Source: Escherichia phage A221
DNA: 64,000 bases
Direction: 5' to 3' (one strand)
Sequence record: ON862890.1
A model generated the notes under the pieces. It was not told the origin of the DNA. It worked only from the letters and a program-made list of their open reading frames with translations, and searched no databases. Of the stretch, positions 1-64,000 are shown one piece after another; within the stretch, counting starts at the first letter, position 1, and each line of letters begins with the position of its first letter. The position numbers were made by a program, and so were the translations under genes.

Positions 1-90
1 GCCGACGCCTGGCGTGATGATTACGAAGCAGGCAAGACCCCTCGCCAGTCTTGGGAAGATGAATGGGGTTGGGAAGAACAAGAAGGATAA
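1..90 (+). CDS. 3' end of upstream gene (partial, acidic Trp-rich C-terminus)
   Basis: Open frame from window edge to TAA at 88-90; start lies outside window. Confidence 0.35.
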   Translation, partial: ADAWRDDYEAGKTPRQSWEDEWGWEEQEG

Positions 91-150
91 CAGTTTCAAT
101 AACGGGGCGAGAGGTATTATTGCCCCGTCTACTTATCCGAGGGTTGTACC

Positions 151-375
151 ATGTACTTGAAAAAGATCGTGAAGAAGCCGAAAGCCGGTGTTGCCGAGGT
201 GTGCCTCATCGAGGTTTACGTTGATTCTTGTAACAATGAGCAGTGTTACTTCATGGTCGAGACGATGGTGTATGTTCCAGCCTCTCACCTGAACCGTGAT
301 TTCGTCACAACCGAAAATGTCGTCCGCTGGGAGATTGCAACGCAGTCCGATATCGACGAACACAACATTCTTTGA
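151..375 (+). CDS. hypothetical protein (74 aa)
   Basis: ORF track; GAGGG 7 nt upstream of ATG; preceded by GC hairpin 102-128. Confidence 0.4.
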   Translation: MYLKKIVKKPKAGVAEVCLIEVYVDSCNNEQCYFMVETMVYVPASHLNRDFVTTENVVRWEIATQSDIDEHNIL

Positions 376-392
376 AAGGAAGGATCTATATC

Positions 393-836
393 ATGTGTGA
401 TAAGAATTTCATTTTCATTAGTCCCGCCAAGAAACAGTTCTTCCGTAGCTCCGTTGGGGACAAGGTGGAAGGTTTCCGTAAATTCAAAGATTATCGCCTG
501 GCATGCGGTGATGTTGATTTTCAGAGCTTCGACAATGATCGCCAGGATTTGAACGATGAGGGTTGGACAGAAGTTCCATCCCCACAGTTTATCGATGTCA
601 AGCTGTACTACATGAAGGACAGTGGGAAGTATTATTCAGAGGGTGTGATCAAAATCAACCGTGGGGAGGCCGAGGCCGAACCTGCTAAGTCCTGGATGGA
701 GACTGTGGATAAAATCCGCTATCTGCTCGACTCAGGCAATTTGCCTGGTTTGGTTAAAGGTGCCCGGTACGAGGTCTTCGTGACCGGAGAAGGGCATCCA
801 GGTGGTTATCCACAACTGTTCCGCATTAACAACTGA
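393..836 (+). CDS. hypothetical protein (147 aa)
   Basis: Internal ATG of ORF 372-836 chosen because it carries the conserved AGGA-TCTATATC-ATG initiation motif. Confidence 0.5.
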   Translation: MCDKNFIFISPAKKQFFRSSVGDKVEGFRKFKDYRLACGDVDFQSFDNDRQDLNDEGWTEVPSPQFIDVKLYYMKDSGKYYSEGVIKINRGEAEAEPAKSWMETVDKIRYLLDSGNLPGLVKGARYEVFVTGEGHPGGYPQLFRINN

Positions 837-844
837 GGTCAAAC

Positions 845-1081
845 ATGATTATCAAAAAGATCGGCGCAAGTCCTCTCACTGGTACTATATTCCAGGGCAG
901 GTTGAACACCAAAACCAGCATGTGGGTTGGTGAGAAGACCGACGTGACAGATGACTGTGTGGCAGCTGTAGCCGAACACTTGCGTCACATCAAGAAAGAC
1001 TATTGCTTCCCAACGACGGATGGTAAGTTTCTGGTGCTGAGCGCCGAGGTTCACGACACCCTTCCTGATCGCTTCAAATAA
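845..1081 (+). CDS. hypothetical protein (78 aa)
   Basis: ORF track; GAGG upstream of ATG. Confidence 0.45.
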   Translation: MIIKKIGASPLTGTIFQGRLNTKTSMWVGEKTDVTDDCVAAVAEHLRHIKKDYCFPTTDGKFLVLSAEVHDTLPDRFK

Positions 1082-1101
1082 ATTTTAAATTTATTCAATA
1101 A

Positions 1102-1130
1102 ACGGGGTTTAATTCTTCAATAAACCCCGT
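1102..1130 (+). other. GC-rich hairpin (9-bp stem ACGGGGTTT/AAACCCCGT) overlapping promoter
   Basis: Inverted repeat read directly; no clear T-run so terminator function uncertain. Confidence 0.45.
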
Positions 1131-1135
1131 ATACT
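1107..1135 (+). promoter_or_regulatory. sigma70-like early promoter (GTTTAA-N17-TATACT)
   Basis: Matches the recurring TTTACT-N17-TATACT family; followed by conserved leader element. Confidence 0.4.
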
Positions 1136-1282
1136 TCATTCCATAAGCAGCACAACACTGACTTGAAATGAAGGAACTATCACCACTCTCGTTACAAAGT
1201 AACATTGCAGCAATTTGTTCTAAACCTTTGAACAGGGTATGTTAACCACATACCCTATCCCCTACAAATAGAGGACTTTATC

Positions 1283-1603
1283 ATGGCTAACAGCATCCCG
1301 ATTTTAGAAGCGGTCGTAAAAGAGAACCCTCGTGCGCGCAAACCACGTCGCCGCCTGACCACCAAGCTGGATCTTCTGAAACAGAAGTTCGGCGACCACA
1401 GTGTGTTCACTCGCATTCGAAATGCAATAAAGGAAGGGCGAACTGAGCTGGAGCTATATCGACCGAACGGTTCGACACGCGCGTATCAGACCACTGACGG
1501 CTTACTGGAACTGATCCGCCTGAGCGGGATGACGATCGAACCTCGTTCGTCAGGTACTCCTCTGTGCTCCCTGTACGTAATCGGCAATCTTGGGGCGCTG
1601 TGA
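1283..1603 (+). CDS. hypothetical protein (106 aa, basic N-terminus)
   Basis: ORF track; AGAGGAC-TTTATC-ATG initiation region. Confidence 0.5.
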   Translation: MANSIPILEAVVKENPRARKPRRRLTTKLDLLKQKFGDHSVFTRIRNAIKEGRTELELYRPNGSTRAYQTTDGLLELIRLSGMTIEPRSSGTPLCSLYVIGNLGAL

Positions 1604-1607
1604 TTCT

Positions 1608-2030
1608 ATGAAGAAGTATATCGTTCTCATTACGGGTTCCCGCTCAATCACCGAGCGGGATAAGGTATTCGCCAAGCTGGACGAACTCTTGGATCCTCGT
1701 GAGGTCTATACACTGATTGAGGGTGAAGCCTCTGGTGTAGACAAGATTTGCCGTGATTGGGCTGAAATCAATTATGTTCATATCACTCCTATGCCAATAC
1801 CTCCGAGCTATTATGAAAAGTATGGGAAAGGGATGGGCAACAAACGCAATCAGGACATGTTAGACAAGGCATTGGATCTCGTCAGACAGACCAAGCTGGA
1901 AGTGTATCCGATTGCGATGTGGGATGGTTCGTCCACTGGCACCCTGGACATGATCAACCGTTGCAAGAAAGCTGGCCTCCCTGTGGATATCACTCTAATG
2001 GGTAAGCCGAAGACCAAGCGCCTTTTGTAA
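1608..2030 (+). CDS. hypothetical protein (140 aa), possible Rossmann-like nucleotide-binding fold
   Basis: Internal ATG just after upstream stop; motifs ITGSRS and GEASGVD are suggestive only. Confidence 0.45.
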   Translation: MKKYIVLITGSRSITERDKVFAKLDELLDPREVYTLIEGEASGVDKICRDWAEINYVHITPMPIPPSYYEKYGKGMGNKRNQDMLDKALDLVRQTKLEVYPIAMWDGSSTGTLDMINRCKKAGLPVDITLMGKPKTKRLL

Positions 2031-2070
2031 CATACCATAAATAATTGAATACACACAGCGGAGATACATC

Positions 2071-2241
2071 ATGTTTGTCGTCATCAATCTGTTCTGTTAT
2101 ATCTTCACGGCGTACTTCTTGGGCGCGGTAGGGATCGAGACCTACAATGACCTGAAGGATGGGGAATACGCCAACCGAATGGTTTATGTCAAGAAGTTTG
2201 TTCGTAAGTTCTGGTCCAACTTCGTTTACAAACTACCATGA
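2071..2241 (+). CDS. small hydrophobic protein (56 aa)
   Basis: Translated by hand: MFVVINLFCYIFTAYFLGAVG...; GGAG 8 nt upstream; stop overlaps next ATG (ATGA). Confidence 0.35.
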   Translation: MFVVINLFCYIFTAYFLGAVGIETYNDLKDGEYANRMVYVKKFVRKFWSNFVYKLP

Positions 2242-3008
2242 TCCCTAAATACCCCCATCATCCATGGGGGTATTTTCTTATGAACGCACAGATCTATGAC
2301 GCCCTATCACAGGGCAACGCCTTTACCAATCCTCTCCCGTCCCTCAGCAGCGCCTCACAGGGGTTAATCACCAGTGGTAAGGCGACTACAGCGTCACTGG
2401 CTAACACCGGAAATGCGCAGATTCAGGAAGCGCTGACGGCAGGTGGGTTGACTACAGCCAAACTCAACGAATCTACAGCAATGTTCAACTCAGCCAACAA
2501 CAGCATCACTACTTTGAACAACTATGGCGACCAGTCAGTGAAAGAGGCATATTCCCGCATCGGTACATCTGTGTCGTATAAGTCCGCCCTGAAGTCTATA
2601 GGTCGAGAACCGAACAACTGTGATCTGATCAATAATGCATTTGGGGTTATTCAGAACCTCGGCAAACAGTGGATCAACACCATGCAAAGTGTTCTCACAA
2701 CTATCACAAACAAGATGAATGAGCTGGCTGAGTTGGTAGCTCAGGGCGTCGGTGCTGGTCTTGATGCTATTCAGGCACTGGCTGCTGAAGTTACTCAAGC
2801 CATCGACACCGCTGTCGCATCAGTAGCCTCTATTGCTCAGGACATCACGAACGGTATTGCAGCAGAGTTAGCCCATATCCAAGACATGGTTGGTAAGTGT
2901 CTTAACTTCTCTTTTGCCAACGTGATCTCAGAGTGGGCGAAAGATATCTGCGCCGGAGGTGTCATCAACAGCATTGGTTCCGATAATCTGAAGAACGCAC
3001 TGAAGTAA
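2238..3008 (+). CDS. hypothetical protein (256 aa, Ala/Ser/Thr/Asn-rich)
   Basis: ORF track; translationally coupled to upstream small ORF. Confidence 0.45.
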   Translation: MIPKYPHHPWGYFLMNAQIYDALSQGNAFTNPLPSLSSASQGLITSGKATTASLANTGNAQIQEALTAGGLTTAKLNESTAMFNSANNSITTLNNYGDQSVKEAYSRIGTSVSYKSALKSIGREPNNCDLINNAFGVIQNLGKQWINTMQSVLTTITNKMNELAELVAQGVGAGLDAIQALAAEVTQAIDTAVASVASIAQDITNGIAAELAHIQDMVGKCLNFSFANVISEWAKDICAGGVINSIGSDNLKNALK

Positions 3009-3416
3009 TCAGTGCTCCCGCGCCGGAAGAACTCCCACTGGTTCGATGCCATCCAACAGCAGGGAGTTCACACCCACATTACTCAGTCTGATCAAGATCG
3101 TTCCCCCTGGGTTAACTTCAAAGATACTCATCCCATTTCCAACCGCGTCGTTGTTAACGAACACGCCCTGAGTTGCGATTCGTACTGGTTTATCTGTGTC
3201 ATTCATGATCTTGAACGTCACGATTATATCCGATGTTGTACCCAGTCGTCCAACCATGCGTTGCTTCAGCTTGGCGTAGAATGATGGATTAAAGGTGATA
3301 ATGATGCTGTTGTTCTGAGAGTAATAAATACTTGCTGAAATGTATGGTATCTTCCCTTCATCGCCATGCCGCAGGAGAGGAATTGTGGTCTTCCAGTATG
3401 GCTTGAGGGTGCTCAT
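3009..3416 (-). CDS. hypothetical protein (135 aa)
   Basis: C-terminal 135 codons of minus ORF 3009-3824 look protein-like; start chosen at internal Met (alternative 3488); upstream part looks like antisense junk. Confidence 0.3.
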   Translation of the reverse strand: MSTLKPYWKTTIPLLRHGDEGKIPYISASIYYSQNNSIIITFNPSFYAKLKQRMVGRLGTTSDIIVTFKIMNDTDKPVRIATQGVFVNNDAVGNGMSIFEVNPGGTILIRLSNVGVNSLLLDGIEPVGVLPAREH

Positions 3417-3687
3417 GTTCTCATCAAAGCAACCTAAAGGTACGAGTTTCTGGAAGGGCTGGAACTCTTGCACGATGATGTCCAGCATACCCTTGTCACA
3501 AGTAGGAACGCTGGCCGACAACGTCACAGGTACAGTGCGCACTTCTGGGTTCCAGAATTCGGAAACAGAAATTATTGGCGTGACAAAGATGCGACAGCTC
3601 GTAAACAAGAGCATCGAGCATGCCAACAACAATCTACTGATCCCGCGCATCAGGGTCACAACATATCTCCACAGCAAAGGTGCTATT

Positions 3688-4200
3688 ATGTCCAACGTAC
3701 AATTCAAGAACGAAAACCCTAATTTCGCGGCGTCCGATAAGTGGCGTCTGACTATCGGAGACCTTATACTCCTAACCCGTAACATACACGACTTCAGTAT
3801 ACCAGGAGTGTACTCCGAAGGCATCGATGGTCCGTCTCCTGGTGACGTGTTGGTTTCTATACCTTCAGAGCGTTTAACCTATGACCCCGTAGTATTTACT
3901 TTCGTTATAGACGAGGACTGGAAATCATGGTTACAGATCCACCAATGGATTACCAGCAACGTCGGCAAGGATTTGCCTGTCAGCAAGGACATTACCATTG
4001 AATTGCTGGATAACCTCAACCGACCGATTGGCCTCACTCTCGTGCTGGAGGAAGCCCGCCCGACTGCTTTGGACAACGTACTGGTGGACGTAGACGCGGC
4101 TGTACCTCAGCTGGTGACGACAGTGACCTTCAAGTTCCAACAGCTGGTTCCACTATCTGGTGGGAAGGCGATTGATTCTAATCCGCAAAATGCGGTATAA
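3688..4200 (+). CDS. hypothetical protein (170 aa)
   Basis: Distal part of ORF 3340-4200 from internal Met (MSNVQFKNEN...); alternative start 3589. Confidence 0.4.
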   Translation: MSNVQFKNENPNFAASDKWRLTIGDLILLTRNIHDFSIPGVYSEGIDGPSPGDVLVSIPSERLTYDPVVFTFVIDEDWKSWLQIHQWITSNVGKDLPVSKDITIELLDNLNRPIGLTLVLEEARPTALDNVLVDVDAAVPQLVTTVTFKFQQLVPLSGGKAIDSNPQNAV

Positions 4201-4230
4201 TTCTATGACATTGACAAGCTGGGATATTTT

Positions 4231-4683
4231 ATGAAAGAACAACTACAGACAATGGCTACCGAGGACATCATGAACGAACTGGAGCCGCTGATCACAGTGG
4301 ACCCAGAAGACATGAACCTTGACCAGATCTCACTGAAAATCGGGCGCTCTTGGATGGCTGTGCAGCGGCATTATCTGCGCGAGGGGCGTTATCTTGAATT
4401 TCTCAACGGGCGCTTCCGCCAGATCGATCTCTATCTGCGCCGCTACTATGCAGGGGAGTTACCCCCTAACATCTACGCAGAGCGCCCCCTGAAGGTTCGC
4501 CCCCTGAAGTCTGACCTAGATACATGGGTCAAAGCGGACGATGACTATGTGGAGTTGTCTGTTCTGTTACAAGAACAAAAAGCAAAAGTCAAGTTCATAG
4601 AGACTTGTTTGGATCGCCTAAACAAACTGGGATACGAAGTGAAAAATGCTATTGAGTGGAGAAAATATATTGATGGTGTATAA
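4231..4683 (+). CDS. hypothetical protein (150 aa)
   Basis: ORF track. Confidence 0.5.
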   Translation: MKEQLQTMATEDIMNELEPLITVDPEDMNLDQISLKIGRSWMAVQRHYLREGRYLEFLNGRFRQIDLYLRRYYAGELPPNIYAERPLKVRPLKSDLDTWVKADDDYVELSVLLQEQKAKVKFIETCLDRLNKLGYEVKNAIEWRKYIDGV

Positions 4684-4698
4684 CGAGGATCACACATA

Positions 4699-5445
4699 AT
4701 GGCATCTCTCCAGGATCTACGCAAGCTGAATGACTTCGAAAACCGTCATTACACATTTCAGCAATACGAACTTCCTCATAAGGAACTGGAGTGTGTTACG
4801 ACGGAGAATGGTCGTCATTACGTTTCACCGTCTGGTGTAAAACTGACATCCGTCACGACTATGCTGGGGCGCACTGGAGATCATGAATGGCTTGAGTCTT
4901 GGAGGAAGAAGCTGGGCGCAGAGGCCGCTGACCTTGAGACCATGCGCTGTGCTGACCGAGGGGAGAAGCTGCACCTTGCGTGTGAACTGTATCTAAAGAA
5001 CCGCCCAATGAAAGAAGTGTTGGAAGCGGCTGGCGAATACATGTTCATGTTCAAGCAGCTGTTCCCTTACCTGAACAAGATGACAAAGATCTATGCTCAG
5101 GAGATCCCATTATATAGTGAGGTGCTTGGTCTTGCAGGTCGTGTAGACCTTATCGGGGTTTATGAGGGTAAACCTGCTGTCATCGACTTCAAGACATCGA
5201 ACACCATGAAGACGCGGGGCATGATCGAGGATTACAGTATCCAGCTGTGCTTATATTCGGTCATGTTCCAGCAGATGTTCGGCGTCAAGATCACCCGCCT
5301 CATCAACGTGATTGCCAACGAGTCTTCCCCTCTACCAACCGTCATTGAGTTCAACCGTGATGACATTCTGACAAAGATGTTTGAGCGTGTTCGTCTGTAT
5401 CATCGCATGGATAAAGAACAAAACGGAGTCTGGCCGGATCACTAA
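4699..5445 (+). CDS. PD-(D/E)xK-type nuclease (RecB/Cas4-like fold)
   Basis: GAGGA RBS; motif GRVDLIG...VIDFKTS resembles D...(I/V)DxK nuclease core. Confidence 0.5.
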   Translation: MASLQDLRKLNDFENRHYTFQQYELPHKELECVTTENGRHYVSPSGVKLTSVTTMLGRTGDHEWLESWRKKLGAEAADLETMRCADRGEKLHLACELYLKNRPMKEVLEAAGEYMFMFKQLFPYLNKMTKIYAQEIPLYSEVLGLAGRVDLIGVYEGKPAVIDFKTSNTMKTRGMIEDYSIQLCLYSVMFQQMFGVKITRLINVIANESSPLPTVIEFNRDDILTKMFERVRLYHRMDKEQNGVWPDH

Positions 5446-5473
5446 ATACCCCATAATCCTTGGGAGATTTTGT

Positions 5474-6982
5474 ATGGCAGACATTCAGATTGTTAAGGTT
5501 AACGAAGTCCGCATGCGTTGCATCGCAGATCTTTCTATCAGGGAAGAACTTAATGACTACTTCAAATTCGAAGACCCGAACTTCGTTCCCAACCCCTTCT
5601 CTAAATGGGACGGGGTTGTCCGCCTATTTACCAAGTCATCTGGTCTAATCGATATCGGTCTGCTGTTTGAGGTATTTAAGTTCTGTAAGAACAACGGATA
5701 CACCATTGAACTGGATCCGGCACTGAAGTACATTCAGGACATCCCAGATGAAGAAATCCGTGAATTCATCGACAGTCTGCATCCAAAGATCCGTACCGAA
5801 AATCACGAATATATCGATGCCGAGACTCGTGACTACCAGTATGACACCATCGCCAAGGCTATGCGTCAAACCAGATGCGTCTGTGAACTGGCTACGAGTG
5901 CCGGTAAGTCCTTTATTCTGTATGTCATGGCGCGGTACTACAGGCGGCGCAGAGAAGCTCTCGAAAGTCCTCTGAAGACGCTTATCGTGGTGCCGTCAAT
6001 CCACTTAGTCACTCAGCTGTACGACAACTTCGAAGAGTATGCGCATGGCAGTGATTGGAAGCCCGTTGTTAACACCCAGCTGATTTTTGAGGGCGCGACA
6101 AAGGAGATCAGCAAACCAATCGTCATCAGTACATGGCAAGGCATTCAAGATCAGCCGAAGGAATGGTTCCACCAGTTCGGTGATATCGTGGTGGATGAAG
6201 TGCACACCTCCAAGTCTGAGAAACTGTCTTACATCCTAAACAACTGCATCTATGCCGACCAGCGCCTGGGGGTTACAGGTACGCTGGCGAATACCAAAGT
6301 TGCCGGGCTTCAGGTGGTGGCTCACTTCGGGGCGTACCATAAGATCATCACGGCTCGCGATCTCATCAATCTCGGGTACGCCACTGACATCAAAGTGAAG
6401 ATGATTCAGCTGAAGCACACTCCGGCGGATGCTGTTGGTCTGGACGGGGATTATTCCAAGGAAATAGAATACCTCATTACACACCAGTCCCGCAACGAAC
6501 TGATCGCCAAGATGGCACTGAATCTGAAAGGAAACGTGGCCATCATGTTCGAGCGTATTGATGGTCACATGATGGTCGTGTATGATATGCTGAGCGCAGT
6601 CAAGCCCAACGTGTTTGTCATCAACGGGGAAGTGAAGATCGAAGACCGCCGCCGCATACAGAAAGCGATGGAGGATGGAGAGGACATCACCCTGTTGGCA
6701 TCATACGGGACAATGCAGCAGGGAGTGTCGATCAAGAAGCTACACCACCTTGTACTGGCACACCCGAGCAAGTCATATATCCGCGTCATACAGACATTGG
6801 GTCGTCTGATGCGTCAGCACTCCTCTAAGGACGTCGCGTGGATATGGGACTTAGTGGATGATGCATCGTACAACGCCAGCACGAACCACGCTCTTAGGCA
6901 CTCTCACGAGCGTTACAAGTTTTACCTGGCAGAGCGCCACCCTGTGGAATTCATGAAGGTGGCGCTGGGTAATCACGATTAA
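5474..6982 (+). CDS. uvsW: UvsW-type SF2 DNA helicase
   Basis: Internal ATG with GGGAG RBS; motifs WDGVVRLF, TSAGKS (Walker A), VVDEVH, KKLHHLVLAH, VWDLVDD match T4 UvsW. Confidence 0.85.
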   Translation: MADIQIVKVNEVRMRCIADLSIREELNDYFKFEDPNFVPNPFSKWDGVVRLFTKSSGLIDIGLLFEVFKFCKNNGYTIELDPALKYIQDIPDEEIREFIDSLHPKIRTENHEYIDAETRDYQYDTIAKAMRQTRCVCELATSAGKSFILYVMARYYRRRREALESPLKTLIVVPSIHLVTQLYDNFEEYAHGSDWKPVVNTQLIFEGATKEISKPIVISTWQGIQDQPKEWFHQFGDIVVDEVHTSKSEKLSYILNNCIYADQRLGVTGTLANTKVAGLQVVAHFGAYHKIITARDLINLGYATDIKVKMIQLKHTPADAVGLDGDYSKEIEYLITHQSRNELIAKMALNLKGNVAIMFERIDGHMMVVYDMLSAVKPNVFVINGEVKIEDRRRIQKAMEDGEDITLLASYGTMQQGVSIKKLHHLVLAHPSKSYIRVIQTLGRLMRQHSSKDVAWIWDLVDDASYNASTNHALRHSHERYKFYLAERHPVEFMKVALGNHD

Positions 6983-7350
6983 TCTTGATTCACATAGGCG
7001 GGGGTGGCCTCGCCTTCATCAGTTACTACACCGAACAATTTGTCCAGAGAAGCCAGACATTGTGAGTTCAGGTGTTCACTGATCGTATCCTTCAGCATTT
7101 GTTCGCTACCCAATTTGAATGGCAGAACCTTCGCTTCGATGCCGTTTTCAAACGTCACAACGCCAACATACAGACCAACTTTCAGGCCTGTCATCAAGCC
7201 AAGGGGGACAAATCGCGGCTCCGATGGTAAGTGCTTGTCTGACGCCAGCTGTGTCAGATAAACTGGGGTGCCTGTGATAAATTGACCTGTGGTGAGGTTG
7301 GCGTCTGGCTTACTACACCCGACTGCGTATAATCCTACGAACTGTTTCAT
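6979..7350 (-). CDS. hypothetical small protein (123 aa), possible lipoprotein
   Basis: Minus ORF more protein-like than overlapping plus ORF 7004-7261; N-terminal MKQFVGLYAVGC. Confidence 0.4.
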   Translation of the reverse strand: MKQFVGLYAVGCSKPDANLTTGQFITGTPVYLTQLASDKHLPSEPRFVPLGLMTGLKVGLYVGVVTFENGIEAKVLPFKLGSEQMLKDTISEHLNSQCLASLDKLFGVVTDEGEATPAYVNQD

Positions 7351-7541
7351 ATATTACTCTCGTGTGTTGGTTAACATGACATACATATTATTTCGCGTGC
7401 ATGTTTAGACCAAATAAATTATTTTTGCTGTTGAATAAAAACTGCTTTCTTGTTGAACAATGGCGTGGTATTATACGAGTTGTGAGCGTTAGCGAACAAC
7501 GAGTATTTGTTTTATGAGCGAAGCGAATAGGATTAATAAAG

Positions 7542-7598
7542 ATTATTATCTTTAATAAAGGTTATTATCTTTAATAAAGGTTATTATCTTTAATAAAG
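7542..7598. repeat. 3 tandem copies of a 19-bp unit GTTATTATCTTTAATAAAG with palindromic core CTTTAATAAAG
   Basis: Read directly; unit starts at 7543, 7562, 7581 in the 380-bp AT-rich region upstream of gp45. Confidence 0.8.
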
Positions 7599-7731
7599 TC
7601 CATAAATGCCGAAGGCATTTATTAATAACGCGTAGCGCAATTTGCCACTTGTTCTATAAGCAAAACACAGCGATACTAGATTGCGTCAAACATGACTTGA
7701 ACCCCCCACTATATTTTGAGGATACATACAA

Positions 7732-8400
7732 ATGCAAGAGATCACTCTCTCCGAACGTACACTTCAGTTGCTGGCCAACTTTGAGACCATCAACCCATCT
7801 ATCGTTCTGACACCGGGCAAGATGCTGCGCAGTATTAATGATTCTTCTACTGTGATCGCCGTGGCGCAGATCGAAGAAGACTTCCCGTTTGAGTTCCCGA
7901 TTCTGGACCTGACCAAACTTCTGGCCATCCAGCGCCTACCTTCCTTCAAAGGTGCCAAAGCCGAATTCCATCAGGACTACATCCTGTTGAAAGGCGAAAG
8001 TTCTCAGCTGCAATTCTGGCGTTCTGCTAAAGAACTCACTGTTGTTCCGGCTGACACCATTGAACTACCGTCTGTCGACTTTGAAGCGATCATCACTCCA
8101 GAGAAGATGAAAGAACTGACCCGCGCCTGTTCTACCCTCGGACACAAGACTGTGCGCCTGGTTGCTCAGGGTGGCAAAACTCGCCTGGTTGCAACCACCA
8201 CTACCCTGGACAACTCCAACAACTACACTGTTGAGCTGGGTGAAACCGCGCTGCCGGACTTCGTAATGCCGCTGGATGTTGCCAACCTGAAAATGATCGA
8301 AGGCAACTACACTCTGCGTGCATGTGCTGATCTACAGATGGTGAACTTCCAATCATCCGACGCGACGATCAATTACTTCGTCGGCGCACAGATTGAGTAA
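7732..8400 (+). CDS. 45: sliding clamp (gp45 family)
   Basis: 222 aa; N-terminal LLANFETINPSIVL and C-terminal ANLKMIEGNYTL resemble T4 gp45; sits before gp44/gp62. Confidence 0.85.
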   Translation: MQEITLSERTLQLLANFETINPSIVLTPGKMLRSINDSSTVIAVAQIEEDFPFEFPILDLTKLLAIQRLPSFKGAKAEFHQDYILLKGESSQLQFWRSAKELTVVPADTIELPSVDFEAIITPEKMKELTRACSTLGHKTVRLVAQGGKTRLVATTTTLDNSNNYTVELGETALPDFVMPLDVANLKMIEGNYTLRACADLQMVNFQSSDATINYFVGAQIE

Positions 8401-8481
8401 TCAATCTCCAGCCTGATGCTATAATGTGTGGGCGGGGGCGTTCCCCGCCTATTTGAAATGATTCTTCTACACGAGGCTGAA

Positions 8482-9471
8482 ATGTCTAATATCACAATTG
8501 TAAAAGACCAGTACGCTTGGGAAAACCGCTTCCGCCCTGACAACCTGGACGAGATTATCATCCCTCAAGACGTCCGCGCTAAAATCCATGGCTACATCAC
8601 CAGCGGTAACGGCAACATCCCGTCTATGCTGTTTTACTCCCCTCAGCCTGGTACTGGCAAGACCACTTCTGCTTTGGCCGTGTGTAATGAAATCGGTTGT
8701 AAGCAACCACTGATGATCAACGCATCCCTGGACAACAGCATTGACGTTATCCGTGACCGCGTGATTCAGTACTCTACTGGTGTGAGCGTATTCGGTGGCC
8801 GCAAAGTCGTTATCCTCGACGAAGTAGAGCGTCTGTCTATGGCGGCACAGGAGTCGCTGAAGGGTATTGTGGAGAAGGTCTCCAAGAACTGTTCATTCAT
8901 CCTGACCACCAACGCCAAGCAACGTGTGAACGAACCTCTGCGCTCTCGTTGCCGTGAAATCGACTTTATCTGGAATGAGACCGAGGCTGATGAGGTCAAA
9001 CTTCAGTTCATGCGCCGCTGTGCTGAAATCCTTCGCAGCGAAGGTGTTGAGTATGACCCTCCTGTGTTGGCTGCTATTGTCAAGCGCCATTTCCCTGATA
9101 ACCGCCGCATCATGGGTGTTCTACAGGATAACGTCACCACTTACGGCAAGATCGACGAACGTGCACTGGCTGTGTTAAAATCGGCCGATATGGGCATGTT
9201 GGTGAATATGTTGAAGGATAATGACTGGGCTGGGATGAAGCAGTGGGTGACCGACAACCAGAACTATATCACTGAAGACTTCTATTCCCGCTTCTTCCAG
9301 TTCTGTGTACCACAGGATAAAGAGAAGCAAATGTTGGTTCAGAATGAGTCTATCCCTGATCTGGTATGCGTGTGTGGTCAGTCTCAGATTGAACACCGTC
9401 AAGTCGGCGATGTCTGGCTGCATGCTGTGTTTTTCCTGACCAATGTCATGCTCAACATCAAGTGGAAGTGA
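8482..9471 (+). CDS. 44: clamp loader large subunit (gp44 family, AAA+)
   Basis: Internal ATG with GAGG RBS; Walker A PQPGTGKTT, Walker B VVILDEVE; follows gp45 as in T4. Confidence 0.85.
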   Translation: MSNITIVKDQYAWENRFRPDNLDEIIIPQDVRAKIHGYITSGNGNIPSMLFYSPQPGTGKTTSALAVCNEIGCKQPLMINASLDNSIDVIRDRVIQYSTGVSVFGGRKVVILDEVERLSMAAQESLKGIVEKVSKNCSFILTTNAKQRVNEPLRSRCREIDFIWNETEADEVKLQFMRRCAEILRSEGVEYDPPVLAAIVKRHFPDNRRIMGVLQDNVTTYGKIDERALAVLKSADMGMLVNMLKDNDWAGMKQWVTDNQNYITEDFYSRFFQFCVPQDKEKQMLVQNESIPDLVCVCGQSQIEHRQVGDVWLHAVFFLTNVMLNIKWK

Positions 9472-9475
9472 TATT

Positions 9476-9898
9476 ATGGCCGCCCTTGGATTGTTCGATT
9501 ACCTGGCTGCTCTGAACAGCAGCAAAGAAAACCTTTTGCGGTCTGATGACCCAGAAGTGTTGAAAGGATTCGACCCGTTTATGACGCGGCGTGGTTTAGC
9601 TCAGAGCAAAGACACTCTAGTGGCTGCGCAACAGATGAATAAGCTACATGCTATCACTCCATGGATGCAATGGTCATATGCCTTTTACACCATTCCGGCT
9701 CGGAAACGCTACGACAAATGGTCTAAGAAAGGTCCGATTGATCCTGACGTGAAGTTACTCTCAGAGTACTTCTACATCAGCATGGAGAAGGCATCGGAGT
9801 ACGTCCGTTTCTTGCCGAAGGAAGTCCTGGCCGAGATACGCGAGAAGATGAGACGCACTGAGCTGAACGCCAAAGCGAAACCGCGCAAGGCTAAATAG
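9476..9898 (+). CDS. 62: clamp loader small subunit (gp62 family)
   Basis: Start 5 nt after gp44 stop; motif PARKRYDKWSKK resembles T4 gp62 PRGKRYGKWAK; synteny. Confidence 0.65.
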   Translation: MAALGLFDYLAALNSSKENLLRSDDPEVLKGFDPFMTRRGLAQSKDTLVAAQQMNKLHAITPWMQWSYAFYTIPARKRYDKWSKKGPIDPDVKLLSEYFYISMEKASEYVRFLPKEVLAEIREKMRRTELNAKAKPRKAK

Positions 9899-9927
9899 TT
9901 CAAACTATTGTAAAAGGGGAATGAGTC

Positions 9928-10392
9928 ATGGCGCGTAATACGCTAGACATATTGAATATTTCAGCAGTCAACGATGAGGCCAGCATCGTTGATTGTATGG
10001 TTGAAGTTCAATTGAACCAAGATCGGCCAGGTATATTCCTGGGGATCAAGGAAACACTGAGTCGAATTGGGGTAAACACGCGCCAAGAGCCGAATACTCT
10101 GTATCAGACTTGCCATATTCTTCATAAGTGTGGCAAGTATTATATCGTCCACTTTAAGCATCTATTTATGCTGGACGGGCATTACAACGGATTTAACCGC
10201 GAAGATGTCCTGAGGATGAACCGAATCATCAAACTGCTGGAGCAGTGGAACATGGTGAAGGTCATTCATCCTGAACAGGTCACCGAAGCAGCCGATATGT
10301 CTCGCATTAAAGTGGTTAAACACGATCAGGTTCCTGAATGGAAACTGGTTCCAAAATACATCATCCGGCCTACGAAGGCAAAAAGCGAATAA
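9928..10392 (+). CDS. regA: RegA translational repressor
   Basis: LYQTCHILHKCGKYYIVHFKHL and C-terminal EWKLVPKYIIRP match T4 RegA; AAGGGG RBS; alternative start at 9997. Confidence 0.8.
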   Translation: MARNTLDILNISAVNDEASIVDCMVEVQLNQDRPGIFLGIKETLSRIGVNTRQEPNTLYQTCHILHKCGKYYIVHFKHLFMLDGHYNGFNREDVLRMNRIIKLLEQWNMVKVIHPEQVTEAADMSRIKVVKHDQVPEWKLVPKYIIRPTKAKSE

Positions 10393-10408
10393 CTGGAGTC
10401 GCTAAATC

Positions 10409-11281
10409 ATGACAACTACATTTTCCAAGAACGTGAATCTGAATCTGGCTTTCGGTAATGCAAAGGGCGACGTCACATCGCCCGACTTTGGTAAGATCCG
10501 CAATCAGGCGAAACTGGTGCTGGAAGAAACCCGTGAACTGCTGGAAGCGGCGTATTTCGACCACGAGGTGAAAATTGAGTTCACTGCATCTCCGCGAGTC
10601 CTGAAAGAACCCGTTGTTGTCGACATCAAAGACATTATGCGCCAGATCATGGATGCCCAGGGCGACATCACAACAGTCAACGACGGTGTGGCTCATATTG
10701 CTGGTTTCGACGGTGACGAATGTCTACAGCGCGTGTATGCCTCTAACATGAGCAAGTTCATCCGTAATGAAGGTGAAGTTGTGCCAGCACTGGATTACTA
10801 CTACAACAAAGGATTCCCACGCGAAAGTCTGCGCATCGAAGGGGAATTCCCTCAGGTGTGCATCAAAGTGGTAGACACCATCACTGTCGACGGCAAAGAG
10901 TACCCGGCTGGCAAGTTCCTGAAGAACATGGCAACCTTCAAAGAGCCTGACTTCTCTGATATGTTGACCGTCGAGCCTAAGCGCCAGATCACCGAAATCA
11001 TTCTGACGGGCACGGCCATTCCAGGCCAGCTCGGATGCAACGAACACGCTGGTGTTGCCTTCGCTCCGTTCGATTTTATTGACGAGATCATGGGATACAC
11101 CAAGATGGGCTTTCAGGCGTTCTCTGGCGAAACAGTCGAGAGCTACATTCCCGTGTTTGTTTTCAATGAAGACAACTTCCCAACTCTGCCGTTGATCTGG
11201 GGTGAATGGAAAGCCAACGTCCGTATCTATGTGGCCAGCCCAGTGCAATCATCTATCACCCAACTGACCCGTATCGATTAA
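10409..11281 (+). CDS. hypothetical protein (290 aa); weak all-alpha NTP-pyrophosphohydrolase-like N-terminal motifs
   Basis: ORF track; LEETRELLEA and DAQGDI are suggestive only. Confidence 0.5.
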   Translation: MTTTFSKNVNLNLAFGNAKGDVTSPDFGKIRNQAKLVLEETRELLEAAYFDHEVKIEFTASPRVLKEPVVVDIKDIMRQIMDAQGDITTVNDGVAHIAGFDGDECLQRVYASNMSKFIRNEGEVVPALDYYYNKGFPRESLRIEGEFPQVCIKVVDTITVDGKEYPAGKFLKNMATFKEPDFSDMLTVEPKRQITEIILTGTAIPGQLGCNEHAGVAFAPFDFIDEIMGYTKMGFQAFSGETVESYIPVFVFNEDNFPTLPLIWGEWKANVRIYVASPVQSSITQLTRID

Positions 11282-11349
11282 GATATACAGTTATTCACTA
11301 AACAACAGAGGCTATAATGGCCTCTGTTTTCGTATTCTAAGAGGATACC

Positions 11350-12570
11350 ATGAAAGATAAAGCCCTAGACGTCCCGTACTGCGGTGTCCGTGAAGAAAAG
11401 ATAAAGTCGGCCAAACCGGTTCTCAGTCCGACCCATACCAGCCTGTCTTACGAATGGATGCGCGATCGTTATCAGATCCACGTCAAGAAGGACGTCCAGC
11501 GCCTTCCTGCTCCTTGGACTGATAATCCCATATTACGGCAGGTCAAGTTCTGTAACGTCCGGAGAGAGCACGACAGGCAGTCTCTCAACCTGATCAACAA
11601 CATCGTCAACAACGATGCTCTGGGTATGGCCGACAAGATGTTCAACTGCGTGATGTTTCGCATGTTCAACCTCTGGGATCCAATCCAGGCTATCGGCGGC
11701 GCGATGACGATCAAAGAATTCGCCGAGATCAACCTCGATGCAACCCGCGAACGACTTCAGAAGTTCGAGGCCGACGGCGGTAAGGTATTCACCAATGCCT
11801 TCAACACGGGCGGCCTGAAGCAATGCCTGGCTTTCCCTGAGCTGGTTGTCAACCACAAGGAGCAGCGCTTCGGTGGGATGATGGTGAATCTGATCTGTAA
11901 AGATGGTTCAACCCAGAACATGGATTATAAAGAAGCCAAGGCGATAGCCGAAGCAGAACCGGACTTCTACACCATCGAAGGTTGGGAACCGTACATGCCA
12001 ATGCGTGTCATCCGCTCCCTGAAGGCATTCGTCAACAAGTATCCAAATTACTTCCATGACCTGCTGCGCCTTGGTACTCCTTTGGAAGTATACCAGCGCA
12101 TGTATGACGACATCGAAGGGCTTGGTCCATTCCTGGCCTATCAGATCTGGGTAGACTTCACTTACATTCCTGAATATCCTTTCAGTGAGAACCACTTCAC
12201 GGTTGCTGGACCAGGCTGTCGCGCAGGGATCGACCTGATGTTCCAGGACAAAGATGGCATGACGCATGAAGAATGCATCTTCTGGTTGCGGGACAATCAG
12301 GACGCGGTTTATGGCCCTCTTGGGTATAACAGGGAAGAATTTTGGTCTGCGGAAGAGCCTTGGGATCAGTGTATGAATGTGATGAGCATCGAGAATATGG
12401 CATGTGAATTGTCGAAATATACTCGTTGTGTAGAGGCCATACAGCAAGGTAAAAAACCGCGCGGGAAGGTTGGATATGACGGCGGTGGGGAATACAAAAA
12501 GCGCTGTGATGAAGTCGTGCTCAAACGTGGTTCCGTCAATTTGCTGGACCGTTTGAAGAAACCTGAATAA
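11350..12570 (+). CDS. hypothetical protein (406 aa)
   Basis: ORF track; AAGAGGA RBS; no family recognised. Confidence 0.55.
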   Translation: MKDKALDVPYCGVREEKIKSAKPVLSPTHTSLSYEWMRDRYQIHVKKDVQRLPAPWTDNPILRQVKFCNVRREHDRQSLNLINNIVNNDALGMADKMFNCVMFRMFNLWDPIQAIGGAMTIKEFAEINLDATRERLQKFEADGGKVFTNAFNTGGLKQCLAFPELVVNHKEQRFGGMMVNLICKDGSTQNMDYKEAKAIAEAEPDFYTIEGWEPYMPMRVIRSLKAFVNKYPNYFHDLLRLGTPLEVYQRMYDDIEGLGPFLAYQIWVDFTYIPEYPFSENHFTVAGPGCRAGIDLMFQDKDGMTHEECIFWLRDNQDAVYGPLGYNREEFWSAEEPWDQCMNVMSIENMACELSKYTRCVEAIQQGKKPRGKVGYDGGGEYKKRCDEVVLKRGSVNLLDRLKKPE

Positions 12571-12684
12571 AGATTCCCTTTACTTCGTTCTTCAATAACT
12601 CAATCCAGCGTATATTGACCTCACTTAAACGAAGCGCCCTGGCAAACGGGGCGCACATTTGAACTGAAACAGGAAGATTACATC

Positions 12685-14703
12685 ATGTCAGATTTTAAGC
12701 CCTTCGCAGTAGCTGTCAACAATAACGTGCTGGCCATGTCAGCAACTGGTCTGTTCATGACCAACATCGATAAAGATGCTCTGTGGGATCTGTATCTGTC
12801 TTCTTTCCCTGCTGGCACTAACCCGCTTTATCGTGAGCGTACCGAGCACGACTGCACCTGCTGTAAACAATTCATCCGTAACATCGGCGGTGTGGTCACC
12901 ATCGACTCCGACCTGAACGTGATCTCTATTTGGGATAACATTCAGCTGGGTAACGAATACGACGTTGTCGCTGCGGCGCTGTCAGCGTATGTTAAGCAGC
13001 ACGCAATCGTCGACGTGTACTTCAACGACACCAAGAAAGTTGGTGTTGAGTCGAATCACGAAATGAAAGACGGTATTGTCCGCACCTACAACCACTTCCA
13101 CACCGACCTGCTGGGCAGCTATGTTCTGCGGGCAGATACCATCGCTTCTAAGAAGGGTGAAATCCGCCAGGCGATTGAAGTGTTTGAGCGCGGCCTGCGT
13201 GAACTGTCTCTGGAATCGGCTGAAATCGTTCTTGAATTGATTGACCAGAATTCTCTGTATCGCGGTGAAGAGCACAAAGAGGCAGTGCAGGCGTTCGTGG
13301 TGAACAAGACCCTGTACGAACAAACTGCAGAAGAGAAACGCGCTCTGTGGGCTTGGCGCACTGGCTACCGTGCAAACGGTCATACCCCTCACGGCATTCG
13401 TAATACCGTGATTGGCTCTCTGCTGGTAGACCTCAATGAAGGCCGGGATCTGGAAACCGCCGTGAAGTCCTTTGAAGCCAAAGTCGCTCCGACGAACTAC
13501 AAGCGCCCAACCGCGCTGGTCACGAAGTCGATGATTGAAAACGCGCAGAAAGAAGTCGAAGCGCTGGGTCTGACTGATTCACTGGGTCGCCGTTATGCCG
13601 TGTATGACGATCTGACCATCAACAACGTTCTGTTCGCCGATCTGGCAGCTCAGAAGAAGATGGACCCGTTTGCTCAGCTGGCGTCTGAAGTGAAGACTCC
13701 GACCAAGTCCCTGGACAAGGTTGAAGAGATCACGATCGACGACTTCCTGACCAACGTGTTGCCAAAGGCGCATTCCCTGGAAGTACTGGTTGAAAACTCT
13801 CACATTGGCAACCTGATGTCCCTGATCGCTCCGGCTACCGCAGGCGCTCCTAACCTGTTCAAGTGGAACAACGGCTTCAGCTGGTCTTACAATGGCGAAG
13901 TGGCCGACTCTATCAAAGAGCGCGTAAAGACCGCAGGCGGCAATGTCGACAGTTTCCTCCGTGTGTCACTGGCTTGGCATAACAACGACGACCTGGATCT
14001 GAGCATGAACGATCCTCTTCACAACCACGTGTATTATCACAACCGTCGTTCGACAACTGGCGCAACTCTGGACATCGACATGAACGGTATGGACGGCATT
14101 GATCCAAACCGCCGTCCGGTGGAGAACATCTTCTTCAGCGATGAACGCAAGCTGCGTGATGGTCTGTACGAGTTCTATGTCACTAACTTCAGCCAGCGTG
14201 AAACCTGTGATATGGGATTCGAAATCGAAGTTGAATACAAAGGCCAGACCAAGCGTTTTTCGCATCCTGGCCTGAAGCACAAAGATCGCACTCTGGCTGT
14301 TGTGATTGATGTCCGCGCTGGACAAGTGGTAGACATCCGTTCTACCCTGAAAGACGACGCTCGCTCTCAGGAAATCTGGGGCATCAAGACCTCCGTCTTC
14401 CAGAAGGTACAGCTGGTTCTGAACTCACCAAACCATTGGGACGGCGAGCAGACTGGCAACAAGCACGTGTTCTTCATCCTGGAAGGTTGTGCTAACCCTG
14501 TCGGCACCCGTGGTTTCTATAACGAATATCTGAAGCCGGAACTTGATAAACACCGCAAGGTTTTTGAAATGTTAGGTGGTAAGATTAAAGTACAGCCAAG
14601 CACTGAGCAGCTGTCCGGTCTGGGCTTCTCTACCACCCAACGCAACCACGTGTTCGTGAAGGTGAGCGGCTCGTTCAACCGCACTGTGAAAGTTGTGTTC
14701 TAA
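12685..14703 (+). CDS. hypothetical large protein (672 aa)
   Basis: ORF track; AGGAAGATTACATC-ATG initiation motif; no polymerase, ligase or ATPase motifs seen. Confidence 0.6.
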   Translation: MSDFKPFAVAVNNNVLAMSATGLFMTNIDKDALWDLYLSSFPAGTNPLYRERTEHDCTCCKQFIRNIGGVVTIDSDLNVISIWDNIQLGNEYDVVAAALSAYVKQHAIVDVYFNDTKKVGVESNHEMKDGIVRTYNHFHTDLLGSYVLRADTIASKKGEIRQAIEVFERGLRELSLESAEIVLELIDQNSLYRGEEHKEAVQAFVVNKTLYEQTAEEKRALWAWRTGYRANGHTPHGIRNTVIGSLLVDLNEGRDLETAVKSFEAKVAPTNYKRPTALVTKSMIENAQKEVEALGLTDSLGRRYAVYDDLTINNVLFADLAAQKKMDPFAQLASEVKTPTKSLDKVEEITIDDFLTNVLPKAHSLEVLVENSHIGNLMSLIAPATAGAPNLFKWNNGFSWSYNGEVADSIKERVKTAGGNVDSFLRVSLAWHNNDDLDLSMNDPLHNHVYYHNRRSTTGATLDIDMNGMDGIDPNRRPVENIFFSDERKLRDGLYEFYVTNFSQRETCDMGFEIEVEYKGQTKRFSHPGLKHKDRTLAVVIDVRAGQVVDIRSTLKDDARSQEIWGIKTSVFQKVQLVLNSPNHWDGEQTGNKHVFFILEGCANPVGTRGFYNEYLKPELDKHRKVFEMLGGKIKVQPSTEQLSGLGFSTTQRNHVFVKVSGSFNRTVKVVF

Positions 14704-14747
14704 ACCTGATTTGAAATTGTAACCCATTCATCATTGAGGATAGTAAA

Positions 14748-15119
14748 ATGTTTGATAAAGCAACCCGTATGAAACTGCGCTTCGAGTCTAACAAAGGTCT
14801 GCTGTCTGTTGAGCAGGTCTGGGACCTGAGCCTGACTGCCCTGAACGAAATGGCGAAAGGTCTGAGCCGTCAGGTGAAAGCAGCAGAAACCGATGAAGAA
14901 GATTTCATTGGCACCAAAAGCAACGTTGACTCCGAACTGCAGCTGCGCTTCGACGTTGTCAAGCACATCATCGGCGTTAAGCTGAAAGAACGTGACGACA
15001 GCAGAGACGCGGCAGAGCGTAAGGCGAACAACCAGATTATCCTGGAGCTGATCCAGCGTAAGAAACAGCAAGAGCTGGAAAGCAAATCTGTTGAAGAACT
15101 GGAAGCGCTGCTGAAATAA
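14748..15119 (+). CDS. hypothetical charged protein (123 aa), codon-optimised
   Basis: GAGGA RBS; codon usage typical of highly expressed genes. Confidence 0.5.
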   Translation: MFDKATRMKLRFESNKGLLSVEQVWDLSLTALNEMAKGLSRQVKAAETDEEDFIGTKSNVDSELQLRFDVVKHIIGVKLKERDDSRDAAERKANNQIILELIQRKKQQELESKSVEELEALLK

Positions 15120-15141
15120 CCCTGTTGGCCTCGGCCTGAGC

Positions 15142-15168
15142 AACCCCGCCATGTGCGGGGTTTCTTTT
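15142..15168 (+). terminator. rho-independent terminator
   Basis: Stem AACCCCGC/GCGGGGTT followed by TTTCTTTT. Confidence 0.55.
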
Positions 15169-15179
15169 GGACAAAGAAT

Positions 15180-15590
15180 ATGAAACCTGTTATATGTGAT
15201 TACTGCGGCCTCCCAGCCGAATTCGTCGGTGGTGATGTTCTCTACCCTCATCGCCCTGACCTCCGCAATCTGAAGTTCTGGGTGTGCACTCCATGTGATG
15301 CCCGTGTCGGTTGCCATACCCATGGCGACGGCAGACAACCTTTGGGAAGGATGGCGAATGCCGCTCTCCGTGCTGCTAAGCAGGAAGCCCATAGATCGTT
15401 TGACCCATTGTGGAAAAGCGGAGAGAGGAGCAGGAGCGACGCTTATAGTTGGCTGGCGCATAAGCTGGGGATAAAGAAGCGTGAGTGTCATATTGGCTTG
15501 TTCGATATCGACATGTGCCGTAAAGTAGTTGTTGTCTGTCAACAATACGAGGCACATATCAATGTCAAAGGAAATACAAGAAGCGTTTGA
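15180..15590 (+). CDS. zinc-ribbon protein (137 aa)
   Basis: CDYCG...CTPCDARVGCH four-Cys motif; start chosen after terminator. Confidence 0.5.
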   Translation: MKPVICDYCGLPAEFVGGDVLYPHRPDLRNLKFWVCTPCDARVGCHTHGDGRQPLGRMANAALRAAKQEAHRSFDPLWKSGERSRSDAYSWLAHKLGIKKRECHIGLFDIDMCRKVVVVCQQYEAHINVKGNTRSV

Positions 15591-15867
15591 GAATCTAACT
15601 CAGGCGCTCACCAACTGCAACCGTCTCAACTATTGCAACGACCCATTGCAAAAGCTGAAGTCCCTGGTAGAATCAGAACTGGCTAAACTGGCCGAATACA
15701 ACGCCATCCAAGAAGACGTGGCGTTCATGTCGGACACGGTCGTAGACACCCTTCCGCGCGAAGTGTACAATGTCTTGGGCCGCATCACAAAGGTGGGTTT
15801 CCGTGAACCACAAGACGCCAAACCCACCCCCGAAATTCTTACATCCATCGTTGACTCGTTTAAGTGA
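15562..15867 (+). CDS. hypothetical protein (101 aa)
   Basis: Internal ATG with GAGG RBS; overlaps upstream gene by 29 nt. Confidence 0.4.
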   Translation: MSKEIQEAFENLTQALTNCNRLNYCNDPLQKLKSLVESELAKLAEYNAIQEDVAFMSDTVVDTLPREVYNVLGRITKVGFREPQDAKPTPEILTSIVDSFK

Positions 15868-15873
15868 GACGCC

Positions 15874-16107
15874 ATGTCTAAAGAGATTATCTTTACCGGG
15901 GCGGCGCTTGACACCATGTATGCCCTGTACAATCGTGGTCCACTGAGCATTGGCGATATCCCGTCTAAGTCAGGTCTGGACTTCCTGTTACGACATAAGC
16001 TGGTTGTGGCTGTGGTGGTCAGGGGTGAAACGCAATACGCCGGGTCGATGGCCATGGCTTCCCACTACAAACGTCAGACATGGAAGGGTGCTTCCTCCAA
16101 ATCCTGA
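15874..16107 (+). CDS. hypothetical protein (77 aa)
   Basis: ORF track. Confidence 0.4.
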   Translation: MSKEIIFTGAALDTMYALYNRGPLSIGDIPSKSGLDFLLRHKLVVAVVVRGETQYAGSMAMASHYKRQTWKGASSKS

Positions 16108-16261
16108 GTTTGTCAAAACCTTTTCAATATCAATAACGTCCAGTGTAAATGCTGGGCGTTTCAATTAACTCTTCGCAGTATAATATGCCATGACTAACAA
16201 ACAGAGGCCTGGCCCATGTCCGTGAAATACCTGGTGTTACTGAAGTGAAGGTCGACTAACC

Positions 16262-16432
16262 ATGACAGAACCATTCAAGAAAGCTGGTCTAGACACCATC
16301 GACCTCAGCTTTAAACCGAGCGAAACGCTGATGAGTCAGATTGAACTCAATCGCGACTTCCTTGAATATATGCTGGTCAAGCCGGAAGGTGAGGCCGAAG
16401 ACAACCCTGAAGAAGGCAATAACGATGATTGA
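16262..16432 (+). CDS. small acidic protein (56 aa)
   Basis: Translated by hand (MTEPFKKAGLDTIDLSF...EEGNNDD); stop overlaps vWA start. Confidence 0.3.
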   Translation: MTEPFKKAGLDTIDLSFKPSETLMSQIELNRDFLEYMLVKPEGEAEDNPEEGNNDD

Positions 16433-18626
16433 ATCATTAGAATTTAAGAATGCGGTTGCGACTGCTGCCCCGTCCAACCATGTAATCGTTGTAGACATTT
16501 CTGGCTCTATGTACCGTGCACTCCCTGAAGTCCGTAAGCATCTGAAGGAGAACCTGCCTTCCCTGGTGAAACCGGAAGACACTGTGAGTGTTCTATACTT
16601 CTCATCTCGTGGCGACTTTGGCACTGTGTTCGCTGGTCGCCAGGTTAGTGCTGCGTCTGACCTGAGCGAGCTGAACAAACTGATCGACCGCTTCCTACAA
16701 CCATCTGGCTGTACTGGTTTTGTTGAGCCGTTGAAACTGGCGATGGACACTGCTCGTGGCCTGAAGAAGCCTGGCTATGTCAACAACCTGGCGTTCATGA
16801 CTGACGGGTATGACAACTGCTGGCGTACCAACGAAATTCTACTGGTTGCTGAGACCCTGCCATTTGCTTTCGATAACATTACATTTATCGAATATGGCTG
16901 GTACTGTAACCGCGAACTGCTGGCGCAGATGGCCGAACGCTCTGGTGCTACTCACGTGTTTGCCGAAGGTCAGACCGAATACCAGACCGAGCTGGAAAAC
17001 GTGCTGAAGTCATCAGTGCCGAAGGTGGTTGTTGATGTGCCTCTGTTATACACCCATGCTATCTATGTTGAAAACGGCGTAGCAACTGTTCTGGCGGTAC
17101 AGCCGGATGAAGACCATCCTATCGGCCACGTGAGCATCCCTGAGAGCGTCACCAAGCTGTGGGTTGTAAACCCTAACATGATCGACCAGATGGATAGCCT
17201 GACGGACATCCAGGCGGCATACGTGCTGGCGTTCTACGGCGTACACATCATGGACGCGGACCTGGTGTGGGCTGCACTGAAGAAAACGGGTGACGTTCGC
17301 TTCATCAAACAGTACAGCAACTGCTTCACCAAGCAGGACTACTCCAACATCAAGAACGATCTGGTTCAGGCGATTGTTGACGACCAGCTGCGCGGCGTTG
17401 ACGGTATTGACTATGACCTGGTTCCAGCTGAAGATGCGACCACCGTCGTTGATGTGCTGACGTACCTGGCTGAAGCTGGTGTGCCTGTTGCTACCAAGCA
17501 TCCGATGTTCTCCTATAAGAGCATCGGGCGCGGTACTGTGCAGAAAACCGACGACACCGAAGACAAGCTGGCAGAACAGATCGCGAATGCTCAGTCCAAA
17601 GAAGAGCGTAAAGCCCTGGCTCTCAAGCTGGCAGAGCACGAAGAGTGGAACCCGACGTTCGAACCTACCAACGACCTGGGTGTTGTGCCAATCAGCGATT
17701 TGGTCTATAACTCCGAGCGCCCGAACATCAGTGTGCGTACAATTCAACACGGTACTGTGGCTGTGCCTGAATTCGCACAGAAGAAGTTTGGCCTGCCTGA
17801 AGAACTGGATACTTTCCAGTGGCGCAACTACACCATCGTCAAAGACGGTATCATTAACGTGAAGACTCTGCCGTTCAAGGCTGATATCGAAGTTGTACAG
17901 AAGCTGATCGAAATGGGTGTCCACGTGTTTGGTGGTCCGGAAGTGTTCATCCTGAACCTGGAAAGCGTACCGCTGGTCAACCGCGCCATGGTCAAAAACA
18001 TCAGTGCTGCTCAGTTCTTTGCGGATAATGTCCGTCTGGAAGCCCTGAAAGGCAAGCAGAAGGTGCTGAAGTTCTATCGAGACGCCCTGGTTGGTAAGGG
18101 CAACGCCAAAGGCCTGGCAGTACAGTACGGCGCTGAGGCGGCCGAGTTCCTGTCCTCCTACGGCATCCGCGATTACGGCTTCTCACCGAAGACTGAGACC
18201 AAAGAGTCTACCGACTTCTACATGAGCCGTGAGCTGAACGTGAAGATCGCTGGCGCTTCTTCTCTACCGTCTATCGCAGCGGTACAGAAGAAGATTGCCG
18301 AGAACAAGAAACTCAATGCTGGTGACTTGTTCATCGCCAATGCGCTGAAGGAGTACGAAGCATTCGTGAAGTCTCCTATGATCACTGCCGTGCCTGAAGC
18401 CTTACAGAAACAGCTGATCGAAAACTGGATCGACGCTGCTGCCAAGGCGGCCATCACCGAAGTCCGTGCCCTGAACAAGACACTGTCTAAAGTGGTGTAT
18501 GGTATCGTTGCTGGCCACGGCTGGTTCACCGACCTCGACCTGGAAGAGTCCACCATGGAAGTTGAAGTGGATGGCGTGAAGTACAAGGTCACTGCCGAAC
18601 TGACAGAGAAAGAAATCAAAATCTAA
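16425..18626 (+). CDS. large protein with N-terminal von Willebrand factor A (vWA) domain (734 aa)
   Basis: MIDAS-like VVDISGSM and downstream FMTDGYDN; about 500 aa C-terminal region unassigned; start at internal ATG. Confidence 0.7.
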   Translation: MIESLEFKNAVATAAPSNHVIVVDISGSMYRALPEVRKHLKENLPSLVKPEDTVSVLYFSSRGDFGTVFAGRQVSAASDLSELNKLIDRFLQPSGCTGFVEPLKLAMDTARGLKKPGYVNNLAFMTDGYDNCWRTNEILLVAETLPFAFDNITFIEYGWYCNRELLAQMAERSGATHVFAEGQTEYQTELENVLKSSVPKVVVDVPLLYTHAIYVENGVATVLAVQPDEDHPIGHVSIPESVTKLWVVNPNMIDQMDSLTDIQAAYVLAFYGVHIMDADLVWAALKKTGDVRFIKQYSNCFTKQDYSNIKNDLVQAIVDDQLRGVDGIDYDLVPAEDATTVVDVLTYLAEAGVPVATKHPMFSYKSIGRGTVQKTDDTEDKLAEQIANAQSKEERKALALKLAEHEEWNPTFEPTNDLGVVPISDLVYNSERPNISVRTIQHGTVAVPEFAQKKFGLPEELDTFQWRNYTIVKDGIINVKTLPFKADIEVVQKLIEMGVHVFGGPEVFILNLESVPLVNRAMVKNISAAQFFADNVRLEALKGKQKVLKFYRDALVGKGNAKGLAVQYGAEAAEFLSSYGIRDYGFSPKTETKESTDFYMSRELNVKIAGASSLPSIAAVQKKIAENKKLNAGDLFIANALKEYEAFVKSPMITAVPEALQKQLIENWIDAAAKAAITEVRALNKTLSKVVYGIVAGHGWFTDLDLEESTMEVEVDGVKYKVTAELTEKEIKI

Positions 18627-18632
18627 TCCAAC

Positions 18633-18657
18633 GGGCGGGGCAACCCGCCTTTCTTTG
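18633..18657 (+). terminator. rho-independent terminator
   Basis: Stem GGCGGG/CCCGCC, loop GCAA, then TTTCTTT. Confidence 0.5.
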
Positions 18658-18668
18658 GGAGAAGTAGC

Positions 18669-18992
18669 ATGAGCAGTAAACCAACATATGTTGAAGTCAT
18701 GCGTCATCTGGCTCAGTACGCCACCGACAATCTGAATATGGATCTGTGGCGTGACGATGACAAGCGCAAATTGCTGGACGACGTGGCATCTCAGAACGAG
18801 GACGCCCTGGACAAGCTGGCTGGCCTCCGTACCAAGAAAGACCTCGGTGGTGACGAACTGGATGCCATCGAAATCGTAATGGAACTAGAAGAAGAGTTTC
18901 AGGTCGAAATCGACGACGGGTGGCTAGGTAGTAAAGGCGATGACCCGACCATGGGTGAACTCGCTGAACTCGTGGTTGCCCTGCGCAAATAA
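18669..18992 (+). CDS. acyl-carrier-protein-like protein with Glu in place of the phosphopantetheine-attachment Ser
   Basis: DLGGDELDAIEIVMELEEEFQVEID parallels ACP [24 protein letters not shown]; GGGAG RBS. Confidence 0.55.
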   Translation: MSSKPTYVEVMRHLAQYATDNLNMDLWRDDDKRKLLDDVASQNEDALDKLAGLRTKKDLGGDELDAIEIVMELEEEFQVEIDDGWLGSKGDDPTMGELAELVVALRK

Positions 18993-18998
18993 CAGAAG

Positions 18999-19029
18999 TC
19001 CCCAACAAACGTTGGGGATTTTTACTTTT
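18999..19029 (+). terminator. rho-independent terminator
   Basis: Stem TCCCCAAC/GTTGGGGA followed by TTTTTACTTTT. Confidence 0.65.
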
Positions 19030-19034
19030 AGGGG

Positions 19035-19063
19035 TTTACTTCCTCTAAGGAATGTCCTATTAT
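19035..19063 (+). promoter_or_regulatory. sigma70-like early promoter (TTTACT-N17-TATTAT)
   Basis: Exact 17-bp spacing; directly downstream of terminator. Confidence 0.45.
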
Positions 19064-19114
19064 TCAATAACTGGCGAACGATGGGTTCACCGGGTTGAAA
19101 GGTAAGATTATATC

Positions 19115-19354
19115 ATGAAGAACAAAATGGTCGAAACTTCAGTAGAGATTGATCGCAATTGGGGATTGCTCCGCGCTAAAGGGTTCCGTCGTGTGTATGC
19201 GACCAAAGAAGTCTACGCACAGCGCCGTGACGTTATCATCAGCAAGAAAGGCAAAGAGTGGGTTGCTGAAGAAGTTGATGTCGAGACAGGCATCGTAGGA
19301 AAGGTAAAGGCCAAGGCCGTGATCCTCTTCGCTCTTCTGAAGCACATCAGTTAA
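19115..19354 (+). CDS. hypothetical protein (79 aa)
   Basis: TTGAAAGGTAAGATTATATC-ATG initiation motif. Confidence 0.45.
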   Translation: MKNKMVETSVEIDRNWGLLRAKGFRRVYATKEVYAQRRDVIISKKGKEWVAEEVDVETGIVGKVKAKAVILFALLKHIS

Positions 19355-19413
19355 TTCTATAACTTTGGGCGGGGTATGATTACCCCGTCTATTTGAAACC
19401 AAGAGACTATATC

Positions 19414-19788
19414 ATGAAAAAGTTAATCCTCGCTGTTGCCCTGCTGGGCGCTTCCTTTGCTGCTGTTTCCGCCCCTCCTGTCATCACCGGAGTGTCTACC
19501 AACGGTGTTTATGCTTTCAAGGCGTATGGCCAAGACCTCGTTCTGTATAAGAACGGGAAGATGATTGAGCGCTGCGTATCAGACGACGTGAATCGTGGGA
19601 TCGACAATCAGGGTAGCCCATACGTCCTGGACATCTATTCCTGCTCCAACGGGACGAAGTCCTTTGGCGTCAAGACCTTTGGCAACGTCGCCGACGGTGG
19701 CTGGGGCTTCATGTTCGAAACCCGCAACCACCACCCGGTCAAGACCATGCAAGAAGAGTTCTTGATCTCTGTCGGGGGTACGTTATGA
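19414..19788 (+). CDS. secreted protein (signal peptide)
   Basis: N-terminal MKKLILAVALLGASFAAVSA; conserved AGAGACTATATC-ATG motif. Confidence 0.5.
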   Translation: MKKLILAVALLGASFAAVSAPPVITGVSTNGVYAFKAYGQDLVLYKNGKMIERCVSDDVNRGIDNQGSPYVLDIYSCSNGTKSFGVKTFGNVADGGWGFMFETRNHHPVKTMQEEFLISVGGTL

Positions 19789-20072
19789 CACCATCAGAGA
19801 GAAGTTCTATCAAGGAGATGATCAGAGACAAGGCGTGTGTTGGTCATACTCAGTCAGAGAACATCTTGCGCCTGATGGTAATAAAGAACGATATCGATAA
19901 CAGCCGATTCCAATCAGCGCTCTACGGGCTTCTCGAGTTCGTTCTCCGCCAGGCTGATCTTGGTCCTGTCGGTACTCTTGATGATCTAATCAAGCTGTTG
20001 AACACGGGCGGGGAAACTTTCGACACCGCTCGTATCCTGATTGACGGTGGACCTGAAGAAGACGAGGTATAA
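19785..20072 (+). CDS. hypothetical protein (95 aa)
   Basis: ORF track; start overlaps upstream stop. Confidence 0.4.
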   Translation: MTPSERSSIKEMIRDKACVGHTQSENILRLMVIKNDIDNSRFQSALYGLLEFVLRQADLGPVGTLDDLIKLLNTGGETFDTARILIDGGPEEDEV

Positions 20073-20073
20073 T

Positions 20074-20232
20074 TTGGATAAAGAATTGGTTTGGGAAATT
20101 GTGAAGGGTGTCCTAGTAATAATCGCGGTGGTTTTCATCTTGGGTGGGAACTTCTTCTATTGGTTATTCCGATCCGACCAGAAACGTCGCGAACGCAAGG
20201 AGAAAGAGAGAAAGGATCGATGGATGCGCTAA
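20074..20232 (+). CDS. small single-pass membrane protein (about 52 aa), possible TTG start
   Basis: GAGGT 5 nt upstream of TTG; hydrophobic IVKGVLVIIAVVFILGG then basic tail; start uncertain. Confidence 0.3.
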   Translation: MDKELVWEIVKGVLVIIAVVFILGGNFFYWLFRSDQKRRERKEKERKDRWMR

Positions 20233-20264
20233 CTAAGGGATAACCCTATATCCCGAGGTGTGTC

Positions 20265-20714
20265 ATGTTCCTTACATCTTTTATTGACTGGTTGAACATC
20301 ATTAACGGCCTGAGGATTCCTGTTGGGAACCTCGGGCTTTCTCGTTCTTCTATGCCGCAAATCGATGCCGACAAACAAGAAGATTTTCACAAATATCTTG
20401 AAGACAACGGCGTGTCCATAGATGCTGTGCAAGTGCCCATCAAAATGCTTCGTCTCACCCAGAACGAAATCAACAAGATGAAGGTCTGGAAGATCATGAA
20501 GAACATCAGAAATAAGAAACCTATGGGTCGAGTTTGGGTGTCTTCTGACAATTACGTTGTTGACGGTTCTCACCGATTTGTCGCTGCGTTGAACATGGAC
20601 GGCAAACAGCGCATGAAGGTCTACAAAGTTGATTTGCCAGCGATGGAATTTGTTAAACTCGCTAAACAGTTTCAGGGTGTGCGATACAGAACGGTCTCAG
20701 ATTCGAGATACTAA
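20265..20714 (+). CDS. hypothetical protein, possible ParB-like nuclease domain
   Basis: GAGGTG RBS; motif VVDGSHRFVAAL resembles ParB/Srx DGxHR; weak. Confidence 0.45.
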   Translation: MFLTSFIDWLNIINGLRIPVGNLGLSRSSMPQIDADKQEDFHKYLEDNGVSIDAVQVPIKMLRLTQNEINKMKVWKIMKNIRNKKPMGRVWVSSDNYVVDGSHRFVAALNMDGKQRMKVYKVDLPAMEFVKLAKQFQGVRYRTVSDSRY

Positions 20715-20715
20715 T

Positions 20716-21549
20716 ATGGACGTCTATTCAGAACTTATCGAAATAGGAGCGAAACGTCATTTCGTAAACAAATATCTTTCGCTCATTTCTTCTTTTAGTC
20801 ATTACCAAGGCGTCGGGGAGAAGCATCACATATTACCTGTGGCATTGTTCCCCGAATATGCCACGGAATACGAAAACATCGTCAAACTGCCTCATAGGGT
20901 TCATTATATTGCCCATGTGTGTCTTGCTCTTGCGTTACCAGGTTCATGTATGGTAAATGCGATTATGATTTTGAAGCGGTTAGATAGTAGAGTCAACTCA
21001 CACCTGTTTGCGAAAATGCGCAAGAGATTCGCCGAAAGGCTTTCTGTGGTGAATGCAGGGGAAAATAATCCCATGTATGGCAAGAAGAGATCCCAGAAGG
21101 CAAAGAAAAAGACCTCGGAGTCTCTTAGAAATTTTTATAAATCTAAAAGAAAAGAAGATCCAGATTTAAAAGAATTTTTCTCGGAAAGGAATTCTAAAAT
21201 AAAACGGGGAAAAGATCACCATTCTTATGGGAATAAATTGACCAATAATCTTACTCCAGAACAAGAACGATGTAGAATAGAATCGGTCACCAAGACTTCC
21301 CGTGAAACCATGCCCTGGGAGAAGCCAAGATGGAAACCAGAAAGGGACAAATGGTGGTGTTGGGCTGCACATATACACTATCACATATTGAAAGGTAAGA
21401 CGAGAGGGGAAGCCCTGAAACAAGTATTCGGTTCCAATGACGCAGAAATTTGGGCACAGGTTCGGCCAATTATTCTACGGTTGGATAACGGTTGGGACCC
21501 TTTAACTTGCGAAAAATGGGTTAATCGTTATGGGGTGGAATACCAGTAA
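20716..21549 (+). CDS. HNH-family homing endonuclease with NUMOD-like repeats
   Basis: HHILPVALFPEY...LPHRVHYIAH HNH core; ENNPMYGKK and HHSYGNK repeats; AT-rich segment around 21100-21260. Confidence 0.65.
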   Translation: MDVYSELIEIGAKRHFVNKYLSLISSFSHYQGVGEKHHILPVALFPEYATEYENIVKLPHRVHYIAHVCLALALPGSCMVNAIMILKRLDSRVNSHLFAKMRKRFAERLSVVNAGENNPMYGKKRSQKAKKKTSESLRNFYKSKRKEDPDLKEFFSERNSKIKRGKDHHSYGNKLTNNLTPEQERCRIESVTKTSRETMPWEKPRWKPERDKWWCWAAHIHYHILKGKTRGEALKQVFGSNDAEIWAQVRPIILRLDNGWDPLTCEKWVNRYGVEYQ

Positions 21550-21643
21550 ACCACCCGTTTCTGAATACGATAGTTTATTGAATCCCTTTACTCATCATGG
21601 TGAGCCGCCTATCATTTCATCCAATGAAATAAGGAGAATCACC

Positions 21644-22330
21644 ATGAAACGTTTAATCCTCGGGGTTGTGCTGGCTGGTCTGGCATTACCCGCCGCTACC
21701 AAGCTGAACTCCACAGGTGATAAACTGTGGTCCGACCTTTCCTATTGTGCTGGGTTCTCCCAGGCGGTTGCCATCGACAAGTCTGGTTCCATAGAGAACT
21801 TCGCTGAACTCTGGAACACAGGCAACGTCTCCACCGCTGTCGTCAATGCCGGAATTGAGTTCAACCGTTACAAACAGGGAGCCTATAACCTCAAGGGCTA
21901 CCTCAATGACGAAGAATTTAACCGTGGAGGCATGGAGGCTGGCGATTTGATCATGACTGGGCGTATGGGCACCCAAGGCCGAATGACAGTCAGACAGTGC
22001 CGTTCGCTCCCTTCTCCGGCATTACAGAAGGGGGTGCAGATAGGCCGCCGCCACCTGAACCTTATCAACGATGGCAACCAGTGCGTCAAAGTATTCGAAT
22101 ACAGCGCTACGCAGACCTCTGATCGCGTCCTGAAGAAGGAATGGCGCACCCGCGCTCTTGGTCTCAGGGCATGGTTGGTGGAGAACGATTATTACTTTGA
22201 AGACAGGGTTCAGAACGGTCTGAAAGACCTGGCCACGAATCTGAGCGTGAACCTTGATGATCCTCGCATGTCGCGCGAACTCCAGCAGACTCGTGTTGAC
22301 TGCGACAATATGATGAAGGAGAACGAGTGA
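21644..22330 (+). CDS. secreted protein (signal peptide)
   Basis: Internal ATG with AAGGAG RBS; MKRLILGVVLAGLALPAA. Confidence 0.5.
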   Translation: MKRLILGVVLAGLALPAATKLNSTGDKLWSDLSYCAGFSQAVAIDKSGSIENFAELWNTGNVSTAVVNAGIEFNRYKQGAYNLKGYLNDEEFNRGGMEAGDLIMTGRMGTQGRMTVRQCRSLPSPALQKGVQIGRRHLNLINDGNQCVKVFEYSATQTSDRVLKKEWRTRALGLRAWLVENDYYFEDRVQNGLKDLATNLSVNLDDPRMSRELQQTRVDCDNMMKENE

Positions 22331-22656
22331 TGAAATGTAAAATCCTGCTCTTGTTGGTACTGATAGCCGGGTGTGTAAATGCCGCGCCACCGTCTAAACT
22401 GAACACATGTGTGGCATGGATGGAGACGTATCAGCAGTTCCACCCAGATGACAAAGACACATCTATCCTCCTGTCCGACTTCGAGGGGGAGCTGAAGCGC
22501 CTTGATCTGTTCAGTGTTGATCAGATAGAGAATGCGCTGGATCTTCCCATGATGCTGACTGCGGCTGATAACAGTCCACAAACGAAGAAAGACCTGATGT
22601 ATTGCCGGGGAATTGCCCAGGACTTTGTCGGATTTCAAAATAAAGTTTCGGGTTAA
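22330..22656 (+). CDS. putative lipoprotein
   Basis: MKCKILLLLVLIAGC lipobox-like; start overlaps upstream stop. Confidence 0.5.
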   Translation: MKCKILLLLVLIAGCVNAAPPSKLNTCVAWMETYQQFHPDDKDTSILLSDFEGELKRLDLFSVDQIENALDLPMMLTAADNSPQTKKDLMYCRGIAQDFVGFQNKVSG

Positions 22657-22692
22657 AATTTAGCCCTACATTGTGAACTGAAGGAATACACT

Positions 22693-23562
22693 GTGATGCT
22701 CCTGACCAAAACAATCGCTGCGGCGATTATCGAAAAGAATAAGGCTTTTGCCCCCAACGCAGCCAAAGTTATGTTGGTACACGAAGACGCTCGCGTGATC
22801 TTCGCCGAGAAGTTCGAGATGGGCGCGAAGTTCTGGTATGCCGACAACTTACGTGAGAGCAAACTTCAGGGTATCATCCACAAACTGACTCTGGTCGCCA
22901 AGCGTAATGACCAGGGTGACTGGGTCGGCGTTTCTGACTTCAGTACGAAGATCACCCCAAAGGCTCCGCTTTCTCGTCAAGAGCGCATTCTACAAGCCCA
23001 GGAAAAGCTGCGTGCGGCTCGGAGTACTCCAAAGGCGAAACCAGATGCAAGCCCTGTCATCAAGCCAGCGGTTGTTCCTAAGTCCAAATACCTCCCTCCC
23101 GTGAGTCAAAAGGCTGTGGAGCAATTGGTTGAGAAGCGCAAGGGTGACGTTGTGATGAAGTCTGACTCTTCAGTGGAGCCGTTCAAGCCGGATCCAGCAG
23201 AAGTACAGGCACTAGCAGAAAAGGTAAAGAATTCACAATTCATTTCCCTGCGTGAACTTGAACCGCCTACTCGCCGTCGTGTCGCCAACGAGCTGTTTGT
23301 GTCGTTCAGGTCGGATGGCAAGATCGTCCTGTGCAAAGCCCTGCGCGATGCAATCCCTTGGACAACTCTGAACATGATGGTCACTCGCGACTTCAAGCGT
23401 TTTGGTATCATGCAAGGCAAGGACTACAACGTCAACCAGAGCGGGACTTATGTTAATCGCGCCATGTGCGACAAATTGACCTTCCCAGAAGACACCGGAA
23501 CGATCCGTGTCGTTCTGAATTGGGATGACAATCTGAACATGTATGTTGGCGATTTCCAATAA
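22693..23562 (+). CDS. hypothetical protein (289 aa)
   Basis: ORF track; GTG/ATG start region with AAGGAA upstream. Confidence 0.5.
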   Translation: MMLLTKTIAAAIIEKNKAFAPNAAKVMLVHEDARVIFAEKFEMGAKFWYADNLRESKLQGIIHKLTLVAKRNDQGDWVGVSDFSTKITPKAPLSRQERILQAQEKLRAARSTPKAKPDASPVIKPAVVPKSKYLPPVSQKAVEQLVEKRKGDVVMKSDSSVEPFKPDPAEVQALAEKVKNSQFISLRELEPPTRRRVANELFVSFRSDGKIVLCKALRDAIPWTTLNMMVTRDFKRFGIMQGKDYNVNQSGTYVNRAMCDKLTFPEDTGTIRVVLNWDDNLNMYVGDFQ

Positions 23563-23618
23563 TCAATAACCTCGGGCGGCTTATCATAAAGCTGCCCTTT
23601 CATTTGAGTGACTATATC

Positions 23619-24281
23619 ATGGAAAAACTTTATTCTATTATCGTCGGTCCTGATCCTGACGGATTATTCTTCGCCCCGTTGTCTTATATTGCCCACGCCC
23701 GTATCGGTAGCTATTACGCATATTGCACACGTGGCCACGACGGTTCCAATATCCTCCATTATAGCCGCCTGAACGATTTCCTGGCACTTCAACCAGAAGA
23801 TGTTGTGCTGGCGCGTCGCGTGTTCATCGACTTCAACGCGATGCACAACAACGAAATCGACGCTCGCTATCATGCCATGCGTTCTATGGAAGGGGGAGAC
23901 TGCATTTATCGTATCGACCATTTTAGTGAGTTTACCGAATGTATTGATTGGTTTATCTCTGATAAAGTGATGGGTGAAAGAATCGTCACAACTCCGTGGG
24001 CGCATGCGGAACAACTTCGTGTGTCTACCGATGCGTACAAAGAAGTCGAAAATCTGTGCAACAAGTTCCGCATCTCGGTGGCCTGTAATCAAGACCTGGG
24101 CGAAGAGATACAATGGACAGCTGAGTCTCCTCATTTCAGTGGCCTGGTGATGACGGCCGAAACCCGTTCCCGTGCTGTTGTCCAGTTAGTACTCTGGGCG
24201 TTCTACCAGCGCACCCCGTTCTCATACATGGGGCAGAAAGAGATTGATGAACTCCTGAAGTCTCATGCGGTGGAGGTGTAA
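23619..24281 (+). CDS. hypothetical protein (220 aa)
   Basis: Internal ATG carrying GTGACTATATC-ATG motif. Confidence 0.5.
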   Translation: MEKLYSIIVGPDPDGLFFAPLSYIAHARIGSYYAYCTRGHDGSNILHYSRLNDFLALQPEDVVLARRVFIDFNAMHNNEIDARYHAMRSMEGGDCIYRIDHFSEFTECIDWFISDKVMGERIVTTPWAHAEQLRVSTDAYKEVENLCNKFRISVACNQDLGEEIQWTAESPHFSGLVMTAETRSRAVVQLVLWAFYQRTPFSYMGQKEIDELLKSHAVEV

Positions 24282-24282
24282 T

Positions 24283-24723
24283 ATGGCTGGCGTATGGTGT
24301 GATGTCTTGCTGGTTCGTTACAGCGTAAATGGGGGTGCCCAAGTTCGTTCCGCCTTCTATCCAGTACCGTTCTCCTCTGGTGGCCTTACAGCTCAGAGGG
24401 TGTTAAGTATCGAAGCAGAACTGAACGCGAAGACATATATCGGCGATACACAAGTGTTGGGATACGATCTTCTGAACGAAATGTTGATCGATGAAGATAA
24501 GGTAGAAACCATTATTGTTAGCCGTCAAGAAATGGAGGTCTTGATGAAACTGGAAGGCACCGAAAAGACTGAAGTTCAAACGGTGTCTGTGCCTGTCGCA
24601 CCAACACAGGAACACCTTGATGCCATTGCTGGATTATTCACGCATGGATTTTGTGATGATCGCATGGCTCGTGGTATCTATGCCGCCGCACTGGGCGTTG
24701 AGAAACAAACGGAGCAAATATGA
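24283..24723 (+). CDS. hypothetical protein (146 aa)
   Basis: GGAGG RBS; starts 2 nt after upstream stop. Confidence 0.45.
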   Translation: MAGVWCDVLLVRYSVNGGAQVRSAFYPVPFSSGGLTAQRVLSIEAELNAKTYIGDTQVLGYDLLNEMLIDEDKVETIIVSRQEMEVLMKLEGTEKTEVQTVSVPVAPTQEHLDAIAGLFTHGFCDDRMARGIYAAALGVEKQTEQI

Positions 24724-24848
24724 GCACAAAGACTGTAATCGTGGTGAAAGGCTATTAATTCCGCTTTATTCAATAAAATTTGTTAGTTAAACTGTAGTCC
24801 TCTTGTAGTGAACATGAAAGTAAACATTAACCCAACGGAGAAATCCAG

Positions 24849-25127
24849 ATGAATCGTACTGAATTTGTTGCCCACATTGCTTCGACCCAGAATATCACCA
24901 AAGGCGAAGCGGAGAAAGTAGTGGCATCCTTTATCGACGGTGTTAAAACTGCAGTTGCTGCAGGCGCATCTGTACAGCTGGTCGGCTTCGGTGCGTTCGA
25001 AGTGAAACACCAAGAAGCGCGTGAAGGCCGCAACCCTCTGAACGGCCAGACCATTCAGATTGCGGCGAAAAACGTTGTGAAATTCAAAGTGGGCGAAGGT
25101 CTGAAGAACGCTGCCAACGGCAAGTAA
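24849..25127 (+). CDS. HU/IHF-family DNA-binding protein
   Basis: 92 aa; VQLVGFGAFEV...REGRNPLNGQTIQIAAKNVVKFKVG is a typical HU arm signature. Confidence 0.8.
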   Translation: MNRTEFVAHIASTQNITKGEAEKVVASFIDGVKTAVAAGASVQLVGFGAFEVKHQEAREGRNPLNGQTIQIAAKNVVKFKVGEGLKNAANGK

Positions 25128-25169
25128 TTCTATCTGACGCGCGGCCAGGCTCTGCAATCAGGGCATGGC

Positions 25170-25200
25170 AAAAGAGAAAGCCGGAGCATTGTACTCCGGC
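25170..25200 (+). terminator. rho-independent terminator
   Basis: Stem GCCGGAG/CTCCGGC followed by TTTTTCGTT. Confidence 0.65.
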
Positions 25201-25255
25201 TTTTTCGTTCTTGGGGATCGGGTAAACTATAGGCGAATCCCATAGGAGGAAGAAA

Positions 25256-26974
25256 GTGACAGCATTCAACCAATATACCAAGGCGCTTGACGGCGTCGGA
25301 CCAGTCAGCATAGACCGCATCAAGTCTCTTGCCACTGAGTTCTTCCCGTATGACACCGCCAACCCCGGCCAGATGGAATGCATCGTTGAAGCCATTGATG
25401 CCCTTGTGAATAAGAAATTCAAACACGTGATCATCGAGGCTCCGACTGGTGTAGGTAAATCCCTCATCGGCACTACCATCCATAATGTGCTTCGCCATTT
25501 GGTTCTTGAGCACAACCCGTATGGTCAGTTCCGCACGTCTATCACGACGCCGACCAAAGGTTTACAGGATCAGTATGCAGCAGAGAAAGCCGTGGCGATA
25601 GATATCCTGAAGGGCAAGAAGAACTACCGTTGCCACATCAGTCCCGACCTATACTACAACGCCATTCAGTGCCGTATGGCATGCCGTGATGGCCACTGTA
25701 GTAAGAATCGTTGCCCATATGTTCAGGCGCGTCGACAGTGGACCGACGTCTCCTCCCTGCGCTGCACCAACGCCGCCATGATGGTGGAGATGTGCACGAC
25801 GATCTGTATGAAGCCGGAAAACCGCGCCGATATGCTGATCCTTGACGAGTGTCATAAGATGCCCTCTACGCTGCTAGAGCATACTATCATGGAATACAAC
25901 ATAAAGGCTGTGGAAGGGTTGCTTACGATCCCCGAGGGAGTGCCTATCGTGGAGACCATCAAGGATATCATCATCCGCACAGAGAACTATGAATTGGGCA
26001 AGCTGTATTCCCTGTCTGGTGAGATGCATGCGATATTTGATGAACTGCACGGCAAGGTTGAAGCCCTGTTGGAAACTCTTGAGGAACTGGTAGAGGACGA
26101 GCGCCTGACTGAAGCCCAGGTGATGAAGCTGTCTGATATTATTGATACTCTTCACAACCTCAGCGACTACTGTGGTATCATGGGGCAGACCAACGCCAGC
26201 ACTTTCATCGTACAGGAGAAGGACAAGGGTATGATTCAGTTCAAGCCTGTCATCGCCTCTGATGTATCCCAGTTCGGCCTGTTCCGCAAGGGTGACTACC
26301 ACGTCCACATGTCGGCTACCATTTGTGGGATTGACTCGTACGCCCGGTCACTGGGTATCCGCGAGGGTGAGTACCACAAGATACAGATCGGCAACCCTAT
26401 CCCGATTGAGAACCGGAAAGTCAACTACATGCCCATCATGAAGATGACAGCGAACATGGGTGACTACGAGATGAAGAAGCTGGCTGAATACGTGGATGAA
26501 ATTATCGCGTTCCACCCTGGGCAGTCTGGCATCATTCACACAGTCAGTTATGACCGCGCCCTGGCTCTACAAAAGTTCAGTAAGTACCGGAATATGATTC
26601 ACGTTCCTCGTACTCGTAAGGCTCTGATGGACATCATGGAACACGCGTTCAGGACGAAGACACCTTGTGTCATCGCCAGTCCGGCCATGGAAGAGGGGTA
26701 TGACTTCAAAGGCGATTATAGTCGATTTCAGATCTTGATCAAGGTGCCATATGATTACCTTGGTGATCCTCTGGTGGCCCACGTCAACAGTGTGGACCCA
26801 TCGGCGTACTTCAGGATGGCGGTACTGCGTATCGTTCAGATGTGTGGGCGTTCGGTCAGGGGTGTGAATGACTGGGCTGCGACGTACATCCTTGATTCTT
26901 CTTTTGAATCACTGATGATGCGCAACCCAGAGTTCTTCCCCGCTTGGTTCACTGATGCCGTGTTTGAGGTTTAG
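25256..26974 (+). CDS. XPD/DinG-like SF2 DNA helicase with Cys-rich insert
   Basis: GTG start with AGGAGGA RBS; Walker A APTGVGKS, DECH box LILDECH, Cys cluster between them. Confidence 0.65.
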   Translation: MTAFNQYTKALDGVGPVSIDRIKSLATEFFPYDTANPGQMECIVEAIDALVNKKFKHVIIEAPTGVGKSLIGTTIHNVLRHLVLEHNPYGQFRTSITTPTKGLQDQYAAEKAVAIDILKGKKNYRCHISPDLYYNAIQCRMACRDGHCSKNRCPYVQARRQWTDVSSLRCTNAAMMVEMCTTICMKPENRADMLILDECHKMPSTLLEHTIMEYNIKAVEGLLTIPEGVPIVETIKDIIIRTENYELGKLYSLSGEMHAIFDELHGKVEALLETLEELVEDERLTEAQVMKLSDIIDTLHNLSDYCGIMGQTNASTFIVQEKDKGMIQFKPVIASDVSQFGLFRKGDYHVHMSATICGIDSYARSLGIREGEYHKIQIGNPIPIENRKVNYMPIMKMTANMGDYEMKKLAEYVDEIIAFHPGQSGIIHTVSYDRALALQKFSKYRNMIHVPRTRKALMDIMEHAFRTKTPCVIASPAMEEGYDFKGDYSRFQILIKVPYDYLGDPLVAHVNSVDPSAYFRMAVLRIVQMCGRSVRGVNDWAATYILDSSFESLMMRNPEFFPAWFTDAVFEV

Positions 26975-27738
26975 TAACCCGCAACGAAGGACAGATGGCA
27001 CTTGACATTCGGTTCCAACGACGTCACAGAAACCGTCATATTGTCCGTATCTTGGCTGAAGTCAATGGTGGCGAGAGGTTTGGTCTGAATATGGTTGTAG
27101 ACACTGTAGATCAGATCCTCGCCACGATACCCTACCTTCCCGTCGGTGTCTTGCCAATGACCCAGTGTCTCATCGTAGACATGCACTCTGAACTCGATCA
27201 TATGGAAGAGTGCCTTGGGGATGTCCTTGAGTACGCTGGTGCCAACCACGGGAATTTCTATGCTGGAATCATTGGAGTTCCCTTCATAGACCGAAGCCCA
27301 TGCAAAGGTAGGATCACCCCCAGCAACAGGGGTTCGCTTCCAGTATTGGAATTCTGGGTTGCCCGAAGCGTTCTTCTGAAGTAGAATGACCTCACCACCT
27401 TTGAAGTTCGAGGTATCGATGTCGCCTCGCTGAAGTTCATCTGCTGGAGATCCAATAAATTTCCAGCCTTCGCGATCCAGTAAAGACTTATAATAGTCGG
27501 TGAACACGTTGCTGTCTTCTGCATCGTTGATGGCATCTTTGAGACCTTGGCCTGTCACCATCTCGTTGAGCTTCAACCACATGTTCTTGACAGCAGAAGC
27601 TGCTGCGACTTGTCCAGCAGTCCCACCTGCAGCATAATCATAGATGATATCTTCTGACTTGATAGCATCATAGATAGAGAGGAGCAATTGCTCAATCTGC
27701 GGGGCGGTGAGACTGAAACGATATGCGCGGGGTGCCAT
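26971..27738 (-). CDS. hypothetical late protein (255 aa)
   Basis: Start at internal Met with AGAGGAA RBS; exact TATAAATA 35 nt upstream on minus strand. Confidence 0.5.
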   Translation of the reverse strand: MAPRAYRFSLTAPQIEQLLLSIYDAIKSEDIIYDYAAGGTAGQVAAASAVKNMWLKLNEMVTGQGLKDAINDAEDSNVFTDYYKSLLDREGWKFIGSPADELQRGDIDTSNFKGGEVILLQKNASGNPEFQYWKRTPVAGGDPTFAWASVYEGNSNDSSIEIPVVGTSVLKDIPKALFHMIEFRVHVYDETLGHWQDTDGKVGYRGEDLIYSVYNHIQTKPLATIDFSQDTDNMTVSVTSLEPNVKCHLSFVAGY

Positions 27739-27773
27739 AGTTTCATTCCTCTTTCTATAAAACCAGTTTGGGA

Positions 27774-27781
27774 TATTTATA
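27774..27781 (-). promoter_or_regulatory. T4-type late promoter core TATAAATA
   Basis: Exact octamer on minus strand upstream of minus gene 26971-27738. Confidence 0.45.
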
Positions 27782-27783
27782 TC

Positions 27784-28311
27784 ATGATAGAAATTTATTC
27801 TGACGGGGGTTCTAACCCGAAGACCAACCAGGCCGCAGGATGGGCATTTGTCATCAGGCCAATAACGGGTATGCAATGGAAGGTGTTCTTCGGTCATCTA
27901 CCTCCCCCGTCCACTAACAATATCGCCGAGTTGTTGGGTGTGACCAACGCATTGAAGCTACTGTGGGCATTCTCAGGAAAGGGTGAGCGCAGAATACCAA
28001 AGGCAACAATTTGGTCTGACAGCCAATATGCTATCAAGAGCGTCACCGAATGGCGAGCGAAGTGGGAGTATCAGGGTTTCCCAGAAAAGAACGTTGAACT
28101 CATCAAAGATCTGTTCAGAATCTATGATCTCGTTTGTTCAATTTGTGATGTTGAACTAAAATGGGTTAAGGGTCATGCGGGGCACGAAGGCAACGAACTT
28201 GCCGATGACTGGGCCACAGCAGCCAAAAACGACAGCAACTTCCTGATTGAGAATGACAAGATCTCGGTGAAGAAGGTTGTTGGATCTTTTGATGAATTTA
28301 TCGGTATCTGA
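27784..28311 (+). CDS. rnhA: ribonuclease HI (bacterial RnhA type)
   Basis: IEIYSDGG, TNNIAEL, WSDSQYAI, KWVKGHAGHEGNELAD match RNase HI catalytic motifs; TATATC-ATG start motif. Confidence 0.8.
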   Translation: MIEIYSDGGSNPKTNQAAGWAFVIRPITGMQWKVFFGHLPPPSTNNIAELLGVTNALKLLWAFSGKGERRIPKATIWSDSQYAIKSVTEWRAKWEYQGFPEKNVELIKDLFRIYDLVCSICDVELKWVKGHAGHEGNELADDWATAAKNDSNFLIENDKISVKKVVGSFDEFIGI

Positions 28312-28322
28312 GGGATTTCATA

Positions 28323-29114
28323 ATGGGAATGAACTTCGTGGACAGAGGGGAGAATGTCGTCAAATATTTCACAGACGAAGATAACGAGCGTGTCATCAGT
28401 ATCCTTCGTGATTGGATCCCTGCTCGTAAGAAGGCTCTGGCTGAAGGCACCAGGCTTCCAAAGATCCCCAACTATGTTGCTCTACAGGTCCAGCGCATCA
28501 TCACCAAGATGAGCACCCGCTACAACTATCGCGACTATCCCTTCCGTGAAGACATGGTCTCTGAAGCAATAGTCAACATCTTGCGCTACCTCCACACATT
28601 TGACGTCGAACACATTGGAAAGAAAGGGAAGATCAACTTCTTCTCTTGGGTGACAATGTGTGCTGATCGATCATTCGCTCGTAAACTGAATATCGAAGAA
28701 GAGCACACGTACATTAAATTGCGCTCATTTGAAGAGGCGGGTGGGTTCGCAGGCCTGGCAGACGATCCCGACTTCCAACAAGAGGTCTTTGTTGATGCTA
28801 CAGGAATTGGCATGGACTTCCGTGAACGTATCGGCAACTTTGAGAACAAAAAGGACGCTCAAAGGCAGAAGGAGCGAGAGAAGGTGGAGGCAGCTCGTCT
28901 CGCAGAATCGAATAAAAAGATTGCGAAAGGCATACTTCAATACATGGCGCAGGCTAAGAATACGGTAACAGCGCAGGCCGAAGACAATTCAGATCAAGAC
29001 TTCGGCAAAACCCAATTCAATCTGGAAGATGATATCTGTGCGATGGAACCAGATTGGGAAGCCCTCAAACAAAGATTAGAAGAACGGGAGAAAAAGAACA
29101 ATGGCGATTGCTAA
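28323..29114 (+). CDS. candidate late-transcription sigma factor (gp55-like)
   Basis: Position immediately upstream of gp47/gp46 as in T4; weak resemblance only. Confidence 0.4.
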   Translation: MGMNFVDRGENVVKYFTDEDNERVISILRDWIPARKKALAEGTRLPKIPNYVALQVQRIITKMSTRYNYRDYPFREDMVSEAIVNILRYLHTFDVEHIGKKGKINFFSWVTMCADRSFARKLNIEEEHTYIKLRSFEEAGGFAGLADDPDFQQEVFVDATGIGMDFRERIGNFENKKDAQRQKEREKVEAARLAESNKKIAKGILQYMAQAKNTVTAQAEDNSDQDFGKTQFNLEDDICAMEPDWEALKQRLEEREKKNNGDC

Positions 29115-30216
29115 AATTGGCGATCTGCATATCGGGAGCCGTAATGGTTCTCGATACGTTCGCGACTTCATCAAGAACTATCTCATCAATTATTTCATTC
29201 CTGAACTTGCCGACTCTGATATCAAAGAGGTCTGGCAGTTCGGTGATACGTTTGATGTCCGCAAATTCATGTACGGGCGCGACAAAGACTGGCTGAAGGA
29301 TGAACTCACCCCTGCGTTGAAAGCGGCTGGTATCAAGTGGAATGGCATCGTGGGCAACCATGACATCACCCTGGAAGAGTCCAACCGCATCAACTGGCCA
29401 TCCTACCTGAACGAACTCGACCCGGATGTGTACTGCTATTACAGCGAACCGACCGAAGTGATGATCGAGGGTGTCAAGACTCTGCTGCTGCCTTGGATCA
29501 ACAAGGAGAACTATGATGCGTCTATTAAAGCGATACAAGATACAGACGCCGAGTACTGTTTTGCGCATCTGGAGCTGGCGGGGTTCAAAATGTATCAGTC
29601 TTCTACTTGTGATCACGGTCAGATCGACGTTGCTCTGCTTTCCAAGTTTACCAGGGTCGACACGGGGCATTTCCATACCCGTTCGATGGAAGGTAACATT
29701 CAATATATTGGGACTCCATATCACCTGAACTGGGAAGACTACAAAGACGGCACCAACCGTGGCTTCTATGTGGACGACATGCGTGGTGGTGAGATCTTTA
29801 TCCCGAACGCCGAGCACCAGACGCTGTTCCGCTATGTGGAATATGATTACACCAAGTTGTCCTCTGATGAAGAAGGTAATTGGATCGACCCGGAATGGTT
29901 GAACACAGGCTTGGGTATTGAAGGGCAAATTGTTAAGGTTATTGTACAGAACCGTGACAATGCTAAGCATTATGAAAAGTTCTGTGATGCGATGAAGCGA
30001 TGCAAGTGTATTGACTACAACTTCATCGACCGGACGATTACTGTTGCTGCCGAGAAGGTTGAGGTCACCGAAGAGATGGTGGCGACCGATGCGGTGGAAG
30101 TCCTGAAGAAGGATATCCGCGCAGGGAACAACATTCAGCGCCCCGACAACGTCTGTAAACTAGCAGAGCACTTCTATAATGCTGCCCAACAACGCCTGAA
30201 CAAACTGGATGCATAA
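29101..30216 (+). CDS. 47: recombination/repair nuclease subunit (gp47, Mre11/SbcD-like)
   Basis: Phosphoesterase motifs GDLHIG, GDTFDVRK, IVGNHD, GHFH, YIGTP. Confidence 0.8.
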   Translation: MAIAKIGDLHIGSRNGSRYVRDFIKNYLINYFIPELADSDIKEVWQFGDTFDVRKFMYGRDKDWLKDELTPALKAAGIKWNGIVGNHDITLEESNRINWPSYLNELDPDVYCYYSEPTEVMIEGVKTLLLPWINKENYDASIKAIQDTDAEYCFAHLELAGFKMYQSSTCDHGQIDVALLSKFTRVDTGHFHTRSMEGNIQYIGTPYHLNWEDYKDGTNRGFYVDDMRGGEIFIPNAEHQTLFRYVEYDYTKLSSDEEGNWIDPEWLNTGLGIEGQIVKVIVQNRDNAKHYEKFCDAMKRCKCIDYNFIDRTITVAAEKVEVTEEMVATDAVEVLKKDIRAGNNIQRPDNVCKLAEHFYNAAQQRLNKLDA

Positions 30217-32554
30217 CATGACTCAGAGCACAGATATCTTGACCAAATTTGGTAATCTTTTGAAGGAAGCCGACGCCCCGGTCGAGGTTGAAGTCCCATT
30301 TGAAGTGCGTAACGTTGTTACACACAAACTGACCTTCCGTAAAGGCCGCGCCAAGAACTTCCGCTCCATCGGCAATCAGTTCATGGAGATTGATTATCAG
30401 CGCAACCCGGCCACCCTTGTCACGTCTGATGACAACGGCGCGGGTAAATCCACGATGCTGGTATGGCTGCTGTTTTTCGTACTGTACAACGACACATACA
30501 GCAAGAAGGAGAAGAAGGCAGGCCTGGTTAACTCACAGAGCCGCAAGGAATGTGTGGGTGAGGTAGAGTTTGCCTGCCGTGGTAGCGAATGGAAGGTTCG
30601 CCGTGGCATTAAACCTGACTTTGTTGAAGTCTACCAGATGGTGGACGGCAAGTGGTTGCAGATCGATAACGAAGCAGCCAAAGCCGACATGAACAAGTAC
30701 ATCGTGAATCTCATCGGTGTAGACCAGAAGATGTTTGAGAACTCTCTGGTGCTGGGTAAAGAGAAGTTCATTCCGTTCACGGAGATGTACACAGCCGACC
30801 GCCGCGCGATGGTGGAGACTATCTGGGACTTGGGCTTCTTCAGCCTGATGAACGAAGATGTCAAGGCCGCCATCAAAAGGACAAATGCAACTCTGGACTC
30901 TATATCTAACGAATGCGCACTGAAGGTTGTTGACCACACCAACAAGAAGACGCAGCTTCAGCAGATCGAGCAATCCAACGCCCTGATCCAACAGCAGTCG
31001 GCCGATATCCTTGTACAGCAACAGGAAGCCCTGAATTCCTTGGATGCCGACATCGCCGCCCAGAATGAAGAGCGCACCCGCCTCACGGCTGTGGAGTTTG
31101 AAGCCACCCAGGAAATGAAGACGGTGGAAAGCCGCCTGCATGATGAATCCATGGTAGAGATCGAGGCTGTCAAGAAAGACTTTGATACCAAGATCCAGGC
31201 GGTGAAGGACGCCGCGCAGGACAAGGCTGACGATTATGAGCGCATCGAAGTGTCTACTGCGGAGCATGATCTTCAGGTCTTGCGTGACCGCGCCTTTACA
31301 GTGGCCGAACGCAAGAACACCCTGCTCACCGAGCGCAACACAAACCTGGACGCCCTGAACGCTGCTATCCAGCGCCGTCAACAGGGTGAGAACTTCCGTA
31401 TCAAGTTCCAGACCGAAATGGATGGCCACCAGTCGGCTATCAAGCGCTTCCACGACATGGGGACTTGCCCAACATGTACCCAACTGGTGTCCGACGATAC
31501 CAAGGCGCGTATTGAAAGCGAGTACAATCCTCAGATCCAGGAACTACAGTCGAAGTTAGATCAACTGGACAAAGTTACCGCCGATATCAATGTCCTGATC
31601 GATGATCACAAGGCTCAGGACGATAAGTTGGTTGCTGACATTGCTGTGTTGGACGCTGAACTGGACGCCATGCGCAAGCAGGCCGACGAAATCGTTGACA
31701 ATATCAAGCAGCTACGCCGTGATATTCAAGGGTTCCATGATGCTGCCACGATTGAGTGTAATTCGCTGAACCGTGAATGCCAACAGAAGATCCTTGACAT
31801 CCGTAAGGCACTGAACGTTCGTTTTGAAGACATCACTGCTTCACTGCAACAGACGCGAGAGAATGCCGTCAGCGGGATTAAAGCCGTCGATGATAAGATC
31901 GCCGAGCTGAAAGCCCGTCGTGCTCCTCTCGTGGCGTCTATTGCCGATCTGGAGCGTAAACTGGCTGTACAGCCAACACCTACCACCGACCTAGAGAACT
32001 CTATCGCTGCGTTGGAGGGTGAACTGGAGGATCTATACCAGCGCCGCGAGGATGCCGACCAGGAACTCCAGGACTTACAGCACCTGCTGTTCTTCTTGAA
32101 AGATGACCAGACCAAGGCGCGTATCATCGCCCTGTATCTGCCATTCCTCAATAGCAAGATCAACGAGTATCTTGAAGCCCTCAACATGTTCTTGGACATC
32201 GTTGTTGACGATACCTTTGAGATCACCATGAGCGCAGCAGGCCGCAAAGGACAGAGTATCTTCTCCCTGTCTACTGGCCAGCGCAGTCGTCTGAACCTGG
32301 CTGTGACATTAGCTCTGCGCGATGTAGCTAACCTCAAGGCGTCTGTACAATGTAACCTGTTCGTGCTGGACGAGATCCTTGAGAACATGAGCGAGCGCGG
32401 GGTGCAGGAATCGGTTGAGATGTTGAAGCATAAGTTCGGCGGGAACAACCTGTTTGTCATCAGCCAGCGTGAGCAGGAGTTCCAGGAATACTTCCAACAC
32501 AATATTCGCTATGGCCTGCGCAACGGCCTGACCGAAGTTATCAAGAAGGATTGA
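30209..32554 (+). CDS. 46: recombination/repair ATPase subunit (gp46, Rad50/SbcC-like)
   Basis: Walker A DDNGAGKSTM, long coiled coil, CPTC hook, signature LSTGQRSRL, Walker B LFVLDE; start ambiguous (30209 or 30218). Confidence 0.8.
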   Translation: MHNMTQSTDILTKFGNLLKEADAPVEVEVPFEVRNVVTHKLTFRKGRAKNFRSIGNQFMEIDYQRNPATLVTSDDNGAGKSTMLVWLLFFVLYNDTYSKKEKKAGLVNSQSRKECVGEVEFACRGSEWKVRRGIKPDFVEVYQMVDGKWLQIDNEAAKADMNKYIVNLIGVDQKMFENSLVLGKEKFIPFTEMYTADRRAMVETIWDLGFFSLMNEDVKAAIKRTNATLDSISNECALKVVDHTNKKTQLQQIEQSNALIQQQSADILVQQQEALNSLDADIAAQNEERTRLTAVEFEATQEMKTVESRLHDESMVEIEAVKKDFDTKIQAVKDAAQDKADDYERIEVSTAEHDLQVLRDRAFTVAERKNTLLTERNTNLDALNAAIQRRQQGENFRIKFQTEMDGHQSAIKRFHDMGTCPTCTQLVSDDTKARIESEYNPQIQELQSKLDQLDKVTADINVLIDDHKAQDDKLVADIAVLDAELDAMRKQADEIVDNIKQLRRDIQGFHDAATIECNSLNRECQQKILDIRKALNVRFEDITASLQQTRENAVSGIKAVDDKIAELKARRAPLVASIADLERKLAVQPTPTTDLENSIAALEGELEDLYQRREDADQELQDLQHLLFFLKDDQTKARIIALYLPFLNSKINEYLEALNMFLDIVVDDTFEITMSAAGRKGQSIFSLSTGQRSRLNLAVTLALRDVANLKASVQCNLFVLDEILENMSERGVQESVEMLKHKFGGNNLFVISQREQEFQEYFQHNIRYGLRNGLTEVIKKD

Positions 32555-32556
32555 TC

Positions 32557-32721
32557 ATGAACTACGAACAAATTAAACTCGCAATCCTGGTCTTTGCATG
32601 CATCATTGACATCGTTGCGTTTTCTCGTGAAGTCGAAAGGAAAAACTACCTGAAAGCACTGGGGTATCTCGGGTTCTCTGTCTGCTTCTGTTATCTACTT
32701 GCAGGTCAAATCCTGAAATGA
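32557..32721 (+). CDS. small membrane protein (54 aa)
   Basis: Translated by hand: MNYEQIKLAILVFACIIDIVAF...; stop overlaps next ATG. Confidence 0.35.
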   Translation: MNYEQIKLAILVFACIIDIVAFSREVERKNYLKALGYLGFSVCFCYLLAGQILK

Positions 32722-33047
32722 AAGTCGTCCACTTCAAGAAGGAGCCATATGACGTCTACATTGGTCGGCCTGGTAAATGGGGAAACCCGTTTGAGGTCAA
32801 AGACCATGGACGAGGCGTCTGTATCGAACTGTTTGAGGACGACCTGTATGTGCGCCTGATTGAAGGGGATATCACTGAGGATGAACTCCTTGATCTTGAC
32901 GGGAAGGTATTGGGGTGCTGGTGTAAGCCGCGCCCCTGCCACGGAGATGTTTACGTCAAAGTCATTGGTCGTATTAAACTATTCCGCAAGCTGGGTAAAT
33001 CCTTTACTGAACATCTGAGACAAACGTATGTCAGAAAACAAAGATGA
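32718..33047 (+). CDS. hypothetical protein (109 aa) with GRP..WGNPF...CWC.P..CH motif
   Basis: ORF track; motif recurs in phage proteins of unknown function. Confidence 0.45.
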   Translation: MKVVHFKKEPYDVYIGRPGKWGNPFEVKDHGRGVCIELFEDDLYVRLIEGDITEDELLDLDGKVLGCWCKPRPCHGDVYVKVIGRIKLFRKLGKSFTEHLRQTYVRKQR

Positions 33048-33312
33048 AATTCAGGAATCCTGTGACATTGCTGTGGAGATATGGAATCACAGGAATCCTC
33101 ATTACCAAGTGACCGTCACTCCGAATCGTTATCTTGAGCAGGGTGGTCTGATTGTGGTTGATGCTGTACTCGCTTTCAACAAGTACCAAGATATGCAGAT
33201 CCTGGACGGCAACTTTACCGTCGCGACCAAGACGGCATGGGATGACCCTCTACAGTTCGTCTATGGCTGGCTGGAGTGTATCGAGGAATCCTACCACCTC
33301 ATCTACGAATGA
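33028..33312 (+). CDS. hypothetical protein (94 aa)
   Basis: ORF track; weak RBS. Confidence 0.35.
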   Translation: MSENKDEIQESCDIAVEIWNHRNPHYQVTVTPNRYLEQGGLIVVDAVLAFNKYQDMQILDGNFTVATKTAWDDPLQFVYGWLECIEESYHLIYE

Positions 33313-33317
33313 GGCTG

Positions 33318-33351
33318 AAGGGCACTAAATACCACGTGCCCTTTATCTTTT
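33318..33351 (+). terminator. rho-independent terminator
   Basis: Stem AAGGGCAC/GTGCCCTT followed by TATCTTTT. Confidence 0.55.
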
Positions 33352-33409
33352 AACCCCTGTCAGGAGGCTCAAGCGAGCTGCAAGTCGACAAAACATAAGG
33401 AACGCCATC

Positions 33410-34024
33410 ATGACGATGACAACGTTGAAGGCCATGGCCTTGTCCGTGACCTTTACCATTGCCAGCGGGAATGTGCACGCTTCCCAAAGTACCACCCAAT
33501 GTGATTATAATTTCTCCGAGCAACAACTTAATACGATGGCAACCGCCTATCACGTAGGCAAGACACAAGATCTTGGCTACACTCTGGCCGCCATATCTTG
33601 GCGTGAGAGCCGCGCTGGCGAAGATGTAGTGTCAATGCGATACGGCCTCAAGGCGGCCAACATGGGAGCCTTTCAGAACAAGGTGAAGACAGTTGGTGAT
33701 CGCGAAGGTTGTAAGAATCGCAAGTGCTATGCCAATGTCGCTATAAAGTTGCTGACCGACCAAGAATATGCCGCGCAAGCCGCCCTCGATGAGATGCAGT
33801 TCTGGCTGACCTATCACAATCAGAATATCCGCAAATCCCTCTCCTCTTACAATGCTGGCTTCGCCCGTAATCCTGCATCGAACGCTTATGCTGCCGACGT
33901 CGTGAAGAAAGCTAAATATCTTCAGAAATGTGTGTCCTTCGAAGGCCGGACCATCTCCGAGGTAGATCCTCAGGTGATCGCCATGAACAAGCACACAATA
34001 GAGAAACTGAAGAGGACAAGATAA
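33410..34024 (+). CDS. secreted protein, possible transglycosylase-like
   Basis: Signal peptide MTMTTLKAMALSVTFTIASGNVHA; ISWRESRAG motif is weak evidence. Confidence 0.5.
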   Translation: MTMTTLKAMALSVTFTIASGNVHASQSTTQCDYNFSEQQLNTMATAYHVGKTQDLGYTLAAISWRESRAGEDVVSMRYGLKAANMGAFQNKVKTVGDREGCKNRKCYANVAIKLLTDQEYAAQAALDEMQFWLTYHNQNIRKSLSSYNAGFARNPASNAYAADVVKKAKYLQKCVSFEGRTISEVDPQVIAMNKHTIEKLKRTR

Positions 34025-34662
34025 TGAACATCACTCCATCTCAGGCCGGATATGAACATATCTTGGTCTTCATTGCTCTACAGGGTGCGAAGGAAGGCAT
34101 CATCGTATCCGAGTACTCAGGTACGGTTCGCCTTGCTGATTATGTCGCACCGGAGGCATTTATCAAGAAGTGTATTGACGCATGGTGCCTCTATGCCCTC
34201 AGCACATACCCTGCTCCTCCTGAGGGTGAGCTGTTGTTTACTGTGCCGACTCCGGCTGTTGGCGATACAGACGCGATCTTTGCCGATATGCTGACCAAGG
34301 GGTATCTGGTGTATGACATCACCCACGATGTCTATTCCTTTACCTCACTGAACACCGTGTTTGGATTCACTATCACATCTGAAGCCAACATCCCTGACTG
34401 GGGCATCTTGGCTTGGGGTGTTGACGGCCTGGGTGCAACCTACGCATCGTCTGACGTCGGTGCGGTTCTGATTGATGAGGGTGTCACCATGGAGCAGTAC
34501 CTTGCCCAGTTCCCTCAGCACAATATCACAGGCAGCGACATCATTTTGGTCCAGCCTGGCGCTATCGCTCTCCCCCGTTTGGTGGATGGATGGAAGCCTC
34601 AGCTGAAGGACATCATCGCAGGTATTCGATCCCACATTCCGGTTGTGAATCTGACGCCGTAA
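34024..34662 (+). CDS. hypothetical protein (212 aa)
   Basis: Internal ATG overlapping upstream stop (ATAATG). Confidence 0.45.
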   Translation: MNITPSQAGYEHILVFIALQGAKEGIIVSEYSGTVRLADYVAPEAFIKKCIDAWCLYALSTYPAPPEGELLFTVPTPAVGDTDAIFADMLTKGYLVYDITHDVYSFTSLNTVFGFTITSEANIPDWGILAWGVDGLGATYASSDVGAVLIDEGVTMEQYLAQFPQHNITGSDIILVQPGAIALPRLVDGWKPQLKDIIAGIRSHIPVVNLTP

Positions 34663-34675
34663 AAATAATTCAATA

Positions 34676-34700
34676 AAAGGGGCTTTCGCCCCTTTACTTC
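34676..34700 (+). terminator. rho-independent terminator
   Basis: Stem AAAGGGGC/GCCCCTTT, loop TTTC; T-run overlaps next promoter. Confidence 0.6.
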
Positions 34701-34721
34701 TTCAATATCCTTCCCTATACT
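34693..34721 (+). promoter_or_regulatory. sigma70-like early promoter (TTTACT-N17-TATACT)
   Basis: Exact 17-bp spacing; conserved leader follows. Confidence 0.5.
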
Positions 34722-34769
34722 TCATTCCATAAGCAGTACGACACCGACTTGAATAGCAGGAACTATATC

Positions 34770-35045
34770 ATGAAAATTATCCTCGACGCATATATCCGCC
34801 ACGGTCAGAAATACCTGATGGCCAAGGTTTACGACGGCGAAGAATTGATCCACGCCCAGACCGCCCCAGCTGCCCAGCTGCGCGAAATCATGTCACGCGA
34901 CTTCCCTGGCGTTGAAATGGTAGAGCCTGCCAACCAGGCTGAAGTAGACAAAGAGTGGGAGCGCGAATGGAGTCCAGCGGCTATCGCTCGGGCTGAAAAG
35001 AATTGGTCTAACCGCGAAAACGCAAACCGCCCTTTCCGCCGTTAA
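34770..35045 (+). CDS. hypothetical protein (91 aa)
   Basis: CAGGAACTATATC-ATG motif. Confidence 0.5.
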   Translation: MKIILDAYIRHGQKYLMAKVYDGEELIHAQTAPAAQLREIMSRDFPGVEMVEPANQAEVDKEWEREWSPAAIARAEKNWSNRENANRPFRR

Positions 35046-35067
35046 TTTGAACCGAAGGAACTATATC

Positions 35068-35403
35068 ATGACACAACTCAAGAACTTCACCGCCGATGAC
35101 ATGTTTGCCTTCCAGGGTGCTGAGCACTTTGCTGACGGCTCCGTACCTCGCATCTACTACTTCTCCGACGAAGAAATGGAAGATTTCTTCTCCCTGATGG
35201 AAAAGGACTACGAACCAGACGACTTCGTTTATATCATCCATCACGCTGAAGGACTGACATTGGGTTGGACGGCCAACAACGAACCAGAAGAAGTAAACTT
35301 TCCTGAAGGTATCATGTCAGAGCGCGTCGAATATCTACTGGAAGCTCTGGACCCCCACACCCTCCCGCTCTGGGCGATGTCTGTAGCCCAAGTTCAAAAA
35401 TAA
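35068..35403 (+). CDS. hypothetical acidic protein (111 aa)
   Basis: AAGGAACTATATC-ATG motif. Confidence 0.5.
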   Translation: MTQLKNFTADDMFAFQGAEHFADGSVPRIYYFSDEEMEDFFSLMEKDYEPDDFVYIIHHAEGLTLGWTANNEPEEVNFPEGIMSERVEYLLEALDPHTLPLWAMSVAQVQK

Positions 35404-35478
35404 GATAAGGGGGCTGACGCTCCCTTTTGGTTTCGCTAATTAGAAGAAACCGCCGTTAATTCAGTCAGGAGATATAAA

Positions 35479-38199
35479 ATGTCAAAGCTAAGTTTCCTCC
35501 AGTTCATGCAGGAAAGAGATCAGTTGGACGAAGCGTTCAACTCCGCTCCGTATGAGCTGACCATGGGCAAGAAGAACGCAGGCGATGTGTTCTTCACCTT
35601 CATCGACGAAGATGAAAAGGAATACCGTATTCAGTTCTATACCCCTCAGGGGCTGGGTAAGAGTGTTCGTCAGGTTTTCATCGGCCAGAAGCGCGGCTCC
35701 GTCTATCCTGACGCCATCGCTCGCTTCAAGAACCCAATGCGCGTTATCGCTTCCATGATCGAAGCGACCAAACAATTCATGGCGACTCCTCTGGGTAAGA
35801 CCATCGATGGCTTTGCTGTCAACTTCTCTAAGAAAGCGCTGGATCGCGGTATGACCCTGATTCCTAAGATCATCCGCCAGTCCGGCCTGAAACAGAAACT
35901 GAATGTCATGGACCTGACCTACGCGCCTGTCCCCGACCGTGGTTATGTGTGGCTGGTCCGCAAGGGTAAAGATCCGGCGCAGGTATTTGACGGTCCGAAG
36001 ATGCAGGGTATCACCTGGGACGACCCAGACAAGGTCGGTGACGTTCCGGTTCAGAACAATACTCCGGATGTGGGTGTGTCATCTTCTGTTGATAATTCCA
36101 ACGGATGGAAATTAACTTCAAACGGGGATCAGCCCATGTTGTTATGGGCTGGTAAGGAGAGAGGCCGCATGAACACGGCAAATATCGCTCCCCACTACAA
36201 TGAGCCGGGCGTGTATGTTGGCGCATACATGAATGAGAAACCTGTGCGTGGGCAAAGTGCTGATTTCATTGCTCGTCAGTTGAAATTACCGCAAGTCCCT
36301 ATCAATATCCTGAATGATTTCACCATGGCGTCTACAAAATTTTGGAAAGGTTCTCAAAACAGTTCAGACAGAAATAACCCAGCCAACATTATCGGTTCTG
36401 GAACTGCTGTTATTGATGCCAAACGACTTGGTGCTCGAGAAGTAAACGTGGAACGATTCAAAAACGGTGTTCGCATGCGTTCTCAAAACGGTGACGTCGA
36501 CATCAGTATTTCCGACCCAGACTTTTCAAATGCAGCAAGTGCGACTGATGCTGCCACTGCCTCTGTTGTGGTCAAAAACGGGCGTTACGAAGGTGCCATC
36601 AATTCAAAGCGCAAGATTGCCCGCATCTCGAACGAGCAGGGTACTGAATGGGATATCATCGGTGTCAACGGGGAAACCCTTGTCTCTATCAAGTTGAACA
36701 AAGTGTCTAAATCCGCATCGGATTCGACCGAGGGTGCAACCAGTGTTGATCAATTACGTGACAGCGGTTTCATCGCTCGTGTTCTGGGTATCATTGATAC
36801 CAACGTTGGGCTGGACACTTCTATTCTTCCTGGTGAAAACATCCGTCGTGTGGGCGCTGGTCGTTACACGACAGCAGGCGGGTTGGTTATCGTTGTCAAC
36901 TTCACAAACGTCCTCGCTGGTTTCGTTCAATACTCAGTTTTCAGCGAAATTGCTGAAGAGGAGAGCGTGGCCAAAGGTAGCGCCCGTGACGTCGCCAATG
37001 CGGTAATTGCGTCCATCTTTGAGGTTGCCAAGACCCAGTACACTGGCAAATGGGAAATTAGCGCAGTGCCAACAAGCGCTCCATATCCTATCAAAGCCAT
37101 TCGCCGTTCTCGGGGCTGGGGTTATGTGGAAACCGCAAACTGGACTCTGACAGTGTCCGACGCTGTCCTGAATCGTGTGAAGCCAGGGAAAACTGCTCTA
37201 CTGGAACTCATCAAAGAACCTCCGCGTGGCAAGCACCCGCTGGAAATCATCCCAGAGAAGGGCGACAAGACCCTGATGCTGAAAGATCGTATTACCGGGG
37301 CCATCTATGGTTCTATCGACCTGAATGCCCAAGGCGCTGATCTGGTCAACTCTGGAACCCTGAAGATACCAAGCAACGCCATGGTGTTTGGTGAGACTGT
37401 CAACGGTATGTCCATCACTTGGTCTGGCGTCAATTTCCCGAAAACTGGGAAGTATGATGGTGCTGTATTGACCACGAATGTGACCTATTACTACGACAAA
37501 GGCAAAGTGGCGATCACGCCTATTGTATCCAATAAAGGTCGTACCCTGAACAATCCGAAGACATATGAACTTACTTTGAAGAAAGATATTGTTCAGGCCG
37601 TGATCGATGAAATTTCTTCTAAAATGGAAATGATATCTCGGAATATACAAACTCTGAAAAGCACGTCGTATAATCCGAAACAAGTATTTTTGGACGACAT
37701 TTCTGTTGACAACAACGGTTCAGTCCTTTGGCGCGGGTACGACATGGCGGATCGCCGCACTAATGAATTTATGTTGGGTATCCTGTCCAAAGAAACCGAG
37801 AGACTGGAGAAAGAGTCGAGTACTGCGAAGAAGACTGGTGCCGACCTTGCGGCATACGCCGACTCCATCCGCGACAACGCACCAAAAGGCCGCGACCTGG
37901 ATTGGCAGATCTATGCAAGCCGTGATGGTCAGACTCTGAACGTGGACTGGGATATCACCTTCCGCCGCAACACAACTGAAGGGGCATATCGCGAGTTCAA
38001 ATCTCAGATTGACCGCGCCAACCAGTACCTGCAGACTCTGTACCGGGATGCGAAGTCCAAGGGTTACAACCCGACTGAACCAAACCTGATGACTCTGGAT
38101 AGCGCCCAGCAGTCTGACCAGTGGGCACGAGACTACGGGGAAGGCGCATACAGCGAGTACGAGCAGTCCCTGGGTGGCAACATGCAGATTAAGATCTGA
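35479..38199 (+). CDS. large hypothetical protein (906 aa)
   Basis: AGGAG RBS; long uninterrupted ORF; no family recognised. Confidence 0.6.
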   Translation: MSKLSFLQFMQERDQLDEAFNSAPYELTMGKKNAGDVFFTFIDEDEKEYRIQFYTPQGLGKSVRQVFIGQKRGSVYPDAIARFKNPMRVIASMIEATKQFMATPLGKTIDGFAVNFSKKALDRGMTLIPKIIRQSGLKQKLNVMDLTYAPVPDRGYVWLVRKGKDPAQVFDGPKMQGITWDDPDKVGDVPVQNNTPDVGVSSSVDNSNGWKLTSNGDQPMLLWAGKERGRMNTANIAPHYNEPGVYVGAYMNEKPVRGQSADFIARQLKLPQVPINILNDFTMASTKFWKGSQNSSDRNNPANIIGSGTAVIDAKRLGAREVNVERFKNGVRMRSQNGDVDISISDPDFSNAASATDAATASVVVKNGRYEGAINSKRKIARISNEQGTEWDIIGVNGETLVSIKLNKVSKSASDSTEGATSVDQLRDSGFIARVLGIIDTNVGLDTSILPGENIRRVGAGRYTTAGGLVIVVNFTNVLAGFVQYSVFSEIAEEESVAKGSARDVANAVIASIFEVAKTQYTGKWEISAVPTSAPYPIKAIRRSRGWGYVETANWTLTVSDAVLNRVKPGKTALLELIKEPPRGKHPLEIIPEKGDKTLMLKDRITGAIYGSIDLNAQGADLVNSGTLKIPSNAMVFGETVNGMSITWSGVNFPKTGKYDGAVLTTNVTYYYDKGKVAITPIVSNKGRTLNNPKTYELTLKKDIVQAVIDEISSKMEMISRNIQTLKSTSYNPKQVFLDDISVDNNGSVLWRGYDMADRRTNEFMLGILSKETERLEKESSTAKKTGADLAAYADSIRDNAPKGRDLDWQIYASRDGQTLNVDWDITFRRNTTEGAYREFKSQIDRANQYLQTLYRDAKSKGYNPTEPNLMTLDSAQQSDQWARDYGEGAYSEYEQSLGGNMQIKI

Positions 38200-38223
38200 T
38201 CATCGAAAGCCCCTTCGGGGGCT

Positions 38224-38231
38224 TATAAATA
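38224..38231 (+). promoter_or_regulatory. T4-type late promoter core TATAAATA
   Basis: Only exact plus-strand TATAAATA found; 24 nt upstream of ATG 38255; preceded by UUCG-loop hairpin. Confidence 0.45.
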
Positions 38232-38254
38232 ACTGAAATCCCGAGGAGATTAAG

Positions 38255-38560
38255 ATGAAACCGTTTATCGAATATTTTAAAGAACAAGCCGCTAAACCTC
38301 AGACCCATGCTGGTGTCCAGGGTAAGACCGTATCCATCACCAAGCAAGCTGACGGCACTCAGTGGTGCTCCGGTGCTACCGTGACCCAGATCACCCCTGA
38401 CAATCAGGCGGATGTCTACAACCTGGAGTTAACCAACGGCAACACTATCAAGGTGAAACTGACCCCAGACCAGACTCACGGTATCTCCCAAGGTCAGGAA
38501 GTCGTTGCTGTCCATGACGGTTTCGAATTCTTCTTTGGCAAGTCTGCCGACAAAGACTAA
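38255..38560 (+). CDS. hypothetical late protein (101 aa)
   Basis: GAGGAG RBS; late promoter upstream; strong terminator downstream. Confidence 0.5.
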   Translation: MKPFIEYFKEQAAKPQTHAGVQGKTVSITKQADGTQWCSGATVTQITPDNQADVYNLELTNGNTIKVKLTPDQTHGISQGQEVVAVHDGFEFFFGKSADKD

Positions 38561-38600
38561 GTGAAACCATCAAGATGACTCTGGTCAAACAGTGATTACA

Positions 38601-38632
38601 ATCCCCCTAAATACAGGGGGATTTCTTTTTCT
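38601..38632 (+). terminator. rho-independent terminator
   Basis: Stem ATCCCCCT/AGGGGGAT followed by TTCTTTTTCT. Confidence 0.7.
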
Positions 38633-38645
38633 GAGGAAACAAATC

Positions 38646-38999
38646 ATGGTTAACGCGAGTATTTTCATCAACCGTGGACTGCTTGCTATAGCCCACTCTC
38701 ATGCCTTACACTTCGTTACAACGTCCTATGCCAAGCACAAGGCACTCGGGGAGTTCTACGGGGAACTGGAGGGCTTGCTGGACACGTTTACCGAAGCATA
38801 CATCGGTGCGGGTGGTCAGTATGTTCCATCATTCGAGAATATTAAATTGTACAACCCAGACCCTATCTCCTATATTAACAGTGTGGTGATAGACGTCGAT
38901 GGCATCTACAAGCAGTGTGACTCCCACCTTCAGAGCACTCTTGACGATATCAAGACACTGTGTTATCAGACGATCTACAAACTGAAGCAGCTGTCGTAA
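38646..38999 (+). CDS. hypothetical protein (117 aa)
   Basis: Start after terminator with GAGGAA RBS. Confidence 0.4.
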   Translation: MVNASIFINRGLLAIAHSHALHFVTTSYAKHKALGEFYGELEGLLDTFTEAYIGAGGQYVPSFENIKLYNPDPISYINSVVIDVDGIYKQCDSHLQSTLDDIKTLCYQTIYKLKQLS

Positions 39000-39242
39000 G
39001 TCAATACGAAATAAAGGCATATAATTTGCTCATTATTCACCGAAAGGAAAGGACAATGAGCAAAATCTTTATCCCGTCACATGCGCAGCTACATGAATCT
39101 CTTGGACAACTTCGCCCACTTCGAGCACAACACGGCTGGTAAACAAATATTTTGTATAGAGGGCTTGTCGACCACTGTGTATAGCTCAAAGTCGTGATGT
39201 AGACTATACTGTGACCGAAGTGTTCCAGAGGCAGAAGATCTA

Positions 39243-40301
39243 ATGAAATTTCTTGATGAACAATTCATAAATTACGTTGCTCCCAGACTCGATAAATTCA
39301 AGTGGGAGCGCGTTGGTGCTGTCGCAAACTTCCGTTGTCCCCTGTGTGGAGATTCTCTCAAAAGTGCTAATAAGCGACGCGGTTATTTTTTCTTCGATCG
39401 AGATAATGACTGCTTCCGGTTTAAATGTCACAATTGCCATAACATGAATGGCTGGTCATTTGAGTTCTGGCTGAAGAAGTTCGACGAACGCCTCTCAACA
39501 GAGTACAACATGGAGAAGTTCCGTCTGCTGGGTGATACGTCGGGCAGACCACTTCCTTCCCTGAAGCCGTTGCCAAAGCTGACACAGACCGCCCGTATTG
39601 GCTCAGTGGCGGCGAAACGCGACGAGAGCCTCCTCGGCAATATGCTACGGCTTGATCTGCTACCGCCTGACCATAAGGCTCGACAGTACGTACAGTGGCG
39701 TGGACTGCCGGAGAGCGCTTTGTCCCTCCTGTATTACACACAGCACTTCCGCCAGGATCTACTCCAGTTCGAAACGAACCCTGAGAAGCAGCTGAAAATT
39801 CCCGATGACGAGCGCCTGGTAATCCCATTCTGGACTCAGGATGGTCGCATGAAGATCGTTCAGGGGCGTGCATTCGACAAGAATGCGACACTGCGCTACG
39901 CAACAGTCAAGCCCAAGGATGAAGACACTAAGGTGTATGGTGAAGACCGGGTGAACATTCACAAGACCAAGCTGGTTGTGGAAGGTCCGATTGACAGCCT
40001 GTTCCTACCCAACTGTCTTGCATCGGCCGACGCTGATCTACTGAGCGTGAAGGGTGACATTTATATCCCTGATAATCAGTACCGGAACCCGCAGGTGTGT
40101 GACAGTATTCAGAAGATGATAGATAAAGGTGTCAAAGTTGTACTGTTCCCACCAGACGTTCCTTGGAAGGATATCAACGACATGGTCATGCCATCAAAGG
40201 GCAACATGTCCATACAAGACCTCCTGAAACTGATCGCCAAGAACGTTTACCAAGGTATGGCTGCATCATTACAATTCGCTGAACTGAGGAAAGTGCGATG
40301 A
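39243..40301 (+). CDS. 61: DNA primase (gp61 family, zinc ribbon + TOPRIM)
   Basis: N-terminal CPLCGDSLKSANKRRGYFFF...CHNCHN and TOPRIM-like VVEGPIDSLF. Confidence 0.75.
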   Translation: MKFLDEQFINYVAPRLDKFKWERVGAVANFRCPLCGDSLKSANKRRGYFFFDRDNDCFRFKCHNCHNMNGWSFEFWLKKFDERLSTEYNMEKFRLLGDTSGRPLPSLKPLPKLTQTARIGSVAAKRDESLLGNMLRLDLLPPDHKARQYVQWRGLPESALSLLYYTQHFRQDLLQFETNPEKQLKIPDDERLVIPFWTQDGRMKIVQGRAFDKNATLRYATVKPKDEDTKVYGEDRVNIHKTKLVVEGPIDSLFLPNCLASADADLLSVKGDIYIPDNQYRNPQVCDSIQKMIDKGVKVVLFPPDVPWKDINDMVMPSKGNMSIQDLLKLIAKNVYQGMAASLQFAELRKVR

Positions 40302-40504
40302 CGTTAGAAGAACTGAACAAACTGGACGACGGAGAGATCGTGCGGGGGTACTTGAAATCTCGTGAGGGGTATGTCTTATCTGGGGAAGAATCTCCGAGTT
40401 TCATCCACGGCTGGAAGAATGGTCAGGCGGACTTCCATGGGGTTCCCATCAGTGATGAGCAAGCCGAATTGGCTCACGAGTTTGTAAGATTTCGCCCGAA
40501 CTAA
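40298..40504 (+). CDS. hypothetical protein (68 aa)
   Basis: GAGGAA RBS; start overlaps primase stop. Confidence 0.4.
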   Translation: MTLEELNKLDDGEIVRGYLKSREGYVLSGEESPSFIHGWKNGQADFHGVPISDEQAELAHEFVRFRPN

Positions 40505-40532
40505 AACTTTTTACTTCACATTACTTCCCTCC

Positions 40533-40556
40533 AGGCCTCATTCGACGAGGCCTTTT
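40533..40556 (+). terminator. rho-independent terminator
   Basis: Stem AGGCCTC/GAGGCCT followed by TTTT. Confidence 0.55.
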
Positions 40557-40569
40557 AAAATACTTCAAA

Positions 40570-40589
40570 AATAATTTTTAAAAATTATT
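40570..40589. repeat. perfect 20-bp AT palindrome AATAATTTTTAAAAATTATT
   Basis: Self-complementary, between terminator and promoter. Confidence 0.8.
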
Positions 40590-40598
40590 GAAAAAGAC

Positions 40599-40627
40599 TT
40601 TACTCTTCAATAATGATGCACTATTAT
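40599..40627 (+). promoter_or_regulatory. sigma70-like early promoter (TTTACT-N17-TATTAT)
   Basis: Exact 17-bp spacing, upstream of a codon-optimised gene. Confidence 0.5.
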
Positions 40628-40700
40628 AGTTCACATAGGGCGGCAACACACCGCCGAATGAAAAGTGAAACGCACCAACTACATTATGAGGAATTACATC

Positions 40701-41189
40701 ATGGCTACTACCAAAACTCTGATCACCAACGGCACCATCTCTTTCGAACTGAACACCGAAGTTGCTAAAGTTGAAATGTTCCGCATCGCTCAGGCGGCTG
40801 GCTTCACTGGTGGCAAAACTTCCTTCATGAACCTGCTGAACGGTAAAGTGAAATCGACTAACGGCTTCACCCTGGTAGAGCAGGTTGTGGTTGACAAAGC
40901 TGTGGTTGCTAAGACTGCTGACAAAGTTGGTATGCTGAAAAACCTGGGTCACGACATCCACATTGTCGAAGCAAGCACCGAAACTTACGGCACCATCGTA
41001 GTCGGTAAAGGTCGCATCCAGCTGAACCCGCTGAACAACGGTTCCTTCTCTGTGATGGTCTTCCCTAAGAAGGGGTATGACAACACCGACATCGTGAAAG
41101 CTGTTGGCGGCGAAGCAAAAGCTCAGTACGTCAAAATGGGTAAACTGAGCACCGACGCAGTTGAAGCTCTGGTGAGCAAACTGGCCTAA
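40701..41189 (+). CDS. abundant small protein of unknown function (162 aa)
   Basis: GAGGAATTACATC-ATG motif; codon choice typical of highly expressed genes. Confidence 0.6.
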   Translation: MATTKTLITNGTISFELNTEVAKVEMFRIAQAAGFTGGKTSFMNLLNGKVKSTNGFTLVEQVVVDKAVVAKTADKVGMLKNLGHDIHIVEASTETYGTIVVGKGRIQLNPLNNGSFSVMVFPKKGYDNTDIVKAVGGEAKAQYVKMGKLSTDAVEALVSKLA

Positions 41190-41338
41190 TCCATACGTGT
41201 AACATAGGGGAGGCAACTCCCCCTATCAGGTCTTGGGAGGAGATCACAGTCATTCAATCCTCTTTAGGCGCTCTCTGGGTTGCTGACACATTCAGAACAA
41301 AGTCTCCCCCAGCTCCTCGAGTAGTTCACTTTCACTTT

Positions 41339-41369
41339 AAATACCTCTGCATTCATTGTGGAGGTATTT
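41339..41369 (+). promoter_or_regulatory. hairpin sequestering the endolysin Shine-Dalgarno
   Basis: 9-bp stem AAATACCTC/GAGGTATTT; GGAGG at 41360-41364 lies largely in the 3' arm. Confidence 0.45.
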
Positions 41370-41373
41370 TCTT

Positions 41374-42168
41374 ATGGCCATTCTAAAACTTGGCAACCGT
41401 GGCACTGAAGTGAAGGCACTTCAGGATAGCCTCAACAAAATCGGCTTCACCCTCGTCGCTGATGGTGTCTTTGGCAAGGCAACAGAGAACGCCGTCAAGA
41501 CTGTTCAGGCGGGCGCGGGGCTTGTCATTGATGGTATCGTGGGTCCAAAGACCTCCTATGCTATTCGCAACGCCGGAGACGCCCATCAGGATCATCTAAC
41601 TGAGTCAGACCTGATTGATGCTGCTAACGATCTGGGTGTTGACCTTGCCTCTGTCAAGGCGGTGAATCAGGTTGAGTCGCGCGGCACGGGCTTCACCAAG
41701 TCAGGTAAGATCAAGACATTATTTGAGCGCCACATCATGTATAAGAAGCTGATGGCGAAGTTCGGACAGGCTCGGGCGAATGCCATGGGGCATATGTACC
41801 CGACGTTGGTCAACCCTTCTGCAGGCGGGTACACGGGCGGCGACGCGGAGTTGGATCGACTTCATGCGGCCATCAACATCGATGAGGATTGTGCGTACGA
41901 GAGCGCCTCTTACGGTCTCTTCCAGATCATGGGATTCAACTGCCAGGTCTGTGGATATGCCAACGCCAAGGAGATGTTCAACGACTTCCTGACAGGAGAA
42001 CGTGCTCATTTGATGGCATTCGTGAAGTTCATCAAGGCTGACGCCAAGCTCTGGCAGGCTCTGAAGGACAAGAACTGGGCTGAGTTTGCGCGGCGCTATA
42101 ATGGTCCGGCGTATGCCAAGAACCAGTACGACAAGAAGCTCACAGCAGCATACAAGAGTTTCAGTTAA
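41374..42168 (+). CDS. endolysin: N-terminal peptidoglycan-binding domain + C-terminal muramidase/transglycosylase-like domain
   Basis: LKLGNRGTEVKALQDSLNKIGF...DGVFGKATENAVKTVQ, then SYGLFQIMGFN. Confidence 0.75.
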   Translation: MAILKLGNRGTEVKALQDSLNKIGFTLVADGVFGKATENAVKTVQAGAGLVIDGIVGPKTSYAIRNAGDAHQDHLTESDLIDAANDLGVDLASVKAVNQVESRGTGFTKSGKIKTLFERHIMYKKLMAKFGQARANAMGHMYPTLVNPSAGGYTGGDAELDRLHAAINIDEDCAYESASYGLFQIMGFNCQVCGYANAKEMFNDFLTGERAHLMAFVKFIKADAKLWQALKDKNWAEFARRYNGPAYAKNQYDKKLTAAYKSFS

Positions 42169-42171
42169 CTC

Positions 42172-42197
42172 AAAGGCCGGAAACGGCCTTTTCTTTA
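42172..42197 (+). terminator. rho-independent terminator
   Basis: Stem AAGGCCG/CGGCCTT, loop GAAA, then TTCTTT. Confidence 0.65.
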
Positions 42198-42270
42198 TCC
42201 AATCCTCAGGTATGCTGGGGTTGTCACCTTAATTAGAGGTGATGACACCCTGAGATATAGGAAGGTTCCC

Positions 42271-43113
42271 ATGCAATCTGCCACCAAAGTTGTAAGTAAG
42301 AAGCCAGCGGGCAAGACCAAGTCAGCACGTAAGAAAGAGACAATCCAGAAAGAAGATGAATGGATGAAGTTCTCTAAAGGTGACTTCAGAATCGCTCCGT
42401 TCAATGGCCTCTCAGAAAATCAGAACCTCGCGTATCAATCTGCTCTTGAAGAAAACCTCACCATCGCAATCGGTCCGGCAGGCACAGGTAAATCGTATTG
42501 TGGTGCCTCAGCCGCCGCCAAGCTCCTGATCGATAAAGTGGTCAGTAAGATCGTCATCACGCGCTCTCCGCTGCCAACAGGCCAGACTGCAGGCTTCCGC
42601 CCTGGCGACACATACGAAAAACTGATGCCATATCTGATGCCCCTGATTCAGACACTGAAGAAGGTGCTGAAGACTGACACAGGCAGCGACGGTTTCTTCA
42701 ACTATCTGTGGGAGAAGCGGATCATTGAGATCCAGGATCTGGAGACCATCAAGGGAATGACCTTCGACGACACCTTCCTGATCATTGAAGAAGCGCAGGA
42801 ATGTGATATGGAGCAGCTGAAGAACCTACTGACCCGCGCATCCGACTCGACTTACATCTTCGTCAACGGTGACATCAAACAGTCCAACAAGCGCCTGCGC
42901 GACAGCGCCCTTGAAAAGTACGTCAGTTCCTTCCGCGACTTCAACGCCAAGCTGGAGACCGGAACCCTGAAGATCGATGGTGTTGGCGTCGGTGATGAGT
43001 ACCCTGAATGGGTTCAGCCGTTCAGTATCATCGAGTTCGACAAGTCTGACCGCAACGGGCGCGGCGACTTCACCCGCCTGATGCTGGAAGTCAACGATCT
43101 GTACGACATTTAA
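42271..43113 (+). CDS. phoH: PhoH-like ATPase
   Basis: Walker A GPAGTGKS; overall PhoH-family layout; AGGAAGG RBS. Confidence 0.8.
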   Translation: MQSATKVVSKKPAGKTKSARKKETIQKEDEWMKFSKGDFRIAPFNGLSENQNLAYQSALEENLTIAIGPAGTGKSYCGASAAAKLLIDKVVSKIVITRSPLPTGQTAGFRPGDTYEKLMPYLMPLIQTLKKVLKTDTGSDGFFNYLWEKRIIEIQDLETIKGMTFDDTFLIIEEAQECDMEQLKNLLTRASDSTYIFVNGDIKQSNKRLRDSALEKYVSSFRDFNAKLETGTLKIDGVGVGDEYPEWVQPFSIIEFDKSDRNGRGDFTRLMLEVNDLYDI

Positions 43114-43196
43114 GTAACTCGCCAACCCTCCCCGCCGCCTTCAATCTACGAGGGCGGCGTATAATAAAACCTGCGTAAACAAACCCGAGGAACACC

Positions 43197-45479
43197 ATGA
43201 TTAACGTTATAAAACGTGACGGATCTTCTGTCCCATTTGATATTGAGAAACTACACGCAGTCGTAGACCGCGCCTGTGATGGCCTGTCTGGTGTGTCAAT
43301 GTCAGAGGTGATCGCTGCATCGAAGATTCAGTTCACCGACAACATGAGAACAGATCGCATTCAGGATATCCTCATCCAGGCTGCGGCTTCACTGATCTCT
43401 GTAGACAAACCCAATTACCAGTATGTGGCTGCTCGTCTGAAGTCGTATGATCTGCGCAAGGCTGTCTATGGCCAGTACAAGCCGCCTCACCTGCTGGATA
43501 TCTTCGTCAAGAACATCAAACAGCGCGTGTATGATCGTGAGTTCCTTGATCTCTACACGACCGAAGAGTTCAACGAGCTGAACGATGTCATCAACCACAA
43601 ACGCGATAAGAACTTCACGTGGGCGGCCATGGGCCAGCTGACAGAGAAGTATCTGCTGCGCGACCGTTCCAAGAAAGACAGCAAGATCTACTACGAAACC
43701 CCTCAGGTCATGTACATGGGCATCTCCATGGCGTTGTTCTCTAACTGGGACAAAGACAGCCGCCTGGAGATGGTGAAAAAGTTCTATGAATATGCCAGCA
43801 CAGGCAAGTTCAGTCTTCCCACCCCGATTATGGCAGGTGTTCGTACTCCTACCCGTCAGTTTAGTTCCTGTGTGTTAATCAAGACTGATGACACCCTGAA
43901 CTCTATCAACGCAACAGCCAAGACCATCGTTGACTATGTGTCCAAACGTGCGGGTATCGGCTTCGACGTCGGGGCAATCCGTGGGATTGGTAGTCCTATT
44001 CGCGGTGGAGAGATGGTTCACACAGGCCTGATCCCGTTCATCAAGTATCTCACTGGGGCACTCAAATCGTGCTCTCAGGGCGGCATTCGTGGTGGTGCAG
44101 CAACAGCGTACATCCCTCTGTGGCATTACCAGTTCGATGACGTCGTTGTTCTGAAGAACAACCGTGGTACTGAAGAAAACCGCGAACGCCGTATCGACTA
44201 TGGCATTCAGATCAACCGCGTGATGTTTGAGCGCCTTGTTGCCAAGCAGCCTCTGTATCTGTTCGACCCGAAAGACAACCGCGAAATGTATGAAGCATAC
44301 TTCGCTGACGTTGACAAGTTCCGTACTCTGTATGAGAACATGATCAAGGCCGCTGATGCTGGTTTGGTTCGTGCTAAAAAGTTGCAGGCAGAAGAGGTGT
44401 TCCAGATGCTGTTGGACCAGCGTTCAGACACAGGCCGCATCTACATCGCGTTTGTCGATCACATGAATGAATATAGTCCATTCAACCTAGACACGATTTA
44501 TTCTTCAAATCTTTGTTTAGAAATCGCCCTACCGACCCGTGAGTTTGAGCAGTACAACGATGAAAACGGGCGCGTGGCTCTGTGCACCCTGGCTTCCTTC
44601 AACCTGACGGCGTTCGAAGATCCTACGGAAATGGAAGACGTGGCGTTCGTGTTGGTGTCTGCGCTGGACATGCTGTTGGAATATCAGGACTATCCAGCGA
44701 TTCAGGCTCGTAAAGCTGTTGAAGACTATCGTCCTCTGGGTGTTGGTATCGTGAACGTGGCTCACTTCTTGGCCAAGAACTTCACGGGCTATGGCTCACC
44801 AGCTGGTCTTGAAATGCTGGATGCGTGGATGGCACACCTGCACTTCTATCTGGTCAAGGCGTCCAACCGTCTGGCTATGAAGTTCGGGGCGTGTAAACGC
44901 AGAACCATCCATAATAATGGGCAGGTCACCGCCGACCTTCAGCCGCTTCCACTTGATATCCTACCAAATGGCAAGAAGCCAGAAGGGATGGCATACGGGC
45001 TGGATTGGGATGGGTTGAAGGATAATCTGAAGACCTATGGTATCCGCAACGCCACCCTGCTGGCAGTAGCCCCTACCGAAAGCTCCTCACAGGTCCTCAA
45101 CGCAACGAACGGCATTGAGCCACCGAAGGGCTTGGTGAGCATCAAGGGTAGCAAGGACGGCACTTATAAGCAGGTCGTCCCGGACGTTGAGACCCTTGGA
45201 CCGATGTATGACCTCAAGTGGGACCTGGACTGTATTGAGTACCTGAAGACCGCTGCTGTCATCCAGCGCTGGGTTGACCAGTCCATCAGTACCAACACGT
45301 GGTATGACCCAGAGAAGTACCCTGACAGCAAGATCCCTCGCGCCAAGATGATGCAAGATATCCTGTCGTTCTATATGTGGGGTGGCAAGACTCTGTATTA
45401 CAACACAAACAAGGACGCCAAGGAAGACGAAGAGCTGAAGCAGGCTGAGGAAACTCAGTGCGATAGTTGTGTTGTATAA
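43197..45479 (+). CDS. nrdA: ribonucleotide reductase class Ia large subunit
   Basis: N-terminal VIKRDGS ATP-cone; PTPIMAGVRT, SCVLI; 760 aa. Confidence 0.9.
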   Translation: MINVIKRDGSSVPFDIEKLHAVVDRACDGLSGVSMSEVIAASKIQFTDNMRTDRIQDILIQAAASLISVDKPNYQYVAARLKSYDLRKAVYGQYKPPHLLDIFVKNIKQRVYDREFLDLYTTEEFNELNDVINHKRDKNFTWAAMGQLTEKYLLRDRSKKDSKIYYETPQVMYMGISMALFSNWDKDSRLEMVKKFYEYASTGKFSLPTPIMAGVRTPTRQFSSCVLIKTDDTLNSINATAKTIVDYVSKRAGIGFDVGAIRGIGSPIRGGEMVHTGLIPFIKYLTGALKSCSQGGIRGGAATAYIPLWHYQFDDVVVLKNNRGTEENRERRIDYGIQINRVMFERLVAKQPLYLFDPKDNREMYEAYFADVDKFRTLYENMIKAADAGLVRAKKLQAEEVFQMLLDQRSDTGRIYIAFVDHMNEYSPFNLDTIYSSNLCLEIALPTREFEQYNDENGRVALCTLASFNLTAFEDPTEMEDVAFVLVSALDMLLEYQDYPAIQARKAVEDYRPLGVGIVNVAHFLAKNFTGYGSPAGLEMLDAWMAHLHFYLVKASNRLAMKFGACKRRTIHNNGQVTADLQPLPLDILPNGKKPEGMAYGLDWDGLKDNLKTYGIRNATLLAVAPTESSSQVLNATNGIEPPKGLVSIKGSKDGTYKQVVPDVETLGPMYDLKWDLDCIEYLKTAAVIQRWVDQSISTNTWYDPEKYPDSKIPRAKMMQDILSFYMWGGKTLYYNTNKDAKEDEELKQAEETQCDSCVV

Positions 45480-45549
45480 ATTGGTCTAAACATACTACCG
45501 TTATATCATCAGGGGTGAGAGATCACCCCTTATTAATCAGGAAAGAAAC

Positions 45550-46653
45550 ATGAGCGAACAGAAACAATTCTCCGTATTCGACCCAAGCTCGGACAACACT
45601 GGTCTACCGTTCTTCGGTGACCCAGTGAGCATTCAGCGTTACGATGTCGTGGCCTGGCCATTCGTACAGAAGTGGTATGAGAAAGGTCTCAGTCAGTTCT
45701 GGCGTCCTGAAGAGGTGGACATCACCAAGGACAAGGCAGACTTTGCTACCCTGAACGAAGCCGAGAAGCATGTCTACTTCAGCAACCTGAAGCGCCAGAC
45801 CATGCTGGACTCTATCCAGGGTGCGGCTCCGTTCGAGGCGTTTGGTCCATGGGCGTCTACCCCTGAAATGCAGTTTGCTGTCCTTGAATGGACGCGCCAG
45901 GAAGCCATTCACTCTTTATCGTACACCCACATTTTGCGCAACACTGTGAACGATCCAGGTATCGTGTTTGACCACGTACTGGATGTTGCAGAGATCGTGG
46001 ACTGTGCTCACCAGATCAGTGTGTACTACGATGACATGGTACAGTACAGTGGCATGCGTATGGCTGGACGCATCTTCACCCGAGAAGATCTGATGAATGC
46101 CAAACGCGCATTCTGGCGTGCTCTGTTTGCTGCCAACACACTGGAAGGCATCCGCTTCTACGTGTCCTTTGCATGCTCTTGGGCATTCACACAGTTTCAG
46201 AAGAAGATGGAAGGCAATGCCAAAATCATTCGACAGATCGCCCGTGATGAGCAGGATCACCTGATCCTGACCCAGACGCTGCTAAACCGCCTGCCTGGTA
46301 TGGACCCCGACTTTGCAATCATCCGTGAGGAACTGCGTGGTGAGATGACCCAGATGTTCCTGGACGTGGTCCATCAGGAGAAGGAGTGGGCGAACTACCT
46401 ATTCAAAGACGGTTCCATCCTGGGGCTGAACGCCAAGATCCTTCATCAGATGGTAGACTGGCTGGCAACCCACCGGATGGGCGCTATCGGGCATCCATAT
46501 CCCGGTGAACCTCGCAAGGAGAACCCAGTCCCATGGATTAATGACTGGCTAGATAATAAGGCAATGCAGTACGCGTTGCAGGAAGCGGAAGCTCCTGATT
46601 ATCTGATGGGTGTACTGACTGGTTCGGTATCCGATGGCCTCAAATTCGCTTAA
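45550..46653 (+). CDS. nrdB: ribonucleotide reductase class Ia small subunit
   Basis: 367 aa directly after nrdA; ferritin-like layout. Confidence 0.85.
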   Translation: MSEQKQFSVFDPSSDNTGLPFFGDPVSIQRYDVVAWPFVQKWYEKGLSQFWRPEEVDITKDKADFATLNEAEKHVYFSNLKRQTMLDSIQGAAPFEAFGPWASTPEMQFAVLEWTRQEAIHSLSYTHILRNTVNDPGIVFDHVLDVAEIVDCAHQISVYYDDMVQYSGMRMAGRIFTREDLMNAKRAFWRALFAANTLEGIRFYVSFACSWAFTQFQKKMEGNAKIIRQIARDEQDHLILTQTLLNRLPGMDPDFAIIREELRGEMTQMFLDVVHQEKEWANYLFKDGSILGLNAKILHQMVDWLATHRMGAIGHPYPGEPRKENPVPWINDWLDNKAMQYALQEAEAPDYLMGVLTGSVSDGLKFA

Positions 46654-46662
46654 AGGTGAGAA

Positions 46663-46887
46663 ATGATTACGATCTATTCCAAACAAGGTTGCGCTCAGTG
46701 TGTAACAGCCGAAAATCTGTGCAAAATGAAAGGGCTGGAACACAAGATCCTCAAGCTGGACAAAGATTACCGGCTGGAAGAACTTCAGCAGTTGACGGGT
46801 AAGCCGCGCGTGTCGATGCCTGTAATCGTCCTCGCTGACCAGACCGTGACCGACGTTAATGGACTCGCCGCCAGCATTAAACGCTGA
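46663..46887 (+). CDS. nrdH: NrdH-like glutaredoxin
   Basis: MITIYSKQGCAQC (CxQC redox motif); 74 aa; adjacent to nrdAB. Confidence 0.7.
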   Translation: MITIYSKQGCAQCVTAENLCKMKGLEHKILKLDKDYRLEELQQLTGKPRVSMPVIVLADQTVTDVNGLAASIKR

Positions 46888-46893
46888 CAAGCC

Positions 46894-46920
46894 AAAGCCC
46901 CTCATTGAGGGGCTTTACTT
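46894..46920 (+). terminator. rho-independent terminator
   Basis: 10-bp stem AAAGCCCCTC/GAGGGGCTTT, 3-nt loop; T-run overlaps next promoter. Confidence 0.65.
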
Positions 46921-46942
46921 CTATAATCCCTGCGCTTATACT
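46914..46942 (+). promoter_or_regulatory. sigma70-like early promoter (TTTACT-N17-TATACT)
   Basis: Exact 17-bp spacing. Confidence 0.5.
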
Positions 46943-46992
46943 TCCCAGTAATTCATTGGCATTCGCCACAAATTGAAAGCGGGAACTATATC

Positions 46993-47454
46993 ATGACAAA
47001 CAAAGTACTCACCAACCCACTGCACAACTTCGGTTACATTCAACTCCCTCTGGTGATCGACACCCTGTACGCCGACGACAAAGAAGAGATCTGCTGGTCA
47101 CCCACCGCACTGATTGAACGCGAAATCTTCAAGTCTGTTGTTGATGTCATGTTCCGTATCGGTCGCAATGGACCTCTGGTCTACCTCGGCAAGGTGACTG
47201 AGTTGAAGACAAGCCACAACGAACGCTTCCTTCGTATCGATACAACGGGGTGCTCTCATCAGGACTTCAACACATTGCGCAATTATGTTCTGGTCAACCG
47301 CCCGGTCAGTCAACACCGCCCGTATCTGACTTCAATGCACATCGACAATTTCATCACCGACGTGCACCTCCGCGCCGAAACCCTCCATGAAGAGGAAACA
47401 GGCCGAGCTATCGACACAGTCTTAAATATGGTTGTGATCACCCTGGCGGAGTAG
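46993..47454 (+). CDS. hypothetical protein (153 aa)
   Basis: CGGGAACTATATC-ATG motif. Confidence 0.5.
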   Translation: MTNKVLTNPLHNFGYIQLPLVIDTLYADDKEEICWSPTALIEREIFKSVVDVMFRIGRNGPLVYLGKVTELKTSHNERFLRIDTTGCSHQDFNTLRNYVLVNRPVSQHRPYLTSMHIDNFITDVHLRAETLHEEETGRAIDTVLNMVVITLAE

Positions 47455-47459
47455 TCCTC

Positions 47460-47810
47460 ATGCAAGATTACAAAGAGTTGAGAATGCAGCTGGCAGTCCC
47501 CATACCAGACAAAGGTTTATACCAAAACCTGCATCATCTGATGTCTGAAGGGCATATGCTGCCTTTGCGGTCTGAGGATGGATCTCAGATCGGTTATGCC
47601 ACCAGTTGCGTAGTCTACGACAAACCAGGAGACGAAGAGCGCGGACAGGTCAGTGTGGGTTCCAGATTTGTGTTGAACAAGAAGCTGGAGGGATCAGTGG
47701 TTGACGTCAGGCCGATGATTATCCTCTACCAATTCAACGGTAAAGAGATGTTCAGGTTATTGAGCCACTTCATGTTAGTCGTGGCTCAGGCATTCAGGAC
47801 GAAATTCTAA
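47460..47810 (+). CDS. hypothetical protein (116 aa)
   Basis: GGAG RBS; stop overlaps convergent gp25 stop. Confidence 0.45.
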   Translation: MQDYKELRMQLAVPIPDKGLYQNLHHLMSEGHMLPLRSEDGSQIGYATSCVVYDKPGDEERGQVSVGSRFVLNKKLEGSVVDVRPMIILYQFNGKEMFRLLSHFMLVVAQAFRTKF

Positions 47811-48187
47811 TTCGTCCTTTTCAACCACACGGTGTCTGTTATTGGATCTGGATTGTTGACCACATAGAATGTGATGGTCACGCCCAGAGAATGGTAATCC
47901 TCTGACAGACTCACCGTGACTTCTTCTACCTCTGCTCTGGGTTCATACAGGGCGATGGCGTCCTCTACTTTGTTCTTCACATCTACCTGGATAGTCGGTG
48001 TCGTGTTTTCACCCAGCAGCCCATAAAGCCCCGCGCCGATCCCAGGATAAGTGGGCCAGTCCCCGACTGAAGACATGACGATATTCCGCACGGATTGTAA
48101 GACAGCATACACACCTGATTTCATGGTGACATCTTTGGTCACTGGATGCATGCCGAACTTCAGATCGACATCTTTATACTCTTTCAT
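47807..48187 (-). CDS. 25: baseplate wedge protein (gp25/GPW family)
   Basis: 126 aa; ALYEPRAEVEEV and NNPDP resemble T4 gp25; GAGAGGA RBS. Confidence 0.7.
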   Translation of the reverse strand: MKEYKDVDLKFGMHPVTKDVTMKSGVYAVLQSVRNIVMSSVGDWPTYPGIGAGLYGLLGENTTPTIQVDVKNKVEDAIALYEPRAEVEEVTVSLSEDYHSLGVTITFYVVNNPDPITDTVWLKRTN

Positions 48188-48260
48188 TTCGCGATCCTCT
48201 CAGGATGCCTATAAGGAGCAGAGAGACGTGCTGCCCCTCTGCCACTAAACTTATACCAAC

Positions 48261-49871
48261 TTACTCTTTGGTGCCGAAATTACCACCATTGTCTTTTAAT
48301 TCTGCCTTGATGTCAATCTCACCCGGACCCGTAGGGGATGCAGGGGTTGCACCTGACAGAGAAGAAGCGCGACCAGCACCTTCGGCATATATGATGTTAC
48401 CATTGATCGTCTGAGCGACAGTCAGTTTGTCAGCGATTATCTCAGTCGTTAGAATCTTAGGAACCTTCAATGTCCCGCCGACCTCCAGAGTCTCGCAGAT
48501 AATGCGTAGAATATTCTGCGCTTGCATTTCCGCTAGGTCACTGAATTTCATCAGCGCTGTGCCCGCAACCACGTTGGAGTAATTGTTGGAATGCAAATGA
48601 TAGACCTCACCTGTCTTGCGCTGAACTTCAGTTCCTTTGACCGTCAGGTTGTGGTCCCCGCCGACATAATAACGCTTGTTGAACATCGTCAGGTCATAGT
48701 GGTCTTTGACGGACTTGTTGACCACATCACCATCCGGCAACATTTGCTTGTAAGACCCAGACTTATGCATCCAATGAAGACGTTCACCACCAGGGGTGTC
48801 ATCCACTTCCATAATATGCCCAGCTCGGGACACCATGACGTTATTGTACGGGTATTTAGAGCCACCCGCAGCCGGAACCATGGTTTCTCCAGTGTTGTCA
48901 ATATCCTGTACTCGTCCAGTAGGAGCCGGAGTCGGTTGTTCCTTTGGAGTACGATCTGGGATAGGTTCTGACCATTTACCATTCTGCTGCGCAGGCACGG
49001 CTGTGGCTGTGTTAGCAGGACCAGGCCAACGATATCCCAAGACCGAAGAACGTCTGAAACGACTAACCTTCACTGAATCGGATTGGTTGCCACCAATACA
49101 CCAGACATAGTTTGCATCGAACTTCTGCACAAACGCTACGTGTCCAAATGTAGGGTTGTTACCACGCCGGAAGACTACGATAGCGCCATATTGTGGTGCT
49201 GACAGTGGAGTGCCCCATGTAAGGTAAGATCGGGCAAGAGCGGAGCGTGTAGACGTGTATCCAGCCTGTATCATAACCCAACCCACGAACGCCGCACACC
49301 ACGACACTTCATCTTCAGAAGCACCAAGGGAGGTTGTCTTGTGATATTCTATAATGCGCGGGTTGTTGTTGAACTTTCCGGCATACTCCTTGATACCTAA
49401 TTCGCCACGAGCGATTGTCATCCACTTCTCTGGATCATACCCGCCAACAGGTGGTTGTGGATCTGGTTGTGGTTCGTCTTCTTGTTTCACAGGAACGTCA
49501 GTGACAGCGTTGTACGCCTGACGTTCTACAGATTGAACGACCTGCCCGAGAGCCAGTGGGTTTGTGTCGGCACCATCAGTAGGACTTGAACCAGTCCAAG
49601 TCCAGGTGATGCGTAAATTCTGGTATGCTTCGTCAAGGGCGAACCCCATAACCTCAGTGCCAGGAATGATACCCGTTGGAGACCAACCTAAACCAGCAGA
49701 GGAGGCATTTGAAGCAGGCATCAGTACCTTCGCCCATGGGAGTTTGTCTGTAGGCAGGAGGACGGGATCGTCGGTGTGTACGCCATATATGCGAACAGCA
49801 ACTCGCCCGTTTTGGTCTGGATCGTTGACATCTTCAACGGTGCCGTAAAACCATCTCATATTGTCTAACAT
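48261..49871 (-). CDS. baseplate central spike (gp5-like) with CHAP peptidoglycan hydrolase domain
   Basis: N-terminal RWFYGTVEDVNDP...GRVAVRIYGVH; CHAP Cys (SWCAAFVGW) and His (FGHVAFV); C-terminal repeat region. Confidence 0.7.
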   Translation of the reverse strand: MLDNMRWFYGTVEDVNDPDQNGRVAVRIYGVHTDDPVLLPTDKLPWAKVLMPASNASSAGLGWSPTGIIPGTEVMGFALDEAYQNLRITWTWTGSSPTDGADTNPLALGQVVQSVERQAYNAVTDVPVKQEDEPQPDPQPPVGGYDPEKWMTIARGELGIKEYAGKFNNNPRIIEYHKTTSLGASEDEVSWCAAFVGWVMIQAGYTSTRSALARSYLTWGTPLSAPQYGAIVVFRRGNNPTFGHVAFVQKFDANYVWCIGGNQSDSVKVSRFRRSSVLGYRWPGPANTATAVPAQQNGKWSEPIPDRTPKEQPTPAPTGRVQDIDNTGETMVPAAGGSKYPYNNVMVSRAGHIMEVDDTPGGERLHWMHKSGSYKQMLPDGDVVNKSVKDHYDLTMFNKRYYVGGDHNLTVKGTEVQRKTGEVYHLHSNNYSNVVAGTALMKFSDLAEMQAQNILRIICETLEVGGTLKVPKILTTEIIADKLTVAQTINGNIIYAEGAGRASSLSGATPASPTGPGEIDIKAELKDNGGNFGTKE

Positions 49872-49905
49872 ATTGAATTCCGGTTGTCAAACAAGGATTT
49901 GAAGG

Positions 49906-49913
49906 TATTTATG
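49906..49913 (-). promoter_or_regulatory. late-promoter-like element CATAAATA (one mismatch to TATAAATA)
   Basis: 34 nt upstream of gp5-like start, same spacing as the exact minus-strand sites. Confidence 0.3.
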
Positions 49914-50210
49914 CGCAGCTGATTTTGCCTTATATACTATAGGAAGCTCTGCTTCCGTTCATTTTATTTGTTTTATTCGATCCTATTCGCTTCGCTCATC
50001 AAACCGCCCTATGCGGGCAGCACCATTCCAATGCCATGGAGGCATAAGGGCGAGTCAATAACTGTACACCCCAGAACACTCCTTGAAAAATGGTATTTTA
50101 CTGACAATCTGATTCAAAACAGACAAACACCAACAAATGACTCGGGAACAAGCCCATTATAGCAATTTCAGGTAAAGAGAGTGCGTGTTAACCGATTTTA
50201 CAGTTAAGCC

Positions 50211-50240
50211 AATAAAAATCCCGCCGAAGCGGGATTACTG
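50211..50240 (-). terminator. rho-independent terminator (minus strand)
   Basis: Stem AATCCCGC/GCGGGATT, loop TTCG, then TTTTTATT on minus strand. Confidence 0.65.
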
Positions 50241-50383
50241 TTTCTTAGACAACCTGACCTTGAGGGCTTCGGTTAACAAGTCAAGATGCCATGGCATCGA
50301 CTCGTTGATTTCAAATATGCTATAGCCGTGTAACTTCAATTCATCACACATCACGAAGTAGGATAATAAATCAGTTTCAAACA

Positions 50384-51190
50384 TTAAATGAAAATTTCAT
50401 TAATACTATTGAATTCGATTTTGTGCTCCTTACCACATTTCGGACACTTGATCGAACTCTTGTAGTGGATGCGCGGTATTTTGTGGAAGAAGTTCTTCGT
50501 AATGCTGTCAATAACATCTGATTCGATGTTATCCTTCACCCATTCAACAAACGCTTCTTTCACACGGCGGCGCTCAGTAGCCTCTTCCGGAGTGATTCCG
50601 ATTTCTTCAGGATTCTCAACCTTCCACACCTGACCGTCATCATCGTACAGACAGTCGATAAAGGTGGCCAGCATCATCTCAACGCTTGCAGCATCAGACA
50701 GTGCCGTAGCGTCCGAGAAGGAAGGTTGGCGCATCTTGAGGTGATATCCACCTGGCAGGTCAAACGTCTCCCGGAAGCCGTCCTGAGCAATGCATTTGAC
50801 GTTGTTCAACGGGATAGGTAGAGTCAGTTCCTGCTCACAGGGAACCATCTGGTGCTTTTCTTGACCATCTCCCAGATCGATCATTTCTTCAATCTGATTA
50901 TTGCACTTATAACGAATCTTCATCAATTCACCGATGGAGATCATGCGCATGCGGATGAACACTTCCTCAACAACGCCGATTGGCAGTTTACTGAAAGGTG
51001 CGCCTGCATTTACACACTCGCTAAAGAGACTCTCCATCATGGCCGCGCGTTCTTCAATCGGCGTTTGCGGATCTGACACCTGAAGTAATAAAGTTTGTTG
51101 CCCCGCAGTAAAGGCGCGATATTTGATCACAGTAGGCCAAAAGTCGCTTTTATATGTCTTTTCTGTTCTGGGCAATGATGGTAAATTCAT
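50384..51190 (-). CDS. hypothetical protein (268 aa) with C-terminal zinc ribbon, possibly baseplate-associated
   Basis: Start at internal Met with GGAGAT RBS; C-terminal CPKCGKEH; context only. Confidence 0.45.
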   Translation of the reverse strand: MNLPSLPRTEKTYKSDFWPTVIKYRAFTAGQQTLLLQVSDPQTPIEERAAMMESLFSECVNAGAPFSKLPIGVVEEVFIRMRMISIGELMKIRYKCNNQIEEMIDLGDGQEKHQMVPCEQELTLPIPLNNVKCIAQDGFRETFDLPGGYHLKMRQPSFSDATALSDAASVEMMLATFIDCLYDDDGQVWKVENPEEIGITPEEATERRRVKEAFVEWVKDNIESDVIDSITKNFFHKIPRIHYKSSIKCPKCGKEHKIEFNSINEIFI

Positions 51191-51239
51191 AATGTATCTC
51201 CACGGTATATTGTAAGAGTAATTATAACGAGGAATGAAA

Positions 51240-51764
51240 ATGCGCGGATTTTGTTTTAGTGAAATAGGCAAAGAACTGTCTATACAATATCCCGATCCCA
51301 ACACAGACTTCTTTATCTTCCTGACCGATTATGCCAAGAAAGAGAATATCCTCCATGTGGCAATGAAACACGAAGATTATAAGTTCTGCCGGCTGGGTGT
51401 CAAAGACCTGCTGCGTTATGGTCTACAAGTGGTCATCGTAGACCCATACTACAGCCCTATCGACGATGAAGAAGTTCTGCCCGTATATGTTCACCGCAAC
51501 ATCAATACATTGGAAAAGCATTATCCAGATTGTATTGTCATCGGCGAACTCATCTCGTATTATCATCGTGTGCGAAAGCTGGAACAGATTAAAAGTTATT
51601 TTCAAGAGGGTGTTGGTCAATATAAGATGAATGCCCTTAGTAGTGGATGGATGGTGCTGTCTTCAGCAGGCAGTGCTGACTATATTAAGATGCGTGTCTA
51701 CCAATACGTTGTGGAGCGCGATTATGAACTGGAGAAAAGTAATGCAAAACGAAAAACCCGTTGA
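51240..51764 (+). CDS. hypothetical protein (174 aa)
   Basis: Second ATG chosen for 6-nt spacing from GAGGA. Confidence 0.45.
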   Translation: MRGFCFSEIGKELSIQYPDPNTDFFIFLTDYAKKENILHVAMKHEDYKFCRLGVKDLLRYGLQVVIVDPYYSPIDDEEVLPVYVHRNINTLEKHYPDCIVIGELISYYHRVRKLEQIKSYFQEGVGQYKMNALSSGWMVLSSAGSADYIKMRVYQYVVERDYELEKSNAKRKTR

Positions 51765-52233
51765 ACGTGCTCCGATTGAGGAAGTACAACAACACGTCCT
51801 GGACCTTATGAAACACACAGTTTCTGATGCCGAAGGTAAAGTGCCGGATGAGTTCATCGGTGCGTTCGATCAGGTGGCTTTCGATACCGAGGGAGTTCCT
51901 TTGATCCAGACGATCGCTGGTATGGTTTTGTTTGAACCGAAAGCAGTAGAAAATGGCGTAATCGTCTACTCAGCCAACATTGGTGTGGACGGTGAGTCCC
52001 TGTCTCTCGAAGTTAGCAACATTGCTAAGTACCTGATCAAGTGTGGTTATGATCTGCAGGTTGTGACAGCCCACTATATCGATCCTCAGGGGCAGATCTC
52101 CTACGGTGATGAAGCGCGCAAAGTGAAACGCCACATCGACACTACCGTGATCCTGCAGAGTATCCAACAGATGCAGAAGAACCTGGACCACCCTGGTCTG
52201 ATCCTGCCTGACAGCAAAATCATCACTCGTTAA
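51742..52233 (+). CDS. hypothetical protein (163 aa)
   Basis: Internal ATG with GGAGAAAAG RBS. Confidence 0.45.
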   Translation: MQNEKPVERAPIEEVQQHVLDLMKHTVSDAEGKVPDEFIGAFDQVAFDTEGVPLIQTIAGMVLFEPKAVENGVIVYSANIGVDGESLSLEVSNIAKYLIKCGYDLQVVTAHYIDPQGQISYGDEARKVKRHIDTTVILQSIQQMQKNLDHPGLILPDSKIITR

Positions 52234-52239
52234 CCCAGC

Positions 52240-52284
52240 GTAAATAGCCCATACACCAATGAAACTTTGTTATGGGCTATTTAC
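52240..52284. other. perfect 14-bp inverted repeat GTAAATAGCCCATA/TATGGGCTATTTAC with 17-nt spacer
   Basis: Right arm ends 1 nt before ATG 52285. Confidence 0.8.
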
Positions 52285-52875
52285 ATGAAATATTGCGGAA
52301 TCGACTACTCCTATGGTTGTCCATCCCTGTGCTTCTGGGATGATAAAGACCCTCTTGATTTTGATCATCTGCGCTTCTACGCATATTATACTGTGGAGAA
52401 GTACTGCACTCAGATTCGTCAGAACATCCTTATCATGAAGCAACCGAAGTGGGAGACCCCAGAAGAACGCTTCTATAACATCTGTAAATGGGCTGAGGCT
52501 GTCCTGTTGACTGAGAAGCCGGATGCGATCACTCTTGAAGGGTATGCTATGGGCAACTCTAAGAACTCCAACAACATATGCCAGACCGCAGAGAACACCT
52601 CACTGTTGAAGCAAGCCCTGCGCCGTAACAATTTCGACTTCCAGATCGTGACGCCATCCCATGTGAAGAAGATGTTCACCGACAAGGGCAACGCCGATAA
52701 ACACGCCATGATCGCTCACTTCGAGTCACTGTTCAATGTTAGCATGCGCGGTATAATGGATATGTTGGAAGTTAAGGATCCTAAGCCAATCGATGACCTC
52801 GTGGATTCGTTTGCAATAATGGCTTGTGGCTCTTACTTCATTGAGAATAATCCAGACTTCAACAGAGGTGTATAA
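52285..52875 (+). CDS. possible RuvC-like Holliday-junction resolvase
   Basis: N-terminal MKYCGIDYSYG, later TLEGYAMGNS and DSFAIMACGS resemble RuvC-fold acidic motifs; weak. Confidence 0.4.
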   Translation: MKYCGIDYSYGCPSLCFWDDKDPLDFDHLRFYAYYTVEKYCTQIRQNILIMKQPKWETPEERFYNICKWAEAVLLTEKPDAITLEGYAMGNSKNSNNICQTAENTSLLKQALRRNNFDFQIVTPSHVKKMFTDKGNADKHAMIAHFESLFNVSMRGIMDMLEVKDPKPIDDLVDSFAIMACGSYFIENNPDFNRGV

Positions 52876-53186
52876 TGGTCGATTACTGGTTGTTGGCGAA
52901 CTTCCTGACGTTCGCTTTGTTGTTAGTGGTTGTCTTGGTCTGGGTGAAGTCGTTCTTCACTCTGGTTCATGCGTATGTGTACCAGATCAACTTCTACACA
53001 CTGTCCCCACATCGTGACACGAACGTTCGTGCCGATCAACAGGCCGAGGCTATCCTCTCATATCAGTTCATCCACATGCGCGATAAAATGATCAAGCGTG
53101 TAGTGTTTTCTACAGTGATGTTGCTGGTTATCATTATGGTACGTTTCGTGCTGACAACCGTGGGGGTGTTCCATGCCGCTGTATGA
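52875..53186 (+). CDS. membrane protein (103 aa)
   Basis: Hydrophobic N-terminal and C-terminal helices. Confidence 0.45.
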   Translation: MVDYWLLANFLTFALLLVVVLVWVKSFFTLVHAYVYQINFYTLSPHRDTNVRADQQAEAILSYQFIHMRDKMIKRVVFSTVMLLVIIMVRFVLTTVGVFHAAV

Positions 53187-53418
53187 TTATCAATGCAAGG
53201 GCTGTGGTAACGCGATGACACTGCGTAAATCTATTGCAGATCGCCACGAGCCTGAATCCAACCCCTGTACTGAGTGCGGAGGGGAGATTAAAATGATCGT
53301 GGGTGCTCCCAAGATTGTCTCTGGGGTGAAGGGACCGCAATCAGCTCCAGACGGCTTCAAGGACGTCTTGCGTACGATAAAGAAGGGTTCGGGTAAGGGG
53401 AACACAATCGATGTCTGA
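53173..53418 (+). CDS. zinc-ribbon protein (FmdB-like)
   Basis: MPLYDYQCKGCG...CTECGG. Confidence 0.5.
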   Translation: MPLYDYQCKGCGNAMTLRKSIADRHEPESNPCTECGGEIKMIVGAPKIVSGVKGPQSAPDGFKDVLRTIKKGSGKGNTIDV

Positions 53419-53656
53419 CGAAAAACAGCCAGCGCTTGTGATGACACCAGAATTATTTTCTGAAATCGTCCTACTACGCGCTGCCCAAACCAAGGATAGT
53501 ATCCTTGAGACTCTGGCAGCTGTCTGTGAAGAGAACGACATAGACGAGACCAAAGTCAAAAAGATGATTACAGCACCATTGTTGTCACGACTGACAGCTG
53601 AGTGCTCCGATGCGCGCCTGATCAAAGACGCGCTAAAGTCCAAGAAATTAGTGTAG
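53411..53656 (+). CDS. hypothetical protein (81 aa)
   Basis: ORF track. Confidence 0.4.
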   Translation: MSDEKQPALVMTPELFSEIVLLRAAQTKDSILETLAAVCEENDIDETKVKKMITAPLLSRLTAECSDARLIKDALKSKKLV

Positions 53657-53663
53657 GTCTATT

Positions 53664-53903
53664 ATGAGCAAAGAATCAATTTACAGCGCAATGAAAGCCT
53701 CCGAGTTCCTTCCTGGCTCTATGCGCTGGCGTGTGGGTAGCCTGAACGAGCATGCCGACCAGACGGATCGTATTCGTTACGTTACCCCTGATGGTCGCTC
53801 ATATGTCGTTGAGTATCACACGCACGACGAAGGCAAGAAGACGTTTTCGGACGTGTTCGACATTATTGAAATTGACCCAGCAAATCAAGTGCTTAAAGGT
53901 TAA
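53664..53903 (+). CDS. hypothetical protein (79 aa)
   Basis: ORF track. Confidence 0.4.
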   Translation: MSKESIYSAMKASEFLPGSMRWRVGSLNEHADQTDRIRYVTPDGRSYVVEYHTHDEGKKTFSDVFDIIEIDPANQVLKG

Positions 53904-54002
53904 TTCAATGTAAGATCGGGGTATAATTACCCCGCTTTGTAGCAAACTGAAAATACATGTAACAGAATAGCCCTGAGGGGCGGAAACAGAGGAAATTAAG
54001 AA

Positions 54003-55019
54003 ATGGGTAATTTATTCGATCGTCTGAAAGCGTCCCGTGGCCAGCAAACTGAAGCTATGCAGGCGCGTCTTGCACAGCAAGGCCAGAAGTCCGGTTTCCA
54101 GAAGGATCCTCGCATCTGGAAATGGACTTGGAACAAAGATGGTATCTCCGAGAACATCATCCGCTTCCTGCCAGTCCCGCTGGTAGACCTCAAGGCACAG
54201 GAAGAAGGGACGATCGATAAAGATCAGATCCTCACCCCTTGTGCCATGATCATGAAACATCAGTTCCAGGGACCTGGTGGTTGGTACATTGAGAACTCAC
54301 CTCAGACGTTCGGCAACGACGATCCGGTGCGCGACCATGACCGTCCGCTGTGGGCGCAGCAGAAAGAAACGAACGACGAAAAGCTGAAGGACATCCTGAA
54401 GAAACGTCTACCCGACACCAAATACTACGCTAACATCCTGGTGATCAAAGATGTCAACGTACCGGAAAACAACGGCAAGGTCTTCCTGCTGGAATTTGGT
54501 AACGCCATCAAGAAAATCCTGGATCAGGCGCAGAATCCTAAGTTCCCAACCGACCCTAAATTCGATCCGTTCGATCTGTGGGAAGGTGCCAACCTGAACC
54601 TGAAGCTCTTTGGCGAGCAGAAGAAGTTTGGGAACTGGGAAGGTCTGGTGGCAAACTTCAGTAAGGTGGTGTGGGAGAACCCTGCCCCGCTGAGTGATGA
54701 CGAAGCGTATATGGAAGACGTCTGGTCTCGCGAGCACAGCCTGTTTGAATTCTTCAATCCGGCTAACTTCAAAGACTACGACTCCCTGGAAAAGCGCCTG
54801 CGCAAAGTTCTGGCAATCCCTGATGACCAGCCTCTGGTTGAAGGTGGTGCAGCCACGATGGCTCATGCTCCTAGCACCCAGACTACACATCAGCCAACTG
54901 CTCAAGACAGCCTGAAACAGCAACAGGCCGCGCCGTCGCAGGCTCAGGCTCAGGCTCAACCAGATGCCAGAAACACGGCTTCCATTGACGACTTCGAGCG
55001 GTATCTCAAGTCTAACTGA
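54003..55019 (+). CDS. 32: single-stranded DNA-binding protein (gp32 family)
   Basis: IRFLP, WYIE, YYANILVIKD...PENNGKVF, WEGANLNLK match T4 gp32; AGAGGA RBS. Confidence 0.8.
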   Translation: MGNLFDRLKASRGQQTEAMQARLAQQGQKSGFQKDPRIWKWTWNKDGISENIIRFLPVPLVDLKAQEEGTIDKDQILTPCAMIMKHQFQGPGGWYIENSPQTFGNDDPVRDHDRPLWAQQKETNDEKLKDILKKRLPDTKYYANILVIKDVNVPENNGKVFLLEFGNAIKKILDQAQNPKFPTDPKFDPFDLWEGANLNLKLFGEQKKFGNWEGLVANFSKVVWENPAPLSDDEAYMEDVWSREHSLFEFFNPANFKDYDSLEKRLRKVLAIPDDQPLVEGGAATMAHAPSTQTTHQPTAQDSLKQQQAAPSQAQAQAQPDARNTASIDDFERYLKSN

Positions 55020-55024
55020 TCAAC

Positions 55025-55052
55025 AAGCCATCTTCGGATGGCTTTTTATTTT
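55025..55052 (+). terminator. rho-independent terminator
   Basis: Stem AAGCCATC/GATGGCTT, loop TTCG, then TTTTTATTTT. Confidence 0.7.
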
Positions 55053-55990
55053 CCCAACACGTCTTGCAATATTCCCAACAGGCTTGTCTTCTCCGCCGCC
55101 GTCAGGTTATCGTTACCCATGATGTCACGAGAGATACCTACCGAGATGCGCTCGAAGTCCTGTATGCTTATCCCAGCCAGGTTGTTTACAAGTTGGTCAA
55201 GCTGTTTGTAAGCCAGGAGAGCCTCTCCTGTGAAGTTCCCTTCTTTCACCTTGCGATAAAGCTGTCCAGCTTTTGAGGCCGCAGTTTCCCAGTCACCACT
55301 GGTAAGAGCGTCAGCAATGCCGAGAGGAAGAAAATCGCTGGAAAGGCTGCGTGTTTCATATTCTGTCTCCGAAAGCACTTTGTTGTAAGAGAAAGAAATG
55401 TTGTACTGGTTGAACTGGTCTGTGGCACCTTTATCCAGCTCAATAGAACTGAAATTTATTGGGTGAGCCTCGACGATGTAGACGCGGTGGACCACTTGAT
55501 CTTCGGTGTCAAGCTGTTCAATGCATATGTCAGTCACGAAGTCTTCGTAATATCCCATTTTGGTGGTGTGTGGATCAAAGATCAGACTCTTCCACTTGTC
55601 CATCACAGACTTCTCATAATAGTCATTGGCTAATAAGAATGACAAGTCGAGGTCGACGTTGGACTTGTTGTTCGGCATCTTGATGTGATTACCGTTGTTT
55701 GTCATTGGAGTGGTGTCGATACCAACTCCTGGCAATGAGGCAACCATACACATCATCTGAAGGGAACGGGACGTCTGGTTTGTCCCTCCAAAGAAAGCGT
55801 TTACAATACGGGCTGACTGCTTAAACAAGTCACCGAAAGATGAATTGGTTCTATACGCCTTTCCGTCATTAGCCAGAGTGGCATTGGAGTCAAAGATCCC
55901 TGGTGGTAGAGGGATGGTCACTCTGAAGCGGTTCTTGCGCGACAAGCCCCGCTGTAATATCTGTGTGATAAAATTGCGATAGTCTTCCAC
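55046..55990 (-). CDS. late structural protein, possibly tail-tube/baseplate (gp48/gp54-like)
   Basis: GTG start with GGAG RBS; exact TATAAATA 34 nt upstream on minus strand; weak N-terminal resemblance to tail-tube family. Confidence 0.45.
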   Translation of the reverse strand: MEDYRNFITQILQRGLSRKNRFRVTIPLPPGIFDSNATLANDGKAYRTNSSFGDLFKQSARIVNAFFGGTNQTSRSLQMMCMVASLPGVGIDTTPMTNNGNHIKMPNNKSNVDLDLSFLLANDYYEKSVMDKWKSLIFDPHTTKMGYYEDFVTDICIEQLDTEDQVVHRVYIVEAHPINFSSIELDKGATDQFNQYNISFSYNKVLSETEYETRSLSSDFLPLGIADALTSGDWETAASKAGQLYRKVKEGNFTGEALLAYKQLDQLVNNLAGISIQDFERISVGISRDIMGNDNLTAAEKTSLLGILQDVLGK

Positions 55991-56024
55991 GGTGAGGACT
56001 CCACTTAAATAAAATAACTGTTAT

Positions 56025-56032
56025 TATTTATA
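56025..56032 (-). promoter_or_regulatory. T4-type late promoter core TATAAATA
   Basis: Exact octamer on minus strand upstream of minus gene 55046-55990. Confidence 0.45.
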
Positions 56033-56043
56033 GGAGTTGACAA

Positions 56044-56748
56044 ATGGCAAAGAATGCAGCTGGCGAAGAAGATCCGTTGCTGTTTCCGGCCGAGATGGAC
56101 GCCCCCGAGCTGGTCAAGCGTTACATCCGCAAGTACCGTCAACACTTCGGTCCAGAGGCGAAGCGTAACATCCGCCGTTCGCATGTGTGGTTCATGGAGC
56201 GTGTGTCTAAGGACGCCAACCTGAGTCCCAACCATATGAAACAGGCGTTTGCTGATCACAAACGTCCGGTACAAGGTGTGCGGTATATAGTCGGGCGTAT
56301 GTTCTATTTCAAATATGATGCTCTGACGAAGAATGAACTACCCTACTGGGATATGTACCCTCTGGTGTTCTTCTTCAACTTTGTCAAGGGTGATGGTATC
56401 ACCTTTGGAGAGAAGGGTGTGACATACCTCTGGGGGCTCAACATGCACTACCTGCCACCGAAGCTCAGGCTGTTGGTGTTTGAGGATCTGATCAAGTTGC
56501 GTAACGAACGGGCATACCGCTCAAAGACGCGTCTGAAGCTCACCTGGGAAGCCCTGAAGCGCTTCGCCAACCATCCGCTGTACAATCACTGTGTGAAGCT
56601 GTACCGCGCCGATCAGTTCCGTTCACAGCTTTACGAGATTGAGCCACAGTACTGGGAGATCGTTCTCTTCATGCGCACTGCCCGCTTCCAGAAACAGAGC
56701 CAGATGTCTGTGTGGAAAGATGCACGTCGTATGCATAAGAAGAAATAG
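56044..56748 (+). CDS. hypothetical basic protein (234 aa)
   Basis: AGGAG RBS. Confidence 0.5.
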   Translation: MAKNAAGEEDPLLFPAEMDAPELVKRYIRKYRQHFGPEAKRNIRRSHVWFMERVSKDANLSPNHMKQAFADHKRPVQGVRYIVGRMFYFKYDALTKNELPYWDMYPLVFFFNFVKGDGITFGEKGVTYLWGLNMHYLPPKLRLLVFEDLIKLRNERAYRSKTRLKLTWEALKRFANHPLYNHCVKLYRADQFRSQLYEIEPQYWEIVLFMRTARFQKQSQMSVWKDARRMHKKK

Positions 56749-56810
56749 TTCTATAACCCGTTCCGAGGGATAATTCGTGAACAGGTAATCCTAAATGATG
56801 AGGCTATAAC

Positions 56811-57560
56811 ATGTCACAAATTTATCGTATGTTCGGGTTAGAGTTTACCCCAGCTCGCCTTGATATGAAACTCCCAAATTTTGAAAAGAGTGGATTCGAA
56901 GTCGGTTGTGTTCTGGGTTTCGATCGAAACGGCAGATCCGTTCGTGAACAAAATATTTTCGATGTTCTGGGTGTGAAACCGGACAGTGAAACAGCAATCC
57001 GCTTCGAAGAGGACATCCGTTTTGGTCATTCCGACCTGTACGATTATGTCCGTGATGTGATCGCTGGTTATGAACACGCTAAAGCACACATGAAGATGGC
57101 CACCGATGCATGCCTGAAACTGGCGCATTGTCTATACTTCTTTGGTCGCAAGCGTCAGAATCTCGATATGGTATTCCCATCAGAACTGCTTGAACGCTTC
57201 TCTGAAACCGAATTTCTACTGAAGCAAGCCGACGGAGTTGCTGTCAAATCTAGTGAAGTATTCAAATACCCGATAAATCTGGTTTCTGGACATCTGCTGG
57301 TAGGGCGTGATCAGGTCGACCTGGCGATTCATCCGGATATGGAGTATGATCAGAACTCCTGTCGTGCCATCCACAACTACGTAGGTGTCATTCTAGAAAA
57401 CTTGTACTCAGCCATGGAAGAAGTGATGGCAGCAGAACAACAGGAAGAAGTGATTCGTCGTATCCGCGAAGATATCGAAGGGAAGGTGAAACAGGATGTT
57501 CTAGGGGAATATCCACCAGAGTATTTCCCTGAAGTTCCAAACTTCTACTTGTCCAAATAA
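56811..57560 (+). CDS. hypothetical protein (249 aa)
   Basis: ORF track. Confidence 0.5.
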   Translation: MSQIYRMFGLEFTPARLDMKLPNFEKSGFEVGCVLGFDRNGRSVREQNIFDVLGVKPDSETAIRFEEDIRFGHSDLYDYVRDVIAGYEHAKAHMKMATDACLKLAHCLYFFGRKRQNLDMVFPSELLERFSETEFLLKQADGVAVKSSEVFKYPINLVSGHLLVGRDQVDLAIHPDMEYDQNSCRAIHNYVGVILENLYSAMEEVMAAEQQEEVIRRIREDIEGKVKQDVLGEYPPEYFPEVPNFYLSK

Positions 57561-57574
57561 CTCCACTGTGAGAG

Positions 57575-57856
57575 GTGTGTATGAAACGTTATCTGAAGCT
57601 GACGACTGTCCTTGAGTCGATCATAGAGTATTTCATCATGCAACACCTCCGCGCCGACAACATGCATTTAGACGGTTGCCTGACGTATGACCACAAGATC
57701 ATTGTCCATTCTGTTGAAGTGGTGGATGATGATCTGATGATTGCAAATGTAGAACACTGTCTGTTTGATGAGTCGGTTGATGCGTACTGTCAACCACGGT
57801 TCGCAAAAGTCGAGCTAACAAATTGTTGGCCGCCGGAAATGGTTTTTCTATATTGA
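57575..57856 (+). CDS. hypothetical protein (93 aa)
   Basis: GAGAGG RBS. Confidence 0.4.
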   Translation: MCMKRYLKLTTVLESIIEYFIMQHLRADNMHLDGCLTYDHKIIVHSVEVVDDDLMIANVEHCLFDESVDAYCQPRFAKVELTNCWPPEMVFLY

Positions 57857-57948
57857 CGTAGAAAGTTAATATTCACGCAAGTTCGCGCTCCGCTTGGTCG
57901 CGCACCTTATAACACTAAGGTGTTAACTTTCTTTTCAATAAAAAGTAG

Positions 57949-57977
57949 TTTACATCTATGAAAATGCAGTATATTAT
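57949..57977 (+). promoter_or_regulatory. sigma70-like early promoter (GTTTACA-N17-TATTAT)
   Basis: Strong match to the recurring promoter family, upstream of a codon-optimised gene. Confidence 0.5.
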
Positions 57978-58045
57978 GTTCTCACTACACAGTCAGAACA
58001 ACAATATGCCGCGGATACGGTCTTAATAACGAAAGGGTTTTTATT

Positions 58046-58882
58046 ATGTCATATATTCTTCATGTGGAATCTGGAACCAAAATTGAAATTGAAGGCAAAG
58101 ACGTTGCTGCTATTCAGGCTGAAATCAAAGAAGCAGGTCTGATCATCGGAAACGTTACCCTGCGCCGTATGGTTGAAGGTGTTCTTCAGGCTGCCAACGG
58201 CTTCGAACTGATTGAAGGTCTGAGCGCCGAAGAGAAGGAAGAAACCCAGCAGGCTCTGGCGCAAGCCCAAGAGCAAGCCCAAGCTGAAGTATCCCTGAAA
58301 GTCGCTGAAACCGTTGATACTGAAGCACCGATCTCTGCCGATGCATGTGTAGCCCCAGTGTCCGACGCCCCGGTAGACGCGGTTGAAGATGCCGTCAACG
58401 CGGCGCTGGAAGAAGGCAATCAGCCGTCCGACGCGAAAATCGGTTCCTTGGCGTCTTCGATGCTGAAAGAAGCATCGAAGGGTAAGACCCTGACCCCGCA
58501 GGCAGCGCTGGTAGAGCGTAAACGCCGTCACACCAAACGTGAGGAAATGGTTGACTTGGCTCGCGCTTCTAATCACGGTCCGGTCTTGGCGGCGATTGAA
58601 GCTGGTGTTGTCCCCGGCGTGTTCCTGAGCTACGTGAACCCAGACATGCGTTGGTTCCAGTTCCCGGTCACCGAACTGGCTAACCCTGAAAACCTTCATG
58701 CTCGCACCAATACGTATGTCGACGTTGCGCCTATCGTTTCCGGTGGCTGGGGCTTCAGTCTGTACGTGAACGGCAAGTCCTTCACCAAACGTCAGAAGAT
58801 CAAAGAGTCTGATGCTGAGTCTCTGGTTAAGGCGATCAATGAATGGCTTCCACAGGCTCTGGCTGAAGCGAAAGCTGTGTAA
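58046..58882 (+). CDS. abundant early protein of unknown function (278 aa)
   Basis: Promoter upstream; codon-optimised; Ala/Glu-rich N-terminal half. Confidence 0.55.
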   Translation: MSYILHVESGTKIEIEGKDVAAIQAEIKEAGLIIGNVTLRRMVEGVLQAANGFELIEGLSAEEKEETQQALAQAQEQAQAEVSLKVAETVDTEAPISADACVAPVSDAPVDAVEDAVNAALEEGNQPSDAKIGSLASSMLKEASKGKTLTPQAALVERKRRHTKREEMVDLARASNHGPVLAAIEAGVVPGVFLSYVNPDMRWFQFPVTELANPENLHARTNTYVDVAPIVSGGWGFSLYVNGKSFTKRQKIKESDAESLVKAINEWLPQALAEAKAV

Positions 58883-58957
58883 ATTTAAGTTCAGAAACTG
58901 TTCAATAGATGAAGGGGTTGCTATAATAGCAGCTCCTTTTGTTTATCGGAGCAGTTT

Positions 58958-59617
58958 ATGTCCTACTCCCTGAAGGGGCTGATGAAGCGCCCCGTCCACA
59001 CATTCTTTAAACCACCCGTCGTAAAGGGGATCTACCCAGCACGAGGGCAAATCTACTACGTCAAAGGCTCCAATGGTAGCGGTAAATCCACTGTGCCGTC
59101 TCAGCTGGCGGAGAGGGATCCTCAGGCGTATGTCGTGACCCATAACGGCAAGGTAATGCTGACTGTCTGTCCTTCGTTCAACGTGGTCTGTATCGGTAAA
59201 TATGACAAGTCGAAGTCCAAGGGGGTTGATTCCCTGAAGGACACTGAGCAGATGTTGTTCGCGTTGTCTATTGCTGACCAACCAGAATACTTGAAATATG
59301 ATGTGATTTTCGAAGGTATCATTCCATCAACATTATTGAGTTCTTGGATCCCCCGCCTGACACGCCCACCACGTGAATTGGTTGTGCTCTTTATGGACAC
59401 TCCCCTTGAAACGTGTATCTCCCGCGTTAAATCACGTAACGGTGGTGTGGACTTCAATGAAGGTCTGGTGGTCGAGAAGTGGGAGAGAGTTCATGACCAT
59501 CGTCAACGACATAAAGACTTGTTCCCTACGGTAGCTGCGGGTATGATGAAGTCTCACGGCCTAACGGTAGACCAGGCTGTGATGGCATTCCTCTGTCGTG
59601 ATTTTGGGAGTATCTGA
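58958..59617 (+). CDS. P-loop kinase (nucleotide or modified-base kinase)
   Basis: Walker A GSNGSGKST; GGAG RBS; stop overlaps next start. Confidence 0.6.
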   Translation: MSYSLKGLMKRPVHTFFKPPVVKGIYPARGQIYYVKGSNGSGKSTVPSQLAERDPQAYVVTHNGKVMLTVCPSFNVVCIGKYDKSKSKGVDSLKDTEQMLFALSIADQPEYLKYDVIFEGIIPSTLLSSWIPRLTRPPRELVVLFMDTPLETCISRVKSRNGGVDFNEGLVVEKWERVHDHRQRHKDLFPTVAAGMMKSHGLTVDQAVMAFLCRDFGSI

Positions 59618-60663
59618 TGGAAATCAAAGCAATTAACAACAATGACATGCTGAAGCAGGCTGTCTTGGCTATCCGTGAATTCGGGATCGAATCTGATCCT
59701 GGTAATGCTGAAATAAATACTGATAGCACCCGCTTCCTTGATGGCGTGACCATAACCGTCGCCGACATCCGTGACCGCTGGCTATCCGTTGAAGGTCGTA
59801 ACTCATCGGCTATCGCTGCCATCGGCGAGACCTTCTGGGTTCTGTCCGGGCGCGATGACGTTCGCTTCCTGTCCCGCGTGTTGCCCCGCGCCGCCAACTT
59901 TTCCGACAACGGCCACACATGGCGAGCCGCTTATGGTCCGCGTCTGTACGCCCATGGCCAGCTGGATAGCGTTATCAACCGCCTGCGCAAGAACCCAAAC
60001 ACTCGCCAGGCGTACCTCACCATCTATGACCCGGCTCTAGATTCGGATGCTGGTCTGGCGAAGTTCAGCGAGAGCGGCGAAGCGAAGACCAAGGACATGG
60101 TGTGTAACTTGGCTCTGTTGTTCGCCATCGTTGAAGGTCGTCTGAACCTGACGGTCATCAATCGCTCACAGGATGTTCTTTGGGGGATGAGTTCAATTAA
60201 CTTCATTGAGTTCTCTATTCTTCAGGAAGTGATTGCTCGGGTGCTGGATGTTGATGTCGGTCAGTACAAGCTATTCTCTAATAATCTTCATTACTACAAC
60301 AATGAAGTCAGCCAGAAGCAGCTGGGCAAGATCACGAAGGACACCAAAGTAGAAGCTGGGTTCATCAACTCCATGATTCACTTCACGAACGTGACCAACC
60401 AGAACCATATCCGCAATCTGTTCACTGGTGTGCTTCATCACTGTGATATCGGCAGCCCGTGGGAAACTGTGGTCGCCCACCTGAAGGAATATGATGCTGA
60501 TCGTGGCCTGATTGTACAGATGGCGTACTGTCTGCACTGCAAACTGAACGAAAAGCTCATTAACCTGGACCTGATTCAGGATCATGGCTTGAACATCGCG
60601 CTCACCCATTCCCCGGTTGACCGCAAGATCGTTGATCCTAAGTTCCTGGAAGGTGTAGTATGA
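59617..60663 (+). CDS. thymidylate-synthase-family pyrimidine C5 methylase/hydroxymethylase
   Basis: NPNTRQAYLTIYDP; catalytic Cys in DMVCNLALLF; NRSQDVLWGMSSINF aligns to ThyA QRSCDVFLGLPFNIA with Asn retained; 348 aa. Confidence 0.75.
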   Translation: MEIKAINNNDMLKQAVLAIREFGIESDPGNAEINTDSTRFLDGVTITVADIRDRWLSVEGRNSSAIAAIGETFWVLSGRDDVRFLSRVLPRAANFSDNGHTWRAAYGPRLYAHGQLDSVINRLRKNPNTRQAYLTIYDPALDSDAGLAKFSESGEAKTKDMVCNLALLFAIVEGRLNLTVINRSQDVLWGMSSINFIEFSILQEVIARVLDVDVGQYKLFSNNLHYYNNEVSQKQLGKITKDTKVEAGFINSMIHFTNVTNQNHIRNLFTGVLHHCDIGSPWETVVAHLKEYDADRGLIVQMAYCLHCKLNEKLINLDLIQDHGLNIALTHSPVDRKIVDPKFLEGVV

Positions 60664-61229
60664 TGTACCCAAATCTTGAATTCTTTACGGGGCGCAAACG
60701 CTCCGGTAAGGACTTCTGTTTGGAGTCCCTCATCAGCTATCACCAACTACAGGGTGATATGGACATACAGCGCCTTTCTTTCTCTGATGAACTGCGCCGT
60801 GTAGCCAACTACATCTACCCATGGCTCCCAGCGGAGGTAGAGGATGCCGTGAAGGACGTTCCTTACGTGCACCCTGATAACCCCAAGGGCTTAACTCCAC
60901 GGCAGATCTGGCTTCATCTAGGCAGCGATACGGGCTTGCGTTACGTACAACCCGATCTGTTCCTGGCATTCTTCAAGCGCTTCCAGCTTCCTCTGGTAGA
61001 GCAGAACCCCCACGTCCATTATATCGTGAGCGATCTGCGTACCCCTCAGGAATATGAATGGGCGCTGAGTACGAAATGTCCTATCACCCGTATTTCAAAG
61101 GCCGACCGTGCTGGTATCATAGAGGATGATATAGAGGCTTTCATTGACCAAATGAAAGTGGACTACGAATTCCTCAATCCATTTGATGGTTGGGAACCGT
61201 TCGTTAAATTCTACGGAGAACGTAAATGA
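60660..61229 (+). CDS. deoxynucleoside monophosphate kinase (gp1-like)
   Basis: N-terminal FFTGRKRSGKD matches T4 gp1 LSGVKRSGKD P-loop. Confidence 0.6.
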   Translation: MMYPNLEFFTGRKRSGKDFCLESLISYHQLQGDMDIQRLSFSDELRRVANYIYPWLPAEVEDAVKDVPYVHPDNPKGLTPRQIWLHLGSDTGLRYVQPDLFLAFFKRFQLPLVEQNPHVHYIVSDLRTPQEYEWALSTKCPITRISKADRAGIIEDDIEAFIDQMKVDYEFLNPFDGWEPFVKFYGERK

Positions 61230-61780
61230 TCACAGCAGGGCATATCAAAAGCCTGCTCGAACTCCAAAAGGCCACCAACGTGGCCTACTTTGGGGAAGAG
61301 TGGAAGAATGTATGGAGTCAGAACGCAGTCATCAACTCTATCTATCGTGAGTGGGCAGAGTTCCTTGATGAAACCACCCGTGACTGGAAGGTCTATGGCA
61401 ACGACATCGGGTTTGACCATACGAACGCAGTTTATGAACTGGTGGACGTGGTACACTTCATGTTGTGCTTCATCCTTGTGGACCGCACCAAAGGTGAGAT
61501 CGAAGAAGAATTTGAAGTCCTTAGTAATCGCGAATTCACCCCATCTGCTTTGGGTGTTGTAGGGCATCGCAATGTTACGTACCGCCTTGGGCAATTCATG
61601 AACGATCCTTGCGTTGAGACTCTCATGTTCTTCCTGTCGTCTGCGTGTTCTTATATGGAGATCGACATTGAGACTTACATACTGGCACACAAACGCAAGA
61701 ACGATCGCAATCGCCTGCGTGCTGCTGGTGGCGCGGATTACGATAAGTCCGCAGAAACCCCTCTGACCCTGGAGTTCTAA
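61226..61780 (+). CDS. all-alpha dNTP pyrophosphatase (gp56-like)
   Basis: ELVDVVHFMLCF matches T4 gp56 ELVDIFHFVLNMF. Confidence 0.6.
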   Translation: MITAGHIKSLLELQKATNVAYFGEEWKNVWSQNAVINSIYREWAEFLDETTRDWKVYGNDIGFDHTNAVYELVDVVHFMLCFILVDRTKGEIEEEFEVLSNREFTPSALGVVGHRNVTYRLGQFMNDPCVETLMFFLSSACSYMEIDIETYILAHKRKNDRNRLRAAGGADYDKSAETPLTLEF

Positions 61781-62322
61781 TGTTTACAGTCGTCGTTTCA
61801 TATCATGCAGACAACGCGGCGAACGCATCCGCTAATTTCGCCGAGCACATCATCGGCGGCGGTCATAATGTATTCCTTACTGAATACACCAGGCCTGTTA
61901 AACCAGGCGACGGTCTTTCGGCGACTGTTACGCATAAGATCGCCAGCGAGCAACCAGAGTCTCTGTTCAGGATGATCGAAGAGTATGCCGGTGGTGGCAT
62001 CAAGATACCAGATGAACTGGTAGACGTCTATTTTGAAGGCTCGATCTATTACATCCACGCTATGCCAAAGGATGTAACCATTGAACAGATGATGTATATC
62101 CTGAATATAGCACTGAACACTGCGTGCATCAACCGCACGAACTACAACAATCTGCGCAATATGTACCTAACCGACCGGCATAATGACGCATCGTCACTTG
62201 TTGAGACAATGTCCCTGAAGAGCATCCAAGAGGCGGTTAACATTTTGTCCCAGAAGGTTATGGGTGTAGAATTATTAACGACGATCAACAATAAAGAGGA
62301 AGTGAAATGGCCAGTTCATTAA
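61780..62322 (+). CDS. hypothetical protein (180 aa)
   Basis: ORF track; ATG overlaps upstream stop. Confidence 0.45.
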   Translation: MFTVVVSYHADNAANASANFAEHIIGGGHNVFLTEYTRPVKPGDGLSATVTHKIASEQPESLFRMIEEYAGGGIKIPDELVDVYFEGSIYYIHAMPKDVTIEQMMYILNIALNTACINRTNYNNLRNMYLTDRHNDASSLVETMSLKSIQEAVNILSQKVMGVELLTTINNKEEVKWPVH

Positions 62323-63392
62323 TGGACCGCATGCTGAAGGTTGCTAAGAAACACGATGACCAGGCTTCAGTGCTGTCCAAATCCGACGCTCTGGAACCGT
62401 CTATCATCTGTTCTACTGGTATTCCCCTGATCGATATCGCATGGTCTGGGCGTATTGACGGCGGTCTGATCTCCGGTATCAAGATGATGGTGGGTGATTC
62501 CCGTACCTTCAAAACGATGTTCGGTCTGGTAGACGTCAAGGCGTACATGGACAAGTTCCCTGATGCTATCTGCGTCTTTGCGGACTCAGAAAAGGGTGCC
62601 AACGCCGATTACTGGACCTCTATGGGCATTGACATGGACCGCGTCCTGTACGTACCGATCGACAACGTTGAACAGACCAAGATCCGCTTGCTGCAGATCC
62701 TACAGGAAGTCAAGAAAGGTGACCATGTTATAATCTTCATCGACTCTATCAGCCAACTTCCCTCCACCAAGGAAGTTGAAGATGCGATCAAAGGGAACGA
62801 CACTCAAGACATGACCCGCGCCCGTGCCCTTAACAGCTTCTGGCGTGTCATGACTCCCGAAATCAACAGCAAAAATCTCGTGTGTGTTTGGATCAACTCC
62901 TATTACGATGAGATCGGCAACCAATATGCCGAGCCTAACATCAAAGGCGGCAAACAGGGCTTCTTATCCTCCAACTTGATCTGGTTTATCACCCGTTCTC
63001 AGGTGAAGGAAGACAAAGATCTGCTGGGTTGGAACTTCAACATAAGCATCATGAAAGGTCGCCATGTCAAAGAGAAAGCCAAGCTCCCTGTGACGGTACT
63101 GTACAACGGTGGTATTGATCGCTGGAGCGGCCTGCTTGAGATCGCTCGTGCTCTGGGTTATGTTGATATGCCGTCTTCCGGTTGGTATGTGCGTACAGCC
63201 AAGGGTGGTTTCGATCCTGAGAAGGAAAAGAAATATCAGAAGCGTCAGATGGATGATGATTTCTGGTATCCGCTGCTGGAGAATGTCAACTTCGCCGATG
63301 ACGTGAAGAAAATGTTCGGTGTTTCTAACGGTACTGTTATGCCTGCTAACATGCTGGAGCAAATGGACCATGTTATCAACACAAGCGAATAA
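62307..63392 (+). CDS. uvsX: UvsX recombinase (RecA-like)
   Basis: KTMFGLVDVKAYMDKFPDAICVFADSE, IIFIDSISQL, DMTRARALNSFWRVMTPEINSKN match T4 UvsX. Confidence 0.9.
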   Translation: MASSLMDRMLKVAKKHDDQASVLSKSDALEPSIICSTGIPLIDIAWSGRIDGGLISGIKMMVGDSRTFKTMFGLVDVKAYMDKFPDAICVFADSEKGANADYWTSMGIDMDRVLYVPIDNVEQTKIRLLQILQEVKKGDHVIIFIDSISQLPSTKEVEDAIKGNDTQDMTRARALNSFWRVMTPEINSKNLVCVWINSYYDEIGNQYAEPNIKGGKQGFLSSNLIWFITRSQVKEDKDLLGWNFNISIMKGRHVKEKAKLPVTVLYNGGIDRWSGLLEIARALGYVDMPSSGWYVRTAKGGFDPEKEKKYQKRQMDDDFWYPLLENVNFADDVKKMFGVSNGTVMPANMLEQMDHVINTSE

Positions 63393-63699
63393 CAGTGGAG
63401 GGGGAGGAGACTCCCCCAATAACTACACAATCATCGACCCTGGTGCTGATCAGCTGGCGATCATCAAGATCACTTCTGGCAAATTCCGTGGTGTTCAATT
63501 CCGGTTCGGCAAGGTGGCCATCAACGAAGTGGACTGCGAACCCCGCCTGTCTTTCGTGACTGATATATTGAAGAAACCATTGCGTCTGATGTTTGTGAAT
63601 TTGAAAGAAAATGACTTGTTCACTGAGGTGTCAGGGGATATCCTTGTAGACCTCATGCAGCGTAATGCTCAGGAATATAATAAATTTTTGGTGGGGTAA
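63319..63699 (+). CDS. small protein with hydrophobic N-terminus (start uncertain)
   Basis: Only in-frame ATG lies 74 nt inside uvsX; a GGAGGGGGAGGAG run at 63397-63410 has no canonical start after it. Confidence 0.3.
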   Translation: MFLTVLLCLLTCWSKWTMLSTQANNSGGGGDSPNNYTIIDPGADQLAIIKITSGKFRGVQFRFGKVAINEVDCEPRLSFVTDILKKPLRLMFVNLKENDLFTEVSGDILVDLMQRNAQEYNKFLVG

Positions 63700-63706
63700 G
63701 TGGCCA

Positions 63707-64000
63707 ATGTTACTCGAATCTGTCGTGCTTTCACAGTTGATTTACAATGAAGATTACCAAAGAAAGATCCTGCCGTACCTGAAAGCCGATTATTTTGACA
63801 ACGAAGGCGAAAAGGTCATCTTTGGTCTGATTGACAGTTATACCTCAGAGTACAATGCCCGCCCGTCTGTCGAAGCACTATCTATAATTCTTGAACGGAC
63901 AAAGCTGAACGAATATGTGTTTGACCAGGCGGTATCTGCCCTGGAGAACATCAACGACAACACCTTCAATGAAGAGTGGCTGGCGAAGGAAACCGAGGCT
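63707..64000 (+). CDS. 41: replicative DNA helicase (gp41 family), 5' partial
   Basis: N-terminal LSQLIYNEDYQRKILPYLKADYFD and EWLAKETEA match T4 gp41; runs off window end. Confidence 0.75.
   Translation, partial: MLLESVVLSQLIYNEDYQRKILPYLKADYFDNEGEKVIFGLIDSYTSEYNARPSVEALSIILERTKLNEYVFDQAVSALENINDNTFNEEWLAKETEA

What the first reader, a model, noticed from the sequence alone, without database searches (positions are those of the whole stretch)
34749..34772. Conserved translation-initiation motif TTTGAA-N(5-9)-(A)GGAACTATATC-ATG on at least ten genes
Start codons at 393, 12685, 19115, 19414, 23619, 27784, 34770, 35068, 40701 and 46993 (weaker at 1283) are preceded by near-identical AGGA + (C/T)TAT(A/C)TC spacers, often with TTTGAA 10-15 nt further upstream. 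A Shine-Dalgarno alone does not explain the conserved spacer. It could be the operator of a translational repressor (a RegA homolog is encoded at 9928), a nuclease site or a shared leader structure.
Basis: seen in the sequence. Interest (0 to 1): 0.6.

Follow-up and report, generated by a model that had tools for sequence, protein, structure and literature searches.

The report
Shared start-site motif of phage genes
About one gene in ten of this Ackermannviridae phage, mostly small genes of unknown function that look like early genes, starts with the same ~24-base ribosome-landing sequence, and related phages swap genes in and out exactly at that sequence.

Summary
TAYATCATG occurs 11 times in the window against 1.0 expected. 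All copies are on the + strand and all sit at gene starts. Six carry TTGAR 8-11 nt upstream (0.00 expected). The window is an Agtrevirus-like Ackermannviridae phage.

In the complete genome of a 97% relative, 15 of 17 hits are gene starts and none is a structural-gene start. The motif, TTGAA-N4-AGGAAC-TAYAYC-ATG, persists across Ackermannviridae genera. Of 41 exact matches in 2.9 million viral contigs, all but 2 lie in contigs of ~152-164 kb or in fragments related to this phage.

It is the 3' end of composite stem-loop plus promoter elements (TTTACT-N17-TAYWMT) that match the PeSL cassettes of T4-type phages. It also stands alone between cistrons. At three slots, unrelated ORFs are fused to the same motif in different phages. 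Gene 34770-35045 is an indel bounded by two copies.

The motif regions fold no better than shuffled sequence and pair more weakly with the anti-SD than other genes.

Best reading: a standardised translation-initiation module of likely early genes that also serves as a crossover point for gene shuffling. A RegA operator is possible but untested and somewhat disfavoured. It is a new variant of a known kind, of moderate interest.

The parts
34749..34772 (+). Full motif TTGAA-tagc-AGGAAC-TATATC-ATG heading gene 34770-35045 (91 aa, PHROG 5704, function unknown)
   Evidence: This is the first gene after the promoter at 34693-34721.
35047..35070 (+). Full motif TTGAA-ccga-AGGAAC-TATATC-ATG between cistrons. 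It directly follows the TAA stop of gene 34770 and heads gene 35068-35403 (111 aa)
   Evidence: It shares 16 nt (AGGAACTATATCATGA) with the copy at 34758.
34770..35069 (+). Gene cassette (ORF plus downstream linker) bounded by the two motif copies. It is absent from RPN242 and from four of the five IMG/VR relatives aligned
   Evidence: Overlapping blastn segments at 34773/35044. In the alignment the gap runs from the first motif copy to the second, its exact placement within the shared 16 nt being arbitrary.
34677..34721 (+). PeSL-like head of the element: stem-loop GGGGCtttcGCCCC followed by TTTACT-N17-TATACT (34693-34721). The -10 box lies 49 nt before the ATG
   Evidence: Same consensus as the T4/PST PeSL promoters (PMC4122927).
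46973..46995 (+). Motif TTGAA-agc-GGGAAC-TATATC-ATG heading gene 46993-47454 (153 aa)
   Evidence: In Vi01 and other relatives a 77-aa or 121-aa ORF is inserted between this motif and the 153-aa gene.
46895..46942 (+). Stem-loop GCCCCTCattGAGGGGC followed by TTTACT-N17-TATACT (46914-46942)
19095..19117 (+). Motif TTGAA-aggtaagat-TATATC-ATG heading gene 19115-19354 (79 aa). RPN242 annotates the start 12 nt further downstream
   Evidence: The PHROG 804 profile aligns from residue 1 of the longer ORF.
18999..19063 (+). Stem-loop (18999-19018) followed by TTTACT-N17-TATTAT (19035-19063)
19355..19416 (+). Second cassette type: TTCTAT-N14-TATGAT with a GC stem-loop overlapping the -10 box, followed by TTTGAA-acca-AGAGAC-TATATC-ATG and gene 19414-19788 (124 aa)
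   Evidence: The same element heads four unrelated ORFs in relatives.
23562..23621 (+). ATCAAT-N14-TATCAT with an overlapping stem-loop (23574-23597), followed by TTTGAG-tgac-TATATC-ATG and gene 23619-24281 (220 aa)
   Evidence: The orthologous Vi01 site keeps TATATC-ATG with a 1-nt change in spacing.
12591..12687 (+). TTCAAT-N14-TATATT promoter-like box, a leader hairpin, then TTTGAA-N15-TACATC-ATG and gene 12685-14703 (672 aa, conserved)
40599..40703 (+). TTTACT-N17-TATTAT, a leader hairpin, then AACTACATT-ATG-AGGAAT-TACATC-ATG (a tandem partial repeat of the motif, no TTGAA) and gene 40701-41189 (162 aa)
   Evidence: Identical in Vi01.
372..395 (+). Intercistronic motif TTGAA-agga-AGGATC-TATATC-ATG. 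The TGA inside TTGAA is the stop codon of ORF 151-375. It heads gene 393-836
2045..2073 (+). Looser copy, TTGAA-N15-TACATC-ATG with a GGAG Shine-Dalgarno, heading gene 2071-2241 (56 aa).
27767..27786 (+). Partial copy, TTTGGGATATTTATATC-ATG, heading the RNase H gene. It overlaps a late-type promoter on the - strand
   Evidence: The Vi01 orthologue reads cttatac-ATG.
9928..10392 (+). RegA homologue, the candidate trans-acting factor. No link to the motif has been shown
   Evidence: Pfam PF01818, E = 2e-34. 1REG, E = 4e-26; residues T18, R21 and W81 are kept, K14 is G and F106 is H (residue roles from PMC3014915).

Best explanation
The motif is the conserved 3' module (short leader, Shine-Dalgarno, spacer and AUG) of PeSL-like regulatory cassettes in Ackermannviridae. 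A GC stem-loop ends the upstream transcript. A sigma-70-type promoter like the T4 early promoters (TTTACT-N17-TAYWMT, or TTCAAT-N14-TATAAT with the stem-loop over the -10 box) starts a new transcript. That transcript delivers an unstructured, G-poor initiation region, (A/T)TTGAA-N4-AGGAAC-TAYAYC-AUG, to the first ORF. The same roughly 24-nt module is reused as a linker between cistrons.

It gives a class of non-structural, mostly small genes of unknown function a uniform ribosome-loading site. Because near-identical copies flank these ORFs, homologous recombination within the module inserts, deletes and replaces ORFs without disturbing their expression signals.

Shown here: motif statistics, position, orientation, range across phage genera, cassette anatomy, and exchange junctions.

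Inferred: promoter activity and early timing, translational effect, and recombination mechanism. It is also inferred, not shown, that the invariant TTGAA and AGGAAC blocks are read by a trans-acting factor.
For: 1. Enrichment and strict placement at gene starts, on the coding strand only.

2. In the complete RPN242 genome, 13 of 17 strict hits are annotated starts and 2 more are probable true starts. The remaining 2 match the roughly 2.4 I estimate from base composition. No structural-gene start in the 97-133 kb block carries it.

3. Of the 8 intergenic TTTACT-N17-TAnnnT promoters in that genome, 6 drive a motif-bearing first gene. In 4 of them the -10 box lies 49-52 nt before the ATG. In the window, 4 such promoters and 3 of the N14 type precede motif genes, most with an adjacent or overlapping stem-loop. 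This anatomy and promoter consensus match the published PeSLs, which end in a Shine-Dalgarno sequence and ATG (PMC2839356, PMC4122927).

4. Exchange junctions lie at the motif:
- Gene 34770 is an indel bounded by two copies.
- The slot upstream of the DNA polymerase gene holds at least 6 unrelated first ORFs behind the same leader and motif.
- The 19414 slot holds 4.
- The 46993 slot gains a 77-aa or 121-aa ORF.
- Families F8, F15 and F16 each occur behind two different upstream contexts joined at the motif.
- Divergent homologues of the 122-aa ORF sit behind paralogous cassettes about 40 kb apart, with nucleotide homology confined to -77..+32.

5. TTGAA, AGGA and CTA.A stay invariant while N4 and the leaders vary, out to the locus whose 40701 orthologue is 53% identical and to Miltonvirus. 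The exact 24-mer pattern is almost confined to this family.

6. Motif regions are less structured: dG(-30..+20) is -3.6 against -6.0 kcal/mol, p = 6e-4. Fold z-scores are near 0.
Against: - No transcript or timing data exist for any Ackermannviridae phage. 'Early' rests on resemblance to the T4 promoter consensus and on absence from structural genes.
- Promoter and terminator calls are consensus matches only. The generic scan of 12-24 kb was not enriched over shuffles.
- Motif-bearing genes are not significantly more often variable than other genes: 4/9 against 12/42, p = 0.44. Several are conserved (12685, 27784, 40701).
- Many indels lie away from the motif.
- Nothing explains why TTGAA at a fixed 4-nt distance from AGGA should be needed for ribosome loading.
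- Motif genes pair more weakly with the anti-SD (-4.8 against -6.1 kcal/mol, p = 0.006), so 'optimised for strength' is not obvious.
- Accessibility of -14..+3 in a wider context is not different (p = 0.45).
- In Miltonvirus the spacer is TACACG, TTTACA or TTCACG rather than TATATC.
Confidence: 0.6

Rival explanations
1. The motif is the mRNA operator of the phage's RegA translational repressor. RegA binds the spacer and AUG, and perhaps TTGAA, of these mRNAs, competes with the 30S subunit, and shuts off this gene class together after the early period.
For: - A genuine RegA homologue lies at 9928-10392, with three of the five T4 RNA-binding residues kept (T18, R21, W81) and two changed (K14 to G, F106 to H). 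A shifted specificity is therefore conceivable (PMC3014915).
- T4 and RB69 RegA sites are unstructured, A+U-rich, lie at or just 5' of the AUG, and occur on about 30 mRNAs (PMC3014915). Here the motif abuts the AUG, is unstructured, and occurs on about 15 genes per genome, or 32 if all ATC-ATG starts are counted.
- A weaker Shine-Dalgarno would help a repressor compete with the ribosome.
Against: - Genes 45, 44, 62 and regA, the conserved RegA targets in T4 and RB69, have no motif here.
- RegA is present in T4-type phages and in Vibrio phage K452, where no equivalent motif class is seen in 40 kb. The motif is confined to enterobacterial Ackermannviridae.
- T4 RegA binds RNA as a monomer and has no known bipartite site.
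- No binding data exist.
Confidence: 0.2
2. The motif has no function beyond an ordinary ribosome-binding site. The similarity is a legacy of descent: one linker sequence copied around by cassette duplication and recombination, and kept alike by gene conversion between copies.
For: - Identical 21-mers occur in different slots, for example TTGAAtagcAGGAACTATATC at slot 34770 in the window and at slot 46993 in other contigs.
- The linker TAATTTGAACCGAAGGAACTATATCATG follows two unrelated ORFs.
- 40680-40703 carries a tandem partial repeat.
- ATC before ATG is a graded preference across the genome: 32 of 194 genes.
Against: - The TTGAA, AGGA and CTA.A blocks stay invariant across genera whose proteins are only 53-70% identical, while adjacent leader bases and N4 have turned over.
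- In the divergent 122-aa family, only -77..+32 keeps nucleotide homology.
- Conversion within a genome does not explain identity between genera that infect different hosts.
Confidence: 0.12
3. The motif is a cleavage site for a phage or host endoribonuclease, acting like T4 RegB with protein S1 at GGAG. Cleavage would inactivate or process these mRNAs at the Shine-Dalgarno sequence.
For: - T4 RegB cuts in the Shine-Dalgarno sequence of many early mRNAs. Its strong sites have an extended consensus, GG*AGRAYARAA, with an invariant GGA (PMC3014915).
- The motif contains an invariant GGA in an unstructured context on a class of likely early genes.
- Some relatives annotate a RegB-family protein.
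Against: - The motif reads GGAAC or GGATC followed by a pyrimidine-rich spacer, not GGAG followed by an A-rich tract. Only 2071 has GGAG.
- The ORF annotated as 'RegB' (33416-34021) has no REGB hit in Pfam and only a sub-threshold SLT match.
- A nuclease site does not explain TTGAA or the strict abutment to the ATG.
Confidence: 0.04
4. TTGAA...TATATC is a promoter, either sigma-70-like or a phage 'middle' type with a -30 box and a -10 box.
For: TTGAA resembles a -35 hexamer and TATATC a -10 hexamer. The known family motif TTCAAT-N14-TATAAT also has a short spacer (PMC7283392).
Against: - The spacer is only 9-10 bp.
- The start site would fall inside the ORF, downstream of the invariant ATG.
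- The '-10' box lacks the key final T (it ends in C). In Miltonvirus it is TACACG or TTCACG while TTGAA-N4-AGGAAC is kept.
- CBA120-type phages lack MotA and AsiA (PMC3184105).
- Real promoter-like boxes lie 45-75 nt upstream.
Confidence: 0.02
5. The motif forms a shared RNA structure or pairs with a phage-encoded antisense RNA.
For: The T/C alternation at three spacer positions would be compatible with pairing to G.
Against: - Fold z-scores are +0.96, -0.18 and +0.30, and motif regions are less structured than others.
- Rfam gives no hit in the window.
- No antisense-oriented copy of the core exists in non-coding DNA of the complete RPN242 genome.
Confidence: 0.02

Closest known systems
PeSL (promoter-early stem-loop) cassettes of T4-type phages (Arbiol et al. 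2010, PMC2839356; Comeau et al. 2014, PMC4122927)
   Same: - A composite intergenic element: stem-loop, sigma-70-like promoter, then Shine-Dalgarno and ATG at the 3' end.
- The T4/PST promoter consensus TTTACW-N17-TAYWAT equals the TTTACT-N17-TAYWMT found here.
- In some copies the stem-loop overlaps the -10 box.
- Many copies per genome, mostly outside the structural modules.
- Flanks small ORFs of unknown function that differ between related phages.
- Published mini-circle crossovers mapped between the -10 box and the ATG, the zone where the junctions lie here.
   Different: - A different phage family. No paper in the library mentions PeSL together with Ackermannviridae.
- Here the most conserved part is not the promoter but a 24-nt initiation module with two invariant blocks, TTGAA and AGGAAC, at fixed spacing.
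- That module also occurs without any promoter or stem-loop, as an intercistronic linker (372-395, 35047-35070).
- Promoter and terminator activity and mini-circles are untested here.
Start-Associated Sequences (SAS) of Cluster K mycobacteriophages (Pope et al. 2011, PMC3203893)
   Same: - A short asymmetric repeat that contains the Shine-Dalgarno core plus conserved bases that cannot pair with 16S rRNA.
- Lies a few nt from the start codon, in one orientation.
- Strong ATG preference.
- Roughly fifteen copies per genome (93 sites identified in the six Cluster K genomes).
- Restricted to non-structural genes and associated with unrelated gene families.
- Specific to one phage group, with function still unknown.
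   Different: - Unrelated sequence (GGGATAGGAGCCC), host and phage lineage.
- SAS lies 3-7 bp from the start, whereas this motif abuts the ATG.
- The upstream partner of SAS (ESAS) is a 17-bp inverted repeat, not a 5-nt box.
- No promoter/terminator cassette context or exchange junctions were described for SAS.
T4/RB69 RegA translational operators (review PMC3014915)
   Same: An unstructured site at or just 5' of the initiator AUG, shared by a minority class (about 30) of early and middle mRNAs. A RegA homologue is encoded nearby in the same 45-44-62-regA gene order.
   Different: - T4 sites are A/U-rich with a poly(A) tract and no sharp consensus (for example AAAUUAUGAUU). Here the consensus is sharp, contains C, and has a second box 20 nt upstream.
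- The canonical target genes lack it here.
- Binding is untested.
T4 RegB/S1 cleavage sites (PMC3014915)
   Same: An invariant GGA inside the Shine-Dalgarno sequence of early mRNAs, with an extended 3' context.
   Different: The RegB consensus GG*AGRAYARAA is not matched, and no supported RegB homologue was found.

Membership tests
PeSL-type regulatory cassette | Composite element in the order stem-loop, sigma-70-like -35/-10 boxes (N17), then Shine-Dalgarno and ATG of the downstream ORF | tested here: met
   Elements at 34677-34772, 46895-46995, 18999-19117 and 40599-40703. Variants with the stem-loop overlapping the -10 box are at 19355-19416 and 23562-23621. Tested at the sequence level only.
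PeSL-type regulatory cassette | Multiple copies per genome, concentrated outside the structural-gene modules | tested here: met
   RPN242 has 8 intergenic TTTACT-N17 elements and 12 TTCAAT-N14 elements. Only one lies in the 97-133 kb structural block, ahead of a GIY-YIG endonuclease gene.
PeSL-type regulatory cassette | Located at insertion, deletion or replacement boundaries between related phages | tested here: met
   Slots 34770/35068, 46993 and 19414. Across all genes, however, the association with variable presence is not significant (p = 0.44).
PeSL-type regulatory cassette | Demonstrated promoter and terminator/attenuator activity | not testable with these tools
   Needs reporter assays or transcript mapping. 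No Ackermannviridae transcriptome was found.
PeSL-type regulatory cassette | Formation of mini-circles by recombination between flanking elements | not testable with these tools
   Needs inverse PCR on infected cells, as in PMC2839356.
RegA operator | Site overlaps or lies immediately 5' of the initiator AUG and lacks secondary structure | tested here: met
   The motif abuts the ATG. Fold z-scores are near 0.
RegA operator | Present on the mRNAs of genes 44, 45, 62 and regA itself, the conserved targets in T4 and RB69 | tested here: not met
   Regions upstream of 7732, 8482, 9476 and 9928 lack the motif. The same holds in Vi01.
RegA operator | Specific binding by RegA and repression of initiation-complex formation | not testable with these tools
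   Needs gel-shift or filter-binding and toeprint assays.
RegB cleavage site | A GGAG (or GGAU) core followed by an A-rich tract, with a RegB nuclease encoded by the phage | tested here: not met
   The motif reads GGAAC or GGATC plus a pyrimidine-rich spacer. The ORF annotated as 'RegB' gives no REGB hit in Pfam. Only 20 proteins were scanned.
Start-Associated Sequence (as a concept) | A group-specific asymmetric repeat containing the Shine-Dalgarno core plus conserved non-pairing bases, in one orientation, next to the starts of a subset of non-structural genes from unrelated families | tested here: met
   This is a functional analogy only: the sequence is unrelated to GGGATAGGAGCCC (PMC3203893).

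The most novel reading that the evidence does not exclude
TTGAA-N4-AGGAAC-TAYAYC-AUG is a dedicated bipartite operator read by a phage-encoded post-transcriptional regulator, either RegA with a shifted specificity or an unidentified factor. Through it the phage switches a whole class of early ORFs of unknown function on or off together. Because any ORF dropped behind the module is automatically placed under that control, the same sequence would also work as a plug-in socket for acquiring new genes.
Probability: 0.2. Interest if true: 0.7.

Novelty: new variant of a known kind. Interest (0 to 1): 0.5.

Why it matters
Gene regulation in Ackermannviridae is essentially uncharted. These phages are widely used for biocontrol, detection and host-range engineering. 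The CBA120 genome paper could not identify early promoters (PMC3184105), and a 2024 family review does not mention promoters or translation.

This analysis yields four concrete, testable elements:
- A candidate early promoter class.
- Overlapping terminator/promoter hairpins.
- A sharply defined initiation module on about 8% of genes.
- Three mapped slots where unrelated ORFs are exchanged with their expression signals intact.

The slots are natural insertion points for engineering payload genes. The ORFs in them are likely host-takeover or anti-defence candidates.

The motif also extends the PeSL idea beyond T4-type phages. It offers an enterobacterial counterpart to the unexplained start-associated sequences of mycobacteriophages, in a host where ribosome and RegA biochemistry are easy to do.

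Tried and rejected
- Promoter reading of TTGAA/TATATC. Rejected on spacing, on start-site position, and on the Miltonvirus variants.
- Shared RNA fold. Rejected: no structure beyond shuffled sequence, and no Rfam hit in the window.
- Trans-acting antisense RNA. No antisense-oriented copy in non-coding DNA of the complete RPN242 genome.
- Tandem duplication as the source of the two copies at 34770 and 35068. Rejected: the two proteins share no similarity.
- RegB. The annotated orthologue has no REGB domain.
- Function of the motif-bearing genes. Pfam gave nothing for the ten scanned, and PHROGs placed all ten in 'unknown function'.
- Test of 'motif genes are more often variable'. Not significant (p = 0.44).
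- Extended pairing to the 3' end of 16S rRNA. Considered by eye from memory of the sequence. Only AGGA pairs. Not computed.
- Literature. No Ackermannviridae transcriptome and no earlier description of this motif or of PeSLs in the family were found. [quoted passage not shown]
- Two exact pattern matches in unrelated short contigs (L045, L060). Treated as chance or unrelated.
Full report
**Identity of the window.** The 64-kb window is 95-98% identical to Agtrevirus-like Ackermannviridae phages: Escherichia phages RPN242, PC3 and AV101, and Shigella phage Ag3. I transferred gene starts from the annotated RPN242 genome by tblastn. Nearly all genes in the window lie on the + strand. The gene order 45-44-62-regA is as in T4.

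**The observation.**
- TAYATCATG occurs 11 times against 1.02 expected. None is on the - strand and all are at gene starts. The eleventh copy, at 2071, had been missed.
- AGGAACTATATCATG with up to 2 mismatches occurs 7 times against 0.14 expected.
- The composite TTGAR-N8-11-TAYATCATG occurs 6 times against 0.00 expected.
- I assembled the complete RPN242 genome from six fetched stretches. There, 17 strict hits comprise 13 annotated starts, 2 starts that the motif suggests were annotated 12 nt too far downstream, and 2 internal hits. I estimate about 2.4 chance hits from base composition.
- No structural-gene start in the 97-133 kb block carries the motif.
- TTGAR at -24..-18 is tied to the TAYAYY spacer: 7/18 against 5/176, p = 1e-5.
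- ATC at -3..-1 is a graded, genome-wide preference: 32 of 194 genes.
- At 27784 the spacer is also the reverse complement of a late-type promoter for the divergent gene, so that copy is partly coincidental.

**Range across phages.**
- The motif is found at orthologous and non-orthologous gene starts in Vi01 (Kuttervirus) and in 35 IMG/VR loci from contigs of Ackermannviridae size.
- It is also present in a locus from a 164,037-bp contig, the size reported for Erwinia phage Bue1, where the 40701 orthologue is 53% identical. There the spacer reads TAYACC.
- In Serratia phage Kevin (Miltonvirus), ACTTGAA-N4-AGGAAC-T is kept but the spacer reads TACACG, TTTACA or TTCACG.
- Invariant positions are TTGAA, AGGA and CTA.A. 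The N4 bases, the three Y positions and the upstream leader vary.
- The exact pattern TTGAANNNNAGGAACTAYAYCATG has 41 matches in 2.9 million viral contigs. Thirty-nine lie in contigs of about 152-164 kb or in fragments related to RPN242, and 2 lie in unrelated short contigs.
- A distant Vibrio phage with the same replication-gene order and a RegA gene has no such motif class in 40 kb.

**Context.**
- Four motif genes in the window are the first gene after a GC stem-loop followed by TTTACT-N17-TAYWMT (19035, 34693, 40599, 46914).
- Three follow TTCAAT-N14-TAnnnT. In two of these the stem-loop overlaps the -10 box (19355, 23562), and in the third a hairpin lies in the leader (12591).
- In RPN242, 6 of the 8 intergenic TTTACT-N17 elements drive a motif gene. 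In four of them the -10 box lies 49-52 nt before the ATG.
- This is the anatomy of the PeSL cassettes of T4-type phages. The T4/PST consensus is TTTACW-N17-TAYWAT, the stem-loop lies upstream of or over the -10 box, and the Shine-Dalgarno sequence and ATG form the 3' extremity (PMC2839356, PMC4122927).
- The finding is therefore the 3' module of such cassettes. It also stands alone between cistrons at 372-395 and 35047-35070.

**Exchange junctions.**
- Gene 34770-35045 is missing from RPN242 and from four of the five IMG/VR relatives aligned. The indel is bounded by the two copies that share AGGAACTATATCATGA. The two flanking genes are unrelated.
- Behind the same leader and motif upstream of the DNA polymerase gene, different phages carry unrelated first ORFs of 91, 111, 77, 123, 122 and 128 aa. 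Sometimes a second ORF follows behind the linker TAATTTGAACCGAAGGAACTATATCATG.
- The hairpin-TTTGAA element at 19355-19416 heads ORFs of 124 aa, 151 aa (the Vi01 copy is annotated endonuclease V), 168 aa and 92 aa.
- At 46973-46995, a 77-aa or 121-aa ORF is inserted between the motif and the 153-aa gene in other phages.
- Three ORF families occur behind two different upstream contexts that join at the motif.
- Divergent homologues of the 122-aa ORF sit behind paralogous cassettes about 40 kb apart, with nucleotide homology only from -77 to +32.
- In RB49 and phi1, the sequenced mini-circle crossovers lay between the -10 box and the ATG (PMC2839356).
- Across all genes, motif genes are not significantly more variable (p = 0.44), and many indels lie elsewhere. 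The motif is one route of genome plasticity, not the only one.

**Properties as an initiation region.**
- Motif regions fold less stably: dG(-30..+20) is -3.6 against -6.0 kcal/mol, p = 6e-4. The three leaders I folded are no more structured than shuffled sequence.
- Their pairing with the anti-SD is weaker than that of other genes: -4.8 against -6.1 kcal/mol, p = 0.006.
- With AGGA as the paired core, the spacing to the AUG is close to the optimum. This last point is an inference from general knowledge of E. coli initiation.
- A weak Shine-Dalgarno sequence in an open, G-poor context fits a uniform and possibly regulated site. It does not fit a site tuned for maximum strength.

**Candidate trans-acting factors.**
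- RegA is genuine. Its known binding mode fits the position of the motif (PMC3014915).
- However, genes 45, 44, 62 and regA lack the motif, and RegA is far more widespread than the motif.
- The 'RegB' annotation in relatives is unsupported, and the RegB consensus is not matched.
- Promoter, RNA-structure and antisense-RNA readings were tested and rejected.

**Comparison and novelty.**
- The closest known system is the PeSL cassette.
- The closest known analogue of the motif itself is the start-associated sequence of Cluster K mycobacteriophages. That is a group-specific repeat containing the Shine-Dalgarno core, found at the starts of unrelated non-structural genes, and its function is still unknown (PMC3203893).
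- I found no description of either in Ackermannviridae.
- I rate this a new variant of a known kind.
- Confidence is high for the observation. It is moderate (0.6) for the reading as a PeSL-type initiation module and exchange junction, and low (about 0.2) for a dedicated operator.

Noticed in passing
window 2246-2282 and 41338-41376; weaker at 5443-5476 and 38608-38648: The late-type promoter box TAAATACC(CC) forms the 5' arm of a hairpin whose 3' arm contains the Shine-Dalgarno sequence of the next gene (dG -19.5 and -16.1 kcal/mol; z -3.4 and -4.8). Transcripts that start at the late promoter would lack the 5' arm and so free the Shine-Dalgarno sequence, while read-through transcripts would hide it. 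T4 does this for genes e, soc and I-TevI (recalled from memory).
   Followed up: partly
window 19355-19392, 23562-23597; also 11300-11330, 53915-53940, 58915-58945: GC stem-loops carry a TATAAT-like hexamer in the loop, preceded by TTCAAT 14 nt upstream. This looks like an overlapping terminator and promoter. The published family motif TTCAAT[N14]TATAAT appears to be this element.
   Followed up: partly
window 27767-27786 (- strand): ATATAAATATCCC, a late-promoter-like box for the divergent gene starting at 27738, overlaps the initiation region of the RNase H gene. This explains part of the apparent motif match there.
   Followed up: partly
window 20696-21553: An ORF of about 275 aa is present here and absent at this place in RPN242. 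It is 39% identical to RPN242 gp120, which lies at a different position (between window 12476 and 12563). It looks like a free-standing homing-endonuclease-type insertion, but its family was not checked.
   Followed up: no
window 33416-34021: The orthologue is annotated 'putative RegB' or 'endoribonuclease RegB family' in some relatives and as a lytic transglycosylase in others. Pfam gives only a sub-threshold SLT hit (E = 3.7e-4) and no RegB domain.
   Followed up: partly
window 40677-40703: AACTACATT-ATG-AGGAAT-TACATC-ATG is a tandem partial repeat of the motif with two in-frame ATGs 15 nt apart. It is conserved in Vi01 and in most related loci.
   Followed up: no
window 19115 versus 19127; RPN242 29152 versus 29140: The motif, and the PHROG alignment for 19115, suggest that relatives annotate these two genes 12 nt too short at the 5' end.
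   Followed up: partly
window 7690-7731 (upstream of the sliding-clamp gene): TTGAA-N7-CTATAT lies upstream of the Shine-Dalgarno sequence rather than around it. This is a rearranged echo of the motif on a classical RegA target gene, and its meaning is unknown.
   Followed up: no
L045 12026-12049 and L060 2750-2773: Two short IMG/VR contigs with no protein similarity to RPN242 carry an exact 24-nt motif match before the same 112-aa ORF (MQTFQENP...). This may be chance or a gene shared with an unrelated phage.
   Followed up: partly
L083 (Vibrio phage K452) 13674-14093: A 157-kb Vibrio phage has the Ackermannviridae-like order of replication genes and a RegA gene, but uses ordinary, varied initiation regions. 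Its late-type boxes read CTAAATAtt.
   Followed up: partly

What the first reader, a model, noticed from the sequence alone, without database searches (positions are those of the whole stretch)
48261..49871. gp5-like baseplate spike carrying a CHAP domain instead of a lysozyme domain
The N-terminus has the gp5 OB-fold signature (WFYGTVEDVNDP...GRVAVRIYGVH), but the central enzymatic region has a CHAP Cys/His pair (SWCAAFVGW and FGHVAFV) rather than a T4-lysozyme-like domain. That implies a different peptidoglycan bond is cut during cell puncture.
Basis: partly seen in the sequence, partly recalled or inferred. Interest (0 to 1): 0.5.

Follow-up and report, generated by a model that had tools for sequence, protein, structure and literature searches.

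The report
Phage tail spike carrying a cysteine peptidase
This is the cell-puncturing tail spike of a ViI-like (Ackermannviridae) phage, which carries a cysteine-peptidase cell-wall enzyme where phage T4 carries a lysozyme; the reading is correct, but it was published in 2011 and the same design occurs in hundreds of sequenced phages.

Summary
Window 48261-49871 (-) encodes a 536-aa protein with three modules:
- a T4-gp5-type N-terminal OB domain;
- a central TIGR02594/CHAP (NlpC/P60-clan) cysteine peptidase, aa 150-282;
- a gp5C-like C-terminal part.

The window comes from an Ackermannviridae phage and the protein is 100% identical to that of Escherichia phage vB_EcoM-ZQ1. 278 phage records carry the full-length architecture. 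Orthologues were detected in virions of LIMEstone1 and Sajous1.

It is not new. Kutter et al. 2011 (phage CBA120, PMC3184105) described this gp5 homologue as lacking the lysozyme and carrying a CHAP/TIGR02594 domain at aa 150-282 between gp5-like flanks. The PhiSH19 paper (PMC3220722) lists "Gp5 OB family & CHAP domain".

What stays open is biochemical. I found no assay of the activity or of the bond cut (stem-peptide endopeptidase or MurNAc-L-Ala amidase), and no solved structure of a TIGR02594 domain.

Verdict: real, correctly interpreted, already known, low interest.

The parts
48261..49871 (-). Complete gene for the central baseplate spike (gp5 orthologue), 536 aa plus stop codon
   Evidence: [quoted passage not shown] The protein is 100% identical to that of Escherichia phage vB_EcoM-ZQ1. 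All orthologues start with MLD/MLE at this ATG.
49542..49871 (-). N-terminal OB-fold module (aa 1-110), the part that in T4 gp5 docks on the gp27 hub
   Evidence: Pfam Gp5_OB aa 39-96, 48.1 bits. phmmer aligns aa 3-93 to T4 gp5 residues 6-101. The full-length model is confident over aa 1-95 and shows beta strands.
49425..49541 (-). Linker 1 (aa 111-149), rich in P/T/A/Q/E
   Evidence: 49% P+T+A+Q+E. pLDDT is below 50 for aa 96-139. Conservation is low.
49026..49424 (-). TIGR02594 / CHAP (NlpC/P60 clan) cysteine peptidase module (aa 150-282)
49296..49298 (-). Codon of Cys192, the predicted nucleophile
   Evidence: Invariant in alignments A1, A2 and A4. It lies at the start of helix 192-202 in the model, as in papain-like peptidases.
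49140..49142 (-). Codon of His244, the predicted general base
   Evidence: Invariant in A1, A2 and A4. It lies in strand 243-251 of the model.
49083..49088 (-). Codons of Asn262-Gln263 (GGNQS motif), candidates for the third polar residue of the triad
   Evidence: G260 G261 N262 Q263 are invariant in all three alignments. Which of N262 or Q263 orients the His was not resolved.
48864..49025 (-). Linker 2 (aa 283-336), P/T/A-rich; it corresponds in position to the T4 gp5 linker that is cleaved during maturation
   Evidence: 57% P+T+A+Q+E. pLDDT is below 50 for aa 286-338. Cleavage here is inferred by analogy only.
48264..48863 (-). gp5C-like C-terminal part (aa 337-536), presumed trimeric beta-helical needle
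   Evidence: phmmer aligns aa 338-432 to T4 gp5 residues 385-477 (E about 3e-13 for that stretch). Beta strands are modelled over aa 343-386. aa 441-536 has no detectable similarity and low model confidence, as expected for a monomer model of a trimeric fibre.
49906..49913 (-). CATAAATA, a candidate T4-type late promoter 35 nt upstream of the ATG
   Evidence: Five of the six [TC]ATAAATA sites in the window lie 25-45 nt upstream of an ORF start, including that of the gp54 homologue. A gp33 homologue is annotated nearby. This is inference only; the total count is not above chance (about 4 expected).
47807..48187 (-). Downstream neighbour: baseplate wedge protein gp25 homologue (context)
   Evidence: Pfam GPW_gp25 33.7 bits and phrog_261. 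The same gp5-gp25 synteny is seen in the distant metagenomic relative L003.
50384..51040 (-). Upstream neighbour: baseplate hub subunit gp26 homologue (context; annotated start)
   Evidence: Pfam T4_baseplate 159 bits and phrog_150. Start taken from the ZQ1 annotation.
41356..42168 (+). The phage's separate endolysin (PG_binding_1 + N-acetylmuramidase), unrelated to the spike enzyme (context)
   Evidence: Pfam Muramidase PF11860 199 bits and PG_binding_1 54 bits. Annotated 'putative endolysin' in ZQ1.

Best explanation
The gene encodes the central cell-puncturing spike of an Ackermannviridae (ViI-like, Aglimvirinae) myovirus and is an orthologue of T4 gp5.

Shown here: it has a three-module layout of OB fold, enzyme and gp5C-like part joined by two flexible linkers. 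The enzyme module is a papain-like cysteine peptidase of the TIGR02594 / CHAP-NlpC/P60 clan rather than a GH24 lysozyme. Its Cys192-His244-Asn262/Gln263 set is invariant and under stronger constraint than the rest of the protein.

Shown by others: close orthologues are present in virions.

Inferred by analogy with T4 gp5:
- The protein trimerises.
- Its OB domains sit on the gp27-like hub at the tip of the tail tube.
- Sheath contraction drives the C-terminal needle through the outer membrane.
- The three peptidase domains then open the peptidoglycan locally so the tube can reach the inner membrane.

The bond cut is a peptide or amide bond of the stem peptide, not the MurNAc-GlcNAc glycosidic bond. 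My best guess is gamma-D-Glu-mDAP (DL-endopeptidase), because the closest folds are DL-endopeptidases. A MurNAc-L-Ala amidase or an mDAP-D-Ala cross-link endopeptidase remains possible.

Lysis from within is done by a different, unrelated enzyme: the muramidase endolysin at 41356-42168.
For: - Architecture: Gp5_OB and CHAP both score above Pfam cut-offs. TIGR02594 scores 129.6 bits at aa 150-282. The T4 gp5 N and C regions align on either side of it. phrog_430 E 1.6e-154.
- Catalytic residues: C192, H244, G260-G261-N262-Q263 are invariant in 18 spike homologues down to 38% identity, in 47 sequences including bacterial TIGR02594 proteins, and in the trimmed domain alignment.
- Constraint: the peptidase module shows 82% mean pairwise identity and 52% invariant columns, against 56-69% and 18-31% for the other modules.
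- Context: the gene lies between gp26 and gp25 baseplate genes. A separate muramidase endolysin is encoded elsewhere.
- Virion location of orthologues: LIMEstone1 ORF61 (93% identical) was found by mass spectrometry of particles (PMC3296691). Sajous1 'tail associated lysozyme' gave 20 spectra (PMC10892097). The ViI orthologue was seen in a proteomic analysis, as cited in PMC3184105.
- Prior description of the same architecture: PMC3184105 and PMC3220722.
Against: - No enzymatic activity has been shown for this protein or, as far as the searched literature goes, for any TIGR02594 domain.
- No solved structure of a close relative exists. The best sequence-profile hit in PDB is T6SS Tae3 at E 0.041, and structural matches share only 12-22% identity. 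Bond specificity therefore cannot be read off.
- Trimerisation, gp27 docking and any maturation cleavage are by analogy with T4 only.
- The distal C-terminus (aa 441-536) has no detectable homology and was not modelled confidently.
- Model coordinates could not be inspected, so the Cys-His geometry was not measured.
Confidence: 0.85

Rival explanations
1. Same spike and same fold, but the enzyme is not a DL-endopeptidase. It would be either a MurNAc-L-Ala amidase (as several CHAP domains are) or a DD-endopeptidase that cuts mDAP-D-Ala cross-links (as T6SS Tae2/Tae3 do). This is a rival only for the bond-specificity part of the best explanation.
Confidence: 0.4
2. The central domain is a catalytically inactive, purely structural or peptidoglycan-binding remnant, and penetration is purely mechanical.
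For: Some gp5-OB spike proteins in the homologue set carry no enzyme domain at all (P0029 and P0031), so an enzyme is not obligatory for this type of spike. No activity data exist.
Against: Cys, His and the GGNQ motif are invariant over 47 sequences, including free-standing bacterial enzymes. The module is the most conserved part of the protein.
Confidence: 0.04
3. The peptidase serves host lysis at the end of infection (as an endolysin, or as an endolysin fused to a structural protein) rather than entry.
For: TIGR02594 domains occur in free-standing phage lysins. One is a Pseudomonas phage protein annotated 'endolysin' (H75) and another is the 238-aa ICP1 Gp207. The 2011 CBA120 paper had not yet identified a lysis enzyme.
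Against: The window encodes a canonical endolysin, PG_binding_1 + muramidase, at 41356-42168. The peptidase is embedded between spike modules. Orthologues are virion components.
Confidence: 0.04
4. The apparent fusion is an artefact: a mis-assembly, two adjacent genes read as one, or chance motifs.
For: The GenBank CDS of the identical ZQ1 gene is annotated 50 codons shorter, which shows that gene calls differ here.
Against: It is a single uninterrupted ORF. 278 phage records cover at least 80% of it in one piece, and 121 match at the DNA level. All domain scores are above curated cut-offs. The longer start is required for the OB-fold residues that align to T4 gp5 from residue 4.
Confidence: 0.01

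Closest known systems
gp5 homologues of ViI-like phages (Ackermannviridae): CBA120 537-aa gp5 homologue, Vi01 gp5 (P0004), PhiSH19 tail-associated lysozyme, LIMEstone1 ORF61, ZQ1 QVW27139
   Same: Orthologues with 84-100% amino-acid identity, the same length, the same OB + TIGR02594/CHAP + gp5C layout and the same gp26-gp5-gp25 neighbourhood. The architecture was described in PMC3184105 with the same residue boundaries, aa 150-282.
   Different: Nothing of substance. The ZQ1 record starts the CDS 50 codons late.
Bacteriophage T4 gp5 (tail-associated lysozyme; PDB 1k28, 1pdl, 5iv5)
   Same: The N-terminal OB domain and the start of the C-terminal beta-helix are homologous (E about 3e-30; aa 3-93 and 338-432). 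An enzyme is inserted between them. The baseplate gene context is shared. The inferred role is to puncture the envelope and locally open the peptidoglycan.
   Different: The enzyme is a cysteine peptidase of the NlpC/P60-CHAP clan, not a GH24 lysozyme. In T4 the spike enzyme is a paralogue of the endolysin; here the endolysin is an unrelated muramidase. No Pfam Gp5_C repeat hit was found. Maturation cleavage is unknown.
Hub or tail-tip cysteine-peptidase lysins of other contractile or tailed machines: diffocin hub-hydrolase CD1368 (8v3w_H), Staphylococcus phage phi812 hub protein C51 domain (9euf_E, 9eum), phage Andhra gp10 tail tip lysin (8ej5)
   Different: Those machines attack Gram-positive walls and the enzyme sits on a different scaffold (a gp27-like hub or tail-tip protein), not inside a gp5-type OB/beta-helix spike. 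Sequence identity is only 11-19%.
T6SS peptidoglycan amidase effectors (Tae1/Tse1 3vpi, Tae2 6win, Tae3 4hz9, Tae4 4jur, Ssp1 4bi3) and VgrG-linked TIGR02594 effectors of Stenotrophomonas
   Same: Enzymes of the same clan are delivered into the periplasm of Gram-negative cells by a phage-tail-like contractile device (Tae3 is the best PDB profile hit). A TIGR02594 domain is reported in a VgrG4-associated effector (PMC13055248).
NlpC/P60 DL-endopeptidases (C. difficile Acd24020 7cfl, B. subtilis LytE 8i2f and CwlO 8wt3, E. coli MepS 7v6s)
   Different: Identity is 17-22%. They are bacterial autolysins. Pfam scores the phage domain as CHAP and not NLPC_P60. The third catalytic residue here is probably Asn or Gln.

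Membership tests
T4 gp5-type central spike protein | N-terminal gp5 OB-fold domain (PF06714) | tested here: met
   48.1 bits against a cut-off of 25. aa 3-93 align to T4 gp5 residues 6-101.
T4 gp5-type central spike protein | C-terminal region homologous to the gp5C beta-helix | tested here: met
   aa 338-432 align to T4 gp5 residues 385-477, stretch E about 3e-13. However, no Pfam Gp5_C or Gp5_trimer_C hit was found at E<=0.1, and aa 441-536 is unassigned.
T4 gp5-type central spike protein | Central GH24 (T4-lysozyme-like) domain | tested here: not met
   No lysozyme family at E<=0.1. No alignment to the T4 gp5 lysozyme region. The slot holds TIGR02594/CHAP instead. The protein is therefore a gp5 orthologue by scaffold and position, but not a 'tail lysozyme'.
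T4 gp5-type central spike protein | Baseplate gene neighbourhood and presence in the virion | tested here: met
   Flanked by gp26 and gp25 homologues. Orthologues were detected in particles of LIMEstone1 and Sajous1; this comes from the literature and was not tested for this phage.
T4 gp5-type central spike protein | Homotrimer docked on a gp27 hub; maturation cleavage between enzyme and beta-helix | not testable with these tools
   Only a monomer model was possible. A gp27 homologue exists in LIMEstone1 but lies outside this window.
CHAP / NlpC-P60 clan (Pfam CL0125), subfamily TIGR02594 | HMM score above the curated cut-off | tested here: met
   TIGR02594 129.6 bits against 70.55, covering model positions 2-132 of 132. 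CHAP 43.1 bits against 26. NLPC_P60 itself was not reported for this protein.
CHAP / NlpC-P60 clan (Pfam CL0125), subfamily TIGR02594 | Conserved catalytic Cys and His (plus a third polar residue) | tested here: met
   C192, H244 and N262/Q263 are invariant in A1, A2 and A4.
CHAP / NlpC-P60 clan (Pfam CL0125), subfamily TIGR02594 | Papain-like alpha+beta fold with Cys at a helix N-terminus and His on a beta strand | tested here: met
CHAP / NlpC-P60 clan (Pfam CL0125), subfamily TIGR02594 | Peptidoglycan amidase or endopeptidase activity | not testable with these tools
   No biochemical report on a TIGR02594 domain or on this spike was found.

The most novel reading that the evidence does not exclude
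The spike enzyme is an active stem-peptide endopeptidase. If so, Ackermannviridae would provide the first biochemically defined peptidase-type virion-associated lysin of a tailed phage infecting Gram-negative bacteria. A 2017 review notes that only the phi6 enzyme has demonstrated endopeptidase activity among Gram-negative phages (PMC5380687). It would also be the first characterised and structurally solved TIGR02594 member. A speculative consequence is that such a spike would be insensitive to lysozyme-directed superinfection-exclusion inhibitors of the T4 Spackle type. The architecture itself would still not be new.
Probability: 0.55. Interest if true: 0.3.

Novelty: already known. Interest (0 to 1): 0.15.

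Why it matters
The case shows that the enzyme slot of the gp5-type spike is modular. In the homologue set, the same OB scaffold carries one of the following:
- a GH24 lysozyme (T4);
- a TIGR02594/CHAP peptidase (this family);
- a VgrG3-like/GH46-type domain;
- an NlpC/P60 domain;
- no enzyme at all.

[quoted passage not shown] The name has also spread to unrelated stand-alone TIGR02594 proteins such as ICP1 Gp207.

The enzyme's activity, bond specificity and structure remain uncharacterised. A small biochemical study could fill that gap and might yield a Gram-negative-directed peptidase lysin. None of this changes current understanding of how contractile phages enter cells.

Tried and rejected
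- Rfam scan of the ORF-free 345-nt region upstream of the gene (49800-50450, E<=1): only sub-threshold hits on the terminator hairpin, and nothing credible.
- Sigma-70 promoter scan of 47700-51400: the count equals the shuffled expectation and is uninformative.
- Literature search for an Ackermannviridae baseplate or central-spike cryo-EM structure: none among the listed top hits. The PDB sequence search found no chain matching the middle domain.
- Literature searches for biochemical work on the spike's CHAP domain or on TIGR02594: none found. PMC5967307 looked promising, but its 'CHAP' hits were the word 'chaperone' in the reference list. One query was rejected for syntax.
- Profile search of PDB with alignment A2: it returned only GH108/PG_binding_3 proteins, an artefact of having aligned whole multi-domain bacterial proteins. 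Repeated with a trimmed domain alignment (A4), nothing was significant; the best hit was Tae3 at E 0.041.
- Full-length monomer AlphaFold model: it was useful for module boundaries only (mean pLDDT 66). The trimeric needle and its distal end are not interpretable.
- Considered and rejected: mis-assembly or a split gene, an inactive domain, and an endolysin role (see the rival explanations).

Full report

Yes. The window contains a single uninterrupted ORF at 48261-49871 on the minus strand (ATG start, 536 aa).
- WFYGTVEDVNDP at aa 7-18;
- GRVAVRIYGVH at aa 22-32;
- SWCAAFVGW at aa 190-198, containing Cys192;
- FGHVAFV at aa 242-248, containing His244.

Curated profile searches put the domains well above chance:

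| Family | Region | Score (bits) | Cut-off (bits) |
|---|---|---|---|
| Pfam Gp5_OB | aa 39-96 | 48.1 | 25 |
| Pfam CHAP | aa 187-262 | 43.1 | 26 |
| NCBIfam TIGR02594 | aa 150-282 (the whole 132-position model) | 129.6 | 70.55 |

A sequence search of the PDB aligns aa 3-93 to T4 gp5 residues 6-101 and aa 338-432 to T4 gp5 residues 385-477 (whole-sequence E about 3e-30). Nothing aligns across the middle. No lysozyme family is reported at E<=0.1.

**2. Where does the window come from?**

- The DNA is 99.1% identical to Escherichia phage vB_EcoM-ZQ1 (Ackermannviridae, Aglimvirinae) and the protein is 100% identical.
- 121 phage records match at the DNA level.
- 278 records cover at least 80% of the protein. 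They are Salmonella, Klebsiella, Dickeya, Escherichia, Shigella, Enterobacter, Yersinia, Serratia and Erwinia phages.
- The gene sits in a short minus-strand island of baseplate genes: the gp26 homologue (50384-51040), a 49-codon ORF, this gene, and the gp25 homologue (47807-48187). This island is embedded among plus-strand nucleotide-metabolism and replication genes (nrdA, nrdB, glutaredoxin, PhoH, RuvC-like, gp32, gp33).

**3. Anatomy of the protein**

A monomer AlphaFold model of the full protein has three confidently folded blocks: aa 1-95, aa 145-285 and aa 340-460. Two low-confidence segments separate them: aa 96-139 and aa 286-338. These segments are compositionally biased, with 49% and 57% P+T+A+Q+E.

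| Module | Residues | Window coordinates (-) |
|---|---|---|
| OB fold | aa 1-110 | 49542-49871 |
| Linker 1 | aa 111-149 | 49425-49541 |
| Peptidase | aa 150-282 | 49026-49424 |
| Linker 2 | aa 283-336 | 48864-49025 |
| gp5C-like part | aa 337-536 | 48264-48863 |

The last ~95 residues have no detectable homologue outside the family. They were not modelled confidently, which is expected for a monomer model of a trimeric needle.

The ATG at 49871 is the right start. Every orthologue begins MLD/MLE there, and the residues align to T4 gp5 from its residue 4. The ZQ1 GenBank CDS, which starts 50 codons later, truncates the OB fold.

**4. Is the enzyme module a functional peptidase?**

- *Conservation.* Eighteen spike homologues were aligned, down to 38% identity. 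Cys192, His244 and the G260-G261-N262-Q263-S264 motif are invariant. They stay invariant when diverse bacterial TIGR02594 proteins are added (47 sequences) and in a trimmed domain alignment.
- *Constraint.* Across 15 full-length orthologues the peptidase module is the most conserved part. It shows 82% mean pairwise identity and 52% invariant columns, against 56-69% and 18-31% for the other modules.
- *Fold.* The domain alone models with pLDDT 91.5 and pTM 0.88. In the model, Cys192 opens helix 192-202 and His244 lies on strand 243-251, which is the papain-like arrangement.
- *Foldseek.* All significant PDB hits are NlpC/P60 or CHAP peptidoglycan hydrolases.

Both fail to refute.

**5. What bond is cut?**

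This cannot be settled from sequence.
- The best structural neighbours are gamma-D-Glu-mDAP endopeptidases.
- Pfam places the domain in CHAP, a family that, from general knowledge, includes both amidases and endopeptidases.
- The only PDB entry that approaches significance with a domain profile is the T6SS effector Tae3 (E 0.041).
- All these matches share only 12-22% identity.
- I found no biochemical or structural report on any TIGR02594 domain.

I therefore commit to "a stem-peptide or amide bond, not the glycan", with DL-endopeptidase as the most likely option.

**6. How it most likely works**

Shown here: the modular architecture, an intact and constrained catalytic set, and the baseplate gene context.

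Shown by others: orthologues are virion components. Examples are LIMEstone1 ORF61, 93% identical (PMC3296691); Sajous1 with 20 spectra (PMC10892097); and ViI proteomics as cited in PMC3184105.

Inferred from T4 gp5:
- The protein trimerises.
- The OB domains seat on the gp27-type hub at the tube tip.
- The C-terminal needle is driven through the outer membrane on sheath contraction.
- The three peptidase domains then cut the peptidoglycan locally so the tube can pass.

Exit from the cell uses a different enzyme, a PG_binding_1 + N-acetylmuramidase endolysin at 41356-42168. Unlike in T4, the spike enzyme and the endolysin are therefore unrelated. A CATAAATA motif 35 nt upstream of the ATG (49913-49906) resembles a T4 late promoter. 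This is only suggestive.

**7. Comparison with what is known**

The architecture is already published.
- Kutter et al. 2011 (PMC3184105, section "Baseplate Lysozyme") describe the 537-aa CBA120 gp5 homologue. [quoted passage not shown] They also report that this domain is flanked by regions (aa 3-109 and 334-437) that flank the catalytic region of T4 gp5. These are the same boundaries I obtained.
- The PhiSH19 paper lists "Gp5 OB family & CHAP domain" for its tail-associated lysozyme (PMC3220722).
- Cysteine-peptidase lysins on tail hubs are also well known in Gram-positive systems.
- TIGR02594 domains are reported as VgrG-linked T6SS effectors (PMC13055248).

On membership, the protein is a gp5 orthologue by scaffold, position and context. 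It fails the "lysozyme" feature, so the usual product name is a misnomer. It meets every testable criterion for the CHAP/NlpC-P60 clan, subfamily TIGR02594.

**8. Wider pattern in the homologue set**

The gp5 OB scaffold carries different payloads:
- TIGR02594/CHAP (this family);
- a VgrG3-like C-terminal/GH46-type domain (P0030, P0061);
- an NlpC/P60-type domain in a different position (P0027);
- no enzyme at all (P0029, P0031).

Short OB+CHAP proteins without any needle also exist (P0024, P0025, P0028). One of them lies on a 170-kb phage contig, again directly followed by a gp25 gene. The nearest relatives of the peptidase module outside spikes are bacterial or prophage TIGR02594 proteins fused to PG_binding_1, LysM or GH108 domains, at 43-57% identity over the domain. 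This is consistent with the 2011 remark that the enzyme looks bacterial in origin.

**9. Verdict**

The finding is real and correctly interpreted, but already known and widespread, so I score interest at 0.15. The residual value lies in the uncharacterised biochemistry. A 2017 review notes that phi6 gp5 is the only virion-associated lysin of a Gram-negative phage with demonstrated endopeptidase activity (PMC5380687). A muropeptide analysis of this domain would therefore be a modest but genuine addition.

Noticed in passing
window 49872-50216 (minus-strand sense): A 345-nt stretch with no ORF of 60 aa or more on the gene's strand lies between a strong terminator hairpin (50236-50217) and the spike gene start. 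No Rfam family matches it. A similar gap of about 500 nt is implied by the PhiSH19 gene coordinates (baseplate hub ends 46,274; tail lysozyme starts 46,781). Its function is unknown.
   Followed up: partly
window 49906-49913(-), 56025-56032(-), 27774-27781(-), 2036-2043(+), 38224-38231(+): Five of the six [TC]ATAAATA sites in the window lie 25-45 nt upstream of an ORF start, including the starts of the spike gene and of the gp54 homologue. They are candidate T4-type late promoters for this phage family. The 2011 CBA120 paper said the late promoter sequence of this family had not been identified. The total count (6) is close to the chance expectation (about 4), so only the positions are suggestive.
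   Followed up: partly
L001 6151-7611 (MW650886.1 76556-78016) versus window 49871: The GenBank CDS of the identical gene in phage ZQ1 starts 50 codons downstream of the true start and cuts off the first half of the OB fold. Several other records call the protein 'hypothetical protein'.
   Followed up: yes
L002 2752-3468 (Vibrio phage ICP1 Gp207): [quoted passage not shown] It lies between nrdB and phoH rather than among baseplate genes. This is probably a name transferred from ViI-like gp5; the protein may be ICP1's lysin.
   Followed up: partly
L003 6001-6960 (JGI contig Ga0495607_0000017, 170,684 bp): A 319-aa Gp5_OB + CHAP protein has no C-terminal needle and is directly followed by a gp25 homologue. 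An 806-aa protein with a weak GH19 hit follows. The contig also encodes an HMUDK-type hydroxymethyl-dUMP kinase. It is either a needle-less variant of the same spike or a split one.
   Followed up: partly
P0014, P0016, P0017, P0020, P0022, P0023 (Serratia 3M, Erwinia phiEa2809 and relatives), alignment A1 columns 597-677: Orthologues of 605-617 aa carry an extra C-terminal extension of about 75 aa with a conserved end (...LP.A......V..L......P....SNG..WE..). It has no family assignment and could be an added tip domain on the needle.
   Followed up: no
P0030, P0061, P0027, P0029, P0031: Other gp5-OB spike proteins in metagenomes carry a T6SS VgrG3-like C-terminal/GH46-type domain, an NlpC/P60-type domain at a different position, or no enzyme. 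The enzyme slot of this spike family is therefore freely exchanged.
   Followed up: partly
window 46993-47454(+) and 47460-47810(+); 51234-51764(+) and 51631-52233(+): ORFs flanking the baseplate island have no Pfam hit at E<=0.01. They are annotated as hypothetical proteins in ZQ1.
   Followed up: no

What the first reader, a model, noticed from the sequence alone, without database searches (positions are those of the whole stretch)
52240..52284. Perfect 14-bp inverted repeat abutting the start codon of a putative RuvC-like resolvase gene
GTAAATAGCCCATA ... TATGGGCTATTTAC with a 17-nt spacer ends 1 nt before ATG 52285, and no Shine-Dalgarno is evident. A palindrome of this length is unlikely by chance and could be an operator, an RNase III site or a translational control stem-loop.
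Basis: seen in the sequence. Interest (0 to 1): 0.45.

Follow-up and report, generated by a model that had tools for sequence, protein, structure and literature searches.

The report
Late-promoter hairpin silencing a phage resolvase
The palindrome is real and conserved: it is most likely a phage "late-only" switch, a late promoter built into one arm of an RNA hairpin that hides the start of a DNA-cutting resolvase gene on earlier transcripts, the same trick phage T4 uses for its own unrelated resolvase.

Summary
The 14-bp perfect inverted repeat (52240-52253 / 52271-52284, 17-nt spacer, abutting ATG 52285) is exactly as described. It is non-random: 3 of 200 simulated windows hold such a repeat, and the RNA hairpin is -21 kcal/mol (z = -6.2). 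The window is an Ackermannviridae (Agtrevirus-like) phage.

The hairpin is kept in every Enterobacterales-infecting lineage examined. Compensatory changes preserve the stem while the loop varies from 6 to about 21 nt.

The 5' arm carries an invariant TAAATA box. This is the T4-type late-promoter core and part of the published family motif CTAAATAcCcc. By the T4 rule, late RNA would start at about 52252-52253 and lack the 5' arm. The hairpin could then form only on read-through RNA, where it buries the weak SD-like GGG and abuts the AUG.

The same architecture precedes the endolysin, UvsW helicase and DUF7217 genes. The T4-type gene 49 (endonuclease VII) leader has nearly the same arms.

A conserved early-type promoter inside the resolvase gene feeds gp33 and gp32 without expressing the resolvase.

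Verdict: a new member of a known regulatory kind. No transcript 5' ends or translation data exist, so promoter use and repression are inferred. Interest is moderate.

The parts
52240..52253 (+). 5' arm of the hairpin. It contains the late-promoter-like box and a C-rich stretch (GCCC) that pairs with the SD-like GGGC.
   Evidence: Perfect complement of 52271-52284. Conserved with compensatory changes in at least 16 distinct orthologous sequences.
52241..52246 (+). TAAATA box, the core of the T4-type late promoter TATAAATA. The extended form GTAAATAGCCC (52240-52250) matches the published family motif CTAAATAcCcc at 9 of 11 positions.
   Evidence: Invariant on the + strand in 11/11 distinct orthologues but in only 5/11 on the - strand. 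It is a perfect TATAAATA in Erwinia phiEa2809. It is annotated 'putative late promoter' in the LIMEstone1 record. The motif is quoted in PMC7283392. The same box lies just upstream of the gp5, tail-tube, gp2 and endolysin genes.
52252..52253 (+). Predicted 5' end of the late transcript. This is inferred, not mapped.
   Evidence: T4 late promoters place the 8-bp TATA box about one helical turn upstream of the start (PMC2988020), which is 6-7 nt after the box. RNA starting here folds at only -0.9 to -1.9 kcal/mol locally.
52254..52270 (+). Loop of 17 nt, with a possible 3-bp inner stem (52257-59 with 52267-69).
   Evidence: Loop sequence and length vary freely among relatives, from 6 to about 21 nt.
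52271..52284 (+). 3' arm. It carries the only SD-like element (GGG 52274-52276) and ends 0 nt before the start codon.
   Evidence: Annotators of phages Maynard and Magnus marked the orthologous GG(G)T as the ribosome-binding site.
52285..52875 (+). RuvC-like Holliday junction resolvase gene (196 aa).
   Evidence: PHROG 159 E 1.7e-53. Pfam RuvC 23.2 bits against a cutoff of 22.2. AF2 pLDDT 88.9, with Foldseek top hits all RuvC-family resolvases. Invariant D7, E60, D171 and D174 in 26 homologues.
51742..52233 (+). Upstream gene (PHROG 3801, unknown function). Its transcripts would read into the hairpin. It overlaps the ORF58-like gene 51234-51764.
   Evidence: There is no other terminator-like site between its stop codon and ATG 52285.
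52732..52757 (+). Perfect TTCAAT-N14-TATAAT, the family's early-type promoter motif, embedded in the 3' part of the resolvase gene and facing the membrane protein, FmdB-like, gp33, hypothetical and gp32 genes.
   Evidence: One of only two perfect matches in the window. The other lies 32 nt before nrdA. TATAAT is invariant in 13 relatives, including the rare ATA codon and the third-base T of GGT/GCT.
53411..53656 (+). gp33-type late-transcription co-activator. It shows that the phage has T4-type late transcription.
   Evidence: PHROG 254 E 2.8e-20. PF16805 Trans_coact is recorded on orthologues.
2245..2279 (+). Paralogous box-hairpin (CTAAATACCCCCAT / ATGGGGGTATTT) 4 nt before ATG 2280 of a DUF7217 gene.
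   Evidence: Conserved in relatives. Hit by model R1 at 22.9 bits. It is the second most occluded start in the window.
41337..41373 (+). Paralogous box-hairpin (TTAAATACCTCTGC / GTGGAGGTATTT) that buries a strong GGAGG, 4 nt before ATG 41374 of the endolysin gene.
   Evidence: Conserved with compensatory changes.
5441..5473 (+). Weaker box-hairpin (CTAAATACCCC ... GGGAGATTT) before ATG 5474 of a UvsW-type helicase gene.
   Evidence: Conserved, and stronger in Kuttervirus at -20 kcal/mol.

Best explanation
The repeat is a temporal insulator for the resolvase gene. It combines a T4-type late promoter with an RNA hairpin.

On DNA, the 5' arm carries the late-promoter box TAAATA. This box would be recognised by the gp55/gp33/gp45-type late machinery that this phage family encodes.

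On any RNA that starts upstream (read-through from the ORF58/57-like unit), both arms are transcribed. They fold into a -21 kcal/mol stem. The stem buries the only SD-like element and abuts the AUG, so ribosomes cannot start. Some transcripts may also stop there.

Late in infection, transcription starts about 6-7 nt after the box, at roughly 52252-52253. That RNA lacks the 5' arm and cannot form the stem, so it is translated, weakly because the SD is poor.

The downstream genes that are needed earlier (gp33, gp32) are served by a separate early-type promoter embedded in the 3' end of the resolvase gene. The resolvase is therefore the one gene of the cluster restricted to late expression.

Shown here: the structure, its conservation and covariation, the box and its strand asymmetry, the recurrence of the design, the protein fold, and the near-identity to the T4 gene 49 leader. 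Inferred: use of the promoter, the position of the late 5' end, the existence and timing of read-through RNA, and the repression itself.
For: 1. Structure. The stem is 14 bp and perfect, -21 kcal/mol, z = -6.2. It is the most occluded translation-initiation region of 81 crude gene starts (P unpaired 0.12).

2. Selection for pairing.
- Eleven distinct orthologues from 6 genera all fold at -15 to -21 kcal/mol with the box in the 5' arm. Five more metagenomic lineages do the same.
- Compensatory events: a G:C pair insertion in Agtrevirus; A-U to U-A (L017, L069); A-U to G-C (Serratia, Erwinia, L071, L073, L074); C-G to G-C or U-A at the inner end.
- The formal count gives 83% of cells paired against 30-52% in slid controls.
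- In the same count the covariation score is 0.097 against 0.058 in shuffles (3 of 500 reach it) and at most 0.032 in slid controls.
- The count is conservative, because the Agtrevirus rows are mis-registered in that alignment.

3. Promoter identity.
- TAAATA is invariant on the + strand only.
- It is a perfect TATAAATA in phiEa2809.
- It matches the published motif CTAAATAcCcc.
- It is annotated as a late promoter in LIMEstone1.
- gp33 is present, and gp55, gp33 and gp45 are reported for Ag3 (PMC3121705).
- The box precedes virion and lysis genes, whereas the TTCAAT-N14-TATAAT motif precedes nrdA.

4. Switch geometry. RNA starting 6 nt after the box folds at 0 to -3.9 kcal/mol in every lineage.

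5. Recurrence. The same design sits in front of the endolysin, UvsW and DUF7217 genes and is conserved across genera. In T4, e (lysozyme), gene 49 and uvsW are the corresponding late or hairpin-regulated genes (PMC3014915; PMC2988022; PMC3016281).

6. Direct comparison. The T4-type gene 49 leader AATAAATACCCTTA...TAAGGGTATTTATT|ATG folds at -23.4 kcal/mol with the same geometry. The Ackermannviridae-only model hits it at 29.6 bits, E 1.3e-4.

7. Operon logic. A conserved early-type promoter lies inside the resolvase gene.
Against: - No transcript 5' ends, timing data or translation data exist for this phage family. The CBA120 paper stated that the late-promoter sequence was 'not yet identified' (PMC3184105).
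- In the window the box is CGTAAATA, only 6 of 8 matches to the T4 consensus and 9 of 11 to the family motif.
- The promoter that would supply read-through RNA is uncertain. The best candidate is TTCATA-N14-TATATT at 51186-51211, with 3 mismatches, and it overlaps the divergent gp26 start.
- The C-rich tail after the box also occurs at boxes with no hairpin, for example gp5. Part of the CCC:GGG pairing potential could therefore be a by-product of promoter composition.
- The late mRNA would still have a very weak SD, so how efficiently it is translated is unknown.
- The T-rich 3' arm means partial termination cannot be separated from translational occlusion in silico.
Confidence: 0.62

Rival explanations
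1. The hairpin is primarily an intrinsic terminator, or a 3'-end-stabilising hairpin, for the upstream ORF58/57-like unit. It merely overlaps a late promoter, so the resolvase is kept off early by termination and not by translational occlusion.
For: The 3' arm and its continuation are U-rich, for example UAUUUUUAU in Kuttervirus. Elsewhere in the window, TAAATA boxes sit in the loops of clear terminator-like hairpins followed by T-runs, at 38603-38620 and 33320-33341. The 2246 and 41338 hairpins are followed by TATTTTCTT. Pairing of an A-tract with a U-tract is typical of terminators (established knowledge).
Against: In the window the tail after the stem is AUGAAAUAUU, and the core-stem tail is UAUUUACAU. 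Only 4 of the 14 pairs are G-C. Loops of 13-21 nt in most lineages are atypical for intrinsic terminators. The consensus scan calls no terminator here or at the orthologues in Serratia and Kuttervirus. That scan absorbs the T-run into the stem, so this is weak evidence. The 3' arm ends 0-6 nt from the AUG in every lineage, and in Serratia 2050H1 the fold includes the AUG itself. Termination does not require that, but occlusion does. This reading is not exclusive with the best explanation.
Confidence: 0.2
2. The repeat is a palindromic DNA operator for a dimeric regulator, for example the FmdB-like zinc-ribbon protein encoded downstream, or an autoregulatory binding site or cruciform for the resolvase itself.
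For: It is a perfect palindrome overlapping a promoter. T4 I-TevI autorepresses through an operator that overlaps its late promoter (PMC2988022). A resolvase binds branched or cruciform DNA (established knowledge).
Against: Half-site spacing varies from 6 to about 21 nt. The arms change sequence between lineages and only pairing is kept. Symmetry is broken at the box, with 11/11 on the + strand against 5/11 on the - strand. Different arm sequences with the same geometry precede three unrelated genes. Loops of 13-21 nt disfavour cruciform extrusion (established knowledge).
Confidence: 0.04
3. The hairpin is an RNase III (or other endonuclease) processing site that separates the upstream mRNA from the resolvase mRNA.
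For: It is a stable intercistronic stem-loop in a polycistronic phage transcript.
Against: Stems are only 11-15 bp, shorter than typical RNase III substrates of about 20 bp (established knowledge). There is no Rfam match. This reading does not explain the invariant, strand-specific TAAATA box.
Confidence: 0.03
4. It is a chance palindrome with no function.
For: AT-rich intergenic DNA produces short inverted repeats.
Against: 3 of 200 simulated windows hold such a repeat. z = -6.2. It is conserved with compensatory changes across at least 6 genera.
Confidence: 0.01

Closest known systems
Phage T4 gene 49 (endonuclease VII) leader: a late promoter inside a hairpin that sequesters the translation start on long pre-late transcripts (Barth et al. 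1988, Genetics 120:329, cited from memory and from the reference list; gene 49 is listed with e, soc and I-TevI in PMC3014915)
   Same: - The regulated gene has the same function, a junction-resolving nuclease needed at packaging.
- The geometry is the same: the box is in the 5' arm, CCC pairs with GGG, a weak SD lies in the 3' arm, and the stem abuts the ATG.
- The arm sequences are nearly the same: AATAAATACCCTTA / TAAGGGTATTTATT in T4 against GTAAATAGCCCATA / TATGGGCTATTTAC here.
- The stability is similar, at -23.4 against -21 kcal/mol.
- The Ackermannviridae-only covariance model hits the T4 leader at 29.6 bits.
   Different: - The phage family differs: Ackermannviridae against Straboviridae.
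- The protein is non-homologous: a RuvC fold here against endonuclease VII.
- The genomic neighbourhood differs.
- The loop is 17 nt here against 5 nt in T4.
- T4 gene 49 also yields a shorter nested protein from an internal start (from memory). No such feature was examined here.
- The T4 case has been tested experimentally and this one has not.
T4 gene e (lysozyme), soc, and the I-TevI, I-TevII, I-TevIII, segB and mobE hairpins (PMC3014915 section 29; PMC2988022 section 12)
   Same: - The logic is the same: late genes sit on long polycistronic early or middle transcripts.
- The ribosome-binding site is sequestered in a helix.
- The late promoter is placed so that late RNA lacks the 5' part of the helix.
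- The endolysin gene in this window (41337-41373) mirrors T4 e directly.
   Different: - Those elements usually bury a strong SD. Here the SD is nearly absent and the stem abuts the AUG.
- The T4 e leader scores only 12.9 bits with the model.
Published Ackermannviridae ('Viunalikevirus') regulatory motifs CTAAATAcCcc and TTCAAT[N14]TATAAT (quoted in PMC7283392; LIMEstone1 record HE600015 annotates TAAATA here as a putative late promoter)
   Same: - The 5' arm matches the first motif at 9 of 11 positions in the window and 10 of 11 in Kuttervirus.
- The second motif occurs perfectly inside the resolvase gene.
   Different: - None of the papers that could be read mentions that the motif forms the 5' arm of a conserved hairpin occluding the downstream start.
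- None mentions that the C-rich tail pairs with the SD.
- The original genus paper (Adriaenssens et al. 2012) was not available to check.

Membership tests
T4-type 'late promoter inside a start-occluding hairpin' (e / soc / 49 / I-TevI class) | The phage uses gp55/gp33/gp45-type late transcription. | tested here: met
   The gp33 homologue is at 53411-53656 (PHROG 254, E 2.8e-20). gp55, gp33 and gp45 homologues are reported for the 94%-identical phage Ag3 (PMC3121705). gp55 and gp45 were not looked for in this window.
T4-type 'late promoter inside a start-occluding hairpin' (e / soc / 49 / I-TevI class) | A late-promoter box (TATAAATA-like) lies within the 5' part of the helix. | tested here: met
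   TAAATA is at 52241-52246 in the 5' arm. It is invariant in all hairpin-bearing orthologues and is a perfect TATAAATA in phiEa2809. In the window it matches only 6 of 8 positions of the T4 consensus.
T4-type 'late promoter inside a start-occluding hairpin' (e / soc / 49 / I-TevI class) | A stable helix sequesters the SD and/or AUG on longer transcripts. | tested here: met
   The stem is -21 kcal/mol. P(unpaired) over -14..+3 is 0.12, rank 1 of 81 starts. The SD-like GGG lies in the 3' arm and the stem ends at -1.
T4-type 'late promoter inside a start-occluding hairpin' (e / soc / 49 / I-TevI class) | Late transcripts start inside the helix and cannot form it. | not testable with these tools
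   This is predicted only. A start 6-7 nt after the box gives RNA with a local dG of 0 to -3.9 kcal/mol in all lineages. No 5'-end data exist.
T4-type 'late promoter inside a start-occluding hairpin' (e / soc / 49 / I-TevI class) | The gene lies downstream of a pre-late transcription unit, so read-through RNA exists. | tested here: inconclusive
   The same-strand upstream genes end 51 nt before the ATG, with no other terminator-like site between. The candidate upstream promoter TTCATA-N14-TATATT is weak and overlaps the gp26 start.
T4-type 'late promoter inside a start-occluding hairpin' (e / soc / 49 / I-TevI class) | The helix is under selection, shown by covariation. | tested here: met
   4 pairs change on both sides, and the covariation score is 0.097 against at most 0.032 in slid controls. 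Register-correct inspection shows at least 5 stem positions with compensatory states, including a paired insertion.
Intrinsic (rho-independent) terminator | A G+C-rich stem, a short loop of 3-8 nt, and a U-run immediately 3' of the stem. | tested here: not met
   4 of 14 pairs are G-C, the loop is 17 nt, and the tail is AUGAAAUAUU. The consensus scan does not call it here or at the orthologues. The scan extends the stem into the T-run, so weak or partial termination is not excluded.
RuvC-family Holliday junction resolvase (downstream gene) | An RNase H-like RuvC fold with conserved acidic catalytic residues. | tested here: met
   AF2 pLDDT 88.9. The Foldseek PDB top 17 hits are all RuvC, MOC1 or Ydc2 (best E 9.7e-9, target-normalised TM 0.64-0.74). 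D7, E60, D171 and D174 are invariant in 26 homologues. Pfam RuvC scores 23.2 bits against a cutoff of 22.2. Enzymatic activity was not tested.
Palindromic operator | Symmetric half-sites at fixed spacing, conserved in sequence. | tested here: not met
   Spacing varies from 6 to about 21 nt. The arms vary while pairing is kept. The box is conserved on one strand only.
RNase III processing site | About two helical turns (roughly 20 bp) of dsRNA. | tested here: not met
   Stems are 11-15 bp in all lineages. The criterion comes from established knowledge, and cleavage was not tested.
Any curated Rfam family | A match reaching the family's gathering score. | tested here: not met
   The only hit in 51000-54000 is mir-2335 at 21.6 bits against a gathering score of 90 (E 0.7), and it lies elsewhere in the gene.

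The most novel reading that the evidence does not exclude
Enterobacterales-infecting Ackermannviridae use one modular cassette: a late-promoter box, a C-rich anti-SD, a loop, the SD, then the ATG. It gates a whole set of potentially harmful late enzymes (resolvase, endolysin, UvsW helicase, DUF7217). The 'cCcc' tail of the published late-promoter motif would then be partly an anti-SD and not a promoter element. The leader in front of the RuvC-fold resolvase is so close to the T4 gene 49 leader that either the regulatory leader is older than the split of the two families and the nuclease behind it was swapped (non-orthologous displacement behind a conserved leader), or two families converged on nearly the same sequence.
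Probability: 0.4. Interest if true: 0.5.

Novelty: new member of a known kind. Interest (0 to 1): 0.38.

Why it matters
- It explains an otherwise odd gene start, which has no usable Shine-Dalgarno and a stem abutting the AUG.
- It gives a testable model for how ViI-like phages, which are widely used for biocontrol and therapy, time a DNA-cutting enzyme and their endolysin.
- It extends a classic T4 regulatory device to a second phage family in which late promoters have never been mapped.
- It suggests the published CTAAATAcCcc motif has a dual role, as promoter and as anti-SD.
- It corrects inconsistent start-codon annotation of this gene in public records.
- Two unrelated resolvases (RuvC fold and endonuclease VII) sit behind nearly the same leader, which makes this a neat case for studying convergence against leader conservation.
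- For engineering, the cassette is a compact 'late-only' expression module.

Tried and rejected
- A search for further copies of the arm in the window found nothing beyond chance. It is not a dispersed repeat.
- The MAFFT alignment and the covariance-model alignment both mis-registered the Agtrevirus paired G:C insertion. The formal pair counts therefore understate pairing, and I added a per-sequence fold table.
- The metagenome scan with the protein alignment returned only 2 loci. More lineages came from the search for homologous proteins plus look-up of encoding contigs.
- The PDB sequence search gave no relative. The fold search was needed.
- Barth et al. 1988, Adriaenssens et al. 2012 and Nechaev & Geiduschek 2008 are not held. 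The exact T4 box-to-start distance and the details of gene 49 therefore rest on reviews and on memory.
- A search for Ackermannviridae transcriptomics found nothing relevant.
- Rfam gave no match.
- The terminator scan was uninformative, because it absorbs the T-run into the stem.
- I considered and rejected TTG 52267 and ATG 52272 as starts. They are out of frame or lack any SD, and the RuvC N-terminal strand with catalytic D7 begins at ATG 52285.
Full report
**1. The observation**

The sequence reads GTAAATAGCCCATA (52240-52253), a 17-nt spacer, then TATGGGCTATTTAC (52271-52284), followed at once by ATG 52285. The arms are perfectly complementary and cannot be extended outwards.

A perfect 14-bp inverted repeat with a 3-60 nt loop occurred in 3 of 200 simulated 64-kb windows with the same dinucleotide statistics. 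In the real window the only perfect repeats of 12 bp or more are this one and 2247-2275.

As RNA the element folds at -21 kcal/mol (z = -6.18, 0 of 200 shuffles as stable). As ssDNA it folds at -12.1 kcal/mol.

The arm is not repeated elsewhere beyond chance.

The claim that no Shine-Dalgarno is evident holds. The best SD:anti-SD duplex is -2.4 kcal/mol, against -6 to -10.6 for neighbouring genes. The only candidate, GGG 52274-76, lies inside the 3' arm.

**2. Context**

The window is an Ackermannviridae phage. It is 99% identical to Escherichia phage vB_EcoM-ZQ1 and 94% identical to Shigella phage Ag3 (Agtrevirus) over 2.5 kb.

The local gene order is as follows:
- gp5 baseplate hub (-) and gp26 (-).
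- On the + strand, two genes of unknown function (51234-51764 and 51742-52233).
- The hairpin.
- The gene 52285-52875.
- A small membrane protein, an FmdB-like zinc-ribbon protein, the gp33 late co-activator, a hypothetical gene and gp32, followed by a terminator.

The gene after the hairpin is a RuvC-fold protein:
- Pfam RuvC scores 23.2 bits against a cutoff of 22.2, and PHROG 159 gives E 1.7e-53.
- An AlphaFold model built on 26 homologues has pLDDT 88.9.
- Its 17 best Foldseek PDB matches are all RuvC-family junction resolvases.
- D7, E60, D171 and D174 are invariant.

ATG 52285 is the right start. The catalytic D7 strand begins there, and the alternative starts inside the 3' arm are out of frame in this genus.

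**3. Conservation and covariation**

I collected the leader from GenBank phages, IMG/VR and metagenome contigs.

Eleven distinct sequences from Agtrevirus, Limestonevirus, Kuttervirus, Taipeivirus, Miltonvirus and Nezavisimistyvirus all fold at -15 to -21 kcal/mol. In each the stem ends 0-6 nt before the AUG, or includes it. Five further metagenomic lineages, at 59-76% protein identity, do the same.

The loop varies freely in sequence and in length, from 6 to about 21 nt.

The stem changes in a compensated way:
- Agtrevirus has an extra G in the 5' arm matched by an extra C in the 3' arm, relative to Limestonevirus and Kuttervirus.
- L017 has A-U replaced by U-A.
- Serratia, Erwinia and three metagenomic lineages have CCCG/CGGG where the others have CCCA/UGGG.
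- L069 has CCCU/AGGG.
- The innermost pair occurs as C-G, G-C or U-A.

The formal count on a covariance-model alignment of 14 sequences gives these figures:
- 83% of cells are paired, against 30-52% when the partner is slid by 1-3 columns.
- 4 pairs change on both sides.
- 9 cells carry double changes, reached by 1 of 500 shuffles.
- The covariation score is 0.097, against 0.058 in shuffles (3 of 500) and at most 0.032 in slid controls.

This count is conservative. The alignment leaves the Agtrevirus insertion un-gapped and so scores those rows as unpaired at four positions.

The more distant relatives examined differ:
- Aeromonas phiA8-29, Vibrio K386 and Delftia W-14 have an ordinary strong SD (AAGGAG, AAAGGTGG, GAAGGAG). 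In the first two an upstream terminator-like hairpin is also present.
- Lineage L072 keeps a 13-bp stem abutting the ATG with quite different arms and a degenerate box.
- Lineage L076, at 43% identity, has a different hairpin that buries GGAGAAAC.

**4. The 5' arm is a late-promoter box**

- TAAATA (52241-46) is the core of the T4 late promoter TATAAATA.
- It is invariant in every hairpin-bearing orthologue, becomes ATAAATA in several lineages, and is a perfect TATAAATA in Erwinia phiEa2809.
- On the opposite strand the equivalent hexamer is kept in only 5 of 11 sequences. The first T of the box is invariant although its pairing partner is A, U or C. The box is therefore constrained on one strand for a reason other than pairing.
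- The depositors of LIMEstone1 annotated exactly this hexamer as a 'putative late promoter'.
- The extended sequence matches CTAAATAcCcc. This is one of two 'unique regulatory motifs' of this phage group, quoted in PMC7283392. The match is 9 of 11 in the window.
- Within the window, TAAATA boxes lie 23-38 nt upstream of the starts of gp5, a tail-tube protein, the gp2 DNA-end protector and the endolysin.
- The other family motif, TTCAAT-N14-TATAAT, occurs perfectly only twice. One copy lies just before nrdA, a typical pre-replicative gene.
- The phage family encodes gp55, gp33 and gp45 homologues (PMC3121705), and gp33 is in the window.
- No experimental mapping exists. In 2011 the late-promoter sequence of ViI-like phages was said to be 'not yet identified' (PMC3184105).

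**5. The switch**

T4 late promoters place the box about one helical turn upstream of the start (PMC2988020). Late RNA would then begin at about 52252-52253, after the 5' arm.

RNAs with 5' ends at 52251-52255 lose the hairpin. Mean P(unpaired) for 52272-52290 rises from 0.26 to 0.55. The same holds for all orthologues, where late-RNA dG is 0 to -3.9 kcal/mol.

On longer RNA, the resolvase start is the most occluded of 81 crude gene starts in the window (P unpaired 0.12).

The stem is under selection. A late transcript would not contain it. So some RNA (or single-stranded DNA) that contains both arms must matter. The natural source is read-through from the upstream same-strand genes, whose stop codon lies 51 nt before the ATG with no other terminator-like site between.

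The promoter class of that upstream unit is uncertain. The only candidate is a weak TTCATA-N14-TATATT that overlaps the divergent gp26 start.

**6. Operon logic**

A perfect TTCAAT-N14-TATAAT lies at 52732-52757, inside the resolvase gene and 118 nt before the next start codon.

Its TATAAT is invariant in 13 relatives from 6 genera. That conservation includes a rare ATA isoleucine codon. It also includes the third-base T of the preceding codon, which is kept even where glycine became alanine.

This would give gp33 and gp32 pre-late expression without transcribing the resolvase start. The resolvase is thus bracketed: a hairpin with a late promoter upstream, and an early-type promoter for the downstream genes inside its own 3' end.

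**7. Recurrence**

The same design precedes three other genes in the window:

| Position | Arms | Gene | Note |
|---|---|---|---|
| 2245-2279 | CTAAATACCCCCAT / ATGGGGGTATTT | DUF7217 | Second most occluded start |
| 41337-41373 | AAATACCTCTGC / GTGGAGGTATTT | Muramidase endolysin | Buries GGAGG |
| 5441-5473 | CTAAATACCCC ... GGGAGATTT | UvsW-type helicase | Weaker version here |

All three are conserved across genera. The endolysin stem shows compensated changes, and the Kuttervirus UvsW leader forms a stronger helix.

Model R1, built only from resolvase leaders, also picks up 2243-2288 (22.9 bits).

**8. Comparison with T4**

Reviews list T4 e, soc, 49 and I-TevI as genes whose SD and/or AUG are sequestered on long early or middle transcripts. 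A late promoter placed within the structure frees the site on late RNA (PMC3014915 section 29; PMC2988022 section 12).

T4 UvsW is expressed from a late promoter, and endonuclease VII acts at the packaging step (PMC3016281).

I fetched the T4-type leaders directly:
- Gene 49 reads AATAAATACCCTTA-tctatttaagg-TAAGGGTATTTATT|ATG and folds at -23.4 kcal/mol. The box is in the 5' arm, CCC pairs with GGG, the SD is weak, and the stem abuts the ATG. It is the same design as here with nearly the same arms.
- The Ackermannviridae-only model hits the gene 49 leader at the right place with 29.6 bits (E 1.3e-4 in 8.5 kb). That is more than it gives the window's own paralogous hairpin or the T4 e leader, which scores 12.9 bits.

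The two resolvases are unrelated in fold and the neighbourhoods differ. Shared ancestry of the leader and convergence under the same constraints (box + anti-SD + SD + AUG) cannot be told apart here.

**9. Rivals**

- Terminator or 3'-stabiliser. This is plausible as a secondary role. The 3' arm is U-rich, and elsewhere in the window TAAATA boxes sit in the loops of clear terminators. Here, however, the stem is A+U-rich, the loop is long and the tail is poor in U. The conserved abutment to the AUG is what occlusion needs, not what termination needs. The consensus scan calls no terminator, but that is weak evidence.
- Operator or cruciform. Variable spacing, arm turnover and strand asymmetry argue against it.
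- RNase III site. The stems are too short.
- Chance. Excluded by the comparative data.
- No Rfam family matches.

**10. Verdict**

The element is best described as the Ackermannviridae counterpart of the T4 gene 49 regulatory hairpin, and so as a new member of a known kind.

The structural and comparative parts are shown. Promoter use, the late 5' end, read-through and repression are inferred and need 5'-end mapping and reporter tests.

Confidence in the mechanism is about 0.6. Interest is moderate (0.38). The mechanism is textbook for T4. What adds interest is its conservation in a second family in front of a non-homologous resolvase, its recurrence before the endolysin and UvsW genes, and the likely dual role of the published promoter motif.

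Noticed in passing
window 52732-52757 (+): A perfect copy of the family's early-type promoter motif TTCAAT-N14-TATAAT is embedded in the 3' part of the RuvC-like gene and faces the genes for the membrane protein, FmdB-like protein, gp33 and gp32. TATAAT is invariant in 13 relatives, including a rare ATA codon and a third-base T kept across a Gly to Ala change.
   Followed up: yes
window 43140-43165 (+): This is the only other perfect TTCAAT-N14-TATAAT in the window. It lies 32 nt before the ATG (43197) of the ribonucleotide reductase large subunit, which is consistent with the motif being an early or host-type promoter.
   Followed up: partly
window 2245-2279, 5441-5473, 41337-41373 (+): Three more hairpins carry a TAAATA box in the 5' arm and bury the SD just before the starts of the DUF7217, UvsW-type helicase and muramidase endolysin genes. 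They are conserved across genera.
   Followed up: yes
window 38603-38620 and 33320-33341 (+): TAAATA boxes sit in the loops of terminator-like hairpins followed by T-runs (CCCCC-TAAATACA-GGGGG and GGGCAC-TAAATACCAC-GTGCCC). This suggests overlapping terminator and late-promoter modules.
   Followed up: no
window 51403-51376 (-): A perfect sigma-70 consensus (TTGACA, 16 nt, TATAAT, 12 of 12) lies on the minus strand inside the ORF58-like gene and points towards the gp26 baseplate gene.
   Followed up: no
window 52259-52288 (+): A 9-codon mini-ORF (ATG in the loop, TGA overlapping the resolvase start as ATGA) would be near the 5' end of the predicted late RNA. The frame is not kept in Limestonevirus or Kuttervirus, so it is probably not functional.
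   Followed up: partly
L001 2575 (LIMEstone1) and L075 301: Public gene calls start the resolvase 12 nt upstream, at the ATG inside the 3' arm. That ATG is out of frame in Agtrevirus because of the extra C, so annotation of this start is inconsistent between records.
   Followed up: partly
L077 211-259 (T4-type phage WilhelmHis, upstream of endonuclease VII): The gene 49 leader AATAAATACCCTTA...TAAGGGTATTTATT|ATG is nearly the same element as the one studied, although the nuclease behind it is unrelated. Model R1 scores it at 29.6 bits.
   Followed up: yes
window 56006-56035 (both strands): Divergent TAAATA boxes lie on opposite strands around a short palindrome, between the tail-tube gene (start 55990, -) and the gp2-like DNA-end protector gene (start 56044, +).
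   Followed up: no
L019 1-450 (Klebsiella phage Magnus); L020 1501-2295 (Serratia phage 2050H1): An HNH endonuclease gene is inserted upstream of the ORF58-like gene in Magnus. The Serratia Miltonvirus resolvase is annotated with a C-terminal extension of about 68 aa (264 aa against 196 aa).
   Followed up: no
L072 260-309 and L076 250-300: Two metagenomic lineages (71% and 43% protein identity) lack the TAAATA box. They still have a strong hairpin that ends 0-1 nt before the resolvase ATG, with unrelated arm sequences.
   Followed up: partly
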